Made by a program: the position numbers and the translations under genes. The notes under the pieces were generated by a model that was not told where the DNA came from, did no database searches, and worked only from the letters and a program-made list of their open reading frames with translations. DNA of 64,000 nt, taken from Candidatus Omnitrophota bacterium. Its GTDB lineage: Bacteria > Omnitrophota > Gorgyraeia > Pluralincolimonadales > Pluralincolimonadaceae. This document shows, piece after piece, positions 1 to 64,000 of this stretch (positions are counted from its first letter, which is position 1; each line of letters begins with the position of its first letter). The DNA lies in contig JAQUPL010000002.1 of NCBI GenBank assembly GCA_028716565.1, positions 96,670 through 160,669 on the forward strand. The letters run 5' to 3'.

Positions 1-972
1 ACCGAGCAAGTAATAAAGAATGATGACGTTATTGGTGTCTTCGAGGATTGTGTGGTCAGCCCGGAAAAGGGAGCATGGACCAAGACTGAAGACCTCGACG
101 AGAGACAAGAAGCGATGTTCAAGGCCGTCTCCTCCCCGCGGGCGTTGCACGAGAATACCGAGTGGGACGAAAAGGGCAACATAAGTTTTGCCGGAAAACT
201 TTTCCAGTACCACGGCAAACCCAACCAGAACGCGAGGACGGTCCTGATGATCGAGGATACCGGTTATTACGACGGCAGCGTCGATTCGAGCGGCCCGCTT
301 AACATGGCGGTCTTCATCAGCCCCGGATATATATCCGATTATGCCTGGCTCAAGTTGAGCGATCCCGCTTTTGCGGCAAAGGTGCTCGCTGACGGCCGCA
401 CGACCGGCCATCCGGCCCAGAGCAGGAAAGGCGTGGGCGAGGAGAAATACGAATCGAGATATTGCCTTCCTTTCACGATGGGCGTAGGGAATGCCGCGCA
501 CGTGAAAAGATTCCACGATTTTATTAAAAAAAGAGAGAAGACTGATAACCCGCTCGAGGTTTACCAGATCAGCACCACCGGCAGGGTCGGCGCGCACTAC
601 GATTGGGTAGAAGTGCAACTCGGCGATAAGAAAGTAAAATTACCTAAGACAAAATTTGAGGAGATAGGCGGCAAGATAAGGCCGGTAGGCGGCACAGGGC
701 CCACCATAGAAGAGACTGAACTATTTTTATTCCAGGCGGCAAGAGGCGCGGTAAAGTATGAGCCCCATCCGATATGGAAGGATAAGGTCCTGGTGCCTGT
801 AGAGGTCGAGGGCCTGTCGAAGGAACGGCTTAAGGAGATGAACCCTTTCCATTACAGGTCTGCCGCAGAGATGAAGCGCCTGCTGAAGGCGCAGATATTG
901 ACGAGCAAGTTTTACCTTGAACAGCAGTGCCCGGGCCTTTCCAAGAACATCTTTAACGCGATGGATTTCTAG
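1..972 (+). CDS. hypothetical protein, 5'-partial (open reading frame runs off the window start)
   Basis: The frame of ORF 52..972 stays open back to nt 1 (TEQVIKNDDVIGVFEDC...), so the gene begins upstream of the window. There is no family match I can support from memory. Confidence 0.45.
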   Translation, partial: TEQVIKNDDVIGVFEDCVVSPEKGAWTKTEDLDERQEAMFKAVSSPRALHENTEWDEKGNISFAGKLFQYHGKPNQNARTVLMIEDTGYYDGSVDSSGPLNMAVFISPGYISDYAWLKLSDPAFAAKVLADGRTTGHPAQSRKGVGEEKYESRYCLPFTMGVGNAAHVKRFHDFIKKREKTDNPLEVYQISTTGRVGAHYDWVEVQLGDKKVKLPKTKFEEIGGKIRPVGGTGPTIEETELFLFQAARGAVKYEPHPIWKDKVLVPVEVEGLSKERLKEMNPFHYRSAAEMKRLLKAQILTSKFYLEQQCPGLSKNIFNAMDF

Positions 973-983
973 GGGGGTGCGCT

Positions 984-1865
984 TTGCTTAAGAGCATGAC
1001 GGGTTTCGGCCGCGGCGAGACGGCTACGCCGAACGGGAAGATACAGATAGAGGCAAGGACCGTGAACCACAGGTTCTTCGAGGTATCATCCCGCCTGCCC
1101 GAAAATTTCCAGATATTCGAGGACAAGCTGAGGGCCGAGATCGCCAAGAAAGTAAAACGCGGGAAAGTGAACCTTTCCATGACATACGATAACCCGCGGA
1201 AGTCCGGGCCAAAGCTCATAATAAACAAAGACCTCGCCCGTAAATATAAGAGATTACTTCTGGACCTGAAACATTCCCTGGGATCGAAAGACGAGATCAA
1301 TTTTTCCCAGATAATCGCCTTCCCCGGCGTAATAAGCGTGGAGGAGCAGCCAAAGGAAGAGGCGAAGCTCTGGCCGCACATCAAGTCCGCGTTGAATAAA
1401 GCCCTATCCTCCCTGGTAAAGATGAGGGAAGAAGAAGGCAAGAGGTTGGTCGCGGATATATTAAAGAGGAAGGCCATGGTTTCCAGGCACCTGGCGGTTA
1501 TAGAGCATCGCTCCAGGCTGGCCGTCAGGGAATATCGCGGCCATCTTTTAAAAAAGATAAAAGAGCTCTCGTCCGGGAAGATAAACCTCGACAAGGGAAG
1601 GATAGAGCTGGAGGTGGCCCTCTTCGCCAAGAATTCCGACATATCCGAAGAGGTTACCAGAATAAGATCGCATCTTAAGGGCCTCGGGGAGGCCCTTAAC
1701 CAGCAGGATGAAGTGGGAAGGAAATTGGATTTCATCGCCCAGGAATTGCACCGCGAGATAAATACCGTAGGCCAGAAGACGAACGATTACAAGATAGCCC
1801 AATTGGCCATCGCCATAAAGGGCGAGATAGAAAAGATACGGGAACAGATACAGAACATAGAATAG
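984..1865 (+). CDS. yicC: YicC family stress-induced protein
   Basis: N-terminus MLKSMTGFGRGE matches the YicC signature (E. coli MIRSMTAYARRE). TTG start, preceded by a GGGGGGTG RBS. Conserved yicC-gmk-rpoZ neighbourhood. Confidence 0.8.
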   Translation: MLKSMTGFGRGETATPNGKIQIEARTVNHRFFEVSSRLPENFQIFEDKLRAEIAKKVKRGKVNLSMTYDNPRKSGPKLIINKDLARKYKRLLLDLKHSLGSKDEINFSQIIAFPGVISVEEQPKEEAKLWPHIKSALNKALSSLVKMREEEGKRLVADILKRKAMVSRHLAVIEHRSRLAVREYRGHLLKKIKELSSGKINLDKGRIELEVALFAKNSDISEEVTRIRSHLKGLGEALNQQDEVGRKLDFIAQELHREINTVGQKTNDYKIAQLAIAIKGEIEKIREQIQNIE

Positions 1866-1869
1866 GCCT

Positions 1870-2445
1870 ATGCCGGAGAGAAGGGGACATATTTTCGTCG
1901 TTTCAGCGCCGTCGGGTTGCGGCAAGACCTCGCTTGTAAAGGCGCTTTTAAAAGAGGACAGGTCCCTTGCGCATCCGGCCTCTTTTACGACGCGCCTCAG
2001 GCGCCCGGGCGAAAGAGACGGAGTCGATTATCGTTTTATTTCAGAAGACGAATTCAGCCGCCGCCTTAAAAGGAAAGATTTTTTGGAGTGGTCCCGGCCG
2101 TTCGGGCAGTATTACGCAACGTCAAAAAGCTCCGTCTCGGGCAATATCCGCAGCGGCAGGGACGTGATCCTCAGCCTGGATTTCAAAGGCGCGAATTTCG
2201 TAAAGAAGAATTTCAAGGATTCAACCTCGATCTACATACTCCCGCCTTCACTGAAGGCTTTAAGGCAGAGGCTCGTCGGCCGCATGACCGATCATTCCTC
2301 CGAGATAAAGAAGAGATTGAGCTGCGCGAGGGCCGATATCTGCAATATTAAGAAATACGACTACGCGGTAGTCAACGACAGTTTTACGGATGCCGTAAAA
2401 AAGCTCAAATCAATCATCGTCGCGGAAAGACTTAGGGTGAGGTGA
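1870..2445 (+). CDS. gmk: guanylate kinase
   Basis: P-loop SAPSGCGKTS and the GMP-binding region (RPGERDGVDYRFIS). Lies between yicC and rpoZ as in many bacteria. Confidence 0.9.
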   Translation: MPERRGHIFVVSAPSGCGKTSLVKALLKEDRSLAHPASFTTRLRRPGERDGVDYRFISEDEFSRRLKRKDFLEWSRPFGQYYATSKSSVSGNIRSGRDVILSLDFKGANFVKKNFKDSTSIYILPPSLKALRQRLVGRMTDHSSEIKKRLSCARADICNIKKYDYAVVNDSFTDAVKKLKSIIVAERLRVR

Positions 2446-2449
2446 AAAA

Positions 2450-2659
2450 TTGAAAGCGAAGAGTTCCATCTCGGTCGAGAACCTTCTCGACAAGACTGAT
2501 AATTCTATCTACAAGCTCGTGATACTTGCCTCGAAGCGCGCCTTGGAGCTGAACGAAGGGAGCCCGAAGCTGGTCGAGACCGAAAGCAAGAAGATATCGA
2601 CCGTAGCGCTTGAAGAGATCAGAGAAGGCAAGATAGGGATGAAGGAAAAGAAAAAATAA
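2450..2659 (+). CDS. rpoZ: DNA-directed RNA polymerase subunit omega
   Basis: 69 aa with the omega-like core (SIYKLVILASKRALEL). TTG start preceded by GGTGAGG. Directly downstream of gmk. Confidence 0.8.
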   Translation: MKAKSSISVENLLDKTDNSIYKLVILASKRALELNEGSPKLVETESKKISTVALEEIREGKIGMKEKKK

Positions 2660-3201
2660 TGGCGAAGAAAGAGGCGATCCTCGGGGTCAGCGGTTCCATC
2701 GCCGCTTACAGGGCGTGTGATATCGTCAATAGCCTGAGGAGGGCGGGGGCGAACGTCACGGTCATCATGACGAAAGAAGCGAAAGAGTTCGTCACTCCCT
2801 TGACGCTCCAGACCCTTTCCCGTAACAAAGTTTATTCAGAGATGTTCGAACTGCCGGCCGAATGGAGCCCGGTCCATACCTCGTTGGCCGACATGGCCGA
2901 CCTGATACTGATCGCCCCGGCCTGCGCCAACGTGATAGGCAAGATAGCCAACGGCATCTGTGACGATCTCCTGACCTGCGTGGTCCTGGCGTCCAAGGCG
3001 AAGACCCTTATTGCCCCGGCGATGAACGAGAAGATGTATTTGAACCCCGCGGTGCAGGATAATATCAAAAAGCTCAAAAGCAGGGGAATAGGATTTATCG
3101 GCCCTATCAAAGGTCCCCTGGCATGCGGGCACGATTCTATCGGGCACATCGCCGATACTGCCTCGATAATCCTGGAAGCGAAGAAATTACTCAAGGGTTG
3201 A
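2659..3201 (+). CDS. coaC: phosphopantothenoylcysteine decarboxylase (CoaC flavoprotein half of CoaBC)
   Basis: Flavoprotein fold: GVSGSIAAYRACDIVNSLRRAG..., PLTLQT..., APAMN...M. Ends at a TGA at 3199-3201. Confidence 0.8.
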   Translation: MAKKEAILGVSGSIAAYRACDIVNSLRRAGANVTVIMTKEAKEFVTPLTLQTLSRNKVYSEMFELPAEWSPVHTSLADMADLILIAPACANVIGKIANGICDDLLTCVVLASKAKTLIAPAMNEKMYLNPAVQDNIKKLKSRGIGFIGPIKGPLACGHDSIGHIADTASIILEAKKLLKG

Positions 3202-3884
3202 AGTTGCGAATACTCATAACCGCAGGCCCCACCAAAGAATACATAGACCCCGTCCGCTTCATCTCGAATTCCTCTACGGGTTTTTTCGGATACCAGATAG
3301 CCTCGGAAGCCGCCAGGCGCGGCCATAAGGTCACGCTCGTAAGCGGGCCGACATGCCTGACCCCGCCCAAAGGGGTGAAATTTGTCCCTGTCGTCTCCGC
3401 CCTGGAGATGAAAAAGGCCGTCGAAAAGCATTTTCCGGCATCCGATTGCCTTATAATGTCGGCGGCCGTAGCGGATTACAGGCCGGCGGCTGTCTTCCCG
3501 CGGAAGATCAAGAAGGGGAAGGACCGGTTGGTATTAAGGTTGAAGAGGAACCCCGACATACTTTCGCTCGTCTCCCAAAAAAAAGAAGGCAGGGTCGTAA
3601 TAGGTTTCGCCGTGGAGACTGCCGACTTGAAGAAGAACGCAAAGAAAAAATTGAAAGAGAAGAGTCTCGACTATATCATCGCGGCGCCGCTAAATAACAA
3701 AAGATCCCCGTTCGGGAACCGGAAGGTCCCTGTTTCGATCATATCCGGGACCGGAAAAGCAGAAGCCCTTTTTTCCCACAAAAAAAACCTCTCAAGGATT
3801 ATCCTTGACAAAGCAGAGGCGGCAAAGTATCATTATAATACTGGTAAAATTCAAAAGAGAAAGGGGGACATACATCATGATTAA
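3198..3884 (+). CDS. coaB: phosphopantothenate--cysteine ligase (CoaB half)
   Basis: LKLRILITAGPTKEYIDPVRFISNSSTGFFGYQIA matches the CoaB core. The reading frame is shifted relative to coaC and overlaps its stop (TTGA). The exact start is uncertain: TTG 3198, or an upstream in-frame position. Confidence 0.7.
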   Translation: MKLRILITAGPTKEYIDPVRFISNSSTGFFGYQIASEAARRGHKVTLVSGPTCLTPPKGVKFVPVVSALEMKKAVEKHFPASDCLIMSAAVADYRPAAVFPRKIKKGKDRLVLRLKRNPDILSLVSQKKEGRVVIGFAVETADLKKNAKKKLKEKSLDYIIAAPLNNKRSPFGNRKVPVSIISGTGKAEALFSHKKNLSRIILDKAEAAKYHYNTGKIQKRKGDIHHD

Positions 3885-4278
3885 GAGAAAGGGTTTCACC
3901 CTTATCGAGTTGTTGGTAGTCATGGCAATCATACTTATCCTCGCGGGTTTACTTACACCTGGCCTATTTAAAGCCAAGACACAAGCCGGTAAGGTAAGCT
4001 GCGCCAATAACATGAAGCAAATAGGTACGGCGATGGAATTGTACGCTGGCAAGTTCAGCGATGCTTATCCTGCCACGCTGGGCGCATTATACACGGACAA
4101 CGACATCGACGATACCAACGTATTAAATTGTCCGGTTGCCGGGACTTCGTATACCGCCTATACTCAGCCGGCAAGCACAACGGCGTCAAATGCCATTGTT
4201 TTATCGTGCACTAATGCCGTTCACGGCACAGGAGCTCAGATAAGCCTCTACAAAGGCGGATACGTAAAGATAAAGTAA
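3877..4278 (+). CDS. type IV pilin / pseudopilin (prepilin-type N-terminal cleavage/methylation domain), copy 1
   Basis: MIKRKGFTLIELLVVMAIILILAGLL contains the class III signal with G|FTLIE and Glu at +5. Two C-terminal Cys residues. AAGGGGGA RBS. ATG 3877 chosen over the longer track ORF starting at 3805. Confidence 0.8.
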   Translation: MIKRKGFTLIELLVVMAIILILAGLLTPGLFKAKTQAGKVSCANNMKQIGTAMELYAGKFSDAYPATLGALYTDNDIDDTNVLNCPVAGTSYTAYTQPASTTASNAIVLSCTNAVHGTGAQISLYKGGYVKIK

Positions 4279-4303
4279 TGGTATAAGTAACGAAAAGCTT
4301 CAA

Positions 4304-4344
4304 AAAGGCACCCAAGAGGAATTCTTAGGTGCCTTTTTATTTTG
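4304..4344 (+). terminator. rho-independent terminator after pilin copy 1
   Basis: Stem AAAGGCACC / GGTGCCTTT with a 15-nt loop, followed by TTTTTATTTT. Confidence 0.7.
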
Positions 4345-4405
4345 ACTTTTATATTTTTATATGTTAAATTGGAAAACAAAGTTAATGGAGAAGGGGGGTG
4401 AAGGA

Positions 4406-4819
4406 ATGATGCTGCATATATGCAAGAGAAAGGGTTTCACCCTTATCGAGTTGTTGGTAGTCATGGCAATCATACTTATCCTCGCGGGTTTACTTACACC
4501 TGGCCTATTTAAAGCCAAGACACAAGCCGGTAAGGTAAGCTGCGCCAATAACTTGAAACAGGTAGGTACGGCGCTGGAATTGTACGCTGGCAAGTACAGC
4601 GGAACTTATCCTGCCACGCTGGGCGCATTATACACGGACAACGACATCGACGATACCAACGTATTAAATTGTCCGGTTGCCGGGACTTCGTATACCGCCT
4701 ATACTCAGCCGGCAAGCACAATGGCGTCAAATTCCATTATTTTATCGTGCACTAATGCCGTTCACGGCACAGGATCTCAAATAAGCCTCTATAGGGGTGG
4801 ATACGTAAAGATAAAATAG
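4406..4819 (+). CDS. type IV pilin / pseudopilin, copy 2 (tandem paralogue)
   Basis: Same KRKGFTLIELLVVMAIILILAGLL prepilin leader. About 90% identical to copy 1 at the protein level, with nucleotide stretches of over 120 nt identical. GGAGAAGGGGGGTG RBS. Confidence 0.8.
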   Translation: MMLHICKRKGFTLIELLVVMAIILILAGLLTPGLFKAKTQAGKVSCANNLKQVGTALELYAGKYSGTYPATLGALYTDNDIDDTNVLNCPVAGTSYTAYTQPASTMASNSIILSCTNAVHGTGSQISLYRGGYVKIK

Positions 4820-4849
4820 ATAATAGGTGACATTTAGGGTATTTACAAA

Positions 4850-4889
4850 GAAAGGCACTTGGGTTACAATACTCCGGTGCCTTTTGTTT
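4850..4889 (+). terminator. rho-independent terminator after pilin copy 2
   Basis: Stem AAAGGCAC / GTGCCTTT followed by TTTTGTTT. Lies immediately upstream of tRNA-Cys. Confidence 0.6.
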
Positions 4890-4891
4890 AA

Positions 4892-4967
4892 GGCGACGTA
4901 CCCAAGTGGCTAAGGGAGCGGTCTGCAAAACCGCGATCCACCGGTTCGATTCCGGTCGTCGCCTCCA
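4892..4967 (+). tRNA. tRNA-Cys (GCA)
   Basis: Cloverleaf with acceptor stem GGCGACG/CGTCGCC, anticodon loop CUGCAAA, T-arm GGTTCGATTCC and an encoded CCA. Confidence 0.9.
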
Positions 4968-4992
4968 GATTTATCTATCATAAGCGCCAAAC

Positions 4993-5079
4993 GCCGGGAT
5001 GGCGGAATTGGCAGACGCACGGGACTTAAAATCCCGCGACCGTAAGGTTATGAGGGTTCGACCCCCTCTCCCGGCACCA
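4993..5079 (+). tRNA. tRNA-Leu (UAA), type II with long variable arm
   Basis: Acceptor stem GCCGGGA/TCCCGGC, anticodon loop CUUAAAA, long variable arm, T-arm GGTTCGACCCC and an encoded CCA. Confidence 0.9.
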
Positions 5080-5183
5080 TCTTCGTCAACAAATTACCAC
5101 TAAAAAGCAAGATATTTTCCTTGACAAATGTGCGCGTTAGGTGTAGTTTATAGCAAGTATCAGAGTAGCATAAAAATCAAACC

Positions 5184-5212
5184 GGAGCCGGAAGTTAGGC
5201 TCCTTTTTGTTT
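5184..5212 (+). terminator. rho-independent terminator after the tRNA pair
   Basis: Stem GGAGCC / GGCTCC with an 8-nt loop, followed by TTTTTGTTT. Confidence 0.7.
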
Positions 5213-5227
5213 GCTAAAGACCGGAAA

Positions 5228-7255
5228 ATGGAAAAGAAAAAAGCAGTCATAATAGAAAACAATCCGACGATAGCGCAGGATATCTCCGATATCTTTTCGG
5301 AGAAGGGCTATCTTCCCTTACTGGCGACCAACGGACTGGACGGCATTGAGCTAGTCTGCGAGGAGTCGCCTGACCTCGTCATGCTTAATCCATGCATCAC
5401 AGACATAAACGGCAGTTCCGTATATAAACTTCTCAGGGACGACCCCAAAAACGGCCATATCCCCATCCTGATCTGCGTCACCAACGAAAGGGATATGTTC
5501 AGGTTCTGCGGCATGAAATCTCAGCCCGAACAGAACGCGATCAGGTTTACGGCAAAATCCGATTTTAAAGATAACCTGGAAAAATCCCTCAATCTTATAG
5601 AGAACCGCGTCCTGTCGAATAAATTCCAGCTCGACAGCGAACATTTCAAGAGAGTCCTGGTAAAGCTTGTGAGCGCTTACCAGTCGTATAACGGTTTATC
5701 GTCGGAAGAGGTCAAGGGCATCCTTAACGAAGTCCTCGATAAGATAACGACGATGCTGAGTTCCGAACTCGGGTCGTTGATGCTCGTAGACGAACCCGCG
5801 CAGGAACTTGTGATCAAGGCCTCCAAGGGATTAAGCGACGACGTAATAAATAAGACCCGCATAAAGGTGGGCAAGGGGATCTCCGGTTGGGTGGCGAAGG
5901 CGGGGAGCCCGTTGCTGATAAGGAACATCGAGACCGACGAGCGTTTCTCCCGCCAGAATTCCAAGAGATATTATACATCGTCCTTATTGAGCGCGCCCAT
6001 CCGGATAAAGAACAGGATCGTAGGCGTGATCAACGTAAACAATAAATCCACGAGGGAGCCTTTTACGGAATATGACCTTGCGCTCCTGACGATCCTCACA
6101 AATGAGATGTCGATAGCGATCGAATCCTCGCATTGGCAGAAAGAGCTCGAAGAGGCCAACGAGAAAATAGAAAAACTCAAAGTCAGCAAGCAGATCCTGG
6201 GAGATATCGCCCGTTCGCTCGATGACGAATTATATGAGTTGACAATCTCGCAGGAAGTTAGTAATATAATATACTCGAGGCTCGATTATAAGGAGATAAT
6301 AGACGCGATTTTGGAGATAATCGAGCGCTCCATCGATTGTCATCTATGCGGCTTATTGTTTGTGGATGAGGAAAAAAAGACGGGAATAATAGTCGAGGTA
6401 AAATACCCGGCTACCCAGCAGGAGATTGACAACTTTAAGCTGAAGATCATAGAAACGTTCAACAGGTTAACAGGGGGGAGACTGTTGCCGGAACAAGTTT
6501 CGGTTGATCAGGCTCGAGACAGCGGAAATTTAATAGACTCATACGCCGAAAACAGGAATATCCTCAGCTCTTTCCAGGCGCAATTACTTTTGGCCGGCGA
6601 GAAGCCTATCGGCATGCTGGCAGTCGCCAATTCATTCCCGAACGCCTTCAGCGGCGAAGACCTGAGAGTCTTCTCGATCATATCCCGCCATTCAAGCATC
6701 GCGATAAACAATACCATGCTCCACAAGAAGATAACCGAGCTTTCGATAACAGACGGCCTTACCGGCCTTTATGTCTACAGGTATTTTAACGACGCGCTCG
6801 ACAAGGAAATACTGCGATCGGCCAGGTACAGGCAGCCATTCGGCCTCATAATGATCGACCTGGACAGCTTCAAGAAGATAAACGACAGCTACGGCCATCC
6901 CCAGGGCGACGAGGTATTAAAAGAAGTCGCCCAAATATTCAAGAAAATATGCCGCGAGGTGGATATCGTGGCGAGGTACGGCGGAGAGGAATTCGCGATA
7001 ATACTTCCGGAAACGGACCTGGAGGGCGCGTTTGTCCTGGCCGACAGGATAAGGATGGTCATAAAGAATTACGCTTTCGGGACAAAAGAGAACGTAATAA
7101 ACCTGACGGCGAGCATCGGGGCCGCGAGCTATCCCGATATAGCGGTCTCGAAAACGGAACTCATAAAGCACGTCGACAGGGCGTTATACAGGGCCAAGGC
7201 CGAAGGCAGGAACAAGACATGCCGCGCCGTAAAGGAGATCACGAATGAGATTTAG
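5228..7255 (+). CDS. diguanylate cyclase (GGDEF) with N-terminal degenerate receiver-like domain and GAF domains
   Basis: C-terminal GGDEF core (RYGGEEFAIILPETD, DGLTGLYVYRYFN) and a middle GAF-like region. The N-terminal REC-like fold has lost its acidic pocket and phospho-Asp (ENNP; LVMLNPCITDING). ATG 5228 (MEKKKAVII) preferred over the TTG at 5207. Confidence 0.8.
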   Translation: MEKKKAVIIENNPTIAQDISDIFSEKGYLPLLATNGLDGIELVCEESPDLVMLNPCITDINGSSVYKLLRDDPKNGHIPILICVTNERDMFRFCGMKSQPEQNAIRFTAKSDFKDNLEKSLNLIENRVLSNKFQLDSEHFKRVLVKLVSAYQSYNGLSSEEVKGILNEVLDKITTMLSSELGSLMLVDEPAQELVIKASKGLSDDVINKTRIKVGKGISGWVAKAGSPLLIRNIETDERFSRQNSKRYYTSSLLSAPIRIKNRIVGVINVNNKSTREPFTEYDLALLTILTNEMSIAIESSHWQKELEEANEKIEKLKVSKQILGDIARSLDDELYELTISQEVSNIIYSRLDYKEIIDAILEIIERSIDCHLCGLLFVDEEKKTGIIVEVKYPATQQEIDNFKLKIIETFNRLTGGRLLPEQVSVDQARDSGNLIDSYAENRNILSSFQAQLLLAGEKPIGMLAVANSFPNAFSGEDLRVFSIISRHSSIAINNTMLHKKITELSITDGLTGLYVYRYFNDALDKEILRSARYRQPFGLIMIDLDSFKKINDSYGHPQGDEVLKEVAQIFKKICREVDIVARYGGEEFAIILPETDLEGAFVLADRIRMVIKNYAFGTKENVINLTASIGAASYPDIAVSKTELIKHVDRALYRAKAEGRNKTCRAVKEITNEI

Positions 7256-8876
7256 CAGGCAACTTTTGTTTTGCAGCTTCGTCACGGTTTTCCTTTTGGT
7301 GTTTGCCCATCTCACCTGCGCCCAAGACGACAAAACGGTCACCCTCGACGTGCAGAACATGAATATCGACGCGGTCGTCAAGATGATAGCCGACCAGAGC
7401 GGAATGAACGTAGCCCTGAGCAATAATGTCATCGGCACGGTTACCGTAAAACTTGACAGCGTAAGCGTGATCCAGGCCCTCGACTCGGTCCTGAAGGCGA
7501 ACAATTACCTATATTCCATCGAAAACGGGATAATATCCGTCTACACATACCAGGACTCGGAACAACAGGAGCGTTTCGTTAATCTCGAAACAAGGGTATT
7601 TACTCTTGGCTACACGGATGTCGCCGACCTGAAAAAAGTCCTCCTTTCGATGAAGACAGCCCGCGGCAGGATAGAGACGAACGAGAAGAACAACCAGGTA
7701 ATAGTGACCGATACCCCGGAAAAGGTAAAAGAGATCGAGATCGCGCTTAAGGAACTCGACCAGCCTACCGAGACGAAAGAATATAAGCTGTTGTATTCCA
7801 AGGCCAAGGATGTCGAGCCGAAGATACTCCAGGTGATACCCAAAGAGAAGGGTGACGTATACATCGACGAGAGGACTAACAGTATAACCGTCAGGGCGAC
7901 GCCGGTCATACTGAAAAATATAGATAATTTTATCGGGGGCTGGGATTCCCAGCATAAGCAGGTGCTCATAGAGTCGATGATATTAGAAGTCACCCTCGAT
8001 GAAGGGACGAAGCTTGGCATACAATGGCAGCAGTTGAGCCAATTACCGGTCGATTCCAGCGGTAAAGCCGCCCATCACCCCGCGCTTATCAATACGGCCG
8101 CGATGTTCGCTTCCGGGCTCCCGGCAGCGGGCCCGGCCGGTTTCTTTAAGATCGGAAGCCTTACGGCCGACGAATATAACATCGCTATAGACGCCCTCAA
8201 GAGCAACGCGAATACCGAGGTCCTTTCGAGCCCGAGGATCGTGGTCATAGATAACGAGAAAGCGAATATACTTATCGGGAGCAGCGAGCCGTACGCGGTG
8301 GCGACGACTGACCCGATAACCCACCTGCTCGTCCAGGATATAAAATATGTCGATGTCGGCGTAAAATTGGAAGTTACGCCGCAGATCGGCGAGGATAATT
8401 ATGTCACGATGAAGATACATCCAGAGGTCAGCACCGCGAGAAGGGTGCCTGAGGTCGACAACGTCGTGGCCAAAGATACCACCCAGGCCGATACAGTAAT
8501 GATGGTCAGGGACGGCGAGACGATAGTCCTGGGCGGGCTCATTAAGAACCAGAAAAAGCTGACAGTAAATAAGATCCCGATATTGGGGGATCTGCCCCTG
8601 TTCGGCCTGCTCTTCAGGAACAAGAATTACCAGGACCAGAAGAGGGAGGTGATAGTCTTTGTCACGCCCCATATCCTGACGAATAATAACCGCCAGACGC
8701 TTTCAAGGCAGCAATACCAAAACACCATCAACAGGACAAAAAGAGACGACGCTATCGTAACCGATGCCATAGAAAAGTCCGGTGGGGTACTGATGACCCC
8801 CGTAGAGAAAGAAAAGAAGAGCGAGGCGATAAGAAAAGATATCCAGAGATTGTTAGACGGCGGCGATGAGTATTAA
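7245..8876 (+). CDS. secretin (GspD/PilQ family outer-membrane channel)
   Basis: Signal peptide, N-terminal NolW-like repeats and a C-terminal secretin domain (VLGGLIKNQKK...IPILGDLPLFGLLFRNKNYQDQKREVIVFVTPHIL). Confidence 0.85.
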   Translation: MRFSRQLLFCSFVTVFLLVFAHLTCAQDDKTVTLDVQNMNIDAVVKMIADQSGMNVALSNNVIGTVTVKLDSVSVIQALDSVLKANNYLYSIENGIISVYTYQDSEQQERFVNLETRVFTLGYTDVADLKKVLLSMKTARGRIETNEKNNQVIVTDTPEKVKEIEIALKELDQPTETKEYKLLYSKAKDVEPKILQVIPKEKGDVYIDERTNSITVRATPVILKNIDNFIGGWDSQHKQVLIESMILEVTLDEGTKLGIQWQQLSQLPVDSSGKAAHHPALINTAAMFASGLPAAGPAGFFKIGSLTADEYNIAIDALKSNANTEVLSSPRIVVIDNEKANILIGSSEPYAVATTDPITHLLVQDIKYVDVGVKLEVTPQIGEDNYVTMKIHPEVSTARRVPEVDNVVAKDTTQADTVMMVRDGETIVLGGLIKNQKKLTVNKIPILGDLPLFGLLFRNKNYQDQKREVIVFVTPHILTNNNRQTLSRQQYQNTINRTKRDDAIVTDAIEKSGGVLMTPVEKEKKSEAIRKDIQRLLDGGDEY

Positions 8877-8879
8877 ACC

Positions 8880-10511
8880 ATGACCATGACAACGCATGAG
8901 GACCAAGGTTCGCTACGCGATTATCTACAGATAATCTTCCACCGCAGATGGTTTTTCATGATGCCCTTCGTCATCGTCTTCTTCACTGCCAGCATAGGCA
9001 GTTTTTTTCTGCCCAAATATTACCAATCGGCAGTTCTCGTGCTTGTCGAAGAAGAAAAACCGATTAATCCGCTCGCCACCAAGGAACCGACATATGTCTC
9101 AGTGACCGGACAACCTCCTACCCTTTCCGAACAACTTAAGACTTTAACGGAAAAACTCCTCAGCTATCCCCATCTTTTAGTATTAGTAAAAACACTCGGC
9201 CTTGATAAGGGCATTGCCGATCAAGCCTCCTATGAAAAACTTCTGATGGGGATCCGGAAACGGGCAGAAGTAAAAATGAGGTCTCCCGACGTTTTCCAGA
9301 TCTCATACGAAGACAAGAACCCCGTCGTCTCGAGGGACTCCGTAAGGACGCTGGTAAAGATCTTTATAGACGAGAATAAATCAAAAAAGACCGAGCAAGC
9401 CAAGGACGCCGTTAAATTCGCCGAACAGCATGCCCAGCTTTATAAGAAAAAACTCGAAGACTCGGAAAAAGCCCTTTTCGAGTTCCGGGCCCAGTATCCT
9501 ATGCAGCTGCCAGGGAAGGAGCTCGATTATAACGTCTCCATGCTCACCAATTACCAGACATCGCTTACGGCCATCCAGATGAGCATAAAAGAAGCCCAGA
9601 ATAAAATAGACCTGGTAAAGAGGCAATTGGCGGGCAGGGAGCCGGTCATAATAACGGCTGAGTCGATCGACCTCAATCCGGCGGTCAGCCGCCTTAATTC
9701 CAAGTTACAATCGTTGCAATCCCAGCAAGAGGAGCTTATAAAGACTACTCCTGATTCGCCTGACATCTCTTCTCTGCAGGTCGAGATGGAAGAGACGCGC
9801 GATCAGCTGCGGCTTGAGACCGAGAAACTGGTCGGCGGAGAGACCGCCCAGACCGCGCCTCTTTTTTACAAGAGGCTTGAGCAAAGACTCAGAGATGCCC
9901 AAAAAGAGGCGGATGAATTAAGGGTGCGGGAGAAGAACCTGCAGGGACTGGTCAGCGAATATGAAAAGAGGATCGAGACTCTGCCGGAACAGGACAGGAA
10001 ATTAGCCCTGCTTACGAGAGATACCGAAGTAAATGACAATATATATAAAATGCTGGTGCTAAAAGTGGAAGAAAATAAGCTCGCGACATCAGAGGCCGAG
10101 GAGAAAGGGACCAAATATACGATCCTCGACGATGCCAGGCTCCCCCTTAAGCCTTCCAAGCCGCAGATCTTGTTGATCGGGATAGTCGCTTTCATATTGG
10201 GCATCCTTTCCGGGTTTGGCTGCGTATTCATGGCCGAATTCGCGGACCATTCTTTTAGGGGAGTGGAGGACGCGAGGGCATTTTTAAAATTCGAGATATT
10301 AGGAGGCGTGGCGGCCATTGTCGACCGTAACGAGGTAATGGCCCGGAATGCGAGGCAGCGCGTGGTCGGGGTAACGGTGGTAATATTGTATATCGTGTTT
10401 TTTGCAGTCGCCGCGACATATTCAAATATGAGGCAGGAAGAGGTAAAGAATAAAGTCATTGAGATAGCCAACAAAGAAAAGACTGCCGAGGCGAAACAAT
10501 ATGGCAAATAA
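8880..10511 (+). CDS. polysaccharide chain-length determinant (Wzz/GumC-like, Wzc N-terminal half)
   Basis: N-terminal TM helix (FFMMPFVIVFFTASIGSFF), a long coiled-coil periplasmic region and a C-terminal TM helix. Followed by the BY-kinase gene. Confidence 0.7.
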   Translation: MTMTTHEDQGSLRDYLQIIFHRRWFFMMPFVIVFFTASIGSFFLPKYYQSAVLVLVEEEKPINPLATKEPTYVSVTGQPPTLSEQLKTLTEKLLSYPHLLVLVKTLGLDKGIADQASYEKLLMGIRKRAEVKMRSPDVFQISYEDKNPVVSRDSVRTLVKIFIDENKSKKTEQAKDAVKFAEQHAQLYKKKLEDSEKALFEFRAQYPMQLPGKELDYNVSMLTNYQTSLTAIQMSIKEAQNKIDLVKRQLAGREPVIITAESIDLNPAVSRLNSKLQSLQSQQEELIKTTPDSPDISSLQVEMEETRDQLRLETEKLVGGETAQTAPLFYKRLEQRLRDAQKEADELRVREKNLQGLVSEYEKRIETLPEQDRKLALLTRDTEVNDNIYKMLVLKVEENKLATSEAEEKGTKYTILDDARLPLKPSKPQILLIGIVAFILGILSGFGCVFMAEFADHSFRGVEDARAFLKFEILGGVAAIVDRNEVMARNARQRVVGVTVVILYIVFFAVAATYSNMRQEEVKNKVIEIANKEKTAEAKQYGK

Positions 10512-11370
10512 CGGCAACGGGTTCAAAAAATTAAGCGATGCGCTGAAAAAGGCGGCCGAAGAGAAAGACGAAGCTTTGCAGAAGGACAAAGTGCCGGTAA
10601 TTACCCCCCCGCCGGCGGCGCCGGAAACGGAGAAACAGGAAGCTCCTCAAGAGGCGCCTGTGTATCAGGCCGCAGAAAGACCAGAAAGCCAAATACGTTC
10701 AACAGGGATAAGCAAAAAGATAGTGGCATACCACAATCCTGCCAGCCATATAACAGAGCAATTCCGCGTTTTAAGGATGCATGCCTGTTCATCGGAGAAG
10801 GCCGGCAACGTAAAACTAATGGTTGTTACCAGTTCCGCTAATGGGGAAGGGAAATCGGTGGCTGCGGCGAATCTCGCGGTGGTCATGGCCCAGGATTTTG
10901 GCAGGCCGGTCCTGCTTATCGACTGCAATATGCGTAAACCTGCCATCGATTCGTTACTGGGGATAAGAAGTGAGAGGGGCCTGTCCGACGTCCTTTCGGG
11001 AAACCTGAAATTAGAAGACGCGTTGGTAAAGACAGATATAGCTAACCTGGTGGTCCTGCCCGCCGGGCAGACGCCCGCAAATCCGAACGAACTGCTGGCG
11101 TCCGACAGGATGAAGGCCATTCTTGCGGAAGTAAGGCCGCAGTTTGAGGTAATAGTCCTGGATACACCCGCGGTCATACCGTTCGCCGACCCGAGGATAT
11201 TGAGCAAAGTAGTCGATGGCGTTATAATAGTGGTAAGGGCGGGAAAGACACGCCGGGAAGTGGTAGCCCGAGCGGAAAGCATCCTGAAGAGTGTCGGCGC
11301 GAATATAATGGGGTATGTCCTGACAGGCGTAGAATACCATATTCCTGAGTATATTCACCGGCATCTGTAG
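10501..11370 (+). CDS. CpsD/CapB-type protein-tyrosine kinase (BY-kinase ATPase, Wzc C-terminal half)
   Basis: Walker A (SSANGEGKS), Walker B (VIVLDTPAV) and the BY-kinase context (LVVLPAGQTPANPNELL). Overlaps the Wzz-like gene. Confidence 0.85.
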   Translation: MANNGNGFKKLSDALKKAAEEKDEALQKDKVPVITPPPAAPETEKQEAPQEAPVYQAAERPESQIRSTGISKKIVAYHNPASHITEQFRVLRMHACSSEKAGNVKLMVVTSSANGEGKSVAAANLAVVMAQDFGRPVLLIDCNMRKPAIDSLLGIRSERGLSDVLSGNLKLEDALVKTDIANLVVLPAGQTPANPNELLASDRMKAILAEVRPQFEVIVLDTPAVIPFADPRILSKVVDGVIIVVRAGKTRREVVARAESILKSVGANIMGYVLTGVEYHIPEYIHRHL

Positions 11371-11455
11371 TTTTTCAAGGAGGCGATTCGGTGAATCATA
11401 AACCAAGATCCGCAAAAAGGGGTTTTGGTTTTTTGGTTTAAGGAGTTGATTATTT

Positions 11456-12169
11456 ATGTATGCTGGCGATGAATTAATAAAAGAATTTGTGCCGAATAAT
11501 GAATGTAAACAAATTTCCTCGACTTTTTTTCTCGATTTATTATTAAAAGATACGAAAATAGAAAAAATATTAGACCTAGGCTGCGGCAAAGGAGATTCTG
11601 TAGATTACTTCAGGAAGAAAGACCCTGAAATACAATGGGTCGGCCTTGACATTCAATCGTCTCCGGAAGTCGGGGCCAGGAAAAGGACAGACGCCGCATT
11701 TGTCACATTTAACGGAAGAGAAATCCCTTTTGCGGACGGATATTTTGATATTATATATTGCAATCAGGTATTAGAGCATGCAGAGAAACCGGAAGAGCTT
11801 ATCAATGAGGCGACAAGAGTATTAAAGAAAGGCGGTTTCTTGGTCGGTTCGACATCCCATCTGGAGCCGTTTCATTCCTTGAGTATGTATAATTTTACCC
11901 CTTACGGTTTCAGCCTCATGGTTAAGGCTCCTCTGAAATTAAAGGAGATAAGGCCGGGCATAGATGTGTTTACCCTCATATTCTCGCGAATATTCAAACG
12001 GGTACCACTTTTGTCTCAGCTGTTATCGAGCTATTTCGAAAATGAATCACCCTTCAATTTCATGATGACCGTAGCGGGGAAAATGACCGGCAGGTCAGAT
12101 CAGTATATTAACCTTGCGAAACTGTTATTTTGCGGTCACTTCAGGTTTTTAATACAAAAAGACGGATAA
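11456..12169 (+). CDS. class I SAM-dependent methyltransferase
   Basis: SAM motif I ILDLGCGKGDS and a post-motif region DIIYCNQVLEHAEKPEEL. Confidence 0.7.
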   Translation: MYAGDELIKEFVPNNECKQISSTFFLDLLLKDTKIEKILDLGCGKGDSVDYFRKKDPEIQWVGLDIQSSPEVGARKRTDAAFVTFNGREIPFADGYFDIIYCNQVLEHAEKPEELINEATRVLKKGGFLVGSTSHLEPFHSLSMYNFTPYGFSLMVKAPLKLKEIRPGIDVFTLIFSRIFKRVPLLSQLLSSYFENESPFNFMMTVAGKMTGRSDQYINLAKLLFCGHFRFLIQKDG

Positions 12170-13450
12170 ATGCTCAGTAAGTTTAATATTGACAAAAAAC
12201 GATTGATATCAAATTTCTTCAGCCTCTCATCGGTTGAAGCGGCGAATTATCTCTTCCCGCTTATAACATTGCCGTATCTGGTAAGAGTGCTCGGTCCGGA
12301 AAAATATGGTCTTATTAACTTTGCAGCAGCATTCATCTACTATTTTGTGCTCTTGACAGACTATGGCTTTAACCTCTCAGCTACGAGAGAGATCTCGATC
12401 AATAGGGAGGACAAACGAAAAGTATTGAGTATCTTTAATTCAGTCATGTTCGTGAAGTTTGTATTGATGGTCGTAAGTCTAATTATTATGCTGGCGATGG
12501 TGTTTTCTATACCAAAGTTCAGGCAGGATTGGCTTATTTATATAGGTACTTTTGGGATGGTTCTAGGCAACGTCCTTTTTCCCATATGGCTTTTTCAGGG
12601 GATGGAGAAGATGAAACTGGTGGCGCTTCTTAACCTGCTTGCGAAATTTATATTCGTTATAGCGATATTTATATTCGTGAGGAAGCAATCAGACTATATT
12701 TACGTGCCACTTATAACATCGTTAGGGTTTATGACGGCCGGTGTTATCAGTCTCGTAATAGCGGCAAGGCGTTTCGGTATAATCTTCCGTATGCCCGCAG
12801 GAAAAGACTGCACCTCTTCTCTAAAGGAAGGCTGGCACGTATTTATCTCGACCGTTTCTGTAAGTTTATATACGAGCAGTAACGCTTTTATACTGGGGCT
12901 CTTTACCAACAACACGATAGTCGGCTATTATAGTGCCTCCGAAAGGATAATAAGAAGCGGCCAACGCCTGATAAACCCCATATCGCAGACACTATACCCG
13001 CACATAAGCAAGCTTGTTGCGGATTCAAAAGAGAAAGCCGCATATTTTATAAAGAAAGTTATAGTGGTCTTTGGAGGAATCGGATTTGCCGCATCGATTC
13101 TATTGTTTGCCCTCGCGGCACCTATAGTGAATATAATTCTCGGAAACCAGTTTGAACAGTCAATAATAGTCCTGAAGATATTGGCGTTCCTGCCTTTTAT
13201 GGATGCGTTAAGTAATATTTTTGGTATTCAAACCATGCTGACTTTTAACATGAAGGAGGCCTTGTCGAGGATATATATTTCCGGCGGAATACTAAGCATT
13301 ATTCTTGCTCTGATCCTCGTGCCATTATGGAAGCACGTCGGTACGGCAATGGCAGCATTAATAACCGAGACATATATATCATTAGCAATGTTCGCCTTCA
13401 TTCACAAGAAGGGGATTTTATACGCCAAAAGACAGGTAAGGCAACATTAG
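12170..13450 (+). CDS. oligosaccharide flippase (Wzx / polysaccharide biosynthesis protein family)
   Basis: Multi-TM protein of about 420 aa (12 predicted TM segments), sitting between a methyltransferase and glycosyltransferase genes. Confidence 0.65.
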   Translation: MLSKFNIDKKRLISNFFSLSSVEAANYLFPLITLPYLVRVLGPEKYGLINFAAAFIYYFVLLTDYGFNLSATREISINREDKRKVLSIFNSVMFVKFVLMVVSLIIMLAMVFSIPKFRQDWLIYIGTFGMVLGNVLFPIWLFQGMEKMKLVALLNLLAKFIFVIAIFIFVRKQSDYIYVPLITSLGFMTAGVISLVIAARRFGIIFRMPAGKDCTSSLKEGWHVFISTVSVSLYTSSNAFILGLFTNNTIVGYYSASERIIRSGQRLINPISQTLYPHISKLVADSKEKAAYFIKKVIVVFGGIGFAASILLFALAAPIVNIILGNQFEQSIIVLKILAFLPFMDALSNIFGIQTMLTFNMKEALSRIYISGGILSIILALILVPLWKHVGTAMAALITETYISLAMFAFIHKKGILYAKRQVRQH

Positions 13451-13489
13451 AGTCATGCATATGAAATTCCAAAAAAAATCGCTCGTATT

Positions 13490-14683
13490 ATGAACATCCT
13501 GATCTTGACGGCAGACTACTATGCACAGCTTGGCGGGAAATTTACGCATATCCTTATGTTGAAGAGCGGATTAGAAGAACTCGGGCATTCTGTAGACATA
13601 CTATTCCCTAAGAGAACCCCCCTCAATGCTTTAGTGATCAGCGGAGGCGGAAGGATACTGGATTTTTTCGGAATAGGTATTTACTACAGGCAAAATGCCA
13701 TAAAGGCAATGTTAAGATTTTCTCTCGGGAATTTTTTGTGCAGAAAACGGATAGATATTATTAACGCGGAAGACGTAATAGCGTTTTTTGCGATTAATAG
13801 ATCAAAAATTAAAGTTCCCGTGATCCTGACGATCCACGGCGAACTTGCGCAGGAGATGGAATCCGCCGGTCATATAAAATCAGCCTTCGAAAAAAAACTT
13901 TTCTTGAATATGGAGAAGAGATCGTATGAGCTCGCGGATTATACAGTTACCGTAGACACAAGGCTGAAAAACCATATTCAGGATTTAGCCCCTCTTGCTA
14001 AGTCCAAACTCCAGATAATCCAGAACTTTATTGATGTGGAATCCTTCAGGAATAGAATAGATTTGTTAAATATGGAAGAGATAAAGAAAAAAACAGGAAT
14101 TTCTTCCGACAAAAAGGTGATCCTCGTCCCAAGAAGGCTCGTACTGAAATGCGGGGTAATATATGCAATAAAAGCAGCTGAGCTCATTAGAAATAAATTC
14201 AATAGATGCGACCTGGTGTTTTTGATAGTAGGAGTTGGGCCGGAGAGGAGTAATATCCTTAACTATATTAATGATAATAAGTTACAAGAGCTGGTATCCC
14301 TTATTGATGGTGCTGAATACGACAAAATGCCGGAATTCTATAAAATAGCTGAAGTAGTTTTAATCCCGTCTATTAACGTGAAAGGTTATATAGAAGCCAC
14401 ATCCCTGTCCGCTATAGAAGCTATGGCAGCGAATATTCCGGTGATCGCTTCCGATATAGGCGGCCTTGCGGAGATGATCAGTAACGGAGTTACGGGTATA
14501 CTGGTCCCTGAGAAATCAAGCGAAGATATCGCCAAAAATATCATAAAGATCCTGGATAATGAAGATTTAAGAAACGTTATTACCTCTGCAGCCTTTGATT
14601 ATGTATCAAAAAATCATTCGAACCGGGTTGCCGCGCAGAAATTCGCGCGAATATATACAAACGAGATAAAAAATAATGGATGA
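13490..14683 (+). CDS. glycosyltransferase family 4
   Basis: GT4 C-terminal motif EATSLSAIEAMAANIPVIASDIGGLAEMI...GILVP. Confidence 0.8.
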   Translation: MNILILTADYYAQLGGKFTHILMLKSGLEELGHSVDILFPKRTPLNALVISGGGRILDFFGIGIYYRQNAIKAMLRFSLGNFLCRKRIDIINAEDVIAFFAINRSKIKVPVILTIHGELAQEMESAGHIKSAFEKKLFLNMEKRSYELADYTVTVDTRLKNHIQDLAPLAKSKLQIIQNFIDVESFRNRIDLLNMEEIKKKTGISSDKKVILVPRRLVLKCGVIYAIKAAELIRNKFNRCDLVFLIVGVGPERSNILNYINDNKLQELVSLIDGAEYDKMPEFYKIAEVVLIPSINVKGYIEATSLSAIEAMAANIPVIASDIGGLAEMISNGVTGILVPEKSSEDIAKNIIKILDNEDLRNVITSAAFDYVSKNHSNRVAAQKFARIYTNEIKNNG

Positions 14684-16091
14684 GCTCAAGATCAAGAAAC
14701 CGCAAGAAATTTTGTCAGAAGAAAGGCCGCTGGTAGAGCTTCCGGCGCTATTAAAAATATTATTGGTGCTCGTATTTTTTTTATTGGGCATCAGTCTGTT
14801 AATTTTTCCAAGCTATATCGTGTTGGCGCTATTTTTTGGGGTCGTTACGGCCATAGGCATATTATTTAATCCATTCATAGGGGCAATTTTATTTGTCGCA
14901 GCCGCGTACCTACATCCAATACAGCTTATGCCTGAATTAAAATATTCTAATCTTACGACTGCATTCGGCTTTATAATATTTCTTGTATGGGCTTTTCATA
15001 TTTTGATATATAGAGATTTCAAGGTTCCAAAGAGCAGGCAAATACCATATTTTATCGGCTTCGCGATTATTGCGACTGTCTCCTCCGCATTGCGCTGGGA
15101 AGAGAGTTCATTCTATTACGTAGACTTGCTCAAGGTATTTATATTGTATTTCTTGATCTCGAATTTAACAAAAACAAAAAAGCAAATTTCTATCATAGTA
15201 ATTGTTATGCTGATATTGGGATTTCTGGGAAGCATTTTAGCAGTATATCAGTATACCCATGGGTTAGGGTTGAAGATGTCGGGCGGCATCCTTAGGGTCA
15301 CGGGCTTCTCGGATAATCCCAATGATTTCGGCCTAAGCTTGTTATTGCTTATTTCGTTTAGCGTAGGGCTAGTCATGAAAAGCGGAAAATCGGCGCTTAA
15401 AATTACAGGGGCGTTATTAGTATGCGCGTATTTGTTAGGCATATTGATAAGTTTTTCGAGGGCGGTTTATCTCGGGCTGCCCGTGGTCTTGATCGTAAGT
15501 GTATGGAAATTCATAAACAAGGGAAAAAGATTTCTTACCGTCATAATCACCCTTATGTTATTTACCGTGGTGTTATTATTTTTGCCGCAGCAGTTCTGGA
15601 ATAGGATCAATAGCATAGTTATGACGGGGGCAGATCCGAGCATCTGGTCAAGGTTGGACGGGGATATCGTTGGATTAAAAATGATGGCGGCAAATCCCGT
15701 AATCGGAGTAGGTATAGGGCGTTGGAAACAGGAATATTGGCCCATCGCATACGCATCGCCGTTAATAAGGACAAAGTCATCTACCGTTCCGCACAATCTT
15801 TTTATAGAAGCCGGCGCTGAAACTGGCATCACAGGCTTGATTTTGTTTAGTTTGCTGATATTCCTCGCCCTCAGAGAATCGCAGCAATCAATCCGCATAT
15901 TTGAAAAGTCAAAGAATACTCTCTTGAGCGTATATTCCCAGTCGGCAAGTATAAGCTTGGTCGGTTTTCTCATATCCTCGATGTTTATTTCAGCGCTTCA
16001 TGTCAAATTTGTATGGATTATATTAGGATTTATTATAGCCCTTAGGAATATCGCATCAAAAATAGAATCTGAGGATCAAGGGATAAAATGA
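14676..16091 (+). CDS. O-antigen ligase/polymerase-like membrane protein (Wzy_C family)
   Basis: About 10 TM helices with a large periplasmic loop, typical of Wzy/WaaL-type proteins, and a glycan-cassette context. Confidence 0.6.
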   Translation: MDELKIKKPQEILSEERPLVELPALLKILLVLVFFLLGISLLIFPSYIVLALFFGVVTAIGILFNPFIGAILFVAAAYLHPIQLMPELKYSNLTTAFGFIIFLVWAFHILIYRDFKVPKSRQIPYFIGFAIIATVSSALRWEESSFYYVDLLKVFILYFLISNLTKTKKQISIIVIVMLILGFLGSILAVYQYTHGLGLKMSGGILRVTGFSDNPNDFGLSLLLLISFSVGLVMKSGKSALKITGALLVCAYLLGILISFSRAVYLGLPVVLIVSVWKFINKGKRFLTVIITLMLFTVVLLFLPQQFWNRINSIVMTGADPSIWSRLDGDIVGLKMMAANPVIGVGIGRWKQEYWPIAYASPLIRTKSSTVPHNLFIEAGAETGITGLILFSLLIFLALRESQQSIRIFEKSKNTLLSVYSQSASISLVGFLISSMFISALHVKFVWIILGFIIALRNIASKIESEDQGIK

Positions 16092-17233
16092 TAAAAGTGC
16101 TGCATTTGATGACAGCCTCGGAAAAAAACAGGGGGGTCGGAGGAGCGGAAACGCTGCTTTTATCGATAACGGAAAAGATGAGCAAAGAAGATATCGGATT
16201 TATTATCGCGTATACATCAGGAGGGATGCTAACCGATGATTTCAAAAAGGCGGGAGCTGAAGTCGTCCAGTTTGATACGGCAAGCCAGATAGATCTGCCC
16301 GCCGTCTTTAAGTTGGTGAAATTGATAAAAAGCAGAAATATCGATATCGTCCATTCTCACCAGCTTAGGTATGATTTCCTTGGGTCTATTGCAGCCAGGA
16401 TAAGCAAGACCCCTTTTATTTTTACTAGGCATCAATCTCTAAGTGATTATCCGATTAAAAGATTCAAGAAGGCGATTTTCTTAAATGTGGATAGGTTAAT
16501 TACAGTAAGGTCGGCGGATAAAATAGCAGCCGTTTCTAAATTTATTGCCGCTGACCTAATACGAAATGAATGGGTGCCGGCAGAAAGGATAGAGGTTATA
16601 TACTCCGGATTAGATCTGAAAAAATACAACAAGGAGGTAAGGGTAGGGAATATAAGAAAAGAATTTTCAATAGATCCCAGGGCCCCCCTTATCGGAACGG
16701 TAGGCAGGATAAACATCGAAAAGGCCCACGACCTGTTCCTGAAGGCGGCGGCCGAAGTAATAAAGGCGGCCCCTGATGCGAGATTCATAATAGCGGGAGA
16801 CGGCCCATTAAGGGAAAACCAGGAAAAGCTCTCGGAGGAATTAGGCCTGAAGTCAAAAGTGATATTTACGGGATACAGAAGAGATATTCCAGAGATAATT
16901 GCCGATCTCAACATATTCGCCCTCTCATCTCTTACCGAATCCCTGGGAATCGTAAATTTAGAAGCTATGGCCATGGGAAAACCCGTGGTCTCCTTTGATG
17001 TGGGAGGGGTCTCAGAGTTAGTGGCCGATAAGGAAACGGGCTTGTTGGTCCCTCCCAGGGATGCCGTCGCCTTCGCCGGCGCCATAATAGGCCTAATACA
17101 GGACAAGGGAAAAGCGAAAAATATGGGTTTGGCGGGAAGAAGGCGAGTAGAAGAAAACTTCACGCTGGATGCGACGGTAAAAAAATACCATGAATTATAC
17201 AATTCGATTGCAGAGGGCGGACAAAAGCAATAA
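16088..17233 (+). CDS. glycosyltransferase family 4
   Basis: ESLGIVNLEAMAMGKPVVSFDVGGVSELVADKETGLLVPP. Confidence 0.8.
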   Translation: MIKVLHLMTASEKNRGVGGAETLLLSITEKMSKEDIGFIIAYTSGGMLTDDFKKAGAEVVQFDTASQIDLPAVFKLVKLIKSRNIDIVHSHQLRYDFLGSIAARISKTPFIFTRHQSLSDYPIKRFKKAIFLNVDRLITVRSADKIAAVSKFIAADLIRNEWVPAERIEVIYSGLDLKKYNKEVRVGNIRKEFSIDPRAPLIGTVGRINIEKAHDLFLKAAAEVIKAAPDARFIIAGDGPLRENQEKLSEELGLKSKVIFTGYRRDIPEIIADLNIFALSSLTESLGIVNLEAMAMGKPVVSFDVGGVSELVADKETGLLVPPRDAVAFAGAIIGLIQDKGKAKNMGLAGRRRVEENFTLDATVKKYHELYNSIAEGGQKQ

Positions 17234-17234
17234 T

Positions 17235-18455
17235 ATGCCGAAAAAATTGAATATTCTAATGGCGACAGAGGCTTTTTATCCGGATGGGATCGGCGGGGCG
17301 CATACTTACGTCTATAATTTATCTAAATATTTGATACGGCAAGGTCACCGCGTTTATGTCATAACCATAAAGAACGGTGAAAGCGCATTAGCAGATGAGG
17401 ACATCGAGGGAATCAAAGTTTTAAGATATAAGACTCCGATTAGCGGGCTCTTCCTGTTCGTTAGGCGTCCGATATGTAGCATTATAAATTCCCGACGACT
17501 GTTTTGTTCTATAGCAAAAGAAGTAAAATTTGACGTCATTAATTTTCATTTAGCATTACCAGCTTTTGGTTTAAGCACTTGCTCATTTAGCAAGGGGATT
17601 CCGAAGATTTACACTTTTCATTCATCAATGGCCGGAGATGTAGCGGTCCAGGTAAAAAAGAAGAAATATTTTCCGTCATTCCTGAACAGCCTTGTTTTCG
17701 CGGTGATCAGATCTATTGAAAAGGCGGACTTAAAATGGTGCGATAAAGTAATAGTTTTAAGCGGTTTCAGCAAGCGGTGCCTGACGGAGATCTATAAACA
17801 GGATCCCGGCAAGATAACGATTATCCCAGGAGGGGTAGATGTAAACAAGTTCATTCCCGTTATCGACAAAATGCTGCTGAGAAAAGAGCTCTCCATTCCC
17901 GCGGACAAGACGGTCCTTTTGACTGCAAGGCGCTTGGTTGCCCGGATGGGGCTCGAGAACCTGATCTATGCCATGAGGCATGTGATTGAAAAAGAAAAGA
18001 ATGTGATCTTACTGATTTTAGGCGAAGGGTTTTTAAGGGAAAAGCTGGAACTGATCATAACGCAGAATGGCCTGAAAGATTACGTTATTCTTTTGGGACC
18101 GGTCGATACCGGTAAAATGAGCTCTTACTATCAGGCTTGTGATGCTTTTGTTTTGCCCACCGAGCAGGATGAATGGTTCGGGCTGGTTACTATAGAAGCG
18201 CTATCCTGCGGTATTCCGGTTCTCGGAACACCCGTGGGCGGGACTTCGGAAATATTGGGAAGCATCGATAAGGCGTTGTTATTTTCCGGGACAGGTGCTC
18301 GGGATATGGCCAAGGGTATATTGGATTTCCTCGGGAATAAGGATCGCTTTACTGGGAAGAGCCGCGAGTTCAGAAAATTCGCGGAAGATAATTACTCATG
18401 GGAGATTGTATCCCGGAAAACCGAGGATATTTATTTAAGCATCCTCGGAAAATAA
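17235..18455 (+). CDS. glycosyltransferase family 4
   Basis: EQDEWFGLVTIEALSCGIPVLGTPVGGTSEIL. Start set at ATG 17235 (MPKKLNIL), after the stop of the upstream gene, rather than 17190. Confidence 0.75.
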   Translation: MPKKLNILMATEAFYPDGIGGAHTYVYNLSKYLIRQGHRVYVITIKNGESALADEDIEGIKVLRYKTPISGLFLFVRRPICSIINSRRLFCSIAKEVKFDVINFHLALPAFGLSTCSFSKGIPKIYTFHSSMAGDVAVQVKKKKYFPSFLNSLVFAVIRSIEKADLKWCDKVIVLSGFSKRCLTEIYKQDPGKITIIPGGVDVNKFIPVIDKMLLRKELSIPADKTVLLTARRLVARMGLENLIYAMRHVIEKEKNVILLILGEGFLREKLELIITQNGLKDYVILLGPVDTGKMSSYYQACDAFVLPTEQDEWFGLVTIEALSCGIPVLGTPVGGTSEILGSIDKALLFSGTGARDMAKGILDFLGNKDRFTGKSREFRKFAEDNYSWEIVSRKTEDIYLSILGK

Positions 18456-18468
18456 ATAGAGAGGTTAT

Positions 18469-20106
18469 ATGAGATTTTTTCTGGAAGTAATTATTTTGAT
18501 AAGCATGATCCCAACATCTTCGGCTTCCGGTCCGGTTTCAGTAACGCCCACTCCCCAAGAAATAGAGATGAAAGGAGGGGCAGCAGTCTTATCGAACGAT
18601 TGGAGCATTGTATTGGACCAGAAAGATTCCAAAAATGCACTTACTGCTAGATACTTGGCGGATAAAATTAATGACCGATTCGGCCTTATTCTTAATCTGG
18701 AAGATGTGGCCCATCCAAATAAAAAAAACCATATTGTGTTAAGTAAACTTTCCGGACAAGAGCATAATAACATAGGAGAAGAAGGTTATGTGTTGATAGC
18801 CTCAGATGGGAATATTTCCATATCGGCAAATACCCAGAAAGGTATATTCTATGGCATGCAAACGCTGTGCCAGTTGATTAAAAAAGAAGCAAACAATATA
18901 ACGGTGCCGTTGCTCAAAATCGTTGATTATCCCAAGATAAAGATCAGGGCAGTGCATTTTAGCGGAATAAAGCCCGATAAAATAAAGGAAGAAATAGAAA
19001 AAATCGCCCAGCTTAAATACAATACGGCGATAATAGAATCGCAAGCTTATTTTAGCCTTGGCCAAAGCGAAAACAGGGAATTAATGGAAGAAATATTCCG
19101 TTACGCCCGCGAACTCTATATTGAACCTATTCCCGAGGTGCTTAGCTTTAGTTCAGCGCAGGGAATATTGGTAGGCGATCCTTATTCAGTCGAAGGAATA
19201 CGTAACGAAAATAAAAAGCTTAAATTCATAAATGATATTGCCCAACCAGAAGAATCAACTGTTGGGCCTCTGGTCAATGTGATAAGAGACGGAGAAGACG
19301 AAATAATAGTCAGAAGCGCGGATGGGAAAAAAGTATTTTCCGAACACAAGGATTATAAAGTCATTGATGGGCAGATATCCTTTCCCTTCAGTTCGAGTGC
19401 CGTTCCCACGCAGATCATGAGGATCCAAGATGGCGAGATAGAAAATGGAGAAGAGGTCCTGGTTTCCTATACTTATTTTGAAAATAAACCCTCGTTTAAT
19501 TTTCCGGATTGCGTGGCCACCTATTGTCCTTCCACGGAAAGGACATATAATGTAATGACTGAAACGATAGGGAACGTGCTTAATATATTAAGGCCGTCAT
19601 ATATCAGCATCGGCCATGATGAAATAAGGGGAATGAATAGGGACAATCGTTGCAGAAAAAGAAATCTAAGCAACGCGGAATTGTTGGCGGACGATGTGAT
19701 TAAACTTTTTAATATATGTAAAAGCGTTAATCCGGATGTAAATGTATTAATGTGGAATGACATGCTTAATCCTTATTATAACGGCGGCAATGCTGATTTT
19801 GAAGTACAGTATGGAGGCCTGCCCGGAGAGACATATCCGGCCATAGATTGGATTCCTAAAGACGTTATCCTAATGACGGCGGCATACGATCCAAATAAAA
19901 GTTTCTGCCTGAAAAGTTGCGATTATTTTGACTCGAAGCAATTTAACTACCTTGTTGCCGGTTGGAACAATAAGCAGAACATTGCCGAGTGGTCTGAAAT
20001 AGCCAAACAAAGAAGCAATTGCCTCGGTATCATAGAGACCACCTGGTATGATTGGGAAGGTAATTTTGAGAATATAAAATATGCAGCCGAAGTTTCCTGG
20101 CACTAA
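18469..20106 (+). CDS. secreted glycoside hydrolase, GH20-like (beta-N-acetylhexosaminidase/dispersin-like fold), tentative
   Basis: Signal peptide. A TPTPQEIEMKGG N-domain pattern, DYPKIKIRAVHF...KYNTAIIE, and SIGHDEI resembling the GH20 H-x-G-G-D-E catalytic motif. Assigned from memory of family motifs only. Confidence 0.4.
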   Translation: MRFFLEVIILISMIPTSSASGPVSVTPTPQEIEMKGGAAVLSNDWSIVLDQKDSKNALTARYLADKINDRFGLILNLEDVAHPNKKNHIVLSKLSGQEHNNIGEEGYVLIASDGNISISANTQKGIFYGMQTLCQLIKKEANNITVPLLKIVDYPKIKIRAVHFSGIKPDKIKEEIEKIAQLKYNTAIIESQAYFSLGQSENRELMEEIFRYARELYIEPIPEVLSFSSAQGILVGDPYSVEGIRNENKKLKFINDIAQPEESTVGPLVNVIRDGEDEIIVRSADGKKVFSEHKDYKVIDGQISFPFSSSAVPTQIMRIQDGEIENGEEVLVSYTYFENKPSFNFPDCVATYCPSTERTYNVMTETIGNVLNILRPSYISIGHDEIRGMNRDNRCRKRNLSNAELLADDVIKLFNICKSVNPDVNVLMWNDMLNPYYNGGNADFEVQYGGLPGETYPAIDWIPKDVILMTAAYDPNKSFCLKSCDYFDSKQFNYLVAGWNNKQNIAEWSEIAKQRSNCLGIIETTWYDWEGNFENIKYAAEVSWH

Positions 20107-20121
20107 TTTGAGGGAGGCAAG

Positions 20122-21258
20122 ATGAAGCCGCAAAAAATTAAGGTCATCTTGATATTCGGTACGCGCCCCGAGGTGATCAAGTCCGCTCCGGTAGTGAAGG
20201 AGTTGCGGAAATATCCAAAATCGATCGAGTCCAAAGTGATAATCAGCGCACAACACAGGAAAATGGCAGACCAATTCCTAGGTCTTTTCAAGATAAAGGC
20301 CGATTTCGATTTGAATATAATGCGACCTAATCAGACGCTCTTTGACGTTACTGGGAGGTGCCTGAAAAAACTGGAAGATATTTTAAGGAAAGAGAAGCCT
20401 CATCTCGTCCTGGTCCAGGGGGATACCACTACTTCTTTTACAGCCAGCCTGGCAGCTTATTACCTGAAGATAAAAGTCGGTCACGTAGAAGCAGGCCTTC
20501 GGACTGACGATAAATACAGGCCGTTTCCGGAAGAAATGAACAGAAGGCTTGTCAGCGCCATAGGGGATTTCCATTTTTCACCAACGACGAAAGCCAGGCA
20601 AAATCTTATAAAGGAGGGGATAAACCCTTCAAGCATCTACGTCACCGGTAATACCGTTATAGATTCGCTATTGGAAGTAGCGAGGAGAAAGTTTAGATTC
20701 GATGACCCGTTTTTGCAGAAGATCTGTTCTGGTAAAAGGAAGATAATATTAGTTACCGCTCACAGGAGAGAAAGTTTCGGAAAGCCCCTGGAATCCATAT
20801 GCGAGGCCCTTAAAGAGATAGCCCGACTCTATGATGTTGAAATTATATACCCTGTCCATCTCAACCCCAATGTCCAGGTGCCTGTAAGGAAAATTCTTGC
20901 AGGTATAAAAAATATCCATCTTATTGAGCCGTTGGAGTACGAGCCGTTTATTCACCTGATGAAAAGAAGTTATATAGTATTAACAGACTCAGGCGGAGTT
21001 CAAGAGGAGGCCCCTTCATTAGGGAAACCTGTCCTAGTCATGAGGGAAGTGACTGAACGTCCGGAGGGCATTAAGGCGGGGTGCGCAAAACTTGTCGGAA
21101 TGGATAAGAAAAGGATAATTTCCGCCGTTAAGAAGCTCCTGAATTCCAAGCCGGCATACAACAAGATGGCCAAATCGGTAAATCCGTATGGCGACGGGAA
21201 AGCAGCGAAAAGGATAGTGAGCGTTATTTTGCACTCAAGAAAAAGGCTTGTCAGGTAG
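20122..21258 (+). CDS. wecB: UDP-N-acetylglucosamine 2-epimerase (non-hydrolysing)
   Basis: IFGTRPEVIK, HVEAGLRTDDKYRPFPEEMNRRL and the overall WecB/MnaA architecture. Confidence 0.9.
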   Translation: MKPQKIKVILIFGTRPEVIKSAPVVKELRKYPKSIESKVIISAQHRKMADQFLGLFKIKADFDLNIMRPNQTLFDVTGRCLKKLEDILRKEKPHLVLVQGDTTTSFTASLAAYYLKIKVGHVEAGLRTDDKYRPFPEEMNRRLVSAIGDFHFSPTTKARQNLIKEGINPSSIYVTGNTVIDSLLEVARRKFRFDDPFLQKICSGKRKIILVTAHRRESFGKPLESICEALKEIARLYDVEIIYPVHLNPNVQVPVRKILAGIKNIHLIEPLEYEPFIHLMKRSYIVLTDSGGVQEEAPSLGKPVLVMREVTERPEGIKAGCAKLVGMDKKRIISAVKKLLNSKPAYNKMAKSVNPYGDGKAAKRIVSVILHSRKRLVR

Positions 21259-21261
21259 ACT

Positions 21262-22401
21262 ATGGCTGCATGGCTATTTTGGTTTTCGATAGGTCTAGTG
21301 GCGACTAGTTATTTCGGCTATCCTTTTATTATGGCCGTGTTAGCAGCTGTTTTGAAAAAGCCCTATGAAATAAAAGATATAGAACCATACGTTAGCTTGA
21401 TCATTCCTGCCCATAATGAGGAAAAAGTTATAGCCGATAAGCTTAATAATGCCCTGTCTCTGGACTATCCCCGGGATAAGTTCGAAATCTTGTTAATTCT
21501 GGATGGTTGTATTGATAAGACTAAAGCAATCGCCGCGGGTTACAAAGATTCTCGGCTGAAATTAATCGAGCAAAACCCCAGAAAAGGCAAAATGGCCGCC
21601 CTGAATTTAGCAGTTCCGCAAGCCAAGGGTGATATAGTCGTATTTACCGACGCGAATTCCCTCTACGAGAAAGATGCCATAAGAAAACTAGTAAGGAATT
21701 TTGCCGATAAAAGAATAGGTTGCGTGTGCGGAGAATTAAAATATCGCAACGAATCTCTGGTAGGAGAGGGCGAAGACCTGTATTGGAAATATGAAAAATT
21801 CATAAAGACAAACGAAAGTCGCTTATATTCTTTATTAGTAGTGAACGGTTCCATATATGCCATAAGGAAAGACCTGTTCGAACCGGTCGAAGAGACCCTG
21901 GCAGATGACTTTGTGGTACCCATGGTCATAGCCAAAAAGGGATACGGCCTTGTATATGAACCTGAAGCAGTTACCCTGGAAAAGACCGCAGCGAGCACAA
22001 AAGAAGGAATAAGCCAGAAAGCCAGGATCATCGCGCAGGGGCTTAAAGCCGGTTTTGCTGTCGGCCGGATCATTGTTTTGTCAGGGCCTCTGAGATTATT
22101 TCAATTCCTGTTCCATAAGTTTATCCGCTGGTTTGTTCCCGTTTTTTTAATTATAATGTTTCTATCCAATATATTTTTACTGAACGAGCCGTTCTATAAA
22201 GTTATATTTTTGTGCCAAGGTCTATTTTACATATTCGCGGCGATCGGCCATTTACTGGAAAAAAATAACGTAAAGATAGGCATCTTCAAAATCCCGCTTT
22301 ATTTTTGTGTGGTCAACTTGGCCTCGGCCATCGGTATAATCAAGTTTTTGACAGGCGGGATAAAGGCAACCTGGGAAAAAGCGGAAACAACAAGAGGATA
22401 A
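21262..22401 (+). CDS. glycosyltransferase family 2 (membrane-anchored)
   Basis: SLIIPAHNEE, ILDGCIDKT and a DxD-like TDANS motif, plus C-terminal TM helices. Confidence 0.75.
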   Translation: MAAWLFWFSIGLVATSYFGYPFIMAVLAAVLKKPYEIKDIEPYVSLIIPAHNEEKVIADKLNNALSLDYPRDKFEILLILDGCIDKTKAIAAGYKDSRLKLIEQNPRKGKMAALNLAVPQAKGDIVVFTDANSLYEKDAIRKLVRNFADKRIGCVCGELKYRNESLVGEGEDLYWKYEKFIKTNESRLYSLLVVNGSIYAIRKDLFEPVEETLADDFVVPMVIAKKGYGLVYEPEAVTLEKTAASTKEGISQKARIIAQGLKAGFAVGRIIVLSGPLRLFQFLFHKFIRWFVPVFLIIMFLSNIFLLNEPFYKVIFLCQGLFYIFAAIGHLLEKNNVKIGIFKIPLYFCVVNLASAIGIIKFLTGGIKATWEKAETTRG

Positions 22402-22404
22402 ACC

Positions 22405-23442
22405 ATGATCAGGTATTTCTTAACCTCATTTTTCATCTCCGCGGCGGCGGCGATCGTCTTTACCCCTATAGTCAGAAGGTTGGCGCTGGCGTTAGGGGTT
22501 GTCGACAAACCCGGCGGCCGGAAGGTGCACCGGCAGAACATGCCGACTTTGGGCGGGATAGCGATAGCCGCGGCGTTTTTCGCGGGCATAACCGTCGCTT
22601 TTAGGGCAGTGCCGGGGGCGATGGGCACATTTTCACTGAAATTTGCGGGATTATGCGTAGGCAGCGCGATCATCCTGCTGCTGGGGGTGATAGATGATAT
22701 CGTACCGCTCAAAGCGAAATTGAAACTCGTCTTCCAGGTCATAGCCGCTTCTATCCTGATCGGATGCGGATTTACGGTTGAAGAAGTGACCATACCGTTT
22801 TACGGAAAATTCTCCCTCGGGATCTCCGGGGCCGTTTTTTCGATGCTCTGGATAGTCGGCATCGTCAATGCCATAAACCTTCTCGACGGACTTGACGGGC
22901 TCGCTGCCGGCGTCTCGGCGATAGCCTCGTTTTTTATCTTCCTGTCAGCCGTCGAACAGCACGATTATGTAGTGGCTTTCCTGGCTTTCGCCCTTACCGG
23001 CGCTTGCGCGGGATTCCTGCCGTTCAATTTTTATCCGGCGAGAATATTTATGGGGAATCCGGGAAGTATGTTCCTTGGATTTATACTGGCGGCGATATCC
23101 ATAGTCAGTTTCCAAAAAAGTAGTACCGTGATAACTCTATTTATCCCGGTAATAGCCCTGGGCGTCCCTATAATCGATACCTTGCTTGCCATCGTCCGCC
23201 GCCTGGCAAAAAAGAAACACATCTTTCAGGCCGACAAGGAGCACATCCACCATAAACTCCTTTTCCGTGAGGAATCCCAGAGGAGGGTGGTGCTCTCTCT
23301 TTATTTCCTGTCGGTCTGTTTCGGGATGATCGCCCTGAGCTTCAGGGGCATAAAAGGCCTTTATGCTATTATCGCTCTGGGCGTCGTGATCTTAGTGACT
23401 TATAAGTGGATGAAAGATTCCGGCTTCCTCGATTTTAGGTAA
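22405..23442 (+). CDS. MraY/WecA-family polyprenyl-phosphate N-acetylhexosamine-1-phosphate transferase
   Basis: IVNAINLLDGLDGLAAG and the multi-TM architecture, consistent with an initiating glycosyl-1-P transferase. Confidence 0.8.
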   Translation: MIRYFLTSFFISAAAAIVFTPIVRRLALALGVVDKPGGRKVHRQNMPTLGGIAIAAAFFAGITVAFRAVPGAMGTFSLKFAGLCVGSAIILLLGVIDDIVPLKAKLKLVFQVIAASILIGCGFTVEEVTIPFYGKFSLGISGAVFSMLWIVGIVNAINLLDGLDGLAAGVSAIASFFIFLSAVEQHDYVVAFLAFALTGACAGFLPFNFYPARIFMGNPGSMFLGFILAAISIVSFQKSSTVITLFIPVIALGVPIIDTLLAIVRRLAKKKHIFQADKEHIHHKLLFREESQRRVVLSLYFLSVCFGMIALSFRGIKGLYAIIALGVVILVTYKWMKDSGFLDFR

Positions 23443-23490
23443 TTTATTATCCTTGACAAAATTGCTTAATTGTAGTAAATTTTAAGGACA

Positions 23491-24321
23491 ATGGAATGTT
23501 CTTTAGCGATAAAAGGAATTGCCAGCACAAGGATCCTGCAGGAGCTTCAGGGCGCGTTCCTGAAGTTTACGGGCATGGAATTCTCTTTCGTGGACCTGAA
23601 GGGGAAGCCCGTGATAATCTCGCAGTATGCCGGGCATTCCTGTAAAGCCCTCCTCTCGTCGAAGAAAAAAGATTCCGCGTTCCCGGACGTCGTAACTAAA
23701 TCGTGCAATTCCCTCTCCGGCTCGAAGAAACCCGTTATTTCCGAATATAATAAAACACCGCTGGCGTTCGTCCCTATAATAATAGAGGGGAACGCGATAG
23801 GCGCGGTCTTGATGTGCCCCGGCGGCAGCCAGGCCGCCAATGCCGGGATATCGAAGGAGCAATTCAAAAGCGCGGCCGAGCTTTTATTCATTTTTGTAAA
23901 TTATGTGTTTAAGCATGAATTCGACTTCCTGGTCGTTTCCGATACAGACAAGCAGTATTCGCGCAACCAGGAAGCGGTCCTTAAAGCTGTAGCGTTCATA
24001 AAGAAAAACTACCACGACAAGGACATATCCCTCCAGAAAGTAGCCGCGGAAGTCGCCCTGAGCCATTACTATTTCAGCCATATTTTCAAGGATGAGCTTA
24101 AGATCACTTTTATAGAATATTTGACGAAGGTCAGGATGGAAGCTTCGGCCAAGCTTTTGAAAAACCGCAACCTGAATGTTAACCAGATCGCGTATGCCGT
24201 TGGATACCAGGACCCGAATTATTTCAGTAAAGTTTTTAAAAGATACATGAAAACCTCCCCGATCGAATACAGGAACAATATGCTGAGAAAGGGGACAGAA
24301 AAACAAATAATTACGGCATAA
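23491..24321 (+). CDS. AraC-family transcriptional regulator with N-terminal PocR-like sensor domain
   Basis: C-terminal AraC HTH (LQKVAAEVALSHYYFSHIFK...IAYAVGYQDPNYFSKVFKRY). The N-terminal region resembles PocR. A promoter-like TTGACA sits upstream. Confidence 0.75.
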   Translation: MECSLAIKGIASTRILQELQGAFLKFTGMEFSFVDLKGKPVIISQYAGHSCKALLSSKKKDSAFPDVVTKSCNSLSGSKKPVISEYNKTPLAFVPIIIEGNAIGAVLMCPGGSQAANAGISKEQFKSAAELLFIFVNYVFKHEFDFLVVSDTDKQYSRNQEAVLKAVAFIKKNYHDKDISLQKVAAEVALSHYYFSHIFKDELKITFIEYLTKVRMEASAKLLKNRNLNVNQIAYAVGYQDPNYFSKVFKRYMKTSPIEYRNNMLRKGTEKQIITA

Positions 24322-24336
24322 AAGCAACAAAACCCA

Positions 24337-24364
24337 TTGACACTGTTTACTTTTGTGTTATACT
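24337..24364 (+). promoter_or_regulatory. sigma70-like promoter upstream of the PilZ gene
   Basis: TTGACA (24337-24342), a 16-nt spacer, then TATACT (24359-24364). Confidence 0.5.
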
Positions 24365-24396
24365 AACCTTAATTTATTGCAGCACAAGGAGAAAGA

Positions 24397-24864
24397 ATGT
24401 CAGAACGCAGAAAGTATAAACGTGTCGACGTGAATGTTGCTATTAAGGGTAAGCTCATCGACCCCCAGAAAAAGGTCGATATTACCGGCGACATCCTGTT
24501 GAAGGCGAAAAATTTAAATGAAGGGGGCGCTTTGCTTGAATGGCCGCGCTCCTGGGATTGCGAATCCTGCTCTAATTGCCTCGGCTGGGTGCATAATTCC
24601 ACCTGCAAACTTAAGGAAGGCGGGCAAAGGGACAGCGAATTTAACAAGGATCTGGTCCCGGGGATGCATATCACTATACGTATAGTGCCGGGAAACGATA
24701 TAGAGCCGGTAAATGCTTTGGGTAAAGTAAGCTGGGTCAGGTCCGCAGGAAGCGAGAGGGCAGACAGCTATAATGTCGGGGTCTCTTTCGTTGAAGATGA
24801 AAAGCAGGAACCGGACATCAAAAAGAAGATCCTGGTCATAAAGAAAAGTTTCGAAACAACTTAG
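24397..24864 (+). CDS. PilZ domain protein (putative c-di-GMP receptor) with Cys-rich insertion
   Basis: RRKYKR followed by NLNEGGA fits the PilZ RxxxR...(D/N)xSxxG motifs. Also carries CESCSNC...C. Confidence 0.55.
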   Translation: MSERRKYKRVDVNVAIKGKLIDPQKKVDITGDILLKAKNLNEGGALLEWPRSWDCESCSNCLGWVHNSTCKLKEGGQRDSEFNKDLVPGMHITIRIVPGNDIEPVNALGKVSWVRSAGSERADSYNVGVSFVEDEKQEPDIKKKILVIKKSFETT

Positions 24865-25737
24865 ATGCTGAGTTTTTCTGTCTGGTCGATAACATTCAGG
24901 ATGATCGCCAAGTATCCCCGCGTCCTTATCCCGTTTTTTATCAAAGCGATATTCGAAGCCCTGGCGCTTACCGTATTTTTTTATTCACCCCGTTCGCCTT
25001 TACTGGCTATCTTCGGGCCGCCCATTACATCGTTCTTTACCACTAGGACCCCGTCGGGGGTTATTTCCGGGGCGCGTTATCTGCACTATCCCATCAACTT
25101 CGAGCTTCTCCCTACTCTTTTTTATTACGGCCAGATCTTCGTTATGATAACCGTCGGAGCGGTAATGTACGGCATGGCGATGGGGATGGTGTCACAGGCC
25201 CACTCGGAAGGCGGGGAGGTCAAGATATTCGGCAATTTTAACAGGTCCCTGAGGCGCTATTTAGCCTTGGTCGGCGTATGGCTTATAACTTTTATCCTCT
25301 CTCTCGCGATCCTGAAGCTTCCGCCGCTGATCATAACAAAATTGATGCCCCCGACGCCGACGGCGATGTTGCTGCTCCGTATACTGTCCTATGCGGGTAT
25401 CGTAGTCATTTTCGTTATCGAGGCGCTCTTTATCTACGCATATCCTGCCGTCATCATCGAGCGGAAAAGCTTTTTCGGGGCCATCGGAAGGTCGTTTAGC
25501 GTCATAAGGCATGTTTTCTTGACGACGGTCGTGCTGGTCTTTGTCCCGAGATTATTTGAGTTTTTGTATGTATTCGTCAGGCAGAAACAACAGGGCCTTA
25601 TGAACCTGACGGTTCCCGAGGCAACCCTCGTTATCTTAGGCGTAAGCATCGTACTCACCCTGGTCACCGACGCGCTGGTCTTTTTAAGCGCCGCGAATCT
25701 TTTTATCCTTAAGCAGGAAACGGAAAAAGGGGCGTAA
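24865..25737 (+). CDS. hypothetical polytopic membrane protein
   Basis: Six or more hydrophobic helices. Immediately follows the PilZ gene. No family recognised. Confidence 0.4.
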   Translation: MLSFSVWSITFRMIAKYPRVLIPFFIKAIFEALALTVFFYSPRSPLLAIFGPPITSFFTTRTPSGVISGARYLHYPINFELLPTLFYYGQIFVMITVGAVMYGMAMGMVSQAHSEGGEVKIFGNFNRSLRRYLALVGVWLITFILSLAILKLPPLIITKLMPPTPTAMLLLRILSYAGIVVIFVIEALFIYAYPAVIIERKSFFGAIGRSFSVIRHVFLTTVVLVFVPRLFEFLYVFVRQKQQGLMNLTVPEATLVILGVSIVLTLVTDALVFLSAANLFILKQETEKGA

Positions 25738-25739
25738 AG

Positions 25740-26588
25740 TTGCTCAAGAAGACGATTATCATACCGTTTATTTTCGCCGCAGCCGTAATGCTGAACGGCT
25801 GCGATTCGGGGACATATTCCGCCGAAAAAAGATTCTGGCATGCTTCCAAGGTGTTCAACCAGTTGTTGAAGGCCCCGGACAAAGCGACGCCGGTCGATTA
25901 CCAGAAGATCATCGACTCTTTCCGCGAGATAACCATCCGGTACCCGATGTGGCCTAACAGCGGGCAGGCGCAATTTAATATAGGCCAGCTCTATGCCATG
26001 CAGGGGAATTTTTCCAAGGCGAGGGATGAATTCATGGTCATCCTTAAGGATTACGCGGCGAACACCGATCTGTGCGCCAGGAGCCTTTTTGCGGCGGCGT
26101 TGGTATATGAGAGGGAGGATAACTGGCCCAAGGCGAAAGAAACTTTCGACAGGTTAGAAAAAGACTATACCGACACAGGGACGGCATTCCAGGTGCCGCT
26201 GCATGTCGCCGAGTATTATAAAGTAAAAGGGAAGAACGCCGAGGCGGACGCCGCTTATCTCGTTGCGCTGGATAAATACAAGAAGATGATCAAGGACAGG
26301 CCTAAGACCTACGGCGCCCTGCTTACGATCGACCTGGTGGTAAATTGTTATACCGACCAGGAGAAATGGAATGAGGCCGTGGATTATTTAGGCGGCCTCG
26401 TCAACGACTATCCTGATACCCTGCTTGCCCCAAAGGCCAAACTCATACAGGCCGCTATCTATGAGCAGAAACTCAACCAACTAGAAAAGTCGCGCGAGCT
26501 TTACGACGAAATAATCAAGAATTACTCCAAGACGCCGTTCGCGAAAACCGCCCAGCAGCAGGTCGAAAGGCTTAATAAGCCCAAATAA
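25740..26588 (+). CDS. TPR-repeat lipoprotein
   Basis: Lipoprotein signal (AAAVMLNGCDSG) and TPR-like repeats. Lies immediately upstream of the exosortase gene. Confidence 0.6.
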   Translation: MLKKTIIIPFIFAAAVMLNGCDSGTYSAEKRFWHASKVFNQLLKAPDKATPVDYQKIIDSFREITIRYPMWPNSGQAQFNIGQLYAMQGNFSKARDEFMVILKDYAANTDLCARSLFAAALVYEREDNWPKAKETFDRLEKDYTDTGTAFQVPLHVAEYYKVKGKNAEADAAYLVALDKYKKMIKDRPKTYGALLTIDLVVNCYTDQEKWNEAVDYLGGLVNDYPDTLLAPKAKLIQAAIYEQKLNQLEKSRELYDEIIKNYSKTPFAKTAQQQVERLNKPK

Positions 26589-26589
26589 G

Positions 26590-27429
26590 ATGAAGAATAT
26601 TTCCAGGTATGGTCCGATAATAGTCGCGGCCCTTTTAATGCTGATATACCTGCCTACTTTTGTATGGATGAAAGCCCGTTTTGATGAAGTGGAATCGTAT
26701 TATTCCCACGGATACCTCGTCCCCCTGGTTTTTGCTTACCTTATCTGGATGAAGAGGGATGAACTGAGAAAATGCGCTATTAAACCCGCCGGCCTGGCAT
26801 TGCTTATTTTCGTTCCCGCGCTCCTGGTCCATCTCCTGGCCTATTTCTTCGAGATCAATTTCGTATCGGGATTTACCCTTATTGCGGCGATATTCGGCCT
26901 CGCATTGTATCTGTACGGGCCGGATATCGCTAAAAAGACGGCTTTCCCTGTCATATTTTTAATATTTATGGTCCCCCTGCCCCAGGTCATGATAATAAAT
27001 ATAAGTTTTAAAATGAAGATGATGGCCGCGCAGGTCGCGACAGGCATCGTTAACCTCATTGGCATACACGCCGTAAGGGACGGGAGCATAGTTTACCTTA
27101 AGCCGGACACTTCGCTGACAATAGGAAGCCCGTGCAGCGGGCTGAGTTCCCTGATCGCGCTGACGGCGTTAGGCGCGCTATACGCTTACCTGGCAAAGAT
27201 GTCCGGGTCGAGGAAAATTATCCTTTTCCTCCTGTCGATACCGATAGCCTTGGCGGCTAACATATTCAGGATAGTCATGCTTCTTCTTGTGGGTTTCGCG
27301 TATGACGCGAAAGTGGCGACCGGTCCGTTTGTGCACGGTTTCCTGGCGTTCTTACTTTATATCTTCGCTATCGCAGGGTTATTAATAGTAGGGAGAATGT
27401 TGTCGTGGGCAAAAATGAACGCAACCTAA
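26590..27429 (+). CDS. exosortase (XrtA/EpsH family)
   Basis: 8-TM protein with an N-terminal W...YSHGYLVP...W..R motif, the catalytic-Cys motif GSPCSGLSSL and NIFRIV (Asn/Arg). Followed by EpsI and PEP-CTERM genes. Confidence 0.8.
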   Translation: MKNISRYGPIIVAALLMLIYLPTFVWMKARFDEVESYYSHGYLVPLVFAYLIWMKRDELRKCAIKPAGLALLIFVPALLVHLLAYFFEINFVSGFTLIAAIFGLALYLYGPDIAKKTAFPVIFLIFMVPLPQVMIINISFKMKMMAAQVATGIVNLIGIHAVRDGSIVYLKPDTSLTIGSPCSGLSSLIALTALGALYAYLAKMSGSRKIILFLLSIPIALAANIFRIVMLLLVGFAYDAKVATGPFVHGFLAFLLYIFAIAGLLIVGRMLSWAKMNAT

Positions 27430-28055
27430 TAATCGCGATCGTCATCTTAGCCGCTTGCGGGGCGTGTGTCTTCGGGATCTCTACCGTCAAAAGGGCCCCG
27501 TCCCGGGCCGTAAAATTAATGGAGTTCCCCCTTAATCTCGGCGAATGGACAGGGAAGGATATCAAGTTCGAAGATAAGGAATACGAAAAACAGGTTTACG
27601 AGATACTCGGCACAGACAAGGTCCTGATCAGGGCATACTCGGACAGGAAGAATGAGTCGGCCGCGGTACAGGTGGTCTATTCCGACCAGAAGAGGCAGAG
27701 TTTCCATCCGCCCGAATATTGCTACCTGGGAAGCGGCGCAAACGAGCTTTTAGAGACAGGCAAGGCGCAGGTCGCGCTTGACGGCGGCAAGGTTTTGCAG
27801 GTAAACAGGACAGTATACCAGACGAAAAGGGGAAAGGTGCTGATGCTCGATTGGTATACCGCCGGAGATATGATGACGGGTAATTATTATAAACAACAGA
27901 TGTATTTCATGATCAACCAGCTTAAGCGCGCGAAAAGCGGGGGTTCGGCCGTAAGGGTCTGGACGCCGATAATAGGAAATGATGTTGACGCCGCGTTCGA
28001 CAGGTGCCGGCGCTTGATACGCGAGATGGTAAAACTCCTTCCCGATTACCTATAA
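27405..28055 (+). CDS. exosortase-associated EpsI family protein
   Basis: N-terminal TM helix and an HPPEYCYLGSG motif characteristic of EpsI. Overlaps the exosortase 3' end. Confidence 0.8.
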   Translation: MGKNERNLIIAIVILAACGACVFGISTVKRAPSRAVKLMEFPLNLGEWTGKDIKFEDKEYEKQVYEILGTDKVLIRAYSDRKNESAAVQVVYSDQKRQSFHPPEYCYLGSGANELLETGKAQVALDGGKVLQVNRTVYQTKRGKVLMLDWYTAGDMMTGNYYKQQMYFMINQLKRAKSGGSAVRVWTPIIGNDVDAAFDRCRRLIREMVKLLPDYL

Positions 28056-28085
28056 ATAATACTAAAAAATAGCAATTTTTTTCTC

Positions 28086-28114
28086 TTGACATACTTACCC
28101 TCGTGGGGTATAGT
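28086..28114 (+). promoter_or_regulatory. consensus sigma70 promoter for the PEP-CTERM gene
   Basis: TTGACA (28086-28091), a 17-nt spacer, then TATAGT (28109-28114). Followed by a leader of about 137 nt and the RBS AAAGGAGGAGGTGG. Confidence 0.65.
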
Positions 28115-28257
28115 AGCAATGTCATAAACACGTGTCGAAGCGTACACCGCAGCACATGCTTCCGAAAATAAATCGCAACCTTTTGAATAGAGCATTAGTT
28201 TAATCCGTGGATAAACACGTTTCGACGAAAGGTAACTAAAAAAGGAGGAGGTGGAAG

Positions 28258-28935
28258 ATGGGAAAGTTTTTGTTAGTGGTATTGGTAGCGTTAATGTTAG
28301 CGTTACCAACGATGGCCCAAGCTGCTCCTGCGATATCTTCTTGGCCGGGCTACGTTTATAAAGATGGCGGCTATGCCGGAAACCTGTATTCGCCATCGGG
28401 ATGGATGGGTCAGCACTCAGCCATGAGTTTAGCCGTTACCACGAGTTCTTCTGAAACGGCTGTCAGCGGCACATCAACCAAGATAAGTTTTACATCCGGT
28501 ACCTCGGCTTCAGAGTGGACCGGTGTCTATTGGCTGTCGCCTGACGGCAACTGGGGTAGTGACGCTAACGGCGGTTGGAATTTGACCGGCGCGGGCAATA
28601 TGACGTTCTGGGCAAAAGGCGCTGTCGGCGGAGAGAAGATGGAATTCAAGATAGGCGGTATCGCCGGGGATTACGGGGATACGCTGGCCGGTATGACGCA
28701 GACGGTTACTCTCGCTCCTGTCTGGACGCAGTATTCTTTCGATTTAACCGGCAAGGATCTAAGCCGTGTGGTCGGCGGTTTTGAATTTGCCGCCAACGAT
28801 ACCGATAACCCGACCGGCGCTACATTCTACGTCGATGACGTTCAATACAACGCCGTTCCTGAACCTGCGAGCCTGTTACTGCTCGGCAGCGGTTTAGTAG
28901 GGTTAGTTGGTTTGACAAAAAAGAGAAAAGCGTAA
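28258..28935 (+). CDS. PEP-CTERM sorting-domain protein (secreted, Gly/Ser/Thr-rich)
   Basis: Signal peptide. C-terminal VPEPASLLLLGSGLVGLVGLTKKRKA is a complete PEP-CTERM signal: the PEP motif, a TM helix and a basic tail. Confidence 0.85.
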   Translation: MGKFLLVVLVALMLALPTMAQAAPAISSWPGYVYKDGGYAGNLYSPSGWMGQHSAMSLAVTTSSSETAVSGTSTKISFTSGTSASEWTGVYWLSPDGNWGSDANGGWNLTGAGNMTFWAKGAVGGEKMEFKIGGIAGDYGDTLAGMTQTVTLAPVWTQYSFDLTGKDLSRVVGGFEFAANDTDNPTGATFYVDDVQYNAVPEPASLLLLGSGLVGLVGLTKKRKA

Positions 28936-29026
28936 GTAAGTAGGTTATAGTTAGTGTAGGGGGACGAAGAGGGCTTCCATATTCCGCTCCAGGTAGATGG
29001 GAGCCCTCTTTATTACTTCATACTTT

Positions 29027-30097
29027 ATGAAAATAAACTATTTAAGTCTTACAGCAGCCTTATTTATTTTACTCTATGCGCCGGCCGTTTCCGCGGAAAC
29101 GGAGATCGGCGCTTTCGTGGGTAATGAAGACCACATGATGCCGTCCGCTGCCGAGGTCCAAAATTTCGAGAACCTCACCGGAAGGCACGTCAATAGCGTC
29201 CTGGTCTATTGGGCGTGGAATGACGGCGATTTCCCGGCGCAGAGCCTCAATAGCGGGGTCAGGTTCCATGACGGGTACGATACCAAGACATCGATAAATT
29301 TTACATGGGAACCATGGTCAAGGCTGGGCGGAAATGACAGCACCTTCCCCATGGACAGGATAATAAATGGCGATTTTGATCCTTATATCACTAAATTCGC
29401 GATAGACAGCCGCGTTTGGGCCGATCCGATAAGGATGCGTTTCGCTCACGAGATGATACAGGATAACGATCCGGCTACGCCGGGTTGGTATCCGTGGCAG
29501 GACAAGCCCGCAGAGTACGTCCAGGCATTCAACCATGTACGCGATATATTCAAGAAAGAGGGGGCAAATAACGTCGAGTTTGTCTGGTGCCCGAATAACT
29601 ACCCGTTCGATCCCACGGTGTTAGCGCAATATTATCCCGGGAAGGAAAACGTCGATTGGCTTGGGATAGACGGCTATAATTCCGGGGAAGACGGCGATCC
29701 CGAATGGCCCTATTGGCAGAATATCGATGATATATTTTATGTGATGTACAACGCCTTTAAGAATAACCCGGAGCTGTTCGGCGACAAGCCGATAATGCTC
29801 GGCGAATTCGCCTCTGTCGAGGGAAATCAATTAGACGGCGGGAGCAAGGCGCAATGGATAGCCCAGGCTTTTAGCAGGCTCAAGCAGTCCTATCCGGATA
29901 TAGACGCTTTTTATTGGTTCGACAAGCTGAAAGAGGCGGATTGGCGGATAGATTCTTCCCCCGAAAGCCTGGCGGCTTTTCAGTTAGCGATGCAAGACCC
30001 GTATTATACCTCCCACGCCGTTCCCGAGCCCGCAAGCCTGCTTTTGCTTGGTACGGGCCTTTTAGCGTTATTTTCTCCCTTATTTCCCCTTGACTAA
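29027..30097 (+). CDS. PEP-CTERM-anchored glycoside hydrolase, GH26-like (tentative family)
   Basis: Signal peptide MKINYLSLTAALFILLYAPAVSA. RFAHEM and WCPN / IMLGEF resemble the GH26 catalytic acid and nucleophile regions. Ends in VPEPASLLLLGTGLLALFSPLFPLD. Start set at ATG 29027, after the terminator-like hairpin. Confidence 0.7.
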   Translation: MKINYLSLTAALFILLYAPAVSAETEIGAFVGNEDHMMPSAAEVQNFENLTGRHVNSVLVYWAWNDGDFPAQSLNSGVRFHDGYDTKTSINFTWEPWSRLGGNDSTFPMDRIINGDFDPYITKFAIDSRVWADPIRMRFAHEMIQDNDPATPGWYPWQDKPAEYVQAFNHVRDIFKKEGANNVEFVWCPNNYPFDPTVLAQYYPGKENVDWLGIDGYNSGEDGDPEWPYWQNIDDIFYVMYNAFKNNPELFGDKPIMLGEFASVEGNQLDGGSKAQWIAQAFSRLKQSYPDIDAFYWFDKLKEADWRIDSSPESLAAFQLAMQDPYYTSHAVPEPASLLLLGTGLLALFSPLFPLD

Positions 30098-30118
30098 AAA
30101 CCCTCTAATCGGCTATAA
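30090..30118 (+). promoter_or_regulatory. sigma70 promoter for tRNA-Val/thrS
   Basis: TTGACT (30090-30095), a 17-nt spacer, then TATAAT (30113-30118). A hairpin GGCTTACCC/GGGTAAGCC at 30135-30167 lies in the leader. Confidence 0.55.
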
Positions 30119-30189
30119 TCTAGCTTCACACGTGGGCTTACCCATTAGTATCTACTAGAGGGTAAGCCATGGGTGGATTATGTTTAAGT

Positions 30190-30266
30190 GGGCTTATAGC
30201 TCAGTTGGTTAGAGCGCTTCCTTGACATGGAAGAGGTCAGAGGTTCGAGTCCTCTTAGGCCCACCA
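30190..30266 (+). tRNA. tRNA-Val (GAC)
   Basis: Acceptor stem GGGCTTA/TAGGCCC, D-arm GCTCAGTTGGTTAGAGC, anticodon loop CUUGACAU, T-arm GGTTCGAGTCC and an encoded CCA. Confidence 0.9.
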
Positions 30267-30280
30267 TTTTACCGTAAACC

Positions 30281-31993
30281 ATGGAACAGGATACCTTAAG
30301 ACATTCTACGTCACATATCATGGCCCAGGCCGTAAAAAGGCTGTTTCCGGGCGTCAAACTGGCTATAGGACCGGCCATAGAGGACGGTTTTTACTATGAT
30401 TTTGACGTCCCACAGCCGTTTTTGGAAGAGGACCTTCCCAGGATCGAGGCCGAGATGGCCAAGATCATAAAGGAGAATTATAAGTTCGAAAAGTCCCTCC
30501 TGAAGAAAGAAGAGGCGCTTAAGCTATTCGAGAAGATGGGCGAGCCGTATAAGGTCGAGCTCATCAGGGAGATCCAGGATAGCGAAGTTACGATATACAA
30601 GAACGGGGACCTTACTGATCTTTGCAGGGGCCCGCACATTGATTCCACCGGCCAGGTCAAGGCGTTCAAGCTGCTTTCCATAGCCGGCGCATACTGGCGC
30701 GGCGATGAGAAGAACAAGATGCTTCAGAGGATATATGGGACCGTTTTTGAGACCAAGGCCGAGTTGGATGCCTATGTCGCGAAACTCGAAGAAGCGAAAA
30801 AACGCGACCACAGGAAATTAGGGAAAGAGCTTGAGCTTTTCATGATGGACGAGAAGGCCGGCGCCGGGCTTGTGATATACCAGCCGAAAGGCGCAATGCT
30901 CCGCACCATAATCGAGGACTGGGAAAAGAAGGAGCATTTAAAGCGCGGCTACCAGATCGTCATCGGCCCGCATATGCTCAAGTCGGATATCTGGGTGGAG
31001 TCGGGCCACTACGGATATTACAAAGAGAATATGTACATCTTCCAGGTCGAGGGGCAGGAATACGCGATAAAACCAATGAACTGCCCGGCGCATATCCTGA
31101 TATACAGGTCGAAGACGAGGAGCTATAAGGACCTGCCGATAAGATATTTTGAATTGGGTTCCGTGTATAGATATGAGAAGTCGGGCGTCCTTCACGGCCT
31201 TTTGAGGGTCCGCGGCTTTACCCAGGACGACGCCCATATATTCTGCCTGCGCGAACAGGCCGTTGACGAGATAAAGGGCGTCATAGATTTCGTGATGGAT
31301 GCCTTGAAGGTCTTCGGGTTTGCCGATTTCGAGATAGAACTTTCCACTAAACCGGACAAGTGCATAGGCACCGACGAAGATTGGGAACTCGCGACGAACG
31401 CCCTGGTCGCAGCCCTGAAATCAAAGGGCCTGGCTTATAATGTGCATGAAAAAGAAGGGGCGTTCTACGGGCCTAAGATAGACATCAAGTTAAAAGACGC
31501 CTTGGGCAGGGCGTGGCAATGCGCGACGATACAATGTGATTTCGCGTTGCCGCAAAGGTTTAAGATCTCTTATGTAGGCCCGGACGGAAAGGAATATACC
31601 CCGATAATGCTGCACCGGGTAATACTCGGCTCTATGGAAAGATTTTTGGGGGCCCTGATAGAGCATTACGGAGGGGCTTTTCCGGTATGGCTTTCTCCGG
31701 TCCAAGCTGTTATAATACCGATTGCGGACGAACACAAGGATTACGCGAAGAAGGTTGAAGAGGAACTCCGAAATAGCGATATACGGGTCGAGATCGATGA
31801 CAAGAACGCCAGGATGCAGCATAAGATAAGGGAAGCGGAAACGCAGAAGGTCCCTTATATGCTCATCGTAGGCGGGAAAGAAGCCCAGACCGAAAGCGTT
31901 TCCGTTAGGGAGCGGGGCAAAGGCGACCTTGGGCCGATGAAACTCAGCGAATTTATCGGTAAGATAGCGGACGAAATAAACGGCAAAAAATAA
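30281..31993 (+). CDS. thrS: threonine--tRNA ligase (no N-terminal TGS domain)
   Basis: Editing-domain HSTSH, class II aaRS core motifs and a C-terminal anticodon-binding domain. An in-frame stop lies 2 codons upstream of the ATG, so the N-terminal TGS domain is absent. Confidence 0.9.
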   Translation: MEQDTLRHSTSHIMAQAVKRLFPGVKLAIGPAIEDGFYYDFDVPQPFLEEDLPRIEAEMAKIIKENYKFEKSLLKKEEALKLFEKMGEPYKVELIREIQDSEVTIYKNGDLTDLCRGPHIDSTGQVKAFKLLSIAGAYWRGDEKNKMLQRIYGTVFETKAELDAYVAKLEEAKKRDHRKLGKELELFMMDEKAGAGLVIYQPKGAMLRTIIEDWEKKEHLKRGYQIVIGPHMLKSDIWVESGHYGYYKENMYIFQVEGQEYAIKPMNCPAHILIYRSKTRSYKDLPIRYFELGSVYRYEKSGVLHGLLRVRGFTQDDAHIFCLREQAVDEIKGVIDFVMDALKVFGFADFEIELSTKPDKCIGTDEDWELATNALVAALKSKGLAYNVHEKEGAFYGPKIDIKLKDALGRAWQCATIQCDFALPQRFKISYVGPDGKEYTPIMLHRVILGSMERFLGALIEHYGGAFPVWLSPVQAVIIPIADEHKDYAKKVEEELRNSDIRVEIDDKNARMQHKIREAETQKVPYMLIVGGKEAQTESVSVRERGKGDLGPMKLSEFIGKIADEINGKK

Positions 31994-32007
31994 AAGGGGG
32001 TGATCGT

Positions 32008-32523
32008 ATCCAGTTTCAGGCAAAATCTATCAGGGTAAATGATAGAATCAGGATACGCGAGGTGATGGTCATCGGTGAAGACGGCGGACAACTCGGCGTG
32101 ATGGCTCCGGAAGAAGGTTTAAAACTCGCGCAGCAGGCAGGATTGGATCTGGTAGAAATAGCGCCGACGGCAAGGCCGCCGGTATGCAGGATAATGGACT
32201 TCTCCAAATTTAAATACGAGCAGGAGAAGAAAGAAAAGGAAGCCAGGAAGAAGCAGCATGCCACCCAGCTCAAAGAGATAAGGCTCAAGCCCAAGATCGG
32301 CGACCACGATTACCAGGTGAAAGTGGGTTTCATAAAGAAATTCCTTGAGCATAAAGACAAAGTAAAGGTAACGCTCATATTCCGCGGGAGAGAGATGGCG
32401 CATCCCGAACTCGGCAACAAGGTGCTCGAGAGATTGAAGGCCGACATAGCCGATGTGGCGCAGATAGAAAAACCGCCGCTCAGGGAGGGACGCGCAATAA
32501 TAATGATCGTCGCCCCTAAATAG
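32008..32523 (+). CDS. infC: translation initiation factor IF-3 (predicted non-AUG AUC start)
   Basis: KSIRVNDRIRIREVMVIGEDGGQLGV...PPVCRIMDF aligns to the E. coli IF3 N-domain. These conserved residues lie upstream of the first GTG/ATG, and the frame is open back to ATC 32008, which is preceded by a GGGGGTG SD at a 6-nt spacing. Confidence 0.8.
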   Translation: MQFQAKSIRVNDRIRIREVMVIGEDGGQLGVMAPEEGLKLAQQAGLDLVEIAPTARPPVCRIMDFSKFKYEQEKKEKEARKKQHATQLKEIRLKPKIGDHDYQVKVGFIKKFLEHKDKVKVTLIFRGREMAHPELGNKVLERLKADIADVAQIEKPPLREGRAIIMIVAPK

Positions 32524-32551
32524 ATAATCAGTTTCGAAGGAGGAACCGTTA

Positions 32552-32749
32552 ATGCCTAAAATGAAGACACGCAAAGGAATTGCTAAAAGGTTCAAGGTAA
32601 CCAAAAGACGCAAGGTCTTGAGGCATAAAGGCGGCAAGGGCCACCTGTTAGGCCACAAGACGAAGAAGAGGAAGAGGGCGCTCCGGAGAGCGACCCTTGT
32701 AAGCAAACACGAGCGCAAGAAGATATTAAAGCTTCTGCCTTACGCGTAA
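32552..32749 (+). CDS. rpmI: 50S ribosomal protein L35
   Basis: MPKMKTRKGIAKRFKVTKRRKVLRHKGGK... is a highly basic 65-aa bL35. Confidence 0.9.
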   Translation: MPKMKTRKGIAKRFKVTKRRKVLRHKGGKGHLLGHKTKKRKRALRRATLVSKHERKKILKLLPYA

Positions 32750-32776
32750 AATCATCAGTAGAAGGAGAGAACAGAA

Positions 32777-33130
32777 ATGCCTAAGTCGAAGTATTTGCCG
32801 GCAAAAAGACAACGCAGGAAGAAGGTCCTAAAAGCAGCCAAGGGATATTTCCTCGGCCGCTCGAAATTATACAAGAAGGCCATCGAGACCGTCAGAAGGG
32901 CGATGGTCTACGCTTACCGCGACAGGAAGGCCTATAAACGCGAGATGCGCGCTCTCTGGGTTGTGAGGATAAATGCCGCGTGCAGGAACAACGGCATAAC
33001 GTATTCTAAGTTCATAAACGGCCTCAAAAAGCTGAAGATCGACCTCGACAGGAAGATCCTCTCCGATATGGCCGCGAACGACCACCCCGCTTTCGCGAAA
33101 CTGGTTGAAGAAGTAAGCAAAGCAAAATAA
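32777..33130 (+). CDS. rplT: 50S ribosomal protein L20
   Basis: [39 protein letters not shown] is bL20. Lies in the conserved infC-rpmI-rplT operon. Confidence 0.9.
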
Positions 33131-34155
33131 TGCTCGATAAGATCAACGCACTCGAGGCCGAAGCAAAAAGCGAGATCAAAGCGGCCGGAGATTCGAAGGC
33201 GCTCGATGATCTTAGGATAAAATACCTGGGCAGGAAAGGCCTGGTCACCGAGTTGCTCGGAGGGATCGCGTCCCTGCCGCCCGAGGAGAAGCCGCGCCTC
33301 GGTAAAGAACTGAACGCCCTGAAGACGCGGCTTGATGAGGCGCTCAGGTCAAGGCAGGCGGAGCTTTCAAGGTCGCCTGTGATACCCTTGGTATTACCGG
33401 GGGATTTCGCGGACCTGACCCTGCCCGGTTTCAGGCCGCCGGCCGGATCGAAACATCCCCTCACAAAGACCATAGACGACATCTGTTCTATCTTCCTCGG
33501 CATGGGTTTCAAGATAGTCGAGGGGCCGGAGATAGAGACCGAGTTCTATAATTTCGAAGCCCTCAATATCGCGCTCGACCACCCTTCGCGCGACGCCTTC
33601 GACACATTCTACATAAAAAACCAGTATCTGCTGCGGAGCCATACATCGCCTGTGCAGGTGAGGTTCATGGAAACGGAGAAACCGCCGTTCAAGATCATCG
33701 TCCCTGGCAGGGTATACCGTCCCGACGCGGTCGACGCGTCGCACTCTTTCATGTTCCACCAGGTCGAAGGCCTTGTCGTGGGCGACGGCGTGACATTCGC
33801 CGACCTCAAGGGCGCGTTAAGCGTATTTTTGAAGGGCTATTTCGGAGCGGATGTTAAAGTCCGGTTCCGCCCCCATTATTTCCCGTTCACCGAGCCGAGC
33901 GCCGAGGTCGATGTCTCGTGCTTCATATGCGGCGGGAAAGGCTGCAGCGTTTGCGGGAGGAAGGGATGGCTCGAGATACTCGGCTGCGGCATGGTCCATC
34001 CGAACGTATTCAAGGCGGTAAAGTATAATCCCGAAAAAGTCACCGGCTTCGCGTTCGGCATGGGAGTCGAGCGCATCGCGATGCTCAAATACGGCATCAA
34101 CGACATGCGCCTTTTCTTCGAGAACGACATGCGCTTTTTAGAACAATTCAAATGA
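33130..34155 (+). CDS. pheS: phenylalanine--tRNA ligase alpha subunit
   Basis: Class II core (FRPHYFPFTEPSAEVDV, GCGMVHPNV). Confidence 0.9.
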   Translation: MLDKINALEAEAKSEIKAAGDSKALDDLRIKYLGRKGLVTELLGGIASLPPEEKPRLGKELNALKTRLDEALRSRQAELSRSPVIPLVLPGDFADLTLPGFRPPAGSKHPLTKTIDDICSIFLGMGFKIVEGPEIETEFYNFEALNIALDHPSRDAFDTFYIKNQYLLRSHTSPVQVRFMETEKPPFKIIVPGRVYRPDAVDASHSFMFHQVEGLVVGDGVTFADLKGALSVFLKGYFGADVKVRFRPHYFPFTEPSAEVDVSCFICGGKGCSVCGRKGWLEILGCGMVHPNVFKAVKYNPEKVTGFAFGMGVERIAMLKYGINDMRLFFENDMRFLEQFK

Positions 34156-34204
34156 CCCCTTCGCAGATGCTCAGGGGTCATCCTGAGCTACCAGGGAGCA
34201 GAGG

Positions 34205-36253
34205 ATGAAGATTTCATATAACTGGTTAAGAGAATATATTAATTTCAGCGCCAAGCCCCAAGACCTGGCGGATAAACTGACCATGGCCGGGCTCGAGATA
34301 AAGGGAATAGAGAGGCAGAACGGCGATTTTATATACGAAGCTGAGATAACCTCGAACAGGCCGGACTGGCTCTGCCTTTACGGGATCGCGCGCGAGATGC
34401 AGGCGCTTTACGGATCAAGGATCAAGCCGGTAAAGGCCGCACCCGCCGGATCCGCGAAGCCAGAAAAACCTTCGATAACTATAGAAGATAAAAAAGGCTG
34501 CGCCAGATATGTAGGTATCATGATCGACGGCGTCCAGCCCGCGCCTTCATCGAAAAGCCTCGCGCAGAAGATAGAGAGCGCCGGGATGCGGCAGGTGAAC
34601 AATGTAGTGGATATAACAAATTTCTGCATGCTTGAATCCGGACAGCCGCTCCACGCCTTCGACTACGATAAATTGGACGGCGGGAAGATAATAGTCAGGA
34701 GGGCGCGCAAAGGCGAGGAGATAACCACCATAGACGGGGTGAAACGCGCGCTCGATGAGAATATCCTCGTCATAGCTGACGTTAAAAAGCCGGTGGCGAT
34801 AGCCGGCATAATGGGCGGCAAGGATACCGAGGTCGGTTTCTCGACGAGGAGGGTCCTCCTTGAGAGCGCGTATTTCGGTCCGGCCCTGATACGCCGGGCC
34901 GCGAAAAAACTCGGGATCTCCAGCGAGGCTTCATATAGGTTTGAAAGGAACGTGGATATCGGCGGGTGCCTGGCCGCGGCCGAGAGGGCGGCATCATTGA
35001 TATGCGAGGCCGCCAAGGCGAAGTCGGTCTCTAAGCCTTCGGATACGGGGGCAAAAGGCCCCGGGGCGGTAAAAATAACGTTAAGGATGCCAAGGGCGAA
35101 TAAGCTGCTCGGGACGGACATACCCGCCTCAAAATGTGCCTCGATACTCAAAAGCCTCGGGCTGGGCGTAAAATCCAAGGGCAAGGACGCGCTAACGGTA
35201 TCGGTCCCTTCTTTCAGGAGAGACCTCAAGGAAGAGGTCGACCTGATAGAAGAGGTATCGCGCATATACGGCTATGATAATATACCGGAGACCCTTTCGA
35301 GGATACAGCTCTGGGGCAAGGGTTCCCAGAAGAGCCGCGACAGGATAATAGAAGAGACGGTAAGGGAGGCCCTGACCGGCGCAGGGTTGGATGAGGCGAT
35401 CACCTACTCGTTAAGGTGCAGGGATCTTTATGTCCAACAGGCGTTGAGCATGACCGACAGCCAGGTATTAAAGGTCCGGAACCCGCTGAGCTCGGAATCG
35501 GAGGCGCTCCGCCCGGTCCTGATATGCGGGATGCTGGATGTCGTCGCGTATAATCTCAACAGGAAGGTCCCGGACGTAAAGATATTCGAGATCGGGAAAT
35601 CCTATTTTTACAAGGGCGGCGACGTGCCGTCCGAAAAAGGGGTTTTAGCGCTCGCCATGTGCGGGATGAAAGAGAAGGATTGGCACAGGAAAGAGGCGGT
35701 CGACATATTCGACCTCAAGGGGATAATAGAAGCGCTTTTTTCGAAACTCGGGATCGCCGGATACGAATTTGAGGTAAAACCGCTTCCCCTCTTCTCGCCG
35801 GCCGCGTCGGCTATCGTGAAGATCGACGGAAAAGAGGCGGGTGTTTTGGGTAAAGTCGACAAGGTGTACCTCGATAAATACGGCATAAAAGGTAACGTAT
35901 TCGTTAGCGAGCTGGCGATCGAGGCGGTATATCCGCACGCCAGGCTTGAACATAAATTCTCAGGGCTCCCGAGATACCCGTCGTCATCGCGGGACATATC
36001 GCTTATAGTCGACGAAAAGGTGTCTAACAAGGATATCGCAGGGACGATAAAAGAGGTTTGCGGCGAACTGGCGGCCGATGTCAGCCCGTTCGACCTTTAC
36101 CGGGGAGAGCAGGTGCCCAAGGGATGCAAGAGCATCCTGTATTCCGTGGAATACAGGTCGCCTGACAGGACCTTGACAGACGAAGAGATCAACTCCCTCG
36201 ACAGGAAGGTCCGCGAGGTGTTGGTCCAGAGATTTAACGCCAAGATACGATAA
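34205..36253 (+). CDS. pheT: phenylalanine--tRNA ligase beta subunit
   Basis: MKISYNWLREYINF start, with B3/B4 and C-terminal FDX-ACB-like regions. At 682 aa it is a short form. Confidence 0.85.
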   Translation: MKISYNWLREYINFSAKPQDLADKLTMAGLEIKGIERQNGDFIYEAEITSNRPDWLCLYGIAREMQALYGSRIKPVKAAPAGSAKPEKPSITIEDKKGCARYVGIMIDGVQPAPSSKSLAQKIESAGMRQVNNVVDITNFCMLESGQPLHAFDYDKLDGGKIIVRRARKGEEITTIDGVKRALDENILVIADVKKPVAIAGIMGGKDTEVGFSTRRVLLESAYFGPALIRRAAKKLGISSEASYRFERNVDIGGCLAAAERAASLICEAAKAKSVSKPSDTGAKGPGAVKITLRMPRANKLLGTDIPASKCASILKSLGLGVKSKGKDALTVSVPSFRRDLKEEVDLIEEVSRIYGYDNIPETLSRIQLWGKGSQKSRDRIIEETVREALTGAGLDEAITYSLRCRDLYVQQALSMTDSQVLKVRNPLSSESEALRPVLICGMLDVVAYNLNRKVPDVKIFEIGKSYFYKGGDVPSEKGVLALAMCGMKEKDWHRKEAVDIFDLKGIIEALFSKLGIAGYEFEVKPLPLFSPAASAIVKIDGKEAGVLGKVDKVYLDKYGIKGNVFVSELAIEAVYPHARLEHKFSGLPRYPSSSRDISLIVDEKVSNKDIAGTIKEVCGELAADVSPFDLYRGEQVPKGCKSILYSVEYRSPDRTLTDEEINSLDRKVREVLVQRFNAKIR

Positions 36254-36357
36254 TGAGGCCATGAGTTACGGAGTGTAAGCGACGCAACTCATAAGGCCGA
36301 ATTATCCCCCAGCGTATTATTCGTTACGGGAATCAGCTGGGGGGTAGAAAGTCATAG

Positions 36358-37695
36358 ATGGTTAATTCCTCCCTGAACAAAGACCTGTTTGAGAAGAAAA
36401 AAAGGGATTCCTCCAAGCCCGAACCTCTCGCCGTAAGGATGAGGCCCCGCGCCCTGAAGGAGTTCACGGGGCAGGGCCATATCATCGGGCCGGGAAAGCT
36501 CCTTACCCGCGCGATAGAAGCGGATACGATAGCGTCGCTCGTGCTTTACGGCCCTCCCGGGACGGGAAAGACGACCCTTGCCCATGTAGTTTCGAACGCC
36601 ACAAAGGCGGAATTCGTCCAATTGAACGCTACGACCTCAAACGTCCAGGAAATGAGGAAGGAGATCGAGGCCGCGAAACAGCGCCGGGCCCTTTACGACA
36701 AGAAGACGATACTCTTCGTCGACGAGATACACAGGTTCAACAAGGCGCAGCAGGACGTACTGATGCCGGACGTCGAAGCGGGCGTCGTGATATTGATAGG
36801 CGCGACGACCTACAACCCCTTCTTCTCGATAGTTGCGCCGCTCATCTCACGTTCACTGGTCTTTGAGTTAAAACCGCTTTCCGAGGCTGATATCACGACG
36901 ATATTGGACAACGCGCTCAAGGACAGGGAGCGCGGGCTCGGCAATATGCCCGTGAAGACAGAAAGCGACGCGCTTAAATTTTTAGCGAAGATCTCCGAGG
37001 GCGACGCGCGACGGGCATTGAACGCCCTGGAGCTTGCGGCCCTTACGACCCCGAAGTCTAAGGACGGGACGATAAATATCACTCTGCAGGCCGCCGAGGA
37101 ATGCATACAGAAGAAGGCCGTCGTATATGACAGGGACGAGGACGGCCATTATGACACCATATCGGCCTTCATAAAATCCATGCGCGGCTCGGATCCCGAC
37201 GCCGCGCTATATTGGCTCGCCAAGATGCTATACGCCGGCGAGGACCCCAGGTTTATCGCGCGCCGCATCGTGATATGCGCGGCGGAGGATGTCGGCCTAG
37301 CCGACCCGCAGGCGATAGTCGTCGCGAACGCGGCATTACAGATATCGGAATTCGTCGGGCTCCCGGAGGCGAAGATACCGCTGGCCGAGGCCACGGTCTA
37401 TATCGCGTGCGCGCCTAAATCGAACTCGGCTTATCTCGGAGTGGAGAAGGCGTTAAAGGACGTCGAGGCTGGAAGGGTCATGGAAGTGCCCGCGCATTTG
37501 AAGGATGCCTCGATGGATTCCGAGGCCCTGGGCCACGGTAAAGGATATAAGTATGCCCACGATTATAAAGGGCATTTCGTCGAGCAGGAATATATGCCCA
37601 AGAAGGCTACTTATTATGAGCCGACGGAGATAGGTTTCGAGAAACAGATCAAGGAACGCATAGAGACATTATGGAAAAGAAGACAAAAGCCATAG
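36358..37695 (+). CDS. rarA: replication-associated recombination protein A (AAA+ ATPase)
   Basis: LYGPPGTGKTTLAHVV, Walker B ILFVDEIHRFNKAQQD and the MgsA C-terminal domain. Confidence 0.85.
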   Translation: MVNSSLNKDLFEKKKRDSSKPEPLAVRMRPRALKEFTGQGHIIGPGKLLTRAIEADTIASLVLYGPPGTGKTTLAHVVSNATKAEFVQLNATTSNVQEMRKEIEAAKQRRALYDKKTILFVDEIHRFNKAQQDVLMPDVEAGVVILIGATTYNPFFSIVAPLISRSLVFELKPLSEADITTILDNALKDRERGLGNMPVKTESDALKFLAKISEGDARRALNALELAALTTPKSKDGTINITLQAAEECIQKKAVVYDRDEDGHYDTISAFIKSMRGSDPDAALYWLAKMLYAGEDPRFIARRIVICAAEDVGLADPQAIVVANAALQISEFVGLPEAKIPLAEATVYIACAPKSNSAYLGVEKALKDVEAGRVMEVPAHLKDASMDSEALGHGKGYKYAHDYKGHFVEQEYMPKKATYYEPTEIGFEKQIKERIETLWKRRQKP

Positions 37696-38681
37696 GATTG
37701 TTGAGCGGCGGGCTCGATTCGATCGTCGCCTCAAGGCTTATCCTGGACCAGGGGATAGAAGTAGAGGCGCTTAATTTCGTGACCGCGTTTTGCACCTGCA
37801 CTTCCAAGGGCTCGGGCTGCCTCGCCTCGCAGAAGGCCGCAGACCAGCTCGGGGTCCCGCTAAAGGTCGTGGATATCTCCGAGGAGATCCTCGATGTCGT
37901 GAAACACCCGAAGTTCGGATACGGCAGCGGGATGAACCCGTGCCTCGATTGCCGTATATTTGTATTCAAGAAAGCCGGGGAATATATGCGCGAATCCGGA
38001 GCCGAGTTCATATTTACCGGAGAGGTGCTGGGACAGAGGCCTATGTCGCAGAGGCGCGAGGCGATGAATACCATAGAGCGCGAGTCCGGGCTCAGGGGTT
38101 ACCTCTTGAGGCCGCTCTGCGCCAAGCTCTTCCCGCCGACTTTCGCGGAAGAGAAGAAGATCGTCGACAGGGAGAAGCTTTTATCCATTTCCGGGCGTTC
38201 AAGGAAAGGCCAGATATCGCTTACGAAAAGGTTTAACATAAAAGATTACCCGTGTTCAAGCGGCGGATGCCTTCTCACCGACAAGTGCTTCGCCCAGCGT
38301 ATGGAGGACCTGATGAAATACAAGCCGGATTTCGGGCTGCCTGACGTCCTCCTGCTGAAATACGGCAGGCATTTCAGGATGTCCCCGTCGGTAAAACTCG
38401 TAGTGGCGAGGGATGAGAGCGAGAATTTCAGGCTGGCGGCGCTGAAGAATAAGAGCGATATAATGTTCCACGCGCAGGACCCGCTCGGGCCCGTTTCGAT
38501 ATTGCGGGGAAGCACCGGCGGGGAGTTTGTGGACGAGGCCGCATCGATAACCGCAAGGTATGCGCTCGGTAAGGATAACGAAGGCGAAGTAAAAATAAGG
38601 TATTTCATTAACCCGGGCGAGGACAGGTTCCTGAGGGCAGGCCCTTGCGGGGAATCTGCGGTTAAGGGCAGGAGGGTTTAG
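37671..38681 (+). CDS. PP-loop superfamily ATPase, probable tRNA thiolation/sulfurtransferase-type enzyme (Cys-rich)
   Basis: SGGLDS PP-loop and multiple conserved Cys (CTCTS..GC, NPCLDCR, PCSSGGC). Subfamily not resolved. Confidence 0.45.
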   Translation: MEKKTKAIGLLSGGLDSIVASRLILDQGIEVEALNFVTAFCTCTSKGSGCLASQKAADQLGVPLKVVDISEEILDVVKHPKFGYGSGMNPCLDCRIFVFKKAGEYMRESGAEFIFTGEVLGQRPMSQRREAMNTIERESGLRGYLLRPLCAKLFPPTFAEEKKIVDREKLLSISGRSRKGQISLTKRFNIKDYPCSSGGCLLTDKCFAQRMEDLMKYKPDFGLPDVLLLKYGRHFRMSPSVKLVVARDESENFRLAALKNKSDIMFHAQDPLGPVSILRGSTGGEFVDEAASITARYALGKDNEGEVKIRYFINPGEDRFLRAGPCGESAVKGRRV

Positions 38682-38683
38682 CC

Positions 38684-39418
38684 ATGGATAGCGGGACAGG
38701 ATCGGTAAGTTTTATAGCCGCTTTTGTAGCCGGTTTACTGTCGTTCCTTTCCCCGTGCGTATTGCCCCTTATCCCGTTTTACATATCGTATATTACCGGC
38801 ATCACGTTCGGGGAACTGACACAGGAAACGCTGCCGAAAAAAATAAGATTCCTGACTGCAGTCCATTCCCTGCTTTTCATACTTGGGTTTACCATAGTCT
38901 TTATGCTCCTGGGGTTGTCGCTGACTTTCGCGGGCGGGCTGGTGTCCCAACACAGGCAGGCCATAAGCAAGATAGGCGGCATCATAATAATCATCTTCGG
39001 GCTTAGTATATCAGGGGTAATAAACCTGGCCTTCCTGCAGAAGGAGAAGAAGGTCGAGGTCAAATCAAGGCCGGTAGGCTATCTCGGGTCGCTCCTTATA
39101 GGGGCGACTTTCGCGCTCGGCTGGACGCCGTGCGTCGGGCCGCTTTTGGCCTCAATATTGCTTTTGAGCTCGACCGAAAAAGAGATAATGAAAGGGGCTG
39201 CGCTCCTTTTCTCTTATTCCCTTGGGTTGGCCTTGCCTTTCTTCATTTCAAGCATACTCATCAACGACTTCCTGTCCTACTTTAAGGCCTTGAAGAAGTA
39301 CCTTAGGGCGGTATCCGTCATTACGGGTATATTCCTGGTCGTTGTGGGCATAATGCTGTTCACGAACTCGTTCGGCTCGCTCGCCGGCTGGTTCGAACGG
39401 CTCTTTTCGAGGCCGTGA
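38684..39418 (+). CDS. ccdA: cytochrome c-type biogenesis protein CcdA / DsbD-like thiol:disulfide transporter
   Basis: 6-TM protein with LSPCVLPLIPFYISY and a second Cys (WTPCVGPLL) in the DsbD_2 arrangement. Confidence 0.75.
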   Translation: MDSGTGSVSFIAAFVAGLLSFLSPCVLPLIPFYISYITGITFGELTQETLPKKIRFLTAVHSLLFILGFTIVFMLLGLSLTFAGGLVSQHRQAISKIGGIIIIIFGLSISGVINLAFLQKEKKVEVKSRPVGYLGSLLIGATFALGWTPCVGPLLASILLLSSTEKEIMKGAALLFSYSLGLALPFFISSILINDFLSYFKALKKYLRAVSVITGIFLVVVGIMLFTNSFGSLAGWFERLFSRP

Positions 39419-39469
39419 TTTTAGGGCATTTTCCCTTGACTTAGCGGTATTTTAACTTATAATAAATAG

Positions 39470-40027
39470 ATGGTACATAAGCTAAAACAGAATCTTAGAG
39501 AAAATATCCTTAGAAGGTTAAAAACCCAAAAGGAGGGTGAAAGGCATAGTAGGAGCCTCGCTATAAAGAGGAGGCTTTTGTCGTTGCCCGAGTTCAAAAG
39601 GGCAAATGTAATAATGTTTTACGTCTCGAAAGACGGCGAAGTTGAGACGATGCCGATGATCGAGGCGGCTTTGGAACGCGGTAAGGCAGTGCTTGTGCCG
39701 GTCATAAAAGTGAGAAAGAAAAAAATGGTGGTATCCGAGATAATGGATCCCAATAAAGATCTGGTTAGAGGCCCTTACGGGATTTATCAGCCTAAGGCGC
39801 ATTTTGAGGTTTTTCACCCGCGCTCAATAGACCTTGCGGTAGTGCCCGGTGTCGCTTTTGACACGAAAGGCAACCGGCTTGGCCGCGGGTTGGGCTATTA
39901 CGATAAATTCCTCGTCAGGCTCCGTCCGGGAGCGACGACTGTAGGCCTCGCTTTTAAATTCCAGGTAGTCAAGAAGTTACCCAGACTTTCTCACGACCAG
40001 CCCGTCACAAAACTCCTTACCGCATAA
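39470..40027 (+). CDS. 5-formyltetrahydrofolate cyclo-ligase
   Basis: VAFDTKGNRLGRGLGYYDKFL is the MTHFS signature. Confidence 0.8.
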   Translation: MVHKLKQNLRENILRRLKTQKEGERHSRSLAIKRRLLSLPEFKRANVIMFYVSKDGEVETMPMIEAALERGKAVLVPVIKVRKKKMVVSEIMDPNKDLVRGPYGIYQPKAHFEVFHPRSIDLAVVPGVAFDTKGNRLGRGLGYYDKFLVRLRPGATTVGLAFKFQVVKKLPRLSHDQPVTKLLTA

Positions 40028-40059
40028 CGATCAATATAATTTAATCAGGGGGTACTTAA

Positions 40060-41622
40060 ATGAACGGTGTTTTATCTCTCGTCCTCTGCCTTGTTGCGCT
40101 CTTGGGCGGAGGCTTAGTAGGTTTTATTGTCAGGAAGTCATATGCTGAACAGAAGGTCAAGTCTGCTGAGGAGCGGGCGAAGTCGATCCTTGAGGAAGCC
40201 GACAAGAAGGCGCAGGACAAGAAGAAGGAAATCGAGCTTGAGTCCAAGGAACTGCTCCATAATATAAGGGCCGATTTCGAAAAGGAGACGAAGGAGAGGC
40301 GCGCGGAATTAATGAATATGGAGAAGCGCCTCATACAGCGCGAGGAGAACCTGGACAAGAAGGTCGAGCTCCTCGACAGGAAAGAGAAGGAGCTTAACGA
40401 GAAACTCAGGGATATAGCCGCCAAAGAACAGAAACTCCATTCCATGGAAGAGGAATATAACGTCCTCGTGGCCGAGGAGAAGGACAGGCTGCAGAGGGTA
40501 TCGGGCCTGACCGCGGAAGAGGCGAAGAAGCTGCTTTTGGCCAGGATGGAGGAAGACGTAAAGCAGGAAGCCGGCGTAATGATAAAGCGGATCGAAGATG
40601 AGACCAGGCAGGAATCCGACAAGAGGGCGCGCGAGATACTCGCCACAGCGATACAGAGGTGCGCGGTCGAGCATACCGTCGAGTCCACAGTATCGGTCGT
40701 CAACCTTCCCAGCGATGAGATGAAAGGAAGGATAATCGGCCGCGAAGGGCGCAATATCCGCGCCCTTGAGATGGCCACGGGCGTCGATGTCATCATTGAC
40801 GATACTCCGGAAGCGGTCATACTCTCCGGGTTCGATCCGGTAAAAAGGGAGGTCGCGCGCATAGCCTTGACCCGCCTGATGGAAGATGGCAGGATCCATC
40901 CGGGCAGGATCGAGGAGGTCGTCGAAAAAGTCAAGAAAGAGATGGAGGTATCGATCAAGGAAGCCGGCGAACATGCGGTATTCGAGGTCGGGATACGCAA
41001 CCTCCATCCCGAGCTTGTCAAATTGATCGGTAAATTGAAATACAGGACCTCTTACGGGCAGAACGTCCTCGACCATTTGAAAGAATCGGCATTCATAATG
41101 GGGACGATGGCAAACGAACTGGGGCTCGACGCCAACCTCGCGAAGCGCATCGGGCTTTTGCATGATATCGGAAAGGCCGTGAGCCACGAGGTCGAAGGCG
41201 CGCATCCGAAACTCGGCGCCGAGATGGCAAAGAAATACGGCGAGAACGAGATCGTCGTCAATGCCATAGAAGGACATCACGGCGAGATACCGGCCATCTC
41301 TATTTATACGGTCCTGTCCAGCGCCGCTGACGCGGTTTCCGGCGCGAGGCCGGGCGCCAGGCGCGAGACGCTTGAGATATACATAAAGCGCCTCGAAAAA
41401 CTCGAGGAGATCGCCGATTCGTTCAAGGGTGTAGAAAAAGCTTACGCGATACAGGCCGGGCGCGAAATAAGGGTAATAGTCGAGCCGGCGAAGATAACCG
41501 ACGCGCAGGCGACGGTCCTTGCCCGTGAGATAAAAAAGAAGATAGAGGAAGGCATGGAGTATCCGGGCCAGATAAAGATAACCGTGATACGCGAGACCCG
41601 CGCGATAGAATACGCGAAGTAA
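40060..41622 (+). CDS. rny: ribonuclease Y
   Basis: N-terminal TM helix, coiled coil, KH domain ([14 protein letters not shown]) and HD domain (HDIGKAV...H). Confidence 0.9.
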
Positions 41623-41626
41623 AATT

Positions 41627-42409
41627 ATGAACATACTGTTTATAGGCGATATAGTCGGAAACCCCGGCCGCGAGGCCGTGAAATCGCTCCTCCCGAAGAT
41701 AAAACAGAGGGAGAAGATAGATTTCACCGTCGGTAATTCCGAGAATGCGGCCGGAGGCGCCGGCATCACGCCCGACATAGCGCAAGACCTCCTGGGCATG
41801 GGAGTAGATGTCCTGACGAACGGCGACCATATCTGGGACAGGAAAGAGATCCTCGAGGAGATAGACAAGGAGCAGAGGATATTGCGCCCCTCGAATTACG
41901 GGGACGGCGCGCCCGGGAGCGGTTCGATAGTGATGCATTCGAAGACCGGCGCGAAGGTCGGCGTCATCTGCCTCGTCGGCCGCGTATTCATGCAGGCGGT
42001 CGAATGCCCGTTCAAGGCGGCGGTAAAAGAGATAGAGAAAGTAAAGAAGGAGACCCCGGTCATCGTCATCGATATGCATGCCGAGGCGACATCCGAAAAG
42101 ATAGCGCTCGCGTATTATCTCGACGGGCTCTCGACCGCGATATGCGGGACGCATACGCACATCCAGACCGCGGACGAAAGGATATTCCCGAAAGGGCTGG
42201 CATATATCACCGATGTCGGGATGACAGGCCCGTTCGATTCCGTCCTGGGACGCAAGCCCGAGCAGATAATAAGGCGGTTCATAACAGGCCTCCCGACGAG
42301 ATTCGAGATGGCCGATTCGGATATCCAACTCCAGGGAGCAGTCATAAACTGCGACGACAAGACCGGAAAGGCAGTTTCCATAAAAAGGATCCAGGAGAAG
42401 CTTTCCTAA
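41627..42409 (+). CDS. YmdB-like metallophosphoesterase (TIGR00282 family; 2',3'-cNMP phosphodiesterase)
   Basis: MNILFIGDIVGNPGR, a GNSEN-like region, and a conserved position downstream of rny. Confidence 0.8.
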   Translation: MNILFIGDIVGNPGREAVKSLLPKIKQREKIDFTVGNSENAAGGAGITPDIAQDLLGMGVDVLTNGDHIWDRKEILEEIDKEQRILRPSNYGDGAPGSGSIVMHSKTGAKVGVICLVGRVFMQAVECPFKAAVKEIEKVKKETPVIVIDMHAEATSEKIALAYYLDGLSTAICGTHTHIQTADERIFPKGLAYITDVGMTGPFDSVLGRKPEQIIRRFITGLPTRFEMADSDIQLQGAVINCDDKTGKAVSIKRIQEKLS

Positions 42410-42417
42410 AAGGACTT

Positions 42418-43605
42418 ATGTCCCCGAACGCGCAGACCAACGCAGGCAGGCTTGTCTATTCGGTAACCCAGATCACGAGGGAGATAAAGGTCGTCCTCGA
42501 GGACGCGTTCCCGCAGGTCTGGGTGGAAGGCGAAGTGTCTAATTTCAAGCTCCACTCATCCGGACATATGTATTTCGCGCTTAAAGACCCGGAGTCGGTC
42601 CTGAATTGCGCGTTCTTCAGGGGTTCTAACCAGGGTATAAAATTCCAGATAAAAGACGGCCTGAAGATCCTGTGTTTCGGCAGGGTCGGTTTCTATAATA
42701 AGTCGGGCCAGACGCAGCTCTATGTGGAAAGGGTCGAGCCGAAGGGGGTCGGCGAACTCCAACTCGCATTCGAACAGCTGAAGGAGAGGCTCCAGAAGGA
42801 AGGGCTTTTCGACGAGGCGCACAAAAGGCCGGTCCCGATGCTCCCTTCAAAGATCGGTATAGTCACGTCGCCGACAGGCGCCGCGATACGGGACATATTG
42901 CACATATTGAAGCGCCGTTTTAACGATATAGAGGTCCTGATCTACCCGGTCAAAGTGCAGGGGGAAGGCGCGGCCGAAGATATCTCCGGGGCTATAAAGG
43001 AGATGAACCGCATTAAAGATATCGACGTTCTGATACTCGCCAGGGGCGGCGGCAGCCTCGAGGACCTGTGGGCCTTTAACGAAGAGGCGGTCGCGCGGGC
43101 GATATACAACTCCGGCATCCCGGTCATATCGGCAGTCGGCCACGAGATAGATTATACGATAGCGGATTTTGTCGCGGACCTCCGCGCGCCTACGCCCTCG
43201 GCGGCGGCGGAACTTGTCATAGCCAATAAAGAGGACCTGTCCGGTAAACTCGATTCCTTGATAAGGATCCTGCGTAAATATCCTATCGAGGCGATAGAAA
43301 GATACGGCCAGGAGATAGACGACTTGTGCAGGAGGATGGACAGCCATGCCGCCCACGCCATCGAAATGGGGGCCGAGAAAGTAAATTCCCTGATCGGGAT
43401 GCTGGACGCGCTCTCCCCGCTGGCGATATTGAAACGCGGATACAGTATAACGCTGATGATGCCGGAGGGAGGAGTCCCGCCTCAGCGGGGCAGGTTATTA
43501 AGGAGCGTGAAAGGCGTCAAAGCCGGTGATATAATAGAGACGAGGCTGGCCGTGGGCCGGATGACCAGCGAAGTGAAAGAGATCTCAAAGGAGGAGACCA
43601 GATGA
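42418..43605 (+). CDS. xseA: exodeoxyribonuclease VII large subunit
   Basis: OB-fold N-terminus (VWVEGEVSNFKLHSSGHMYFALKD) and a catalytic core. ATG 42418 preferred over the track's artefactual N-extension from 42004. Confidence 0.85.
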   Translation: MSPNAQTNAGRLVYSVTQITREIKVVLEDAFPQVWVEGEVSNFKLHSSGHMYFALKDPESVLNCAFFRGSNQGIKFQIKDGLKILCFGRVGFYNKSGQTQLYVERVEPKGVGELQLAFEQLKERLQKEGLFDEAHKRPVPMLPSKIGIVTSPTGAAIRDILHILKRRFNDIEVLIYPVKVQGEGAAEDISGAIKEMNRIKDIDVLILARGGGSLEDLWAFNEEAVARAIYNSGIPVISAVGHEIDYTIADFVADLRAPTPSAAAELVIANKEDLSGKLDSLIRILRKYPIEAIERYGQEIDDLCRRMDSHAAHAIEMGAEKVNSLIGMLDALSPLAILKRGYSITLMMPEGGVPPQRGRLLRSVKGVKAGDIIETRLAVGRMTSEVKEISKEETR

Positions 43606-43841
43606 CCGCCGAGATGAAATTTGAGGATGCCCTGAAAAAACTGGAGAAGGCTGTATCCGACCTCGAGTCCGGCGAGTTATCGCTGGATGATTCGCTCAAG
43701 AAATACGAGGAGGGCGTGAAACTGGCGCAGTTCTGCTCAAAGAAACTGGATACAGCGCGAAGGAAAGTAGAGATACTCGTCAAGACGAGCGGCGGAAAGC
43801 TGGAAACGAAACCGTTCAATGAAAAAGCGCTCGAGGAATAA
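43602..43841 (+). CDS. xseB: exodeoxyribonuclease VII small subunit
   Basis: 79-aa helical protein (FEDALKKLEKAVSDLESGELSLDDSLKKYEEG). ATGA overlap with xseA. Confidence 0.85.
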   Translation: MTAEMKFEDALKKLEKAVSDLESGELSLDDSLKKYEEGVKLAQFCSKKLDTARRKVEILVKTSGGKLETKPFNEKALEE

Positions 43842-43855
43842 CAGGGAGAACGCGA

Positions 43856-44671
43856 TTGAAGATCACAGGATACTTTAAGGCTCGGCGAAAGCTGGTCGAT
43901 GCGGCGCTGGATTCCTGCCTCCCGGCCGAGAACGAATATCCCAAAGAGATCCACAGGGCGATAAGGTACTCCGTCTTTAGCGGGGGCAAGAGGGTAAGGC
44001 CCATACTTACGCTGGCCTCTTGCGAGGCGTGCGGCGGGAACATAAAGGGGGCCATGGCCGCAGCCTGCGCCGCGGAGATGGTCCATACCTATTCGTTGAT
44101 ACACGACGACCTCCCGGCGATGGACGATGATGATTTCAGGAGGGGAAAACCCACCTGCCACAAAAAATTCGGCGAGGGGATCGCGGTATTGGCCGGCGAC
44201 GCGCTTTTGACTTATGCTTTTGAGCTTTTGAGCGAGGGGAAGGACCCTGCAGTAAATAACCGGATAATGAAGACGCTGGCCGGGGCGGCAGGCTCCAACG
44301 GCATGATCGGCGGACAGGTCGTGGATATCCAGAACCAGTCCGACCCCGATCTGCCCACGCTTACCTATATTAATGCCCACAAGACCGGAGCCCTGATCGC
44401 GGCCTCCTGCATGATAGGCGCGATATCCGCCAAGGCGCCGAAGAAGAAATTTGACGCCCTCAAGAGATACGGCGAATATATCGGCTTTACGTTCCAAGTT
44501 GTAGATGATATATTAGATAAGGAAGGTTTTGCCCTGGCGCTGGGCGTCGACGGCGCGAAAAAAGAAGCGGCGCGGCTTATCGCGAAGGCCCGCAGGGAAC
44601 TGGAGATCTTCGGGAGAAAGGCCAAGCCGTTAGATGACCTGGCCGGTTTCATTTTAAACCGCAAGAAATAA
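43856..44671 (+). CDS. ispA: polyprenyl diphosphate synthase (FPP/GGPP synthase)
   Basis: First and second Asp-rich motifs (LIHDDLPAMDDDDFRRGKPT; FQVVDDILD). TTG start preceded by GGGAG. Confidence 0.85.
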   Translation: MKITGYFKARRKLVDAALDSCLPAENEYPKEIHRAIRYSVFSGGKRVRPILTLASCEACGGNIKGAMAAACAAEMVHTYSLIHDDLPAMDDDDFRRGKPTCHKKFGEGIAVLAGDALLTYAFELLSEGKDPAVNNRIMKTLAGAAGSNGMIGGQVVDIQNQSDPDLPTLTYINAHKTGALIAASCMIGAISAKAPKKKFDALKRYGEYIGFTFQVVDDILDKEGFALALGVDGAKKEAARLIAKARRELEIFGRKAKPLDDLAGFILNRKK

Positions 44672-44674
44672 ATT

Positions 44675-46597
44675 ATGTTCAAAATCCTTAATTCCATGAA
44701 TTCTCCGCAGGACCTGAAGATCCTGTCCAGGGAGGAGCGCGAGCTCCTGGCTAAAGAGATCAGGGAGTTCCTGGTCGATACGGTCTCGAAGACCGGCGGC
44801 CATCTTGCCCCGAGCCTCGGCGCGGTAGAGATAGCTATCGCCCTCCACTATTGTTTAAATACGCCATACGATAAGATAGTCTGGGACGTCGGCCATCAGT
44901 CCTATGCCCATAAGATACTTACCGGCAGGCGGGATAAATTCAAGACGATCCGCCAACTGGGCGGGCTTAGCGGTTTTCCGAATATAAACGAAAGTGAATA
45001 CGACGCCTTTACTGTTGGGCACGGTTCCACATCTATTTCGTCAGCGCTGGGATTGGCGAAGGCGAGGGATATAGCGGGCGAGTCCTATAAGGTGGCGGCT
45101 GTCATAGGCGACGGTTCGCTGGTCGGCGGGATGGCGTTCGAGGCGCTAAACCATGCCGGGCACGCGAACACCAACTTGCTGATAATCTTAAACGACAACG
45201 AAATGTCCATCTCCCCGTCGGTCGGAGCGTTATCAAAATACCTTAATAAGATACTGATGAATCCGACATACAATAAGATCCACAAGGACCTCGAAGGGCT
45301 CGTCAAGAGGGTCCCCTGGTACGGCTTCAGGGCCTACCGGGCGGCTAAAAGGCTCGAAGAGAGCGTAAAGAGCCTGCTTATACCGGGAATGTTGTTCGAG
45401 GAGCTGGGATTGAGGTATATAGGCCCGATCGACGGGAACAACCTCGAGGAACTGATAAAGACTATCGACAGCGCCTTAAGGCTGGACGGCCCGATATTGA
45501 TACACGCTCTTACGAAAAAAGGGAAAGGGTATGTCCACGCGGAGAAACATCCCGAGAGATTCCACGGCACGGCGCCCTTTAATGTTGAAACGGGAGACCT
45601 GAGGGAAGCGGAGTCGGACTCAGCCGTCTCTTTCACCGAGGCTTTCTCCGACGCCATAATGGATATCGCTAAGGACAACCCGAAGGTGGCCGCTGTGACA
45701 GCCGCAATGTCGGACGGCACAGGGCTCGACGAATTCCAGAAGGCGTATCCCGACAGGTTTTTTGATGTCGGTATGGCCGAACAGCATGCGGTGACGTTCG
45801 CGGCCGGGCTGGCGAAGGGCGGGCTTATCCCGGTCGTCGCCATATATTCCACCTTCCTCCAGAGGTCTTACGACCAGATAGTGCACGACGTATGCCTGCA
45901 GAATTTCCATGTGGTCCTTTGCCTCGACCGCGCGGGTATCGTCGGGGAGGACGGCCCGACGCACCATGGCCTTTTTGATATACCTTACCTCAGGCACATA
46001 CCTAACATGACCATAATGGCGCCGAAAGACCAGTCCGAACTTAAGGCGATGCTCAAGTTCGCCGTGGACGAATGCAAGGGCCCTGTAGCGATAAGGTATC
46101 CCCGCGGAAAGGTCGTATCGCCTCCTGTCCTCGAAAAGACCGCGCCGGTCTCATACGGGAAGGCGGAGGTGATGTCGAAGGAGGGCGAGCTCGCGATACT
46201 TGCCGTCGGTTCCATGGTCTGGCCGGCCGCCGCCGCTGCGGGATTATTGTTCAATGAGGGAATAAAGAGTTCGCTGGTAAATATGAGGTTCATAAAGCCG
46301 CTCGACGAAGAATTGCTTAAGGACCTGGCATCGCGCACGAATATGTTCGTGGTCATCGAGGAGGGCGTCCTCGATGGCGGTTTCGGCAGCGCGGTAATGG
46401 AATTTTTTGAGCGCGAGAGGATCATCGGCATATCCGTGAAGAGGATAGGGTTTCCCGGCAAGTTCATCGAACACGGGAAAAAAACAGAACTCCTCAAGAA
46501 TTACGGGCTGGACGCCCAAGGGATAGCGAACGAGATAAAAAAGGTGTGCGCGAAAGGCAAGGTCCCTGGCGAAGCCAGGGGAAAGTGCGCGAGGTAA
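44675..46597 (+). CDS. dxs: 1-deoxy-D-xylulose-5-phosphate synthase
   Basis: TPP-binding GDGSLVGGMAFEALNHAG, transketolase-like domains and the xseAB-ispA-dxs synteny. Confidence 0.9.
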   Translation: MFKILNSMNSPQDLKILSREERELLAKEIREFLVDTVSKTGGHLAPSLGAVEIAIALHYCLNTPYDKIVWDVGHQSYAHKILTGRRDKFKTIRQLGGLSGFPNINESEYDAFTVGHGSTSISSALGLAKARDIAGESYKVAAVIGDGSLVGGMAFEALNHAGHANTNLLIILNDNEMSISPSVGALSKYLNKILMNPTYNKIHKDLEGLVKRVPWYGFRAYRAAKRLEESVKSLLIPGMLFEELGLRYIGPIDGNNLEELIKTIDSALRLDGPILIHALTKKGKGYVHAEKHPERFHGTAPFNVETGDLREAESDSAVSFTEAFSDAIMDIAKDNPKVAAVTAAMSDGTGLDEFQKAYPDRFFDVGMAEQHAVTFAAGLAKGGLIPVVAIYSTFLQRSYDQIVHDVCLQNFHVVLCLDRAGIVGEDGPTHHGLFDIPYLRHIPNMTIMAPKDQSELKAMLKFAVDECKGPVAIRYPRGKVVSPPVLEKTAPVSYGKAEVMSKEGELAILAVGSMVWPAAAAAGLLFNEGIKSSLVNMRFIKPLDEELLKDLASRTNMFVVIEEGVLDGGFGSAVMEFFERERIIGISVKRIGFPGKFIEHGKKTELLKNYGLDAQGIANEIKKVCAKGKVPGEARGKCAR

Positions 46598-46600
46598 GAT

Positions 46601-46804
46601 ATGGCAAGGATAACCATAGACAGGGACGCTTGCAAGGGTTGTGAGCTGTGCTCGATAAACTGCCCGGAAAAACTTATAATCATGGACGACTCGCTTAACG
46701 TTCGCGGCGTCCATCCCGCGAAATTCCGCGGCGTGGGTAAATGCAAGGGCTGCAAAATGTGCGCCATGATGTGCCCGGATATATGCATAGAGGTATATAA
46801 ATAA
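46601..46804 (+). CDS. 2-oxoacid:ferredoxin oxidoreductase delta subunit (2x[4Fe-4S] ferredoxin)
   Basis: CKGCELCSINCP and CKGCKMCAMMCP cluster motifs. Confidence 0.8.
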   Translation: MARITIDRDACKGCELCSINCPEKLIIMDDSLNVRGVHPAKFRGVGKCKGCKMCAMMCPDICIEVYK

Positions 46805-47899
46805 ATGGCAAAGATAATGATGTGCGGCAATGAGGTCATAGGAGAGGCGGCCGTCCACGCCGGCTGCACTTTCTACGCCGGATACCCGATAACCCCGCAG
46901 AATGAGTTGACGCAGTATATGGCCTCGAGGATGACCGAATCCGGAGGGACATTCATCCAGGCCGAGTCCGAGCTGGCAGCGATAAACTCGGTATTCGGCG
47001 CGGCCGCGGCAGGCGCCCGCGCGATGACATCAAGCTCGAGCCCGGGCATAAGCCTTAAACAGGAAGGGATATCGTATCTCGCCGCGTGCCAGCTTCCCGC
47101 GGTCATAGTGAACATGATGCGCGGCGGCCCGGGGCTGGGAAATATTGCCCCGTCGCAGGCGGATTATTTCCAGGCGACGCGCGGCGGCGGCCACGGCGAT
47201 TACAGGACGATAGTGCTGGCGCCGTCCGCAGTAGAAGAGGCGTGGCATCTTACGCATCTGGCGTTCGACCTGGCCGATGAATACAGGAACCCGGTCCTGA
47301 TACTTGGCGACGGCATACTGGGCCAGATGATGGAGCCGATAGAGGTCGTCAGGAAACACCTCCACGGCAAGATAGCCAATCATGATATGCGCCACAAGCC
47401 GTGGGCGCTGACCGGATGCAAGGGCAGGAAGCCCAACGTCATCCGCTCCTTATATTTGGGCGAAGGCGAACTCGAGGAGCTCAACAGGCTACTCCAGATG
47501 AAATATGACAGGGTGAAATCCAAGGAAGTCCGTTTCGAGTCGCTATATACGGAGGATTCGGACCTGGTGGTAGTTGCATATGGCACTACCAGCAGGATAG
47601 TCCGCTCCGCGATATCGAAAGCCAGGCAGGAGAGGCTTCATGTCGGGATGCTCAGGCCGGTCACGCTATGGCCTTTCCCTGAAGCCGAGCTGCAAAAACT
47701 GGCGAAGAGGGCAAAGGCATTCCTCGTCGTAGAGATGAGCGCCGGACAGATGGTAGACGACGTAAAGCTTTCCGTGCTAGGAAAAAAACCGATACATTTT
47801 TACGGGAGGGCCGGAGGCGGCATACCTACGGAAGAAGCGATTCTCGATATCATCAGGGATATACTCAGGGCAAAGTCAAGGAACAAGGTGCGCGTATGA
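46805..47899 (+). CDS. 2-oxoacid:ferredoxin oxidoreductase alpha subunit
   Basis: KorA/PorA-like pyruvate-flavodoxin oxidoreductase core domain. Substrate specificity not resolved. Confidence 0.8.
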   Translation: MAKIMMCGNEVIGEAAVHAGCTFYAGYPITPQNELTQYMASRMTESGGTFIQAESELAAINSVFGAAAAGARAMTSSSSPGISLKQEGISYLAACQLPAVIVNMMRGGPGLGNIAPSQADYFQATRGGGHGDYRTIVLAPSAVEEAWHLTHLAFDLADEYRNPVLILGDGILGQMMEPIEVVRKHLHGKIANHDMRHKPWALTGCKGRKPNVIRSLYLGEGELEELNRLLQMKYDRVKSKEVRFESLYTEDSDLVVVAYGTTSRIVRSAISKARQERLHVGMLRPVTLWPFPEAELQKLAKRAKAFLVVEMSAGQMVDDVKLSVLGKKPIHFYGRAGGGIPTEEAILDIIRDILRAKSRNKVRV

Positions 47900-48630
47900 A
47901 AAAGATATTTGAACGGCCCAAATCGTTAAGGGACGTGCCCACGCATTATTGCGCCGGCTGCGGCCACAGCCTTGCGCACAGGCTCATCTGCGAGGTCATC
48001 GACGAGCTCGGCATACGGGAGGATGTCATAGCGGTATGCCCGGTTGGGTGCGCCGTCATCGCCTACGAATACTGGGATTTCGACTGTTCCGAGGCCGCGC
48101 ACGGGAGGACGCCATGCGTTGCTACAGGGATAAAACGCATCCACCCGGATAAGATAGTCTTCAGTTACCAGGGCGACGGGGACCTCGCGGCGATAGGCAC
48201 CGCAGAGATAATACACACCGCGAACCGCGGAGAAAATATCACCGTGATATTCATAAATAACGGCGTCTACGGAATGACTAACGGGCAGATGGCCCCGACC
48301 ACAATGATCGGGCAGAGGACATCGACCACGCCGCTCGGCCGCGATATAACGCGGGACGGGTATCCACTGAAGATCACCGAGCTTTTGGCGCAACTGCCCG
48401 GCTCGAGATATGTCGAGAGGGTATCGGTTGATACGCCGGCGAACGTCATCAAGGCAAAGGCCGCGATAAAAAAAGCGTTTAAGAACCAGATAGATAAAAA
48501 AGGTTTTTCCCTGGTAGAAGTATTGTCGCCATGCCCGACTTACTGGGGCCTTTCGCCTAAAGACGCATGTATGCGGATCTCCGGCGAGATGACAAAGGAA
48601 TATCCTCTTGGCGTGATAAAGGACACATAA
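47896..48630 (+). CDS. 2-oxoacid:ferredoxin oxidoreductase beta subunit (TPP-binding)
   Basis: TPP motif GDGDLAAIG...NNGVYGMTNGQ. Overlaps the alpha subunit gene. Confidence 0.8.
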   Translation: MKKIFERPKSLRDVPTHYCAGCGHSLAHRLICEVIDELGIREDVIAVCPVGCAVIAYEYWDFDCSEAAHGRTPCVATGIKRIHPDKIVFSYQGDGDLAAIGTAEIIHTANRGENITVIFINNGVYGMTNGQMAPTTMIGQRTSTTPLGRDITRDGYPLKITELLAQLPGSRYVERVSVDTPANVIKAKAAIKKAFKNQIDKKGFSLVEVLSPCPTYWGLSPKDACMRISGEMTKEYPLGVIKDT

Positions 48631-48634
48631 GAAA

Positions 48635-49177
48635 ATGAAAGAAGAGATAATATTCGCGGGTTTCGGCGGGCAGGGGATAATGGTGATGGGCAAGGTCCTG
48701 GCCTGGGCTGCGATGCGCGAAGGATTAAAGGTGACGTGGATGCCTTCTTACGGCGCCGAGGTTCGCGGCGGCACGGCGCATTCGATGGTCGTGATATCGG
48801 ACGAGATGGTCCCTTCGCCGGTCGTGACGAACCCGACGGCGTGCGTCGTGATGAACAGGCCGTCGATGGACAGATACGAGGATTCTCTCACGAAATCAGG
48901 CACTTTAATAGTCAATTCCACGCTGATTGACAGGCAGGCAGCGAGGAAAGATATATACGTCCTGGAGGTACCCGTAACCAAGCTGGCCAAGGAGCTGGGC
49001 AATACGCGCTGCGCGAACATGATAGCGCTAGGCGCGCTGAACGCTAAATTGAAGATAGTATCGATGAGGGCATTGGTCGACGCTTTAAAGGAAGTGATCC
49101 CTCCGGATAAGCACGGCCTTATTCCGATAAATGAAGAAGCGCTGAAGGAAGGCGCTAAACTGGTCTCAAGGCAATAG
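48635..49177 (+). CDS. 2-oxoacid:ferredoxin oxidoreductase gamma subunit
   Basis: IIFAGFGGQGIMVMGKVLA is the gamma-subunit signature. Confidence 0.8.
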   Translation: MKEEIIFAGFGGQGIMVMGKVLAWAAMREGLKVTWMPSYGAEVRGGTAHSMVVISDEMVPSPVVTNPTACVVMNRPSMDRYEDSLTKSGTLIVNSTLIDRQAARKDIYVLEVPVTKLAKELGNTRCANMIALGALNAKLKIVSMRALVDALKEVIPPDKHGLIPINEEALKEGAKLVSRQ

Positions 49178-51250
49178 ATGGTAAAGGTAAGGTTCGCCCC
49201 GTCTCCGACGGGTTTTCTCCACATAGGAAGCGCGCGGACCGCGCTCTTCAACTGGCTCTTTGCCAGGCACATGAAAGGCACTTTTGTCTTCAGGGTGGAG
49301 GACACCGACAGGGAGCGCTCGAAAGACGAATTCCTTCAGGAAATAATATCTTCGCTCGAATGGATGGGGATGAATTGGGACGAGGGGCCGTTTTACCAGA
49401 CGAAACGGCTCGATGTCTACCGCGAATACGCCAAAAGGCTGCTTAAAGAAGGAAAGGCGTATGAGGCGGAAGGGACGCTTGGCGGCGAGAAAGCGGTGAT
49501 CCTTACCATGCCAAAAGTGACGATGACGATGGATGACATCGTCCACGGCCCGGTCTCCTTCGATATGAACCTGCAGAAAGACCTCGTACTCATGAAGTCG
49601 GACGGATTTCCCGCCTATAATTTCGCGTGCGTCATCGACGATCATGACATGAAGATCACCCATGTGATACGCGGCGACGACCATATATCGAATACGCCGA
49701 AACAGCTGGCGGCCTACCAGGCTCTCGGTATCGAGCCGCCGAAATTCGCGCATATACCCCTTATACTGGGGACGGACCGTTCGCGGATGTCAAAACGCCA
49801 CGGCGCGACTTCTATCTCGGAATACAAAGAGATGGGTTTCCTTCCCGACGCCCTCGTCAATTACATCTCCCTTTTAGGCTGGGCGCCGACAGGCGACCGC
49901 GAGGTGATGCCGATCGACGAGATAATAAAGGAATTTTCCCTCGAGAGGGTCGGGAAGACCGGCGCCGTATTCGATATAGACAAACTGATCTGGATGAACG
50001 GCGAATATATCAGGGCAAAAAAGACGGAGGACCTGGTCCCATTCGTCGCGCCGAGGCTTAGAGAGAAAGGCGTAATAGGAGACGACTACGATAAGGTGCG
50101 GCTCAAGGAGGCGGTGGAGCTTTTTCATCCCCGCGCGAAGACGATCGCCGAACTAGCCGATTCGACCGCTCCGTTTTTCACAGACGACGTGGTTTACGAC
50201 GAAACCGCGGTCGCTTCTGTACTCGCCAAGGAAGGGGTAAAGGCAAAACTGGAGGCTGTTATCGCGAAATTCGGGCCGCTCAAGGCGTTCGATCCGCAGG
50301 CGCTCGAGGCCTGCGTCAGGGACCTTGCCTCGGAGTCGGGCGTTAAGGCGGCGGATCTCATACATCCGGTCCGCGTAGCCGTCACTGGCCGGAAGGTTGG
50401 CGCGAGCCTCTTCGAGACCCTTTCCCTTATCGGAAAAGAAAAGACGTTGGCGCGCCTTAAAGCGGGCCTCGCGAAGGCCTTATCGGTCGTGATGGCGGCC
50501 GGGCTTTTGATGACATGCCGGGATCTGCGGGCGGAGAAGATATACTACAAAGACGGAACTAAGGTCACGGAACAGGTGATCGGCCGTGATAAGAGATCGG
50601 TCTGGATCAAAGACCCCTCGGGGAATATCGCCGTAAACCCGGATCGCATACAAAAGATCCTGAATGATGACGGGTCGGTCTCCAAGTATGATTACGGGAC
50701 GATACTGAGGACGATAGAAGAGAAAGTGAGGGCCGGAAATTACAATGAGGCCGCGGACTTATGCGACCTTTTAGTGCAATCGTTCCCGAAGAGCAACGAG
50801 GTCCATTACCTTCGGGCGGTGCTTAACCAGAAGGCCGGAAGATTTTCCAAGACCGCAGAAGATTACAAATTCATAATCGACAGCAAGTATAGCGACGCCA
50901 AGGTCTTTAACAACCTCGGCGCGATATACGCCGCGGATAAAGACAACCGCAGCGCGATGGAGATGTTCAAGAAAGCCGCGGAGATGAACGGCGATATGCC
51001 AGAAGTCCATTATAACCTCGCCTTCCTGTTCCTGCAGGAGAAGGACTACGATAAAGCGATAGATGAATACAATAAAGTGATAGCCAAGGAGCCCGATAAC
51101 ACCACGGCCTTGTATAATCTCGGCGTAGCCTGCGCGTTTAAGGGGGATTTTGCCGGGGCGAGGGAGCGGTTCGAAAAAGTCATCGCGATAGACAAAGGCG
51201 ACGAAAGCGCGACGAAAGCGCTTAAGGCGCTTTTGAGAAAAAATAAGTAG
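49178..51250 (+). CDS. gltX: glutamate--tRNA ligase with in-frame C-terminal hydrophobic segment plus TPR-repeat extension
   Basis: Class I HIGH (PSPTGFLHIG) and KMSKS-like (RMSKRHG) motifs in the first ~440 aa. The frame then continues through ALSVVMAAGLLMTC into about 240 aa of TPR-like repeats with no intervening stop. Confidence 0.8.
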   Translation: MVKVRFAPSPTGFLHIGSARTALFNWLFARHMKGTFVFRVEDTDRERSKDEFLQEIISSLEWMGMNWDEGPFYQTKRLDVYREYAKRLLKEGKAYEAEGTLGGEKAVILTMPKVTMTMDDIVHGPVSFDMNLQKDLVLMKSDGFPAYNFACVIDDHDMKITHVIRGDDHISNTPKQLAAYQALGIEPPKFAHIPLILGTDRSRMSKRHGATSISEYKEMGFLPDALVNYISLLGWAPTGDREVMPIDEIIKEFSLERVGKTGAVFDIDKLIWMNGEYIRAKKTEDLVPFVAPRLREKGVIGDDYDKVRLKEAVELFHPRAKTIAELADSTAPFFTDDVVYDETAVASVLAKEGVKAKLEAVIAKFGPLKAFDPQALEACVRDLASESGVKAADLIHPVRVAVTGRKVGASLFETLSLIGKEKTLARLKAGLAKALSVVMAAGLLMTCRDLRAEKIYYKDGTKVTEQVIGRDKRSVWIKDPSGNIAVNPDRIQKILNDDGSVSKYDYGTILRTIEEKVRAGNYNEAADLCDLLVQSFPKSNEVHYLRAVLNQKAGRFSKTAEDYKFIIDSKYSDAKVFNNLGAIYAADKDNRSAMEMFKKAAEMNGDMPEVHYNLAFLFLQEKDYDKAIDEYNKVIAKEPDNTTALYNLGVACAFKGDFAGARERFEKVIAIDKGDESATKALKALLRKNK

Positions 51251-51285
51251 TTTGATATTTCTCAGAGATGTGATAAAATTATAGT

Positions 51286-52497
51286 ATGAAAAGAGTTATG
51301 CGATATAATAGGTCCGGGATAAGGGCGTTTACCCTAGTCGAGATATTGATCGCGCTCGCGGTAGTAGGGGTCCTTTTTGGCCTTATATTCGCCTTCTACA
51401 GGTCCGCCATAGACAGGTCCAAGTATGTTGGGGCCGTCGCCACGGTAGATTCTATCAGTAAGGCCGAAGAGATAAGCCAGATGAATACCGGCGAGTATGT
51501 GGCTGCCGCCGACACGCAAGAGGTAAACGAAAAACTCGGGCTGGATATAGAATCGAAAGAATATAATTTTAAGGTTATCGGGGTAACGAACGATAATTTC
51601 ATCGTCCTGGCGGAAAAGATACTAGATGATATCAATAGCGGAGACCTTTCTTCGGATCAGGCCGTAATAGCCAGGGATAAAACCGGGCCGATCCCTCCGG
51701 AATCGGTCGATACCCAAGGAGATGAAACCTCTCCCGGAGAAAATAGTCCCCCCGGCGGTGATTCTCCCGGCGGCGGTAGTCCGGGCGGCGGGGCTCCTTC
51801 GGGCGAAAGCAGCCCGGTTAGCACCCCGGGCGGGGGCGGAAGCCCTACCGGCGGCGGGATCCGGACGATAAGGCCGCGCCAAAGCACCCTCAGCGCCGAC
51901 ATATTAAATTTACTGGACGGCACTATCTCAGGACAGTGGGCGCTCGACCTTATCGCTAACAATAGCATAAAAGTAGTCTATGTCGACATTAATGATTACG
52001 GCCTTTCGGGCGCTTTGGCTTTTTGGGGAGGCACAAGAGATGGTTATATAGTCGTCGACAGGCATAACGTATTCGTAACAGGCAACACGATATTCGTAAA
52101 CGAGAACCTTCCCGCGCTTGGGTATCCCGATACCGCCATAGCTTCCATAATCACGCATGAAGCTACTCATGCCGATTACGATTATCATCCCCAGGCATGG
52201 ATAGACGCGACTAAACTCGCGCATCCGGAATTGACGGATAGCGACATCCATATAACCAAGTATCCGGGAGATTCCATAGACCAGGAATACCAGGCTTTTA
52301 ATAACGCCACGACCACCTGGAGGGAAATAAGGGGAGCCGATAGAAATACCGAAATGGATGATTGGATCACGCTCCAGGATACGCCTCCTCCGCCTATAGA
52401 TATAGGGCCGGAAGCGGCCATGAAAGCTGAGATCAGGACCAGGTATCCGACCAATCCGCCGATACCGATAGGATCGGGCGGGTTGCCGGAATATTGA
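51286..52497 (+). CDS. prepilin-type (type IV pilin-like) protein with G/S/P-rich linker and C-terminal metzincin-like zinc-metallopeptidase motif
   Basis: Class III signal IRA|FTLVEILIALAVVGVL. A low-complexity segment TSPGENSPPGGDSPGGGSPGGGAPSGESSPVSTPGGGGSPTGG. HEATHADYDYH has the HExxHxxGxxH spacing with Gly replaced by Tyr. Confidence 0.6.
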   Translation: MKRVMRYNRSGIRAFTLVEILIALAVVGVLFGLIFAFYRSAIDRSKYVGAVATVDSISKAEEISQMNTGEYVAAADTQEVNEKLGLDIESKEYNFKVIGVTNDNFIVLAEKILDDINSGDLSSDQAVIARDKTGPIPPESVDTQGDETSPGENSPPGGDSPGGGSPGGGAPSGESSPVSTPGGGGSPTGGGIRTIRPRQSTLSADILNLLDGTISGQWALDLIANNSIKVVYVDINDYGLSGALAFWGGTRDGYIVVDRHNVFVTGNTIFVNENLPALGYPDTAIASIITHEATHADYDYHPQAWIDATKLAHPELTDSDIHITKYPGDSIDQEYQAFNNATTTWREIRGADRNTEMDDWITLQDTPPPPIDIGPEAAMKAEIRTRYPTNPPIPIGSGGLPEY

Positions 52498-52516
52498 TAT
52501 TATCGGAGCAGACCAT

Positions 52517-53113
52517 ATGAAAAAATCGGCAGTAACGGTTTTTATTTTATTATTAGGAGCGGCCTATATGGTTACTTGTAGCGGTTGTTCCGGAGCGGGC
52601 AAATATAAAAAATATTCCAGCACAGACCCGGAGCTTAATTTAACGATGTACTATATCCCGGGTTGGGAGTTCAGCGAAACGCGCGGCGCCCATAACAGCT
52701 ATGTTGATGTCTATTTTGGCGAACCGTGGGACAAGGTAAGGGCAAAGACGCGCAGGGCATCCATCGAAGTCGTCTCTTTCCAGGTGCCGAAGACCGGGAC
52801 GCCGGATATCTCGGCCCTTGCCGAGGGGATTGCCGCCGGTAAATTAAGATTGAATGACGGTAAATTGCTCGGAAAGGCGAAGATAAAACTTCCGGCGGGA
52901 GAGGCGATGGACCTTTCTTTTTCCTTTAAGGCCCCGGACAGGCTCTATAACACAAGCTCTAAACTGTTGACTGTAAAAGAAAGGGTCGTGATCTTAAAGA
53001 ACGGCGACAGCCTTTATACCGTCAAATACCAGAACAGGGAAGAGGCTTTTGACAAATATAGCAAAGATTTCAACAATATAGTAAGGTCGATAAGGTTTAA
53101 AGTGAAAAGGTAA
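52517..53113 (+). CDS. hypothetical lipoprotein
   Basis: Lipoprotein signal LLLGAAYMVTCSGC. No family recognised. Confidence 0.4.
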   Translation: MKKSAVTVFILLLGAAYMVTCSGCSGAGKYKKYSSTDPELNLTMYYIPGWEFSETRGAHNSYVDVYFGEPWDKVRAKTRRASIEVVSFQVPKTGTPDISALAEGIAAGKLRLNDGKLLGKAKIKLPAGEAMDLSFSFKAPDRLYNTSSKLLTVKERVVILKNGDSLYTVKYQNREEAFDKYSKDFNNIVRSIRFKVKR

Positions 53114-53158
53114 TATTTTGCCGTCGCATTTCAACCGGTTCCCTCCCGAATATTAGAG

Positions 53159-54772
53159 ATGACTGATAAAATAAATATTCTTATACTTATAGCATGCTGT
53201 CTATTCTTGTATTTTATCGGAAGCGCCTCCATTAATCTTACCGATCCGGACGAGGTCTTCTACACCGGTACGGCAAAAGAGATGCTCGCTAACAAAAGCC
53301 TTCTTACGCCGCTTATCTTCGGAAAACCCCAGTTCGAGAAACCCCCGTTATTTTATTGGATGCTGATGGGTTCCTTCAAGGCCTTCGGCATCAATACATT
53401 CGCGGCGCGGCTTGTCCCTGCCCTGGTCGGGCTGATAGGAGTCATGGGGACTTATTTTTTCATGAGGAAGATATCCGGCGCCCAGGTCTCTTTTTACGCG
53501 GCCCTGTTCCTGTCGGCCGCGTTTTTGTATTTCGGGCTTTCAAAGACGGTGATCACCGATATCGCCTTTTCGGTCTTTACGGCATTCGCCCTTTACTCCT
53601 TTTATATCTGGTACAGGTCCAGGAAAGACCCTTATGTAGCCCTTTTTATGATAACCCTCTCCCTGGCCGTATTGACAAAAGGTCCGCTCGCCGTAGTCCT
53701 TGTTTTCGCCGCCATAATCCCGTTCCTCTTTTTGGCCAAGGGAGCCAAGGCCTTGCCGGCATTCTTACTGAACAGGTACTGGCTCATATTCCTGGCGCTC
53801 GGATGCGGCTGGTTTGTTTATGCCGTCGCAAAATACGGGAATGAGTTTGTCGGGGAATTTTTTGTGCGCGATAACTGGCACAGGATAATCTATGCAGAAC
53901 ACCGGAGTTCCGACAGATGGTATTTCTATCCGGCCGTCGTAATAGGGGGCATGGCCCCGTGGACGGCTTACCTCTTATTCCTGGGAAAGGGCTTTAAGGA
54001 GCATAGGGACGAATACCTCTTCTTTATCTCATGGATCGTCTCGACCTTTTTGATATTAACCTGCGCGCATTCTAAATTAGCCAGTTATATACTTCCGCTC
54101 TTCCCCGCGCTTTGTTGCGCCCTTGCCATTTCCGTGAATTCACTGTCCGGCAGGCCGAAGTCGCTTATCGCCGCGGGAGCCGTTAATATCCTTTTTGGGG
54201 CGGCAGGATTGATAGCGTCGCCGTTTATCGCGAAAGAATATCCGGACCTGGCAAAACCGTTTTTTTTGAGCCTTTTCCTACTTTTTATTTTCATGACGGC
54301 AGGAGGGGTATCGCTGATAAAAGGCAGGATAAAGCAGGCGGTATTTTTGAATATCGCGGCGCTCGCGGCTTTTCTGCTCGCGGGGGTATCTTCGGTCCCG
54401 GCTAAACTTGAAACAGCTTTTAGCGATCACGGCCTTCCTGAAATCGTGAGGAAGCACGGGTATGAAGGAAAGCCGATAGTTTGCAGCAAGATGTATGTGA
54501 GAGGGGTATATTTTTATACCGGAAACCCGGTCCTGGTCTTGAATATGGGCGGGAAAAAACCTTTTTGGAGCGACCATCCCTTAGATGTATTGAGCACGGA
54601 AGCGGAGGCGGTGACTTTTTTCAGGGATAAGGATAAAGTACTGTGTGTCTTGACTGAAGAAGGCCTGGAGAAGATAAACGGGTTTTTCGGAAGCGGCAGG
54701 AGGAACGCGGTGATATCGAGCAATTTAGACAGGGTGGTCGTCCTAAGCGAAAAAATCTCCCCGTTAAAATAG
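53159..54772 (+). CDS. glycosyltransferase family 39 (PMT/ArnT-like polyprenyl-phosphate-sugar:protein or lipid glycosyltransferase)
   Basis: N-terminal DE motif (LTDPDEVFYTGTAKEM), a KPPLFYWM loop and about 11 TM helices typical of the ArnT/PMT (GT-C) fold. Confidence 0.75.
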   Translation: MTDKINILILIACCLFLYFIGSASINLTDPDEVFYTGTAKEMLANKSLLTPLIFGKPQFEKPPLFYWMLMGSFKAFGINTFAARLVPALVGLIGVMGTYFFMRKISGAQVSFYAALFLSAAFLYFGLSKTVITDIAFSVFTAFALYSFYIWYRSRKDPYVALFMITLSLAVLTKGPLAVVLVFAAIIPFLFLAKGAKALPAFLLNRYWLIFLALGCGWFVYAVAKYGNEFVGEFFVRDNWHRIIYAEHRSSDRWYFYPAVVIGGMAPWTAYLLFLGKGFKEHRDEYLFFISWIVSTFLILTCAHSKLASYILPLFPALCCALAISVNSLSGRPKSLIAAGAVNILFGAAGLIASPFIAKEYPDLAKPFFLSLFLLFIFMTAGGVSLIKGRIKQAVFLNIAALAAFLLAGVSSVPAKLETAFSDHGLPEIVRKHGYEGKPIVCSKMYVRGVYFYTGNPVLVLNMGGKKPFWSDHPLDVLSTEAEAVTFFRDKDKVLCVLTEEGLEKINGFFGSGRRNAVISSNLDRVVVLSEKISPLK

Positions 54773-55114
54773 GTTTTATTTCCGCCGGAAATCAGGTATA
54801 ATTGTCTTCCGGCAATATAAGATCCGAAGTTTCTGCCCCGTTGGGTAATGGTAGCCCACAAGATTCTGGAACTGATGTAGATACTTGCAAAAACCGTCTC
54901 AAACCGCTATAACCCCTTAATCCAAATCACATTAGCCAAATCCGCGATTTTAATCAATTTTATCAAATTTTAGTCATTTTTAATCTAAAACAGTCATTTT
55001 ATAGACATCGACCCGGGAGTAGGATTTAGCATTTTAATTTATTTATCATCGTGGCCGCTCCACCGTACTTATCTCTGACTCTTGCCTGTAAATTAATCAA
55101 ACCTAATTTTGTTC

Positions 55115-55143
55115 TTGACAAACGTTTTTAATTAGGTTAAAAT
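55115..55143 (+). promoter_or_regulatory. sigma70-like promoter upstream of the higB-like toxin gene
   Basis: TTGACA (55115-55120), a 17-nt spacer, then TAAAAT (55138-55143). Confidence 0.45.
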
Positions 55144-55185
55144 TATTAACAGAAAGGGTTAAGAATTTTTTGACATATATCATAG

Positions 55186-55524
55186 ATGGATGTATACTTT
55201 GTTAACAGCAAATTGGGAAAGATTTTTAATAGCGAGAGGAATTTGCGAAAAAAATATGGCCCAATTTCAGACAAGATTAAACAAAGGCTAGCCGAGCTTA
55301 GGGCGGCTAGTACCTTATCGGAAGTATCTCAGTATCCGCCCGCCAGATGTCACGAGCTAAAAGAAAACCACAAAGGACAATTCGCAGTTAATGTTAGTGA
55401 AAATAAAAGATTGATATTCGTACCCCATAACCACCCTACTCCTCTCAAAGTTGATGGTGGCATAGATTTAACTAAGGTTACTGAGATTTGTATCATAGAC
55501 GTACTGAATTACCACCAAACTTAA
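55186..55524 (+). CDS. higB: HigB-like toxin (RelE/ParE superfamily, plasmid-killer type)
   Basis: 112 aa. ...CHELKENHKGQFAVNVSENKRLIFVP...EICIIDVLNYHQT parallels HigB (LHPLKGDREGYWSIRVN..RI.F...GDAYILNYEDYH). Immediately followed by an HTH antitoxin gene. Confidence 0.65.
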   Translation: MDVYFVNSKLGKIFNSERNLRKKYGPISDKIKQRLAELRAASTLSEVSQYPPARCHELKENHKGQFAVNVSENKRLIFVPHNHPTPLKVDGGIDLTKVTEICIIDVLNYHQT

Positions 55525-56601
55525 ATGTATAACACAAAAAAATATAAATTTAATCCTGATTATGCTGTTGCTCCCGGGGAGACGGTATTAGAATACCTCA
55601 ATCATCTAGGGATGACTCAAGCAGAATTGTCTACTAGAACGGGCAGACCATTAAAAACAATTAATGAGATTATAAAAGGGAAACAAGCCATAACACCGGA
55701 AACTGCGCTGCAATTCGAAAGAGCGCTTGGAATGACTGCTAGCTTCTGGAATAATCTCGAAAAAAATTATCGTGAAGTATTAGTTGGCAATAGAGAAACT
55801 CGACTTCTAGGAAATCATCTTGAATGGCTTAATAAAATACCAGTTAATGGCATGATAGCCAATGAATGGATAAAGAAATGTGACAACCCTGTTTATCAAT
55901 TGCAGGAAGTTTTATCTTTTTTTGGAGTTGCAAGCCCAAGAGAATTATCTGCAAACTGTTCTCAGGTTGTTTATAGACAATCCAAAAAATTAAGAGGTGA
56001 CCCTTGGGCAATTTGCGCATGGTTAAGAGAAGGGGAGTTAGTAGCTCAAGCCATAACTTGCGATGCTTATGATAGTGCGAAATTCCGTGCCGCTTTAAAT
56101 ACAATAAGAGGAATGACGGTAGAACCTATTTCTGATGTTTTGGTTAAATGGCAAAGTCTTTGCGCTGAATGCGGAATCGCTCTAGTTCTTGTGAAGGAAC
56201 TCCCAAATTTAAAAGTTAATGGCGCTACTCGTTGGATATCAAAAGACAAAGCCGTTATTCAGCTTTCATTGTTATATAAGTTTGCCGATATATTTTGGTT
56301 TACTTTTTTTCATGAAGCAGGCCATATATTATTGCATGGCAAAAAAGAAGTCTTTATTGAAAGCCATGGTAAAGAAAACAATAATGAAAAAGAAGCAGAT
56401 GAATTTGCAGAAAATATTCTGATACCAAAACGTGAATATAGTACATTTATTAATGCAGATAGTTTTACTTATGAAGATATTATAAAATTTTCTAAAAAAA
56501 TTGATATTTCCCCAGGAATTATACTTGGTCGTTTGCAATTTGAAAAGAGAGTACCTTACAATAGTTTTAGTAGTTTAAAACAAAGATTTTGCTGGAAGTG
56601 A
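55525..56601 (+). CDS. higA: HigA-like XRE-HTH antitoxin fused to ImmA/IrrE-family (COG2856) zinc-metallopeptidase domain
   Basis: N-terminal HTH (AVAPGETVLEYLNHLGMTQAELSTRTGRPLKTINEIIKGKQAITPETALQFERALGMTASFW). C-terminal HEAGHILLH (HExxH) together with ...EKEADEFAENILIP is typical of ImmA/IrrE peptidases. Confidence 0.65.
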   Translation: MYNTKKYKFNPDYAVAPGETVLEYLNHLGMTQAELSTRTGRPLKTINEIIKGKQAITPETALQFERALGMTASFWNNLEKNYREVLVGNRETRLLGNHLEWLNKIPVNGMIANEWIKKCDNPVYQLQEVLSFFGVASPRELSANCSQVVYRQSKKLRGDPWAICAWLREGELVAQAITCDAYDSAKFRAALNTIRGMTVEPISDVLVKWQSLCAECGIALVLVKELPNLKVNGATRWISKDKAVIQLSLLYKFADIFWFTFFHEAGHILLHGKKEVFIESHGKENNNEKEADEFAENILIPKREYSTFINADSFTYEDIIKFSKKIDISPGIILGRLQFEKRVPYNSFSSLKQRFCWK

Positions 56602-56613
56602 GAGGGAAATACT

Positions 56614-57381
56614 ATGACGATAGTAGAGATAGCTGATAAAATTGCAAACAATGCATGGTATGGAGTAATTTTTATAGCAGGTTTAGTAACAAAGTATGTT
56701 TTTGATTTATACAAAAACAAGATATCTAAACTACAGTACTCTATTAACAAATCTCTTCTTGGGGCATCAAACCAGGATAATTACTTAGGGAACGTCCAAG
56801 TTCTGTATAATGGTAAACCCGTAGAAAATCTTTATCTGTGCAATATCAATCTCGTTAATACGTCTAATAAAGATTTTAAAGATATTGAGATAACTGTATG
56901 GAGTGACATTGATAGTATTATTCTTGTTTCGAATGCTCTCAAAGCAAAAAGCATATATGCTCTGTCATTAACCCAAGCGTATGTAGAGCAAAGTAAGACT
57001 ATAACAGACCAAAATGTAAAATTAATTAATTCAAGGCGCCCTTATTTAATTCCTGTTTTGAATAGGGATGACAGTATCACTTTTTCGTGTCTTGTAACAA
57101 ATCCAAATAAAGCCGAACCAAATATATACTTAAATTGCGACTTTCCTGGATTAAAGATAGAGCCAACTTTTACAAAGCCAAAGTTATTTTGGAGGGAAAA
57201 TCAGGATACCGCGGCTCTGTACGGACTGCTTATTACCGCCATTATTTCAATATTTGTGACGCATTATTTACAATCTAAAGCTATCATTGCTTTGATTATA
57301 TTTATACTTGCCGCATTTTTGTTAATCCCAGGTGTTATAGTACTGAAAATATTAAAAAGAATTAGAAAATTGATAAGGTAG
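56614..57381 (+). CDS. hypothetical membrane protein (N-terminal TM helix, beta-rich middle, two C-terminal TM helices)
   Basis: Hydrophobic segments AWYGVIFIAGLVTKYVF and LLITAIISIFV...IIALIIFILAAFLLIPGVIVL. No recognisable family. Island cargo. Confidence 0.35.
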   Translation: MTIVEIADKIANNAWYGVIFIAGLVTKYVFDLYKNKISKLQYSINKSLLGASNQDNYLGNVQVLYNGKPVENLYLCNINLVNTSNKDFKDIEITVWSDIDSIILVSNALKAKSIYALSLTQAYVEQSKTITDQNVKLINSRRPYLIPVLNRDDSITFSCLVTNPNKAEPNIYLNCDFPGLKIEPTFTKPKLFWRENQDTAALYGLLITAIISIFVTHYLQSKAIIALIIFILAAFLLIPGVIVLKILKRIRKLIR

Positions 57382-57820
57382 ATTAAGATACGGTGCCCTC
57401 GTCTAAATCATATTGGATTCTGGATCCACGAAATATAGCTTAACCGTCTGTATTCCAAGTGGTTATATCAAAATAGTGCTTAATTTTTATAGTATTTTGT
57501 CTGGAAATTATGAGTAGAGCTGTCTGGAGCACCGTCTGGGCGCTGTCTGAGACTTATGAGAGCGATTGTCAGCACGCTATGAGGCACTTATTAGAGACAT
57601 GCAAGAAAAGTAAGGCTCTCATTATTTTGTTAATATGCCCGGTCGTTAAGCACAAAAGTATGGTATTCAATCATAATGAGCAAGAAAAGCCAAATTGATA
57701 AATGGTCTAAACTTTATGGTAGGCCAATAACCGAGGAAGAATACAGGCAGATTTGCGATGATTTAAGTAGATATTTCAAAACATTGCATAAATGGAATAA
57801 ACAAAACGAAAGTAAGTTAA

Positions 57821-58732
57821 ATGCCGGATAAAGCCATGTATTCAAATTATGTTCTCGCTTTAATTGATGTTTTAGGGCAAAAAGAACTTTTCCAAGGTTT
57901 CGACGATAGTTTCTTAACTGTTGTTGATGACCCCAGATTAGTAGCAATTCATAAAAATACAGTTATGGCGGTTGAGGAATTACGTGGAATTTTAGAAGGT
58001 TTTCTTAAGACTTTCACTGAAAACGGGGTAAGCGAAGAAGTAATTTCTAGGATACCACCTGATAAAGTAGACCAGTTCAGAGAAATGAGGAAGACCGAAG
58101 TAATAACTTATCGGTTTTCTGATTGTATACTTGCATACTCATCATTACAGAAAACAAAATATTGCTCCCCGGCAATGAATAGCGTTTATGGTATATTAAT
58201 GGCATGCGGGATAATGATGACTCTATCACTAGCTAGAAAAAAAGTATTTAGAGCCGCGGTAGATATTGGATTGGGGACGCTACTATCTAATGGAGAAGTA
58301 TATGGCCCCGTTTCTTATAAGGTTTATAAAATGGAAAGTTCAATAGCCCAATATCCGCGGATAGTAATAGGAGATAATCTTCATGCATATCTGACATCTT
58401 TATCACATGAGACAAAACAGTTTGAAGGCCAAACCGCAGAAGACATTAAATTATGTAAAGAAGAAGCTGGCATTTGCCTAAAAATGATTGTTCGAGACTT
58501 AGATGGCTATCCAATACTTGATTATTTAGGTGATACATTTAAAAACTGTTTAGGCGACGGCTATAATCATCCCGACGGCAGTATTAAAGAAGAAGAAATA
58601 TTGAATAAAGCCATGTATTTTATAAGGGAAGAATATGATAAAAAAAGGAAAATGAAAGATAGCAAACTAGCATTACGATATTTCTTACTTCTTAATTATT
58701 TTAAAGCTAGAATACCCAAAAAGAACATTTAA
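57821..58732 (+). CDS. hypothetical protein with class-III-nucleotidyl-cyclase-like palm-domain motifs (tentative)
   Basis: ALIDVLGQ (compare FADIVGFT), RFSDCILAY (compare KTIGDAYMA) and RAAVDIGLG...GPVSYKVYKMESSIAQYPRIVIG (compare RIGIHTG...GDTVNLASRMES...IL VS). Followed by a C-terminal extension of about 120 aa. Assignment rests on motif recall only. Confidence 0.35.
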   Translation: MPDKAMYSNYVLALIDVLGQKELFQGFDDSFLTVVDDPRLVAIHKNTVMAVEELRGILEGFLKTFTENGVSEEVISRIPPDKVDQFREMRKTEVITYRFSDCILAYSSLQKTKYCSPAMNSVYGILMACGIMMTLSLARKKVFRAAVDIGLGTLLSNGEVYGPVSYKVYKMESSIAQYPRIVIGDNLHAYLTSLSHETKQFEGQTAEDIKLCKEEAGICLKMIVRDLDGYPILDYLGDTFKNCLGDGYNHPDGSIKEEEILNKAMYFIREEYDKKRKMKDSKLALRYFLLLNYFKARIPKKNI

Positions 58733-58745
58733 TCAGGACGGTTAA

Positions 58746-58964
58746 TTAAAGGAAATAGTTTATATTTTTCCTGTAAATTTTAGCAAATTCTTTTAATTGT
58801 ATTAAATCCACTCTTCGCTGTCCAGCCTCTATTTTAGAAACATATGATTGTGTTCTGCCGAGTAGTTTTGCAACGTCTTCTTGTTTAAGCTTTCTCGATT
58901 TACGAGCTTCTATAAGCTTTTTAACGAGAATTTTATGACCTTCACTATAGATTGTCTTGTCCAT
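58746..58964 (-). CDS. XRE-family HTH transcriptional regulator (Cro/CI-like)
   Basis: LKQEDVAKLLGRTQSYVSKIEAGQRRV is a classic HTH_3. The only convincing minus-strand gene in the window, and divergent from the zinc-ribbon gene. Confidence 0.7.
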   Translation of the reverse strand: MDKTIYSEGHKILVKKLIEARKSRKLKQEDVAKLLGRTQSYVSKIEAGQRRVDLIQLKEFAKIYRKNINYFL

Positions 58965-59070
58965 ACCCCATCCGTATTTACCTTGACTGGTTACCTACCC
59001 TATGATATATTCCAAAATGAAATATGCCAAAATGGAATATAGTCAATTTGGCATTAAGGAGGATAAATTA

Positions 59071-59667
59071 GTGAAAAAGTGTCCTTATTGCGCTGAAGAT
59101 ATTCAAGAAGAAGCGATAAAATGCAGGTATTGCGGAGAGTATCTAAATAAAGAAAAAAGTAAAAATATTGGTAGCCTCAAAGAATATGTAGTTTATGTTA
59201 AAGAATATGAAATGGGCGAAAGCGGCGGGCATCAAAATTTTGGAATTAAAGGTGACGTTCGTTGCTCGAAGTGCGATAAGGAGCTGTCTAAAGAGGACGC
59301 TGAGGTATTTCAAAATAAATATTGGTGCAGTGAGCACTATTTAGAGGAAGTCCGCGGACTAGGCGGAGGCATGGCTTTTGGAGCCGTTGGAGCAGTGTAT
59401 GCAAATAATGAAAAAGATGCACTAGTTTTAGCGAAGAAAGAATATCCAAATGATTCTTATGGAGAGATTACCGTTAAGGAATCAACCGAAATTGGCAGGT
59501 ATTCATGTCCAAAATGCGAATGTAAATATACTATTTGTAATAAAGAAATAGGTTGTTTCTTTTGGTTATTAGGGATATTTACTCTTGGATTAGCGTTAAT
59601 ACTGATGTGGCCGTTCTTGCCTTATAAATGTCATTGCAGAGCTTGTAAATACGATTGGAAAGCATAG
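59071..59667 (+). CDS. zinc-ribbon protein with C-terminal TM helix (hypothetical)
   Basis: Several CxxC pairs (CPYCAEDI...CRYCGEY; CSKCDK; CPKCEC; CHCRAC) and the hydrophobic stretch FFWLLGIFTLGLALILMWPF. GTG start chosen because of the AAGGAGG SD 8 nt upstream. Confidence 0.4.
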   Translation: MKKCPYCAEDIQEEAIKCRYCGEYLNKEKSKNIGSLKEYVVYVKEYEMGESGGHQNFGIKGDVRCSKCDKELSKEDAEVFQNKYWCSEHYLEEVRGLGGGMAFGAVGAVYANNEKDALVLAKKEYPNDSYGEITVKESTEIGRYSCPKCECKYTICNKEIGCFFWLLGIFTLGLALILMWPFLPYKCHCRACKYDWKA

Positions 59668-59758
59668 CTTCCCGCCTCTAGCGTTTAAATTACCAAATAA
59701 TTTAATTAAAGAAAGTATTATCGTTGAACTCCATTTAAGCAAGTAGTATTATTTAGCT

Positions 59759-60550
59759 ATGATAAAGCACAGAGATAAAGAGGTCAAAGGCGTAAAAAGA
59801 TACAGCAGGGAGCCTCGAAATATGAGGATTTTTTGGTCTAGATTCTGGATGTATCAATGTCTTATTCGAACCCCAGAGTATCGTAGAGCTTATTGTAAAC
59901 TGAAAAAAATATTCATTGAAAAAGAAAAGTCGAAATTTGCAGAATATATCAAGCAAGAATTTAATCTTTCACGCATAATTAATCCATACAATAATGCCAA
60001 GAATAACGTTGATGATAAGGCGTTGAATGTGTCGGCTTTCAGAAATGGTTCATTGAGGAGCATGCGGAAGGATGAATTCAAACTGCCCGATTTTGTAAAG
60101 TTATCTAGCCGGGATGAAGATATACTGCAAGAACTTAAAGCAATCATAAAAGATGCCAAAAAGAAATCGGGTTATGATAGGTCTAGGCGCGATATAAAAT
60201 TGAAATTTATGAAAGATTATCTCAAGGTATGGGACATGAAGGAAGATGGTTTAAGCACTTGGGAAATAGCTATTAAGAGGAATCCGCATCTATCAAAAGC
60301 AAAAATCGGCGATGAATATGCAAAGATAAATAAAGAGGAATATGAAAAATATGATAGTTACTGTAATGAACTAATAGATAAATTGGGCATAGATAGCGAA
60401 ATAGCAGAAAAAATGATAAACAAGAAATTTCCAAAATTAGTTAGCGATCCTAAAGCAAGTAAATTGAAGTCAGAAATGAAGAAAATTCGTGAACAATACG
60501 CTATGGCTGCCAGATTAATTGAGGGAGGGATGTGGCGTTATATTAAATGA
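59759..60550 (+). CDS. hypothetical protein (Lys-rich; possible sigma-70 region-4-like HTH GLSTWEIAIKRNPHLSKAKIGDEY)
   Basis: ORF with a coding-like composition inside the island. No confident family. Confidence 0.35.
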   Translation: MIKHRDKEVKGVKRYSREPRNMRIFWSRFWMYQCLIRTPEYRRAYCKLKKIFIEKEKSKFAEYIKQEFNLSRIINPYNNAKNNVDDKALNVSAFRNGSLRSMRKDEFKLPDFVKLSSRDEDILQELKAIIKDAKKKSGYDRSRRDIKLKFMKDYLKVWDMKEDGLSTWEIAIKRNPHLSKAKIGDEYAKINKEEYEKYDSYCNELIDKLGIDSEIAEKMINKKFPKLVSDPKASKLKSEMKKIREQYAMAARLIEGGMWRYIK

Positions 60551-60623
60551 CACGTAATTGGTAATACCAGTTACGTAGTTATACAAAAATTAAAATCTTA
60601 TATATAATGTGCCAAAATCTAAC

Positions 60624-60640
60624 TCTAGAACCGTTCTAGA
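60624..60640 (+). promoter_or_regulatory. perfect palindromic operator TCTAGAAC-C-GTTCTAGA downstream of a TATAAT box (60603-60608)
   Basis: 8+1+8 inverted repeat lying 45-60 nt upstream of the paralogue A start. A second near-palindrome, ACGTAATTGGTA-A-TACCAGTTACGT, lies at 60553-60577. Confidence 0.5.
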
Positions 60641-60686
60641 GCGACACGATTTTGGCTTTTTTATGTACATTATTTACAAAGGAAAA

Positions 60687-61412
60687 ATGAAAATGAATAC
60701 AGCGAAGCTACGGAATATTAAAGATTGCATAAAAATCTGTCTCGAAAAGGGGGCTAAAAATGAGAATGAATTTATATCAATGCGCTACAGCATTATTTGC
60801 GAGTTGAAAAAGGCAGGCTTGGGTCAATATGAAATTGAAGAAATTATGATAGGCTGGTGCAAGAAGAATTATAAAGATTTATCTTATGTAGAATTTAAAA
60901 AACAAATCGTAGAATGCATCGAAATAATTTTTAAAAAGGATGCTAAAGCTGGTTGCGGATATATATCAGAGAATATCTTTTGTGTAGACGGGTGCAAATA
61001 CATGAGAACTAATCGGAGGAAGGGCAGCATAAAATTATCTGGAGAAAAATTTTGTACTGAGGATGAAATAGAGAAATGTTTGAAAAAATACGCTAAATGC
61101 CTCCATCCAATGGAATGTGCAAGAGTATACAAAATTATGGATACCAGAAGAGTTGAATTGGGGCTATTAAGAGAAGAAGCTTTTAATATGTCTTACGGGG
61201 ATATAGCAGATAAACTTTGGGTAACCGATGTCTCAACTGCAAATCCGAAGCAAGTGCATAGATTTGTCAACGAACTTATTGATAGCAAACTTTTAGAAAT
61301 GGTCACTATTAATGGAAAAAATAATTTTCATAGTCAAGCAAGAAGATACAAGCTGAAAACTCCAGAAGACATTTATAGTAATAAATTGTTTAACCTGCTT
61401 AATGAGCACTAA
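60687..61412 (+). CDS. hypothetical Cys-cluster protein, tandem paralogue A
   Basis: Shares KDAKAGCGY..EN.FC..GC.Y, LGLLR and KLKTPEDIY blocks with paralogue B. ATG 60687 (MKMNTAKL) chosen by analogy with paralogue B's start MNMNTLK. Confidence 0.4.
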   Translation: MKMNTAKLRNIKDCIKICLEKGAKNENEFISMRYSIICELKKAGLGQYEIEEIMIGWCKKNYKDLSYVEFKKQIVECIEIIFKKDAKAGCGYISENIFCVDGCKYMRTNRRKGSIKLSGEKFCTEDEIEKCLKKYAKCLHPMECARVYKIMDTRRVELGLLREEAFNMSYGDIADKLWVTDVSTANPKQVHRFVNELIDSKLLEMVTINGKNNFHSQARRYKLKTPEDIYSNKLFNLLNEH

Positions 61413-61486
61413 TAGTTAAACTAAAATGAAAGGCAGATAACTGCAAATAATTATACAATGCATATCGAAAAAAAGGAGGTTAATCA

Positions 61487-62206
61487 ATGAATATGAATAC
61501 ACTAAAAGATGTCAGAGATTGCGTGATGAAAAGTCTTAATGACGGTGTTTCAGATTTGCATGAATTTAGAATCATGCGGTACGGAATTATTTGTGAATTG
61601 AAAAGGATAGGATGCGGAAAAGACAGAATCGAAGAAATTATGAAACGCTGGAATGAAAAAAACTATAAAAAATTATCATTTAAAGATTTTAGAGAGCAAG
61701 TCAAAGTGTTTATTGATTGGGTATTCAAAAAAGATGCAAAAGTGGGATGTAATTATTTTACTGAAAATATGTGCTGTATAGCCGGGTGCAGGTATAAAGA
61801 GAATAAGATTAAAGAAGACAACAAGAAATTATCCGAAGAGGTTGTTTATACCCAAAGCGAAATAGAGAAATTCTTGACAGAATATGACGAATGCAAACAT
61901 TCAAGAGAATGTTCAATAGTTTATAAAATAATGGACAACAAAAGAGTTGCTCTGGGTTTATTAAGAAAACAAATACTTTATATGTCATTTGAAGAAATGG
62001 CAAAAATGCTTTGGGAGAATGGGTATTCAACTGCAAAGCCTATGAATGCGTGTAGATTTGTAAGAGAATTAGTTGACAGCGGACTCTTAGAAATAGTCGA
62101 AAGAGGAAAAAAGGGCAATTTTCATAGTCTAGCTAACGGCTACAATCTGAAAACTCCAGAAGATGTTTACAATAAAGACTTGTTTGAGTACTCTGACGGA
62201 CTATAA
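61487..62206 (+). CDS. hypothetical Cys-cluster protein, tandem paralogue B
   Basis: About 40% identical to paralogue A over its full length. AAGGAGG SD 8 nt upstream. Confidence 0.45.
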   Translation: MNMNTLKDVRDCVMKSLNDGVSDLHEFRIMRYGIICELKRIGCGKDRIEEIMKRWNEKNYKKLSFKDFREQVKVFIDWVFKKDAKVGCNYFTENMCCIAGCRYKENKIKEDNKKLSEEVVYTQSEIEKFLTEYDECKHSRECSIVYKIMDNKRVALGLLRKQILYMSFEEMAKMLWENGYSTAKPMNACRFVRELVDSGLLEIVERGKKGNFHSLANGYNLKTPEDVYNKDLFEYSDGL

Positions 62207-62279
62207 CTTCATAAGACTAATTCATCTTGATAGGCAGGCATAATCATATATATGTATAACAAATATAAGGAGCTATAAA

Positions 62280-62417
62280 ATGAGAAAAAAGAACTTACTC
62301 TTTGGCGTTAATTCCAAATGCAGACAATGCACCAAGGAATGTAAAAAATATGAGCAACAAACTGTTGTTTTGTGCAAATACTTCGATTCGGTTACGGCTA
62401 AAAAGAAAAGGCTGTAA
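62280..62417 (+). CDS. small Cys-rich protein (45 aa; not in ORF track)
   Basis: ATG preceded by ATAAGGAGC at a 7-nt spacing. MRKKNLLFGVNSKCRQCTKECKKYEQQTVVLCKY... contains CxxC...C...C. Confidence 0.3.
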   Translation: MRKKNLLFGVNSKCRQCTKECKKYEQQTVVLCKYFDSVTAKKKRL

Positions 62418-62547
62418 CCTGCAAGCACAGAAAAGCGTGGAAATTGACGATTCCAGACATGTTTTTCAGAAACCGTACTCATGCTATGAATAATCGCAAA
62501 AACGCTCTGGACAGACAATGGAGACTTAAAACAAGTCATTATTAGAC

Positions 62548-62730
62548 ATGGACAGCAGACTTTTGGGGATAGATGAATTATCGCAGTACTTGGGAATAGC
62601 GAAAGGCACTCTCTACGTTTGGGTGTGTCACAGGGAGATACCCTACCTAAAAGTCGGTAGATTAGTAAAGTTTGATTTACCAGAGATACAAGGCTGGCTC
62701 AAGAAGAGAAGAGTAAAGGAATTGCCTTGA
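62548..62730 (+). CDS. AlpA/Xis-family DNA-binding protein (excisionase-like)
   Basis: 60 aa. LGIDELSQYLGIAKGTLYVWVCHREIPYLKVGRLVKFDLPEIQGWL is the AlpA-type HTH. Immediately upstream of the integrase. Confidence 0.65.
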   Translation: MDSRLLGIDELSQYLGIAKGTLYVWVCHREIPYLKVGRLVKFDLPEIQGWLKKRRVKELP

Positions 62731-62787
62731 CCTGGCACTTTGGATGCACTACCATCCAAGAAAGAGCAAAAATAACAGGGGAAACGC

Positions 62788-63864
62788 ATGGGAGTATACG
62801 AAAAGAACGGAAACTGGTATATACGCTACTACATTGGTGACAAAAACGTAAGAAGAAAAGTAGGCCCAACCAAGGGTCTAGCTGAAATTGCGCTTAAAAA
62901 GATAAAAGTTGCGATGGCCGAGGGCAAATATTTAGATATAAAGAGAGAACAGAAGATTAAGTTTGAAGAATTCGCTGATGAATATATAAAGACACACTCA
63001 AAAACAAACAACAAATCTTGGGAACAAACCGACCTTCATACTGTTAAGTGCTTAAAAGCATTCTTCGCTGGTAAGTATCTAAGCGAAATAACTCCTCAGA
63101 TGGTGGAGCAATTTAAAGCAAAAAGAGTAACAGAAGTAAAGCCGGCTACTACCAACAGGGCGCTGGCGTTACTGAAGTCTATTTTCAATAAAGCTACAGC
63201 ATGGAATAAGTTTGATGGTCGAAATCCAGTTAAAGGAATTAAATTTTATAAAGAACACCCAAGACTTCGTTTTTTGGAAAGGGAAGACATTACTAAATTA
63301 ATAGACAATAATACCGAACCTTTAAAATCAATAGTCATAATCGCTCTAAATACTGGAATGAGAAGAGGAGAGATATTTAATCTTAAATGGCATGACATAG
63401 ATTTTGAGAGAGGGATAATTAGTTTATACCAAACAAAGAACGGGGAACAAAGAAAAGTCCCAATGAATGAGCAAGTCAAACAGACTATTATTGCGGTAAG
63501 AAAGACGCCGGATAGTCCTTACATATTCTGCAATAAAGACAAAAGACCATACTGCGATATAAGAAAATCATTTTTTACAGCATGCGATAAATGCGGTATA
63601 ACTGATTTTCATTTTCATGATTTAAGACATACTTTTGCTTCTCAATTGGTAATGTCGGGTATCGATTTAAATACAGTCAGAGAGCTGTTGGGGCATAAAA
63701 CCATTGAGATGACGTTGCGGTATGCTCACCTTTCGCCGGACTTCAAGAAACGAGCAGTTGACATCCTAGGAAGGAAAATAGGCATTCTTCCAATGCCCGT
63801 TCAAAAAGAAGCGGAAAAGACAGAAGTTTTTAAAATTGCAACTACGGCATTTATTCAAGAATAA
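62788..63864 (+). CDS. tyrosine-type site-specific recombinase/integrase
   Basis: N-terminal SAM-like domain. Catalytic region ...RRGE...HDLRHTFASQLVMSGIDLNTVRELLGHKTIEMTLRYAHL carries the R..H..R..Y signature. Confidence 0.9.
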   Translation: MGVYEKNGNWYIRYYIGDKNVRRKVGPTKGLAEIALKKIKVAMAEGKYLDIKREQKIKFEEFADEYIKTHSKTNNKSWEQTDLHTVKCLKAFFAGKYLSEITPQMVEQFKAKRVTEVKPATTNRALALLKSIFNKATAWNKFDGRNPVKGIKFYKEHPRLRFLEREDITKLIDNNTEPLKSIVIIALNTGMRRGEIFNLKWHDIDFERGIISLYQTKNGEQRKVPMNEQVKQTIIAVRKTPDSPYIFCNKDKRPYCDIRKSFFTACDKCGITDFHFHDLRHTFASQLVMSGIDLNTVRELLGHKTIEMTLRYAHLSPDFKKRAVDILGRKIGILPMPVQKEAEKTEVFKIATTAFIQE

Positions 63865-64000
63865 TAAATGACAAATAAACTTCTTTAATCTTCTCCCTAC
63901 ACAGAGCAAAAGGATTATACTAAAAGTAATGGCGTGAACGAGGCTCGGGCGGGGTAGTGCAAAACCCGTAAAAAGCAAATTCTCGTATTAATCCATTGCG

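What the first reader, a model, noticed from the sequence alone, without database searches (positions are those of the whole stretch)
51286..52497. Type IV pilin-like protein fused to a metzincin-like zinc-protease motif
The N-terminus is a textbook prepilin leader (RA|FTLVEILIALAVVGVL, Glu at +5), followed by a pilin-sized globular region and a 45-residue G/S/P linker. The C-terminal domain carries HEATHADYDYH, which has exactly the HExxHxxGxxH spacing of metzincins but with Tyr in place of Gly. Pilins and pseudopilins carrying an enzymatic zincin domain are not a described class. If real, the enzyme would be exposed at the tip or side of a pilus or T2SS pseudopilus. The window also has two major-pilin-like genes (3877..4819) and a secretin (7245..8876) but no assembly ATPase.
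Basis: seen in the sequence. Interest (0 to 1): 0.75.

Follow-up and report, generated by a model that had tools for sequence, protein, structure and literature searches.

The report
Pilin carrying a new zinc-protease-like domain
This Omnitrophota gene joins a genuine type IV pilin module, through a long flexible linker, to a previously unclassified zinc-protease-like domain (thermolysin/M48-like, not metzincin-like), and it always sits between the same two partner genes, which points to a lineage-specific envelope or pilus-borne protease system.

Summary
The ORF is real (51286..52497, 403 aa; NCBI annotates it from Met5). Its N-terminal module is a true type IV pilin, above the Pfam and TIGRFAM cut-offs, and a family profile matches solved pilins at about 1e-10. 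A 58-residue Gly/Pro/Ser linker follows.

The metzincin reading fails. The third His (H301) occurs in 1 of 82 relatives, the Gly position is Tyr, and there is no invariant Met. The invariant residues are H291, E292, H295 and E334, a gluzincin-type signature closest to M48 and minigluzincins.

- The gene belongs to a conserved triad: periplasmic TPR protein, then pilin-zincin, then a roughly 195-aa lipoprotein.
- The carrier module is type IV-pilin-like in most relatives and Flp/TadE-like in others.

Modular pilins are already a described class, so this is a new variant of that class. Catalysis, metal binding and filament incorporation were not tested.

The parts
51252..51279 (+). Sigma-70-like promoter match (TTGATA, 16 nt, TAAAAT, with TG) directly upstream of the ORF
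   Evidence: Consensus scan, 10 of 12 matches. This is a pattern match only. It suggests the true start may be Met5 (51298), as NCBI annotates.
51286..52497 (+). Pilin-zincin ORF, 403 aa including the stop codon (alternative start 51298, 399 aa)
51286..51327 (+). Class III (prepilin) leader peptide, aa 1-14, with predicted cleavage at A14|F15
   Evidence: PF07963 and TIGR02532 score above their cut-offs. The motif is aligned with relatives. Cleavage itself is inferred.
51328..51684 (+). Type IV pilin module, aa 15-133: hydrophobic alpha1N (aa 15-37, Glu19 = +5), then the rest of alpha1 and a small beta-sheet head
   Evidence: A family profile (A2) matches solved type IV pilins at E 2.5e-10 to 2e-9. 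Against N. meningitidis and N. gonorrhoeae PilE it aligns profile positions 7-130 with pilin residues 1-118. No structure was predicted for this part.
51685..51858 (+). Gly/Pro/Ser-rich flexible linker, aa 134-191
   Evidence: Composition. Relatives have equivalent Gly-rich linkers of variable length.
51868..52494 (+). C-terminal zincin-like domain, aa 195-403, a new family with no Pfam or NCBIfam model
52156..52179 (+). HEATHADY, aa 291-298: predicted metal ligands H291 and H295, catalytic base E292, conserved D297 and Y298
   Evidence: H 81/81, E 79/81, H 80/81, D 76/82, Y 75/82. Lies in predicted helix 88-106 of the domain.
52186..52188 (+). H301, the supposed third metzincin histidine; not conserved
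   Evidence: His in 1 of 82 relatives; Asn 50, Tyr 19.
52273..52290 (+). SIDQEY, aa 330-335, with invariant E334, the predicted third metal ligand on the 'glutamate helix'
   Evidence: E 80/81, S 75/81, Q 74/81, Y 74/81. At the N-terminus of predicted helix 137-154. Its role as a ligand is inferred; the model coordinates could not be inspected.
52483..52494 (+). Conserved extreme C-terminus LPEY-COOH
   Evidence: The last residue is Tyr or Phe in 80 of 81 relatives. 52 of 83 end in [LIVMF]x[EDNQ][YF]. Function unknown.
50468..51250 (+). Upstream partner: periplasmic TPR protein, here the C-terminal about 260 aa of the 690-aa GltX ORF 49178..51250
   Evidence: 42% identical to the stand-alone TPR protein of L003. 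A TPR gene lies directly upstream of the pilin-zincin gene in most loci where the upstream DNA is present. Stand-alone versions have Sec signal peptides ending ..A|EKIYYKDG.
52517..53113 (+). Downstream partner: 198-aa lipoprotein with weak PsbP-like similarity
   Evidence: A homologue lies directly downstream in nearly all loci with downstream DNA. PF01789 at E 3.3e-4, below its cut-off. No NCBIfam hit.

Best explanation
The gene encodes a modular type IV pilin whose payload is a new family of gluzincin-type (HExxH plus Glu) zinc metallopeptidase-like domains.

Shown by computation:
- A class III signal peptide and a complete small pilin module.
- A 58-residue flexible linker.
- A confidently predicted alpha/beta domain whose best structural matches are zincins.
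- Invariant H291, E292, H295 and E334.
- A fixed three-gene module (periplasmic TPR protein, pilin-zincin, lipoprotein) across Omnitrophota.

Inferred mechanism:
1. The protein is inserted into the inner membrane. A prepilin peptidase cleaves it at A14|F15, and it stays anchored by its alpha1N helix.
2. It then behaves as a minor subunit of a type IV filament (type IVa pilus, or Tad pilus for the Flp-type relatives). It most likely sits at the tip, so the linker-tethered protease is carried across the periplasm and presented at or beyond the cell surface.
3. H291, H295 and E334 bind zinc, and E292 activates the water.
4. The co-conserved partners handle the enzyme before export. The lipoprotein is a candidate periplasmic inhibitor, immunity protein or docking partner. 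The TPR protein is a candidate chaperone or receptor, possibly for the conserved LPEY-COOH tail.

Whether the enzyme acts on prey or host surfaces or on the cell's own envelope is not resolved.
For: Pilin module:
- PF07963 and TIGR02532 score above their cut-offs.
- The A2 family profile matches solved major pilins at E about 1e-10, with alignment across the head domain of PilE.
- Glu+5 is at least 90% conserved in A2.

Conserved fusion:
- 87 representative hits, mostly 360-440 aa with the domain in the C-terminal half.
- About 45 have GFTLxE-type N-termini and about 16 have Flp-type G-x4-E-Y N-termini; some are TadE-like.
- The carrier is therefore always a type IV filament subunit, but of interchangeable class.

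Zincin domain:
- AF2 pLDDT 91.5 with a beta-sheet, then the HExxH helix, then further helices.
- The best Foldseek matches are M48 proteins, but not significant.
- The profile against PDB sequences gives selecase first, E 0.07.
- hhalign against an Omnitrophota M48 gives 75% probability, E 2.6e-5.
- Pfam clan-mates are hit below threshold in many members.
- Invariant residues are listed.

Triad.

Precedent and host biology:
- Modular pilins are incorporated into pili (PMC8179133).
- Type IVa pili are encoded by nearly all Omnitrophota, and Tad pili by many (PMC10066038).
Against: - No catalysis, metal binding, prepilin cleavage or filament incorporation has been tested.
- I could not open the model coordinates, so the H291/H295/E334 geometry is unverified.
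- The gene is not in a pilus gene cluster. Where the wider context could be read it lies among housekeeping genes (dxs, 2-oxoacid:ferredoxin oxidoreductase, gltX), and no pilus ATPase, platform protein or prepilin peptidase was found in the window.
- Its fixed partners are a periplasmic TPR protein and a lipoprotein, which suits a periplasmic complex at least as well as a pilus.
- Residue -1 is Ala, not Gly.
- A 23-kDa module can pass a secretin only if it is at the filament tip.
Confidence: 0.5

Rival explanations
1. It is a membrane-tethered periplasmic protease and not a filament subunit. The class III signal peptide and pilin module serve only as an inner-membrane anchor, possibly docking to the pilus or T2SS platform. 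The long linker lets the zincin reach through the periplasm, where it works with the TPR protein and the lipoprotein as an envelope quality-control or processing complex. This would be functionally like BepA (M48 plus TPR) and the lipoprotein protease LoiP of E. coli.
For: - The triad with a Sec-exported TPR protein and a lipoprotein is conserved in essentially every locus.
- The context is housekeeping, there are only one or two copies per genome, and no pilus genes lie nearby.
- The nearest sequence and fold relatives are envelope proteases of M48/M56 type.
- BepA being an M48 plus TPR protein is established knowledge (also bioRxiv 10.1101/2020.07.07.192476, listed).
Against: - A plain transmembrane anchor would suffice for this role. 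Yet the whole pilin head, the small -1 residue and Glu+5 are conserved.
- When the carrier module differs, it is replaced by another filament-subunit class (Flp/TadE-like), not by a generic anchor.
- The TPR similarity to BepA is generic: 22 bits against a cut-off of 570.
Confidence: 0.3
2. The HExxH domain is not a peptidase. It would instead be a metal-dependent enzyme of another kind (some HExxH-fold proteins are oxygenases, nucleases such as YbeY, or regulators), or a catalytically silent binding module displayed as an adhesin.
For: - No significant match to any curated peptidase family.
Against: - The full catalytic set of a gluzincin (His, Glu, His, plus a distal Glu) is invariant. So is the strand-then-helix arrangement NTIYVN...AHEATH that aligns with M48 and selecase.
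- The single relative that has lost HExxH (P0081) also lost E334. Joint loss is what a shared catalytic site predicts.
Confidence: 0.12
3. One reading: a metzincin-like protease in which three histidines of HExxHxxGxxH bind zinc, with Tyr replacing Gly.
For: The window sequence has His at exactly +10 (HEATHADYDYH).
Against: - That His is present in 1 of 82 relatives (N 50, Y 19, D 5, E 3, F 3).
- The obligatory Gly is absent throughout, and there is no invariant Met for a Met-turn.
- The same spacing occurs by chance in a non-coding frame of this window.
- ADAM17/ADAM10 (TACE-type) catalytic domains appear among the Foldseek matches only at E above 1.
Confidence: 0.02

Closest known systems
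Modular type IV pilins (S. sanguinis PilB with a vWA module and PilC with a lectin module; Raynaud et al. 2021, PMC8179133)
   Same: [quoted passage not shown] That paper predicts such modules are tip-exposed and lists 264 architectures, including one predicted peptidase module (IPR030392).
   Different: - The payload here is a zincin-like domain with no database signature, so it could not appear in that InterPro-based survey.
- The linker is much longer and of low complexity.
- The gene has two dedicated conserved partner genes.
- The same payload is also carried on Flp/TadE-like N-termini.
- Nothing here has been tested experimentally.
M48 peptidases (HtpX, Ste24, BepA) and the soluble minigluzincins (selecase, projannalysin, proabylysin)
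   Same: The order strand, 'xTIYIN', loop, helix with AHExxH, and an invariant Glu on a later helix. These are the best profile and fold matches. BepA also combines this protease type with TPR repeats.
   Different: - No member reaches the Pfam M48 gathering score.
- The family has its own motifs: HADY, HPELT, SIDQEY and a C-terminal LPEY.
- It is carried on a pilin, and the TPR is a separate protein.
Large minor pilins with extra domains (GspK, CofB, ComZ)
   Same: Pilin-fold subunits with bulky additional domains that sit at filament tips (as reviewed in PMC8179133).
   Different: Their extra domains are structural or binding modules, not enzyme-like, and are not separated from the pilin module by a long Gly/Ser/Pro linker.
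Metzincins (astacins, serralysins, adamalysins, MMPs)
   Same: They share HExxH and the general zincin architecture.
   Different: The defining Gly, third His and Met-turn are all absent from the family.

Membership tests
Type IV pilin / class III signal peptide protein | N-terminal prepilin cleavage/methylation motif that scores above the curated thresholds | tested here: met
   PF07963 22.2 bits (cut-off 21.2); TIGR02532 20.3 bits (cut-off 16.3).
Type IV pilin / class III signal peptide protein | Small residue at -1 (canonically Gly), Glu at +5, and about 20 hydrophobic residues | tested here: met
   RA|FTLVEILIALAVVGVLFGLIFAF. Residue -1 is Ala here and G, A or S in relatives. Glu+5 is at least 90% conserved.
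Type IV pilin / class III signal peptide protein | Long alpha1 helix plus a beta-sheet head (pilin fold) | tested here: inconclusive
   The sequence profile aligns with PilE residues 1-118 at E 5e-10.
Type IV pilin / class III signal peptide protein | Cleavage by a prepilin peptidase and polymerisation into a filament | not testable with these tools
   Needs experiment. No peptidase or assembly genes lie within the 64-kb window.
Modular pilins (sensu Raynaud et al. 2021) | A pilin module fused via a linker to an additional module not specific to pilus biology | tested here: met
   Pilin module aa 15-133, linker aa 134-191, zincin-like module aa 195-403. Definition taken from PMC8179133.
Metzincins | Extended motif HExxHxxGxxH, with the third His as zinc ligand and an invariant Gly | tested here: not met
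   The Gly position is Tyr (75 of 82). The third His is present in 1 of 82.
Metzincins | Conserved Met-turn downstream of the motif | tested here: not met
   No Met is among the invariant or at least 90% conserved columns of A1.
Gluzincins (HExxH plus a distal Glu ligand) | Invariant HExxH on a helix that follows a beta-sheet | tested here: met
   H291 81/81, E292 79/81, H295 80/81. Helix 88-106 of the domain follows strands 35-78.
Gluzincins (HExxH plus a distal Glu ligand) | Invariant Glu on a downstream helix that completes the metal site | tested here: inconclusive
   E334 is conserved 80/81 and lies 39 residues after H295, at the start of predicted helix 137-154.
Gluzincins (HExxH plus a distal Glu ligand) | Zincin fold recognisable by structure comparison | tested here: inconclusive
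Peptidase family M48 (PF01435) | Score above the Pfam gathering threshold | tested here: not met
   The window domain gives no hit. 14 of 45 relatives hit only below threshold, best E 1.6e-3. hhalign to one M48 protein gives 75% probability over the N-terminal half only.
PEP-CTERM sorting signal (considered because an exosortase is encoded in the window) | A PEP motif followed by a transmembrane helix and a basic tail | tested here: not met
   The protein ends at ...GGLPEY with nothing after the motif. There is no PF07589 hit.

The most novel reading that the evidence does not exclude
Omnitrophota, ultra-small bacteria thought to be predatory or parasitic, use type IV filaments (both type IVa and Tad) to carry an active metalloprotease out of the cell on a flexible tether. 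A dedicated TPR chaperone and a lipoprotein inhibitor would keep it harmless in the periplasm. This would be the first catalytically active pilin, a way of delivering enzymes by pilus, and a candidate tool for attacking host cell surfaces.
Probability: 0.25. Interest if true: 0.8.

Novelty: new variant of a known kind. Interest (0 to 1): 0.58.

Why it matters
Type IV filaments are known to present adhesins, lectins and DNA receptors. An enzyme grafted onto a pilin has only been predicted from domain signatures and never studied. Here the fusion is old and under selection: about 80 divergent clusters, invariant catalytic residues, two fixed partner genes, and a carrier module swapped between two pilin classes.

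It also defines a new zincin family, absent from Pfam and NCBIfam, in a phylum with no cultured free-living representative and a suspected predatory lifestyle. The hypothesis is concrete and testable: a recombinant domain, the E292A mutant, inhibition by the lipoprotein, and proteomics of the pilus fraction.

If the periplasmic reading is right instead, it would show a BepA-like envelope protease anchored by a pilin module. That would be a new use of the class III signal peptide in bacteria.

Tried and rejected
- **Single-sequence AlphaFold2 of aa 195-403** gave an unusable model (pLDDT 37.6). Only the run with the 45-sequence alignment was used.
- **Word-indexed homologue searches** found 1 and then 13 proteins. 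The exhaustive HMMER search was needed to see the family.
- **Pfam and NCBIfam** gave nothing for the C-terminal domain of the window protein. The PDB sequence search with the whole protein matched only the pilin part.
- **Fold libraries**: Foldseek against the PDB gave no significant match.
- **Metzincin reading**: rejected on conservation.
- **LPEY as a PEP-CTERM signal**: rejected, because nothing follows it.
- **H313 (HPEL) as third ligand**: judged unlikely, because it is His in only 56 of 82 relatives.
- **The secretin at 7245 as evidence for a local pilus machine**: rejected, because it heads an exosortase/EPS locus.
- **TPR partner as PilW/PilF-like pilotin or BepA-like**: all TPR hits are generic and far below their cut-offs.
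- **Flp-type N-termini**: these get no significant Pfam hit (TadE E 0.003 in one protein). That class is therefore assigned from the G-x4-E-Y motif only.
- **Literature searches** for pilin plus HExxH or metalloprotease returned nothing.
- **Not done**: I could not read the model coordinates.

Full report
**1. The observation**

The ORF 51286..52497 (+) is present and translates as described. NCBI holds the same protein starting at Met5 (51298; 399 aa; MDD5072296.1). It names it 'prepilin-type N-terminal cleavage/methylation domain-containing protein', from a Candidatus Omnitrophica MAG on a contig of 273,850 bp. A sigma-70-like promoter match lies at 51252..51279.

The N-terminus ...GIRA|FTLVEILIALAVVGVL... 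passes the curated thresholds of PF07963 and TIGR02532. The low-complexity linker is aa 134-191, and G, P and S make up 40 of residues 135-194. HEATHADYDYH is at aa 291-301.

The motif by itself is not beyond chance. The six-frame translation of the window holds four HExxH, two of them with His at +10, and one of those two lies in a non-coding frame. The case therefore rests on conservation and structure.

**2. The N-terminal module is a genuine pilin**

I aligned the first roughly 135 residues of 27 family members (A2). This profile matches solved type IV major pilins at E 2.5e-10 to 2e-9: M. xanthus PilA, Geobacter PilA-N, Neisseria PilE and T. thermophilus PilA. For PilE the alignment runs from pilin residue 1 to 118, so it covers the head domain. 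Glu+5 is at least 90% conserved. Residue -1 is G, A or S.

**3. The C-terminal domain is a new zincin-like family**

Residues 195-403 match no Pfam or NCBIfam model. The exhaustive HMMER search found 87 representative proteins, 58 of them at E<1e-10. Five of the 87 are repeat proteins that I set aside as spurious. Most of the rest are 360-440 aa with the domain in the C-terminal half.

In the alignments (A1, 45 sequences; a wider set of about 82) the following are invariant or nearly so:
- H291 (81/81), E292 (79/81), H295 (80/81) and E334 (80/81).
- D297 and Y298, giving the motif HEATHADY.
- S330, Q333 and Y335, giving SIDQEY.
- W345.
- An aromatic last residue (80/81).

H301, the supposed third metzincin ligand, is His in only 1 of 82 relatives (Asn 50, Tyr 19). 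The metzincin Gly position is Tyr, and no Met is conserved. The one relative that lacks HExxH (P0081) also lacks E334.

With alignment A1, AlphaFold2 gives pLDDT 91.5 and pTM 0.89. The model has a beta-sheet (strands within residues 35-78 of the domain), the last strand NTIFVN, then helix 88-106 carrying HExxH, helix 108-118, a variable loop, and helix 137-154 beginning at E334.

Evidence for the fold assignment:
- Foldseek finds nothing significant. Its best matches are M48 proteins (3c37, BepA).
- The A1 profile against PDB sequences puts the minigluzincin selecase first (E 0.07), aligned over NTIYIN...AHExxH.
- hhalign against an Omnitrophota M48 protein gives 75% probability.
- 20 of 45 members hit SprT-like and 14 of 45 hit Peptidase_M48, both below threshold.

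Conclusion: the fold is zincin, the signature is gluzincin-type, the nearest relatives are M48 and minigluzincins, and the domain belongs to no curated family. I could not read the model coordinates, so the role of E334 as third ligand is inferred from invariance and its position on a helix.

**4. The fusion and its partners are conserved**

Among full-length relatives about 45 carry a GFTLxE-type class III signal. About 16 carry a Flp-type G-x4-E-Y N-terminus, and a few carry a TadE-like GQSTLE N-terminus. The Flp and TadE classes are assigned from motifs only, because Pfam support is weak.

A scan of GTDB species representatives found 31 loci. Twenty-five are labelled Omnitrophota or Omnitrophica, five are 'uncultured Planctomycetia/Planctomycetales' MAGs, and one is labelled Patescibacteria.

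In nearly every locus with enough flanking DNA the gene order is TPR protein, pilin-zincin, then a lipoprotein of about 160-210 aa. One genome (L002) has two such pairs.
- The stand-alone TPR proteins have Sec signal peptides ending ...A|EKIYYKDG, so they are periplasmic.
- The lipoprotein has only weak PsbP-like similarity.
- The wider context is conserved only among close relatives: dxs, 2-oxoacid:ferredoxin oxidoreductase, gltX. The triad is therefore the unit under selection.
- No pilus assembly genes lie near it in the window.

**5. Mechanism**

I favour a modular minor pilin (confidence 0.5). It would be processed by a prepilin peptidase, held in the inner membrane by alpha1N, and incorporated into a type IV filament, probably at the tip. 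The tethered protease would then be carried outward.

The main argument is that the entire pilin module and its assembly residue Glu+5 are conserved. Where the carrier differs, it is another filament-subunit class rather than a plain anchor. The precedent is S. sanguinis PilB and PilC (PMC8179133). Omnitrophota almost universally encode type IVa pili, and many encode Tad pili (PMC10066038).

The two partners would handle a potentially dangerous enzyme in the periplasm. The lipoprotein would act as inhibitor or immunity protein. The TPR protein would act as chaperone, perhaps binding the conserved LPEY-COOH tail. Both roles are speculation by analogy with TPR proteins that bind C-terminal peptides and with periplasmic protease inhibitors, drawn from my own knowledge.

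The main rival (0.3) is a pilin-anchored periplasmic protease complex that works like BepA/LoiP. It fits the housekeeping context, the periplasmic partners and the M48-like affinity. It does not explain why a full pilin module is kept. A non-peptidase HExxH function (0.12) cannot be excluded. The metzincin reading (0.02) is refuted.

**6. Comparison with what is known, and novelty**

Modular pilins are a described class with 264 architectures, including one predicted peptidase module (IPR030392). The claim that no such class exists is therefore overstated. I found no zincin-pilin in that paper's table or in full-text searches. The payload has no family model.

This is a new variant of a known kind. 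It has a new zincin family as payload, a very long flexible linker, a dedicated three-gene module, and dual carrier classes, and it is restricted to one candidate phylum.

Interest is 0.58. The fusion is solidly conserved and the hypothesis is testable. The enzymology, the localisation and even the metal site remain predictions.

Noticed in passing
window 49178..51250: The 690-aa 'glutamate--tRNA ligase' ORF is GltX (about aa 1-430) running without a stop codon into the hydrophobic core and signal-peptidase site (..LMTCRDLRA|EKIYYKDG) of the periplasmic TPR partner protein. The same single ORF occurs in two other Omnitrophota genomes (L005 and L019, 689 aa). In L006 and L007 the two genes are separate and overlap by 4 nt. 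It is unclear whether this is a real cytoplasmic-periplasmic fusion or an internal start (GTG438/ATG439).
   Followed up: partly
window 7245..28935: A complete exosortase/PEP-CTERM polysaccharide locus:
- secretin-like gene
- Wzz/GNVR
- ParA/tyrosine-kinase-like ATPase
- Wzx
- several glycosyltransferases
- Wzy
- a TPR protein
- exosortase EpsH (26590..27429)
- DUF3485/EpsI
- a PEP-CTERM protein (28258..28935)

A secretin at the head of an exosortase locus is itself unusual.
   Followed up: partly
window 3805..7255: Two small pilin genes (one with a weak DUF1559 hit) are followed by a response-regulator, GAF and GGDEF diguanylate cyclase, just upstream of the secretin.
   Followed up: no
window 55186..56601: A HigB-like toxin gene directly followed by an HTH_3 plus Peptidase_M78 (IrrE-like) gene. 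This holds the only other in-frame HExxH in the window (HEAGH at 56311).
   Followed up: no
L002 5666..7695: A second, divergent copy of the pair in one genome. It is a 474-aa pilin with a very long Gly-rich linker, an extra Fn3-like segment and a shortened zincin domain (HEGTHAWWDH, lacking the HPELT segment), followed by its own lipoprotein paralogue.
   Followed up: partly
L017 5246..6399: The pilin-zincin gene is split into two overlapping ORFs (271 and 123 aa). This is either a frameshift or pseudogene, or an assembly error.
   Followed up: no
window 52483..52494 and family-wide: The proteins end exactly at a conserved L-P-E/D-Y/F carboxy-terminus, and the last residue is aromatic in 80 of 81. 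A conserved extreme C-terminus suggests a recognition tail (TPR binding, autoinhibition or sorting). I could not test this.
   Followed up: partly

Follow-up and report, generated by a model that had tools for sequence, protein, structure and literature searches.

A recently mobile genomic island in a Candidatus Omnitrophota MAG duplicates the 5′ half of its tRNA-Gln(CUG) target

The low-GC block at the right of a 64,000-nucleotide stretch of a Candidatus Omnitrophota MAG (the window) is, with a probability of roughly 90%, an 11,153-bp integrative genomic island inserted in tRNA-Gln(CUG). The island is real and recently mobile, its current mobility being judged only from presence and absence between 99.9%-identical genomes because no circular or attP junction was seen. 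It sits upstream of the restored tRNA gene and duplicates the 5′ half of that gene, which is the minority "reversed" orientation. Islands of this kind are already known but uncommon, and in other respects this is an ordinary genomic island.

The sequence-only reading had proposed an integrative island downstream of the GT39 gene on the basis of an AT-rich shift from about 54.8 kb. The shift is there: GC falls from about 0.53 to 0.34 at 54.87 kb. In 500-bp steps, GC is 0.51–0.59 between 40 and 52 kb, 0.43 at 54.5–55.0 kb and 0.28–0.41 from there to the window end. Overall, GC is 34.1% in the island-specific DNA and 49.7% in the host part (53.2% over 30–54.87 kb). The left junction lies at 54870/54871, rather than at 54773 as had been supposed, and the sequence around it is organized as follows.

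54774–54829, plus strand: native upstream region of tRNA-Gln, now reading into the island
54830–54870, plus strand: attL, a 41-bp direct repeat with the displaced 5′ fragment
54871–55080, plus strand: P′ arm of the attachment site, island left end (83% identity with the left end of the related island L012)

Positions 54834–54870 are nucleotides 1–37 of tRNA-Gln(CUG), comprising the acceptor 5′ strand, D arm, anticodon stem 5′ strand and anticodon loop. The 41-bp shared segment thus consists of 4 bp upstream plus these 37 nucleotides, and its last base is the end of the anticodon loop. ARAGORN calls no tRNA at 54834–54870 and calls an intact 74-nt tRNA-Gln in contigs L003–L011; the same 5′ sequence begins an intact 74-nt gene in 9 of the 10 other Omnitrophota-type contigs that have it. 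A tRNA or tmRNA 3′ end beyond the window had been expected as the target. The target is indeed a tRNA, but its 5′ half is the duplicated part, and this half gene lies inside the window, where it had been missed. Upstream of it, a TATAAT −10 box can be read at 54797–54802, within the 15-mer AAATCAGGTATAATT (54789–54803). The 54774–54829 sequence also precedes the intact tRNA-Gln in four related contigs (L098, L005, L009 and L011), and other Omnitrophota have TTTACA-17-TATAAT 20–30 nt 5′ of this tRNA-Gln. On the island side of the junction, the P′ arm matches the left end of L012 at 83% identity over 303 bp, the cargo of the two islands being otherwise unrelated, and the arm's recurring AGTCATTTT / AGACAT motifs are candidates for integrase arm sites.

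To the right, the island runs past the window. The Logan contig L001 matches window positions 59001–64000 with 0 mismatches over 5000 bp and extends 2012 bp further. The 30-mer at 54830–54859 occurs once in the window, and its second, exact copy lies 11,153 bp downstream at the end of L001. Like L096 and L104, L001 ends within the repeat, as expected of k=31 assembly. Extending the contig and searching for a 15–60 bp repeat with a tRNA, both suggested with the original proposal, have therefore yielded a 41-bp repeat that is part of tRNA-Gln(CUG). The size of the repeat was judged from the left copy and sister contigs: the first 30 bases of attL are identical to the end of L001 on the attR side, and all 41 recur unchanged both where L099 begins and at the intact gene in L098. 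The integration module and right end, in window-equivalent coordinates beyond 64000, are laid out below.

62548–62730, plus strand: excisionase-family HTH protein of 60 aa, candidate recombination directionality factor (PF12728, TIGR01764)
62788–63864, plus strand: tyrosine integrase reading toward the restored tRNA (PF00589 9.5e-38, PF24624)
63865–64000, plus strand: island DNA, continuing beyond the window end
64127–64846: gene for 239 aa (MDD5546308.1), beside the integrase on the 273,850-bp NCBI contig
64957–65751: gene for 264 aa (MDD5546309.1), same NCBI contig
65811–65839 (L001 6811–6839): putative promoter TTTACA-17-TATAAT, 11/12 match
65826–65982: P arm, 82% identity to L012/L013
65983–66023: attR repeat, then the tRNA 3′ half (the second copy starts at L001 6983)

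Of the full attR gene, the first 26 nt were read in this genome and the remaining tRNA comes from sister contigs L099 and L100; the 3′ continuation and right flank were taken from L099, L100 and L098. The integrase was described as lying at the extreme right, with attR just beyond 64000. PF00589 supports the integrase, but two more genes follow it within the island, and attR is about 2.0 kb past the window end. The 11/12 match to TTTACA-17-TATAAT lies 147 nt upstream of the tRNA in L001 and in the same position, 148 nt upstream, in L013; from its sequence, it is probably an element-borne promoter for the regenerated tRNA.

The domains of both recombination proteins score above curated cut-offs. 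Residues R192, K217, H277, R280, H303 and Y312 of the integrase are invariant among 25 homologues, and, among solved structures, its catalytic domain most resembles the chains of 5c6k and 5dor (each labelled simply "Integrase") and HP1 integrase (1aih). The 60-aa protein matches PF12728 (HTH_17; 1.7e-9, 38.2 bits, cut-off 27) and TIGR01764 (42.8 bits, cut-off 28.8). It had been assigned to the AlpA family; an excisionase-family HTH it is, but the AlpA model PF05930 stays below threshold (E = 0.077, 13.3 bits vs cut-off 21).

Genomes lacking the island are intact at exactly this point, as the comparison with relatives proposed at the outset would have it. Contig L098 (GCA_028711645.1) differs from window 44930–54870 by 8 mismatches in 9941 bases (99.92% identity), and the match ends precisely at 54870, on the last loop base, which places the boundary in the anticodon-loop att sublocation (Williams class A). 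Beyond that point, L098 has the tRNA 3′ half and then a 187-aa gene, without an island. Similarly, L005 (about 87% identity), L009 and L011 have GT39 followed by an intact tRNA-Gln. Contig L099, from a third sister MAG, starts precisely where the 41-bp repeat does and runs into the same right flank. Two sister contigs measure 273,850 and 262,766 bp, a difference of 11,084 bp. The signatures of an Islander island are thus all present: a tyrosine integrase gene within the candidate (its R-K-HxxR-H-Y residues invariant), an end fragment of the tRNA at one boundary that points the same way as the full gene at the opposite boundary, and an uninterrupted target in related genomes.

A related island in another host (L012/L013) has an integrase 89% identical to this one and different cargo. 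Only the P′ arm, the xis-int module (88% identity) and the P arm are common to the two. It too has just the 5′ half of tRNA-Gln at attL and an intact gene at attR. In L014 and L015, where the integrases are 71% and 69% identical, int is followed at its 3′ end by an intact tRNA-Gln encoded on the same strand. Among 74 JGI loci with integrases 45–64% identical, the integrase-linked tRNA lies at most 200 nt downstream on the same strand in 55 and on the opposite strand in 1, so that this arrangement is shared by 55 of the 56 related loci whose integrase gene has a tRNA beside it; 11 tRNA isotypes are represented. Of the JGI loci with enough upstream DNA, four each contain a perfect 39–44-bp copy of the tRNA 5′ half 6.4–10.4 kb upstream, ending 0–2 nt past the anticodon loop. 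A displaced 5′ part upstream of the regenerated tRNA is found here, in L012/L013 and in L020, L038, L055 and L065.

These data also bear on other explanations of the block. A conventional tRNA island would have its tRNA or tmRNA target just beyond 64000 and a short repeat of the target's 3′ end near 54.8 kb. That is the commonest arrangement, with a 3′ fragment in 3760 of the 3919 Islander islands and a reversed, 5′ fragment in 159 (PMC4383910, Table 1); the 5′ fragment seen here is therefore of the uncommon kind, the common one making up about 96%. It would also agree with Pseudomonas phage D3, whose integrase is the nearest cultured-phage relative (33.5% identity, same xis, int, attP order) and whose attP, directly after int, is the reverse complement of a tRNA 3′ part. 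However, tRNA nucleotides 1–37 lie upstream of the island on int's strand, and beyond 64000 two protein genes precede the repeat, with no tRNA called there. The position of the repeat copy, the left-end tRNA half and the L098 empty site refute this arrangement, and we give it next to no chance. Scarcely more credible is that the block is ancestral or native, like the polysaccharide cluster at 12–22 kb, and was lost by relatives. The window does hold another lower-GC region, which has no integrase, but at the very junction the tRNA is uninterrupted in four genomes at 87–99.9% identity and in more distant ones. In addition, a perfect direct repeat flanks the block, which carries xis-int and whose 34% GC is below that of every host 9-kb window (minimum 41.7%), and the same integration module occurs in another host with entirely different cargo.

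A defective prophage or phage satellite whose mobility depends on a helper phage, rather than a plain integrative island, is unlikely, if clearly less so than either of these. The element is small (11 kb) and has an xis-int module, a switch-like divergent XRE regulator and possible winged-helix initiator paralogues; its integrase has relatives in true phages (2355 matching phage records), and the neighboring element in L015 is a prophage. Against this, a PHROGs search of all island ORFs returned no structural or packaging category: no capsid, terminase, portal or tail function. Related integrases also occur in very different elements, with a type I R-M system and DUF3987 primase in L014 and a relaxase and TrwB in L015. 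The island's own genes include no relaxase or coupling protein. An integrative island thus remains our preferred reading, and its cargo looks defence-like, with a HigB-like/HigA-M78 pair of the PD-lambda-2 A/B type, a cyclase-fold protein, an XRE regulator and Cys4 winged-helix paralogues.

55186–55524, plus strand: HigB-like (RelE-fold) toxin-like gene (PF05015, E = 1.2e-5)
55525–56601, plus strand: HigA-type HTH fused to an M78 (ImmA/IrrE) peptidase (TIGR02607, PF01381, PF06114)
56614–57381, plus strand: membrane protein of 255 aa, function unassigned
57821–58732, plus strand: predicted class III nucleotidyl-cyclase-fold protein from a family without a Pfam model (AF2 and Foldseek)
58746–58964, minus strand: divergent XRE-family regulator (PF01381, E = 1.7e-12)
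59002–59667, plus strand: zinc-ribbon protein with a C-terminal hydrophobic segment (PF13248 and PF12773, both below cut-offs)
59759–60550, plus strand: hypothetical protein of 263 aa (MDD5546304.1)
60609–61412, plus strand: Cys4 helical domain and winged-helix protein, paralogue 1
61487–62206, plus strand: Cys4 helical domain and winged-helix protein, paralogue 2
62280–62417, plus strand: putative Cys-rich small ORF of 45 aa (called as a gene at L001 3280–3417)

Much of this cargo had been recognized from the sequence alone, and most of those assignments hold. For the HigB/HigA-peptidase pair, the HigA-M78 fusion scores 56 bits against TIGR02607 (cut-off 47.7), and the HigB-like protein falls just below the PF05015 cut-off of 27, at 26.1 bits. 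Two 11/12 sigma-70-like promoters lie before or at the HigB-like gene (55115–55143 and 55170–55198). A HigB-like gene followed by a HigA-HTH-peptidase fusion resembles PD-lambda-2, and the fusion matches the PADLOC component B model PD-Lambda-2_B (PDLC03982) at 8.3e-32 over residues 15–352; the PADLOC component A model has no match to the HigB-like protein. PD-lambda-2 requires a third component, C, related to the P4 antitoxin, for defence (Vassallo et al. 2022, PMC9519451). Here, component C is absent, and the next gene instead encodes the unrelated 255-aa membrane protein, which has no PD-Lambda-2 match. Its translation has one N-terminal and two C-terminal hydrophobic segments, in keeping with the earlier assignment; Pfam, PHROGs and NCBIfam have no match for it, and PADLOC gives a chance-level one (Csm2, E = 0.0057).

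The protein previously called cyclase-like keeps that description at the level of fold only. Its AF2 model (pLDDT 93.1) has class III adenylyl, guanylyl or cytidylyl cyclase domains as all 50 of its top PDB matches in Foldseek, including the cytidylate cyclase 8jsf; these matches are weak (E ~1e-3), with target-normalised TM up to 0.65. The model would place the two putative metal-binding aspartates (D16 and D101) in a cyclase-homology-domain fold; they and R144 are invariant. None of the 147 homologues has a Pfam domain. The protein has no PADLOC (PycC) or Pfam match that would link it to Pycsar, and no neighbor has a cNMP-binding domain. One homologue (P0143) is flanked by a type I HsdR/DUF2326 pair and a PLD gene.

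The XRE regulator, also called correctly, is the sole minus-strand gene of the island. The zinc-ribbon protein stands as well, and matches several PHROGs of unknown function (best 4.7e-10); the 263-aa protein has no family match in Pfam, PHROGs or NCBIfam. The two Cys-cluster proteins are duplicates, as had been noted (49% identity, E = 2e-76). Paralogue 1 likely starts at M29 (60693), and NCBI annotates it in a 239-aa form. The family of paralogue 2 has only 53 representatives among 1.84 billion proteins, with C88, C97 and C101 invariant and C12 nearly so. Its AF2 model (pLDDT 94.6) has weak fold matches (E ≥ 0.02) to PadR/Fur-type winged helices, the plasmid initiator RepA, Cdc6/Orc1 and RTP, from which it could possibly be a DNA-binding or replication-initiator protein.

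We propose that a tyrosine integrase inserted the island, by site-specific recombination, into the tRNA-Gln(CUG) gene that normally comes after the GT39 gene. The xis-int genes, the roughly 190-bp P arm and the roughly 210-bp P′ arm with their AG(A/T)CA(C/T)TTT repeats would form a lambda-style integration module, and the other island DNA would be exchangeable cargo. Other anticodon-loop att sites suggest that strands are most likely exchanged in the 7-nt anticodon loop. Integration would leave the old promoter and a dead 5′ half behind at attL (54830–54870), and the intact gene at attR would be a hybrid of an island 5′ half and a chromosomal 3′ half. That gene would have to be transcribed from island DNA, the likely source being the consensus promoter in the P arm. 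In relatives where int abuts the tRNA, sigma-70-like sites show no clear excess over control windows in the 120 nt upstream, and transcription there may generally come by read-through from int.

Several known systems resemble parts of this scheme. Zhao and Williams reportedly described tDNA islands with a displaced 5′ fragment in 2002 as having "reversed target orientation". This island is like them in having a tyrosine integrase, in regenerating the tRNA gene at one of its ends and in leaving a 5′ fragment of that gene upstream, in matching orientation; it differs in its host, an uncultivated Omnitrophota MAG, in its tRNA-Gln(CUG) target and in belonging to a group reversed in 55 of 56 sampled relatives. 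Integration into the 5′ end of a target gene is also the strategy of SXT/R391 at prfC, where the element supplies a new promoter and 5′ end. That is a large conjugative element with a protein-coding target and no tRNA involvement, whereas the target here is a tRNA. Anticodon-loop att sites are said to form sublocation A in the 2002 scheme of Williams, used by P2/HP1/D3-like phage integrases. With these, the island shares an identity block ending at the anticodon loop and an xis-int-attP module. In D3, however, the tRNA 3′ half is antiparallel to int, whereas here the 5′ half is parallel to it; relative to D3, the att core is flipped about the symmetric anticodon stem-loop. In reversed tDNA islands, the element must provide transcription of the regenerated gene (PMC4383910, PMC6563490, PMC8371274). 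The pTN3-like integrases of Thermococcales use the tRNA 5′ half as attB, and the recombinant tRNA is expressed from the integrase promoter (Cossu et al. 2017, via Badel et al. 2021, PMC8371274). Expression from element DNA would be common to both, but the archaeal integrases are "suicidal", with attP inside an int that is split on integration; here, int is intact, 2.1 kb from the att core, and the consensus promoter is separate.

There is also a broader reading that we hold only tentatively, at somewhat worse than even odds: an integrase clade for which integration into the 5′ half, at anticodon loops, is the rule and not the exception, with a flipped D3-like core, takeover of the tRNA and a cyclase-fold single-gene defence candidate. 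If this is true, the clade would be large and common in Omnitrophota, would extend to Nitrospirota and other uncultivated lineages, and would use at least eleven tRNA isotypes, its orientation having arisen from D3-like ancestors by a flip of the att core about the anticodon stem-loop. Host tRNA genes would routinely come to be transcribed from its elements, and the native tRNA promoter stranded at attL would point into cargo that lies almost all on the same strand. That cargo would include an unannotated class III cyclase-fold family as a new candidate for single-gene defence.

To the right of 54.8 kb, the AT-rich DNA is an integrative island that is real, has exact boundaries and moved recently. 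The sequence-only reading had proposed an island of this kind with a tRNA target, and both proposals are supported; the boundaries and the target needed correcting. The sharp compositional shift it described is real. GC content in sliding 500-bp windows is 0.51–0.59 across 40–52 kb, 0.43 at 54.5–55.0 kb and then 0.28–0.41 up to the window end. Island-specific DNA has a GC content of 34.1%, compared with 53.2% for 30–54.87 kb and a minimum of 41.7% in any 9-kb host window. The lower-GC region at 12–22 kb was considered as a second integrase or island and ruled out. That stretch (12000–22500; GC 0.40–0.44) is a co-directional polysaccharide biosynthesis cluster of O-antigen type without an integrase or tRNA fragment, encoding a Wzx flippase, a Wzy protein, several GT4 and GT2 glycosyltransferases, a UDP-GlcNAc 2-epimerase and a WecA-like transferase. 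Elsewhere in the host DNA, 49178–51250 encodes a 690-aa glutamyl-tRNA synthetase with a long C-terminal TPR extension, an architecture shared by the sister genome L098.

ARAGORN and Rfam (E ≤ 1) gave no tRNA or other match in 52–64 kb because only half a tRNA lies there, and that half is recognizable solely through comparison with other genomes. In a scan of species-representative genomes, the 30-mer at 54830–54859 was found in ten contigs, nine labelled Omnitrophota and one Planctomycetia, and an intact 74-nt tRNA-Gln(CUG) starts with it in nine of the ten. The window holds only nucleotides 1–37 of this tRNA (54834–54870), comprising the 5' acceptor strand, the D arm, the 5' strand of the anticodon stem and the whole anticodon loop, TTCTGGA. 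Island DNA begins at 54871.

In three relatives (L005, L009 and L011), an intact tRNA comes after the same GT39 gene and upstream region. Using as query the gene downstream of the tRNA in L005, we located the sister-MAG contig L098 (GCA_028711645.1), which is 99.92% identical to window 44930–54870. [quoted passage not shown] Judged by this alignment, L098 is essentially an isogenic empty site. The comparison with island-free genomes that had been suggested as a check thus favors insertion, with all four carrying an uninterrupted tRNA. Because the island is polymorphic between 99.9%-identical genomes, it must have moved recently.

Two other contigs carry further features at this tRNA. In L002, from another species (JAZDOX010000058.1, 2560–2700, minus strand), a tRNA-Gln 5' half breaks off at the same base and gives way to unrelated DNA; its 63-nt upstream stretch is 87% identical to this island's right-end att arm (P arm). 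A tandem array, an attP-like junction or a native host upstream region that resembles the arm could each account for this, and the last would hint at how the arm was captured. L008 (JAUYOH010000100.1, 1079–1400) has an intact tRNA-Gln whose last 20 nt (GAGTCCTAGCGGGGCAACCA) recur approximately 230 nt on, as if left behind by a conventional insertion of the 3' type.

To define the right end, we retrieved a 7012-bp contig, L001, by exact-protein look-up of the island integrase; the same look-up with the GT39 protein returned no record. L001 matches window 59001–64000 with 0 mismatches in 5000 and reaches 2012 bp further, adding two genes (239 and 264 aa) past the integrase. On a 273,850-bp NCBI contig from a Candidatus Omnitrophica MAG they are MDD5546308.1 and MDD5546309.1 and adjoin the integrase, MDD5546307.1. 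The terminal sequence of L001, TTTCTGCCCCGTTGGGTAATGGTAGCCCAC, exactly matches 54830–54859, a 30-mer that occurs once in the window with a chance expectation of none. Extending the contig past 64 kb, as the sequence-only reading had advised, therefore uncovered the second copy of a direct repeat. L099, from a third sister MAG, starts precisely at repeat base 1 and runs on into the same right flank. Because this start coincides with the first repeat base, the repeat is 41 bp long, from −4 to +37 of the tRNA. The repeat-to-repeat distance is 11,153 bp, and the length difference between the two sister contigs is 11,084 bp. The island thus extends from 54871 to window-equivalent 66,023, including the attR repeat copy.

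We sought reads through attR or attL in Logan contigs carrying the integrase, the last cargo gene, the HigB-like gene or the right-flank gene, and every contig ends within the repeat. No circular attP junction was readable from them, and a JGI metagenome scan with the attR junction 26-mer gave 0 matches. Since all short-read contigs end inside the repeat, we infer the attR junction of this genome rather than read through it: the 41-bp repeat would be followed by TCTTGCTGTCTAGGTTCGAGTCCTAGCGGGGCAACCA and then the 187-aa gene. The predicted attP junction is …TAGTTAGATGGT + 41-mer + ACTGATGTAGATAC….

The duplicated part is the tRNA 5' half and the fragment lies upstream, which places the island 5' of the regenerated gene. 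Bacterial recombinant tRNAs are described as using the original promoter "with very few exceptions", and the 5'-half situation of archaeal pTN3 integrases as "seldomly encountered in bacteria" (PMC8371274). Islander counts 3760 islands with a 3' fragment versus 159 with a 5' fragment (PMC4383910). The reversed kind is therefore already known, but as a 4% minority. In approximately 96% of mapped tRNA islands the 3' end is replaced and the host promoter kept, whereas in this island and nearly all of its sampled relatives the 5' half is replaced, so the element would have to drive the tRNA itself.

The native promoter region, with its −10 box at 54797–54802, stays attached to the dead half-gene. 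In the island right arm, TTTACA-17-TATAAT (11/12 match) precedes the tRNA start by 147 nt. Five other Omnitrophota have these hexamers, identically spaced, 20–30 nt ahead of their native tRNA-Gln genes, and in the related island L013 they lie 148 nt ahead of the tRNA. The hybrid tRNA would be driven by this right-arm promoter. In 55 relatives, no clear enrichment of sigma-70-like sites over control windows was seen upstream of the tRNA, a result that limits the promoter argument to this island and L013. Where int abuts the tRNA, read-through from int may serve relatives, as reported for pTN3. At the other end, all island genes in 54871–64000 except that of the 72-aa XRE regulator share a strand with the stranded native promoter, and a scan of 54600–55300, covering both that promoter and the beginning of the first cargo gene, gave no plus-strand terminator-like site. 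Transcription begun at the host tRNA promoter may therefore continue into the cargo genes.

The same geometry recurs among related integrases. The closest island, L012/L013, has an 89% identical integrase in a different host, with the 5' half alone on the left and an intact tRNA-Gln on the right. All of its cargo is different, and it shares only three pieces with this island.

Pieces shared with the L012/L013 island
54779–55080, left-end att arm (P' arm), 83% identical
62430–63771, xis-int, 88% identical
Equivalent to 65826–66006, P arm, 82% identical

AG(A/T)CA(C/T)TTT motifs are repeated in the arms and are plausible arm-type integrase sites. L014 and L015 (integrases 71% and 69% identical) have an intact tRNA-Gln at the int 3' end on the same strand. 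In both (L014 10001–11182; L015 10001–11227), the called integrase ORF continues through the tRNA gene, so the att core overlaps the non-conserved C-terminal tail of the integrase, which excision would alter. Both faces of one tRNA gene are used in L015 (JBGGHB010000137.1, 10001–21227): an island of the same integrase clade with a relaxase and a TrwB-like protein on the 5' side, and a serine-recombinase prophage with terminase and portal genes on the 3' side.

A profile search of JGI metagenomes yielded 80 loci, with integrases 45–64% identical except L016 (93%). In 74 of these the downstream sequence was long enough to assess, and 55 have a same-strand tRNA ≤200 nt downstream of int (Gln, Lys, Thr, Met, Gly, Pro, Ala, Leu, Phe, Arg or Ser), one has an opposite-strand tRNA and 18 have none. 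Four loci with long upstream flanks carry perfect 39–44-bp copies of the tRNA 5' half 6.4–10.4 kb upstream, ending 0–2 nt beyond the anticodon loop. Together with L012/L013, L014 and L015, these loci indicate that the reversed anticodon-loop arrangement is a property of the integrase clade, not an oddity of one island. The clade is broad and comes from uncultivated bacteria.

The nearest cultured-phage integrase, that of Pseudomonas phage D3, is 33.5% identical. D3 shares the order xis, int, attP with this island, but its attP is the reverse complement of a tRNA 3' part. Homologues of the island integrase number more than 7000 at E ≤ 1e-30, and among them L073, like D3, has the conventional orientation. 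Comparing the two suggests that the tRNA-derived block holds the same place relative to int with the tRNA flipped, a change made possible by the symmetry of the anticodon stem-loop.

All genes in the sequence-only list are present, and most of its labels hold.

Labelled genes of the island
HigB-like protein: PF05015, 26.1 bits, slightly below cut-off
HigA-HTH and M78 peptidase fusion: cargo
XRE regulator, divergent, 72 aa: cargo
Zinc-ribbon protein: cargo
Two paralogues: 49% identical to each other
Excisionase-family HTH protein: passes PF12728 and TIGR01764
Tyrosine integrase: PF00589 at 1e-37, catalytic residues invariant across homologues

The tyrosine integrase and the duplicated Cys-cluster proteins were correctly named; assignment of the excisionase to the AlpA family was rejected, as that model is not passed. 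The HigA-M78 protein matches PD-lambda-2 component B at 8e-32. Component C, needed for defence, is absent from the pair, and full PD-lambda-2 membership was rejected. The "cyclase-like" label fits a 303-aa protein at the level of fold. Its family of approximately 150 sequences has no Pfam model, its predicted structure (pLDDT 93) matches only class III nucleotidyl cyclases, including a Pycsar cytidylate cyclase, and both metal-binding Asp residues are invariant. Pycsar membership itself was rejected. One homologue, P0143, sits among restriction and PLD genes; the contig that carries it (L101, ERZ27279977 k141_1592686, 6001–12897) repeats its gene order as a perfect inverted duplication, probably an assembly artefact. 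The family of the Cys paralogues is rare, with 53 representatives in 1.84 billion proteins; it has three invariant Cys, a fourth in at least 90% of 34 sequences, and a C-terminal winged helix. Fold matches to plasmid and archaeal initiators are weak, and that these proteins act in replication or regulation is a guess. No island gene with a virion, packaging or conjugation function was found.

Aside from its uncommon, reversed integration geometry, this is an ordinary genomic island. For Omnitrophota, a phylum without genetic tools, it is a concrete and, from these comparisons, probably active mobile element, with boundaries fixed to the base and its target identified. A consistently reversed clade beside conventional D3-like relatives is a good system for asking how integrases switch target orientation. 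The compact module of xis-int and approximately 430 bp of attP, with a 37–41-bp core, could become an integration tool, and the cyclase-fold and Cys4 winged-helix families are candidates for defence or replication functions.

Follow-up and report, generated by a model that had tools for sequence, protein, structure and literature searches.

What does the protein encoded at 57821..58732 do, and does it act alone or with a neighbour? The gene lies in a stretch of 64,000 nucleotides of Candidatus Omnitrophota DNA, which was analysed as a whole (the window). An earlier note, made from the sequence alone, had recognised palm motifs of class III nucleotidyl cyclases in this protein and had proposed that it might form an antiphage system of the Pycsar or CBASS kind together with the membrane protein encoded at 56614..57381.

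The open reading frame and the motifs quoted from it are borne out, as these motifs turned out to be the conserved core of a genuine protein family (Table 1). For the identical protein on a public contig (L094), the gene caller selected the alternative start M6 at 57836, resulting in 298 aa. The product is computed to be soluble (zero transmembrane segments, pI 6.9), and its single-protein AF2 model has a pLDDT of 92.4 and a pTM of 0.91. A 51-aa ORF (57676..57831) overlaps the ATG at 57821 and stops 4 nt short of the alternative start at 57836. This ORF was also predicted by the gene caller on the identical public contig, and no conserved counterpart was found upstream of homologues. The 439-nt gap 5' of the gene has no Rfam match and its folding stability is unremarkable (z-score +0.44).

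Table 1. Coordinates of the cyclase-fold gene, its conserved segments and neighbouring genes in the window.
Feature	Position	Strand	Remarks
HigB-like gene	55186..55524	+	Pfam HigB-like 1.2e-5
Xre-HTH/M78 peptidase fusion gene	55525..56601	+	HTH_3 2.9e-10, Peptidase_M78 9.5e-7, PADLOC PD-Lambda-2_B 8.3e-32
Gene for 255-aa membrane protein with C-terminal TM helices	56614..57381	+	third gene of operon
Cyclase-fold protein gene	57821..58732	+	ORF list; 303 aa
beta1 motif LALIDVLGQ, residues 12-20	57854..57880	+	resembles FxDIxGF(T/S); first metal-binding Asp D16
beta2-beta3 hairpin RFSDCILAY, residues 98-106	58112..58138	+	resembles KxIGD; second metal-binding Asp D101
beta4 motif FRAAVDIGLG, residues 143-152	58247..58276	+	resembles mRiGihtG; invariant R144, acidic 148
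Helix alpha4 and next strand EVYGPVSYKVYKMESSIAQYPRIVIG, residues 159-184	58295..58372	+	partner-facing; Y166, Y169, K170
Acidic beta-hairpin DLDGYPILDYLG, residues 226-237	58496..58531	+	D226, D228, D234
C-terminal helical hairpin, residues 257-297	58589..58711	+	helices 257-277 and 281-297, pLDDT >90
XRE-family HTH gene	58746..58964	-	Pfam HTH_3 1.7e-12
Tyrosine integrase gene	62788..63864	+	Pfam Phage_integrase 9.5e-38, Int_N 7.4e-10; right end of island

The fold is almost certainly that of a divergent class III cyclase, with the cyclase homology domain (CHD/palm) and two catalytic Asp residues. The beta-alpha-alpha-beta-beta-alpha-beta palm of the CHD is present in the window protein, and structure comparison returned class III cyclases which form cyclic nucleoside monophosphates (cNMP) as the best matches by a clear margin. 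Structural similarity to the GGDEF and Cas10/mCpol palms is below that to class III cyclases. The earlier assignment of a cyclase-type palm, which had been based on metal-Asp motifs in the order found in cyclases, is thus supported by structure, while the Pfam profile PF00211, one of those which had been suggested as a further check, gave no match, and neither did PADLOC.

An hhalign comparison of the family with seven genuine CHD sequences reached a probability of <1%, and its alignment served solely as a guide to motif order, which agrees with that of class III cyclases at this low confidence. In that alignment, FxD-x-x-G of class III cyclases corresponds to F-I-D16-V-L-G-Q of the family, K-x-I-G-D to R-F-S-D101, R-I-G-I-H-T-G to R144-A-G-I-D-V-G, and D-V-W-G-x-x-V-N-x-A-x-R-M-E to E159-I-Y-G162-P-A-L-x166-x-A-Y169-x170-L-E172. 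In the maximum-accuracy alignment, RFSDCILAY is placed opposite KTIGD (probability again <1%).

The family is large and taxonomically widespread. A homologue search returned 147 close relatives, nearly all of 285-310 aa, every one of them labelled "hypothetical" and none with a Pfam domain. When 1.84 billion representatives were searched with the family profile, 7,428 clusters (at 50% identity) passed a threshold of E<=1e-3, and 1,216 of these also passed E<=1e-30, with almost all members close to 300 aa in length. According to GTDB, carriers belong to more than 12 phyla (Omnitrophota, Planctomycetota, Nitrospirota, Acidobacteriota, Pseudomonadota, Desulfobacterota, Verrucomicrobiota, Bacillota, Chloroflexota, Myxococcota, Campylobacterota, and several candidate phyla), and the protein is almost always a stand-alone one. 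Homologues occur in the cultured Amphritea opalescens and Pseudomonas sp. RIT-PI-r. Viruses lack the family almost entirely: relatives were found in none of 50,697 phage genomes and on a single one of 2.9 million IMG/VR contigs. It is also rare on plasmids, with five distant matches, all annotated as "hypothetical protein".

Sequence-based annotation does not reach this family. The window protein has no match in Pfam, NCBIfam, or PADLOC at E<=1, and a single weak one in PHROGs (phrog_23933, 0.0041). A Pfam search with 62 family members at E<=10 gave noise only, and PF00211 was not among the matches. Seven of these 62 aligned members are weakly matched by Pfam RdRP_2 (best E 4e-4), which probably reflects, at a great distance, the polymerase-type palm common to both and does not indicate a polymerase function. 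The family profile retrieved nothing meaningful from the PDB sequences, and we found no earlier description of the family in the literature.

Conservation was counted in 260 non-tandem homologues; a separate alignment (A1) covers 62 members, in which D16, Q20, D101, R144, Y161, G162, E172, P179, R180, and G184 are invariant. Conservation of the metal-binding Asp residues among homologues, on which the earlier assignment depended, holds for both of them (D16 in 255 of 255 sequences, D101 in 255 of 256). In the same motifs, Q20 is found in 254 and S100 in 244 of 256 sequences. R144 is present in all 260, and position 148 is acidic (D/E) in 254 of these. In the alpha4 region, G162, E172, P179, and R180 are each found in 260 of 260 and Y161 in 256 of 260 sequences, and position 169 is Tyr in 228 and His in 20 more. 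Near the C-terminus, the acidic residues D226 (257/260), D228 (253/260), and D234 (243/260) are retained. In the AF2 model, strands 223-225 and 231-233 form a hairpin, and residues 223-237 probably represent what in cyclases is the beta7-beta8 arm, which would then carry Asp in place of the class III Lys. The C-terminal helical hairpin keeps K282, R286, Y287, and Y293 family-wide. The C-terminal region of about 120 aa, which had been taken to be unique to this protein, is thus a shared feature, as D226, D228, D234, and Y293 are conserved throughout the family.

Other catalytic positions are variable. Among the 260 homologues, no conserved transition-state Asn/Arg pair was found on alpha4 at positions 166 and 170, which occupy the respective slots in the low-confidence alignment: the Asn slot is filled by Tyr (63), Phe (46), Ala (46), Ser (27), or Glu (24), and the Arg slot by Glu (89), Lys (20), His (19), Asp (16), or Thr (15). 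The slot of the base-specifying Lys is variable, too. The catalytic machinery beyond the two Asp residues has therefore been remodelled. Because neither the canonical Asn/Arg pair nor the substrate Lys is conserved, cyclase activity should not be assumed, and judging from these replacements and from the additional acidic residues that are invariant, the reaction may be one other than the formation of cNMP.

One way in which it could differ would be that of a palm enzyme devoted to the synthesis of linear or cyclic oligonucleotides (as in GGDEF, Cas10, or mCpol proteins), to untemplated polymerisation, or to nucleotidylation of proteins or small molecules, with fold and dimer unchanged. We consider this unlikely, since the structures which match best form cNMP, the GGDEF and GGDD signatures are absent, and domains for primer or template binding are not evident.

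Insight into the architecture of the active site comes from three members (P0123, P0133, and P0146) in which the entire module occurs twice in tandem. Each half was aligned separately to the family. The N-terminal halves have lost D16 (D/E/E), S100, D101 (G/N/N), E154, E172 (A/A/A), G184, and D228, retain Y166 and Y169, and have His at position 170 in three of three cases. The C-terminal halves retain the whole acidic set and have lost Y169 (F/F/C), with drift at positions 166 and 170. D228 is lost in the degenerate halves only. Both halves retain Q20, R144, Y161, G162, P179, R180, D226, D234, and Y293, which are presumably structural or required on both sides. In mammalian C1/C2 and other pseudo-heterodimeric class III cyclases, the two halves also degenerate in a complementary manner. 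The complementary loss seen here points to two protomers arranged head to tail, where helix alpha4 of one would complete the metal site of the other, and we thus consider a composite dimeric active site likely on the basis of the sequence pattern. The same head-to-tail dimeric organisation has been reported for Pycsar cyclases, including a tandem clade (PMC11224242). Our model of the tandem protein P0123 was built on a 3-sequence MSA and is of poor quality, with a pLDDT of 52.7 and a pTM of 0.42.

The tandem proteins also bear on whether the enzyme is active at all. It could be a pseudo-cyclase which binds nucleotides as a sensor or regulator, similar to 6YII, a class III cyclase-like ATP-binding protein. 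This is highly improbable: both metal-binding Asp residues are essentially invariant in 260 sequences, an output domain is absent, and these residues are lost in only one tandem half, along with a coherent set of others, just as a catalytic site that has been retained would show.

We next turn to the genomic setting. The GC content falls from 0.46-0.57 in the 20 kb ahead of about 55 kb to 0.32-0.38 in all that follows in the window, which confirms that the gene resides in an AT-rich island. No att repeats were found within the window and no tRNA in the region 48-64 kb, so that only one island end is visible. The earlier description of the island as integrase-bounded thus applies to the end with the integrase, while a second boundary was not found within the window. 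The cyclase-like gene is cargo of this low-GC, integrase-bearing island.

Several other features of the window were recorded. The island contains two adjacent paralogues (60609..61412 and 61487..62206; 49% identity over 233 aa) for which the family libraries gave no matches, and a small HTH-like ORF (62548..62730) is located between these and the integrase. The N-terminus of the 690-aa product of ORF 49178..51250 resembles glutamyl-tRNA synthetase; a long C-terminal extension, TPR-like by eye, makes up the rest, and the protein may be an unusual fusion. The region from about 11000 to 22000 has a GC content of 0.39-0.44, with flanks at about 0.50, and may be another horizontally acquired region.

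The toxin-antitoxin (TA) module noticed close to the gene is indeed present as a pair of a HigB-like and an HTH-M78 gene (55186..56601). The gaps within the operon 55186..57381 are 0 and 12 nt, compared to 439 nt between the membrane protein gene and the cyclase-like gene. PD-lambda-2 is a three-gene system consisting of a HigB-like gene, an Xre-HTH/peptidase fusion, and a third gene (Vassallo et al. 2022, PMC9519451). This layout is reproduced by the window genes 55186..57381. The published third gene is P4 antitoxin-like, whereas that of the window codes for an unrelated membrane protein, and the A and C components were not detected by the PADLOC models at 55186..57381. The membrane protein, which had been considered an orphan, follows the HTH-peptidase gene and fits better as the third gene of the adjacent PD-lambda-2-like operon, which may be a PD-lambda-2 variant with a membrane component. 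The local annotation is corrected in this sense. The operon is context and no part of the cyclase-like system.

This leaves little room for a two-gene Pycsar/CBASS-like system in which a cyclic nucleotide made by the cyclase-like protein activates the membrane protein 56614..57381. We searched for this membrane protein at 85 other loci which carry a gene of the family, and a homologue was found beside none of them; nor does any other partner gene or shared domain recur there. No cNMP-binding domain can be recognised in the membrane protein, and neither a cNMP-binding nor a TIR domain was found among the window neighbours, in agreement with the remark in the earlier note that no nucleotide-binding effector domain could be recognised. 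The membrane protein gene is close to the HTH-peptidase gene and remote from the cyclase-like gene. The PADLOC models for PycC and CD-NTase are silent on the window protein at E<=1, and the Pol-beta fold of CBASS differs from its fold. With no recurring partner at the 85 loci and the membrane protein fitting into another operon, the proposed pairing is unsupported. It is the least supported of the alternatives and we attach hardly any probability to it.

The survey of the 85 loci revealed no other partner. When the ORFs within 4.5 kb were clustered all against all by BLASTP (50% coverage), no neighbour family recurred in more than four loci, and clustering of the 461 ORFs within 2.5 kb by local BLASTP and phmmer returned, beyond XRE HTH proteins, nothing in more than three loci. 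A Pfam census of the immediate neighbours encoded on the same strand (40 upstream, 28 downstream) found no family in more than two members, and a PADLOC census of immediate neighbours likewise gave no recurrent partner. The gene is organised as a solitary single-gene unit, a conclusion in which we have high confidence. The only domain which is both fused and adjacent to the family is DUF5677 (two fusions, P0187 and P0253, and one adjacency), and no relatives of DUF5677 were found in PDB or PADLOC. When tested alone elsewhere, DUF5677 conferred no protection (PMC12632615). The adjacency is part of a tight array at locus L001 (2311..8722; also L002) in which genes for a Dsr1-like protein (1225 aa, PADLOC 5.3e-103), the cyclase-fold protein, a DUF5677 protein (458 aa), and a 127-aa protein are separated by 13, 31, and 14 nt, with a type I HsdR gene upstream. 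It is the only locus where the family gene looks operonic. At locus L010 (7069..12897), the genes for PLDc_2, Bro-N, and SnoaL_2 proteins together with the family gene are repeated in inverted order after about 9.7 kb, and this mirror symmetry of the contig has probably no biological meaning but arose from a hairpin artefact of the assembly.

The XRE regulator listed in the earlier note was also found; its gene (58746..58964) is convergent to the cyclase-like gene and lies 13 nt downstream of it, and the link between the two is weak. On its other side, it diverges (37 nt) from a gene for a zinc-ribbon protein with a C-terminal TM helix (59002..59667, + strand), and together the two seem to make up a small regulator/cargo module within the island. 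The cyclase-like protein might nevertheless be a TA-like toxin controlled by this XRE gene, given that an XRE-type gene adjoins the family gene in 6 of the 85 loci, three of them convergent as in the window, and that the island also carries TA-type modules. However, 79 of the 85 loci have no XRE gene, XRE HTH proteins are very common, and the XRE gene of the window is divergently paired with the gene at 59002. The convergent orientation implies that the cyclase-like and XRE genes do not form one operon. We consider a toxin role extremely improbable.

Known defence proteins account for roughly 12-18 of the 68 immediate neighbours, about a fifth, in raw counts without a baseline, which is only suggestive of an enrichment near defence genes. 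Among these are type I HsdR, Dsr1 (twice, once 13 nt upstream), mad3/6/8, SoFic, a type IV restriction enzyme, Shedu SduA, PD-T4-6, a DrmC-like PLD protein, and several of the PADLOC candidate families; resolvases and IS110 represent mobile elements. Many loci, including that of the cultured Amphritea, are flanked by housekeeping genes (such as MutS, GatB, and Ldh; in Amphritea a MocR-type regulator, FixG, and UmuC).

The housekeeping flanks would be compatible with an ordinary cAMP or cGMP second-messenger cyclase, the receptors of which are encoded elsewhere in the genome. Stand-alone bacterial CHD proteins exist among class III cyclases and thus provide a precedent, and the class III fold with its invariant metal-binding Asp residues is what such an enzyme would show. 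Against it stand the patchy distribution over phyla and the occurrence in low-GC islands with integrases, resolvases, IS elements, and defence genes nearby. In addition, sensory or regulatory domains are absent, the canonical Asn/Arg pair and the base-specifying Lys are missing, and PF00211 is silent on the window protein. We consider this explanation quite improbable, though less so than the pseudo-cyclase, toxin, and two-gene proposals.

The reading that we prefer, with confidence about evenly balanced, is that of a solitary, homodimeric, metal-dependent nucleotidyl-transfer enzyme which is mobile and conflict-related and has no dedicated effector. Of this, the fold, the invariant Asp residues, the size of the family, its solitary organisation, and the setting of horizontal transfer are observed, and the dimer with its composite site (from the tandem proteins), the NTP substrate, and the defence role are deduced. 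The core would be a CHD/palm domain of the class III nucleotidyl-cyclase type that has diverged strongly, with the conserved helical hairpin C-terminal to it. One protomer would contribute the metal-binding acidic cluster (D16 and D101, plus E172, E154, and D228), and the other the alpha4 residues (Y169 and an aromatic residue at 166 or a His at 170) in the canonical Asn/Arg slots. An acidic metal cluster combined with alpha4 residues from a partner suggests divalent-metal-dependent nucleotidyl transfer acting on an NTP as the probable reaction. Cyclisation to cNMP is the default guess, but since the pocket is remodelled and very acidic, cNMP is not the only candidate product, and we regard it as a rather doubtful one.

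The gene itself would be a self-contained cassette that is spread horizontally and often found in defence islands and integrative elements. For such a solitary mobile cassette, a stand-alone role against phages or other mobile genetic elements would be the most likely one; taken by itself, we rate a defence role as plausible, at slightly below an even chance. The enzyme might consume NTPs when triggered by infection, or produce a nucleotide that is read by unlinked factors. A bolder version, in which the family would represent a hitherto undescribed kind of one-protein immune enzyme, an effector-free homodimer with a remodelled, acidic, Tyr-bearing site that upon infection makes a nucleotide which known class III cyclases do not make or collapses an NTP pool, is possible but on the unlikely side.

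If the preferred reading is correct, a huge and widespread set of "hypothetical proteins" is a distinct branch of class III cyclases which can be recognised by structure only. The changes in its catalytic residues hint at another product or another mechanism, and a lone cyclase-fold enzyme would follow a different logic, be it nucleotide depletion, a signal read by core cellular factors, or nucleotidyl transfer other than cyclisation. The degeneracy of the tandem proteins provides a mutational map (D16, D101, E172, and D228 versus Y166, Y169, and position 170), and with homologues in the cultured Amphritea opalescens and Pseudomonas sp. RIT-PI-r the question is directly testable.

How does this family compare with known systems? 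The class III CHDs include those of M. tuberculosis Rv1264 and Rv1900c, P. aeruginosa CyaB, and mammalian AC C1/C2. Class III cyclases are detected by the PF00211 profile, whereas the cyclase-fold family is silent to it. Their transition-state Asn and Arg and their substrate Lys are not conserved in the family, where the near-invariant Tyr169 and an extra acidic cluster replace the class III catalytic residues. The family further differs from class III CHDs by a long insertion of helices (residues ~24-90) that separates beta1 from beta2, a helix inserted ahead of the last hairpin, and the conserved C-terminal helical hairpin. It has no sensory domains and is encoded by a solitary, mobile gene.

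What defines Pycsar is a cNMP-binding effector (PycTM or PycTIR) encoded next to the cyclase, and at the 85 other family loci neither an effector gene of this kind nor a common domain was found. The Pycsar pyrimidine cyclase PycC (PDB entries 8JSF, 8JSZ, 7R65, and 6YII) keeps the class III catalytic motifs, which the family does not. The CBASS synthase is a CD-NTase (cGAS/DncV-like) with Pol-beta fold which acts with an effector that senses cyclic oligonucleotides; the Pol-beta nucleotidyltransferase differs in fold from the palm/CHD of the window protein, and a conserved effector was not found. The PADLOC models for PycC and CD-NTase, as stated, do not match. The GGDEF signature GG[DE]EF is absent from the family, which has RFSD instead, and so is the GGDD of Cas10/mCpol. 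The mCpol proteins, including OptS of Panoptes, act with a dedicated effector gene, for which the family loci have no equivalent, and the family shows no association with type III CRISPR genes either. To our knowledge, the known cyclase-based defences (Pycsar, CBASS, type III CRISPR, and Panoptes) all pair a synthase with a receptor or effector, and we know of no established precedent for a solitary, effector-less cyclase as a defence system. The family is best classed as a new branch of a known fold, being invisible to sequence profiles, altered in its catalytic residues, and unusual in its solitary and mobile organisation, while its two-metal chemistry is probably the same as that known from class III cyclases.
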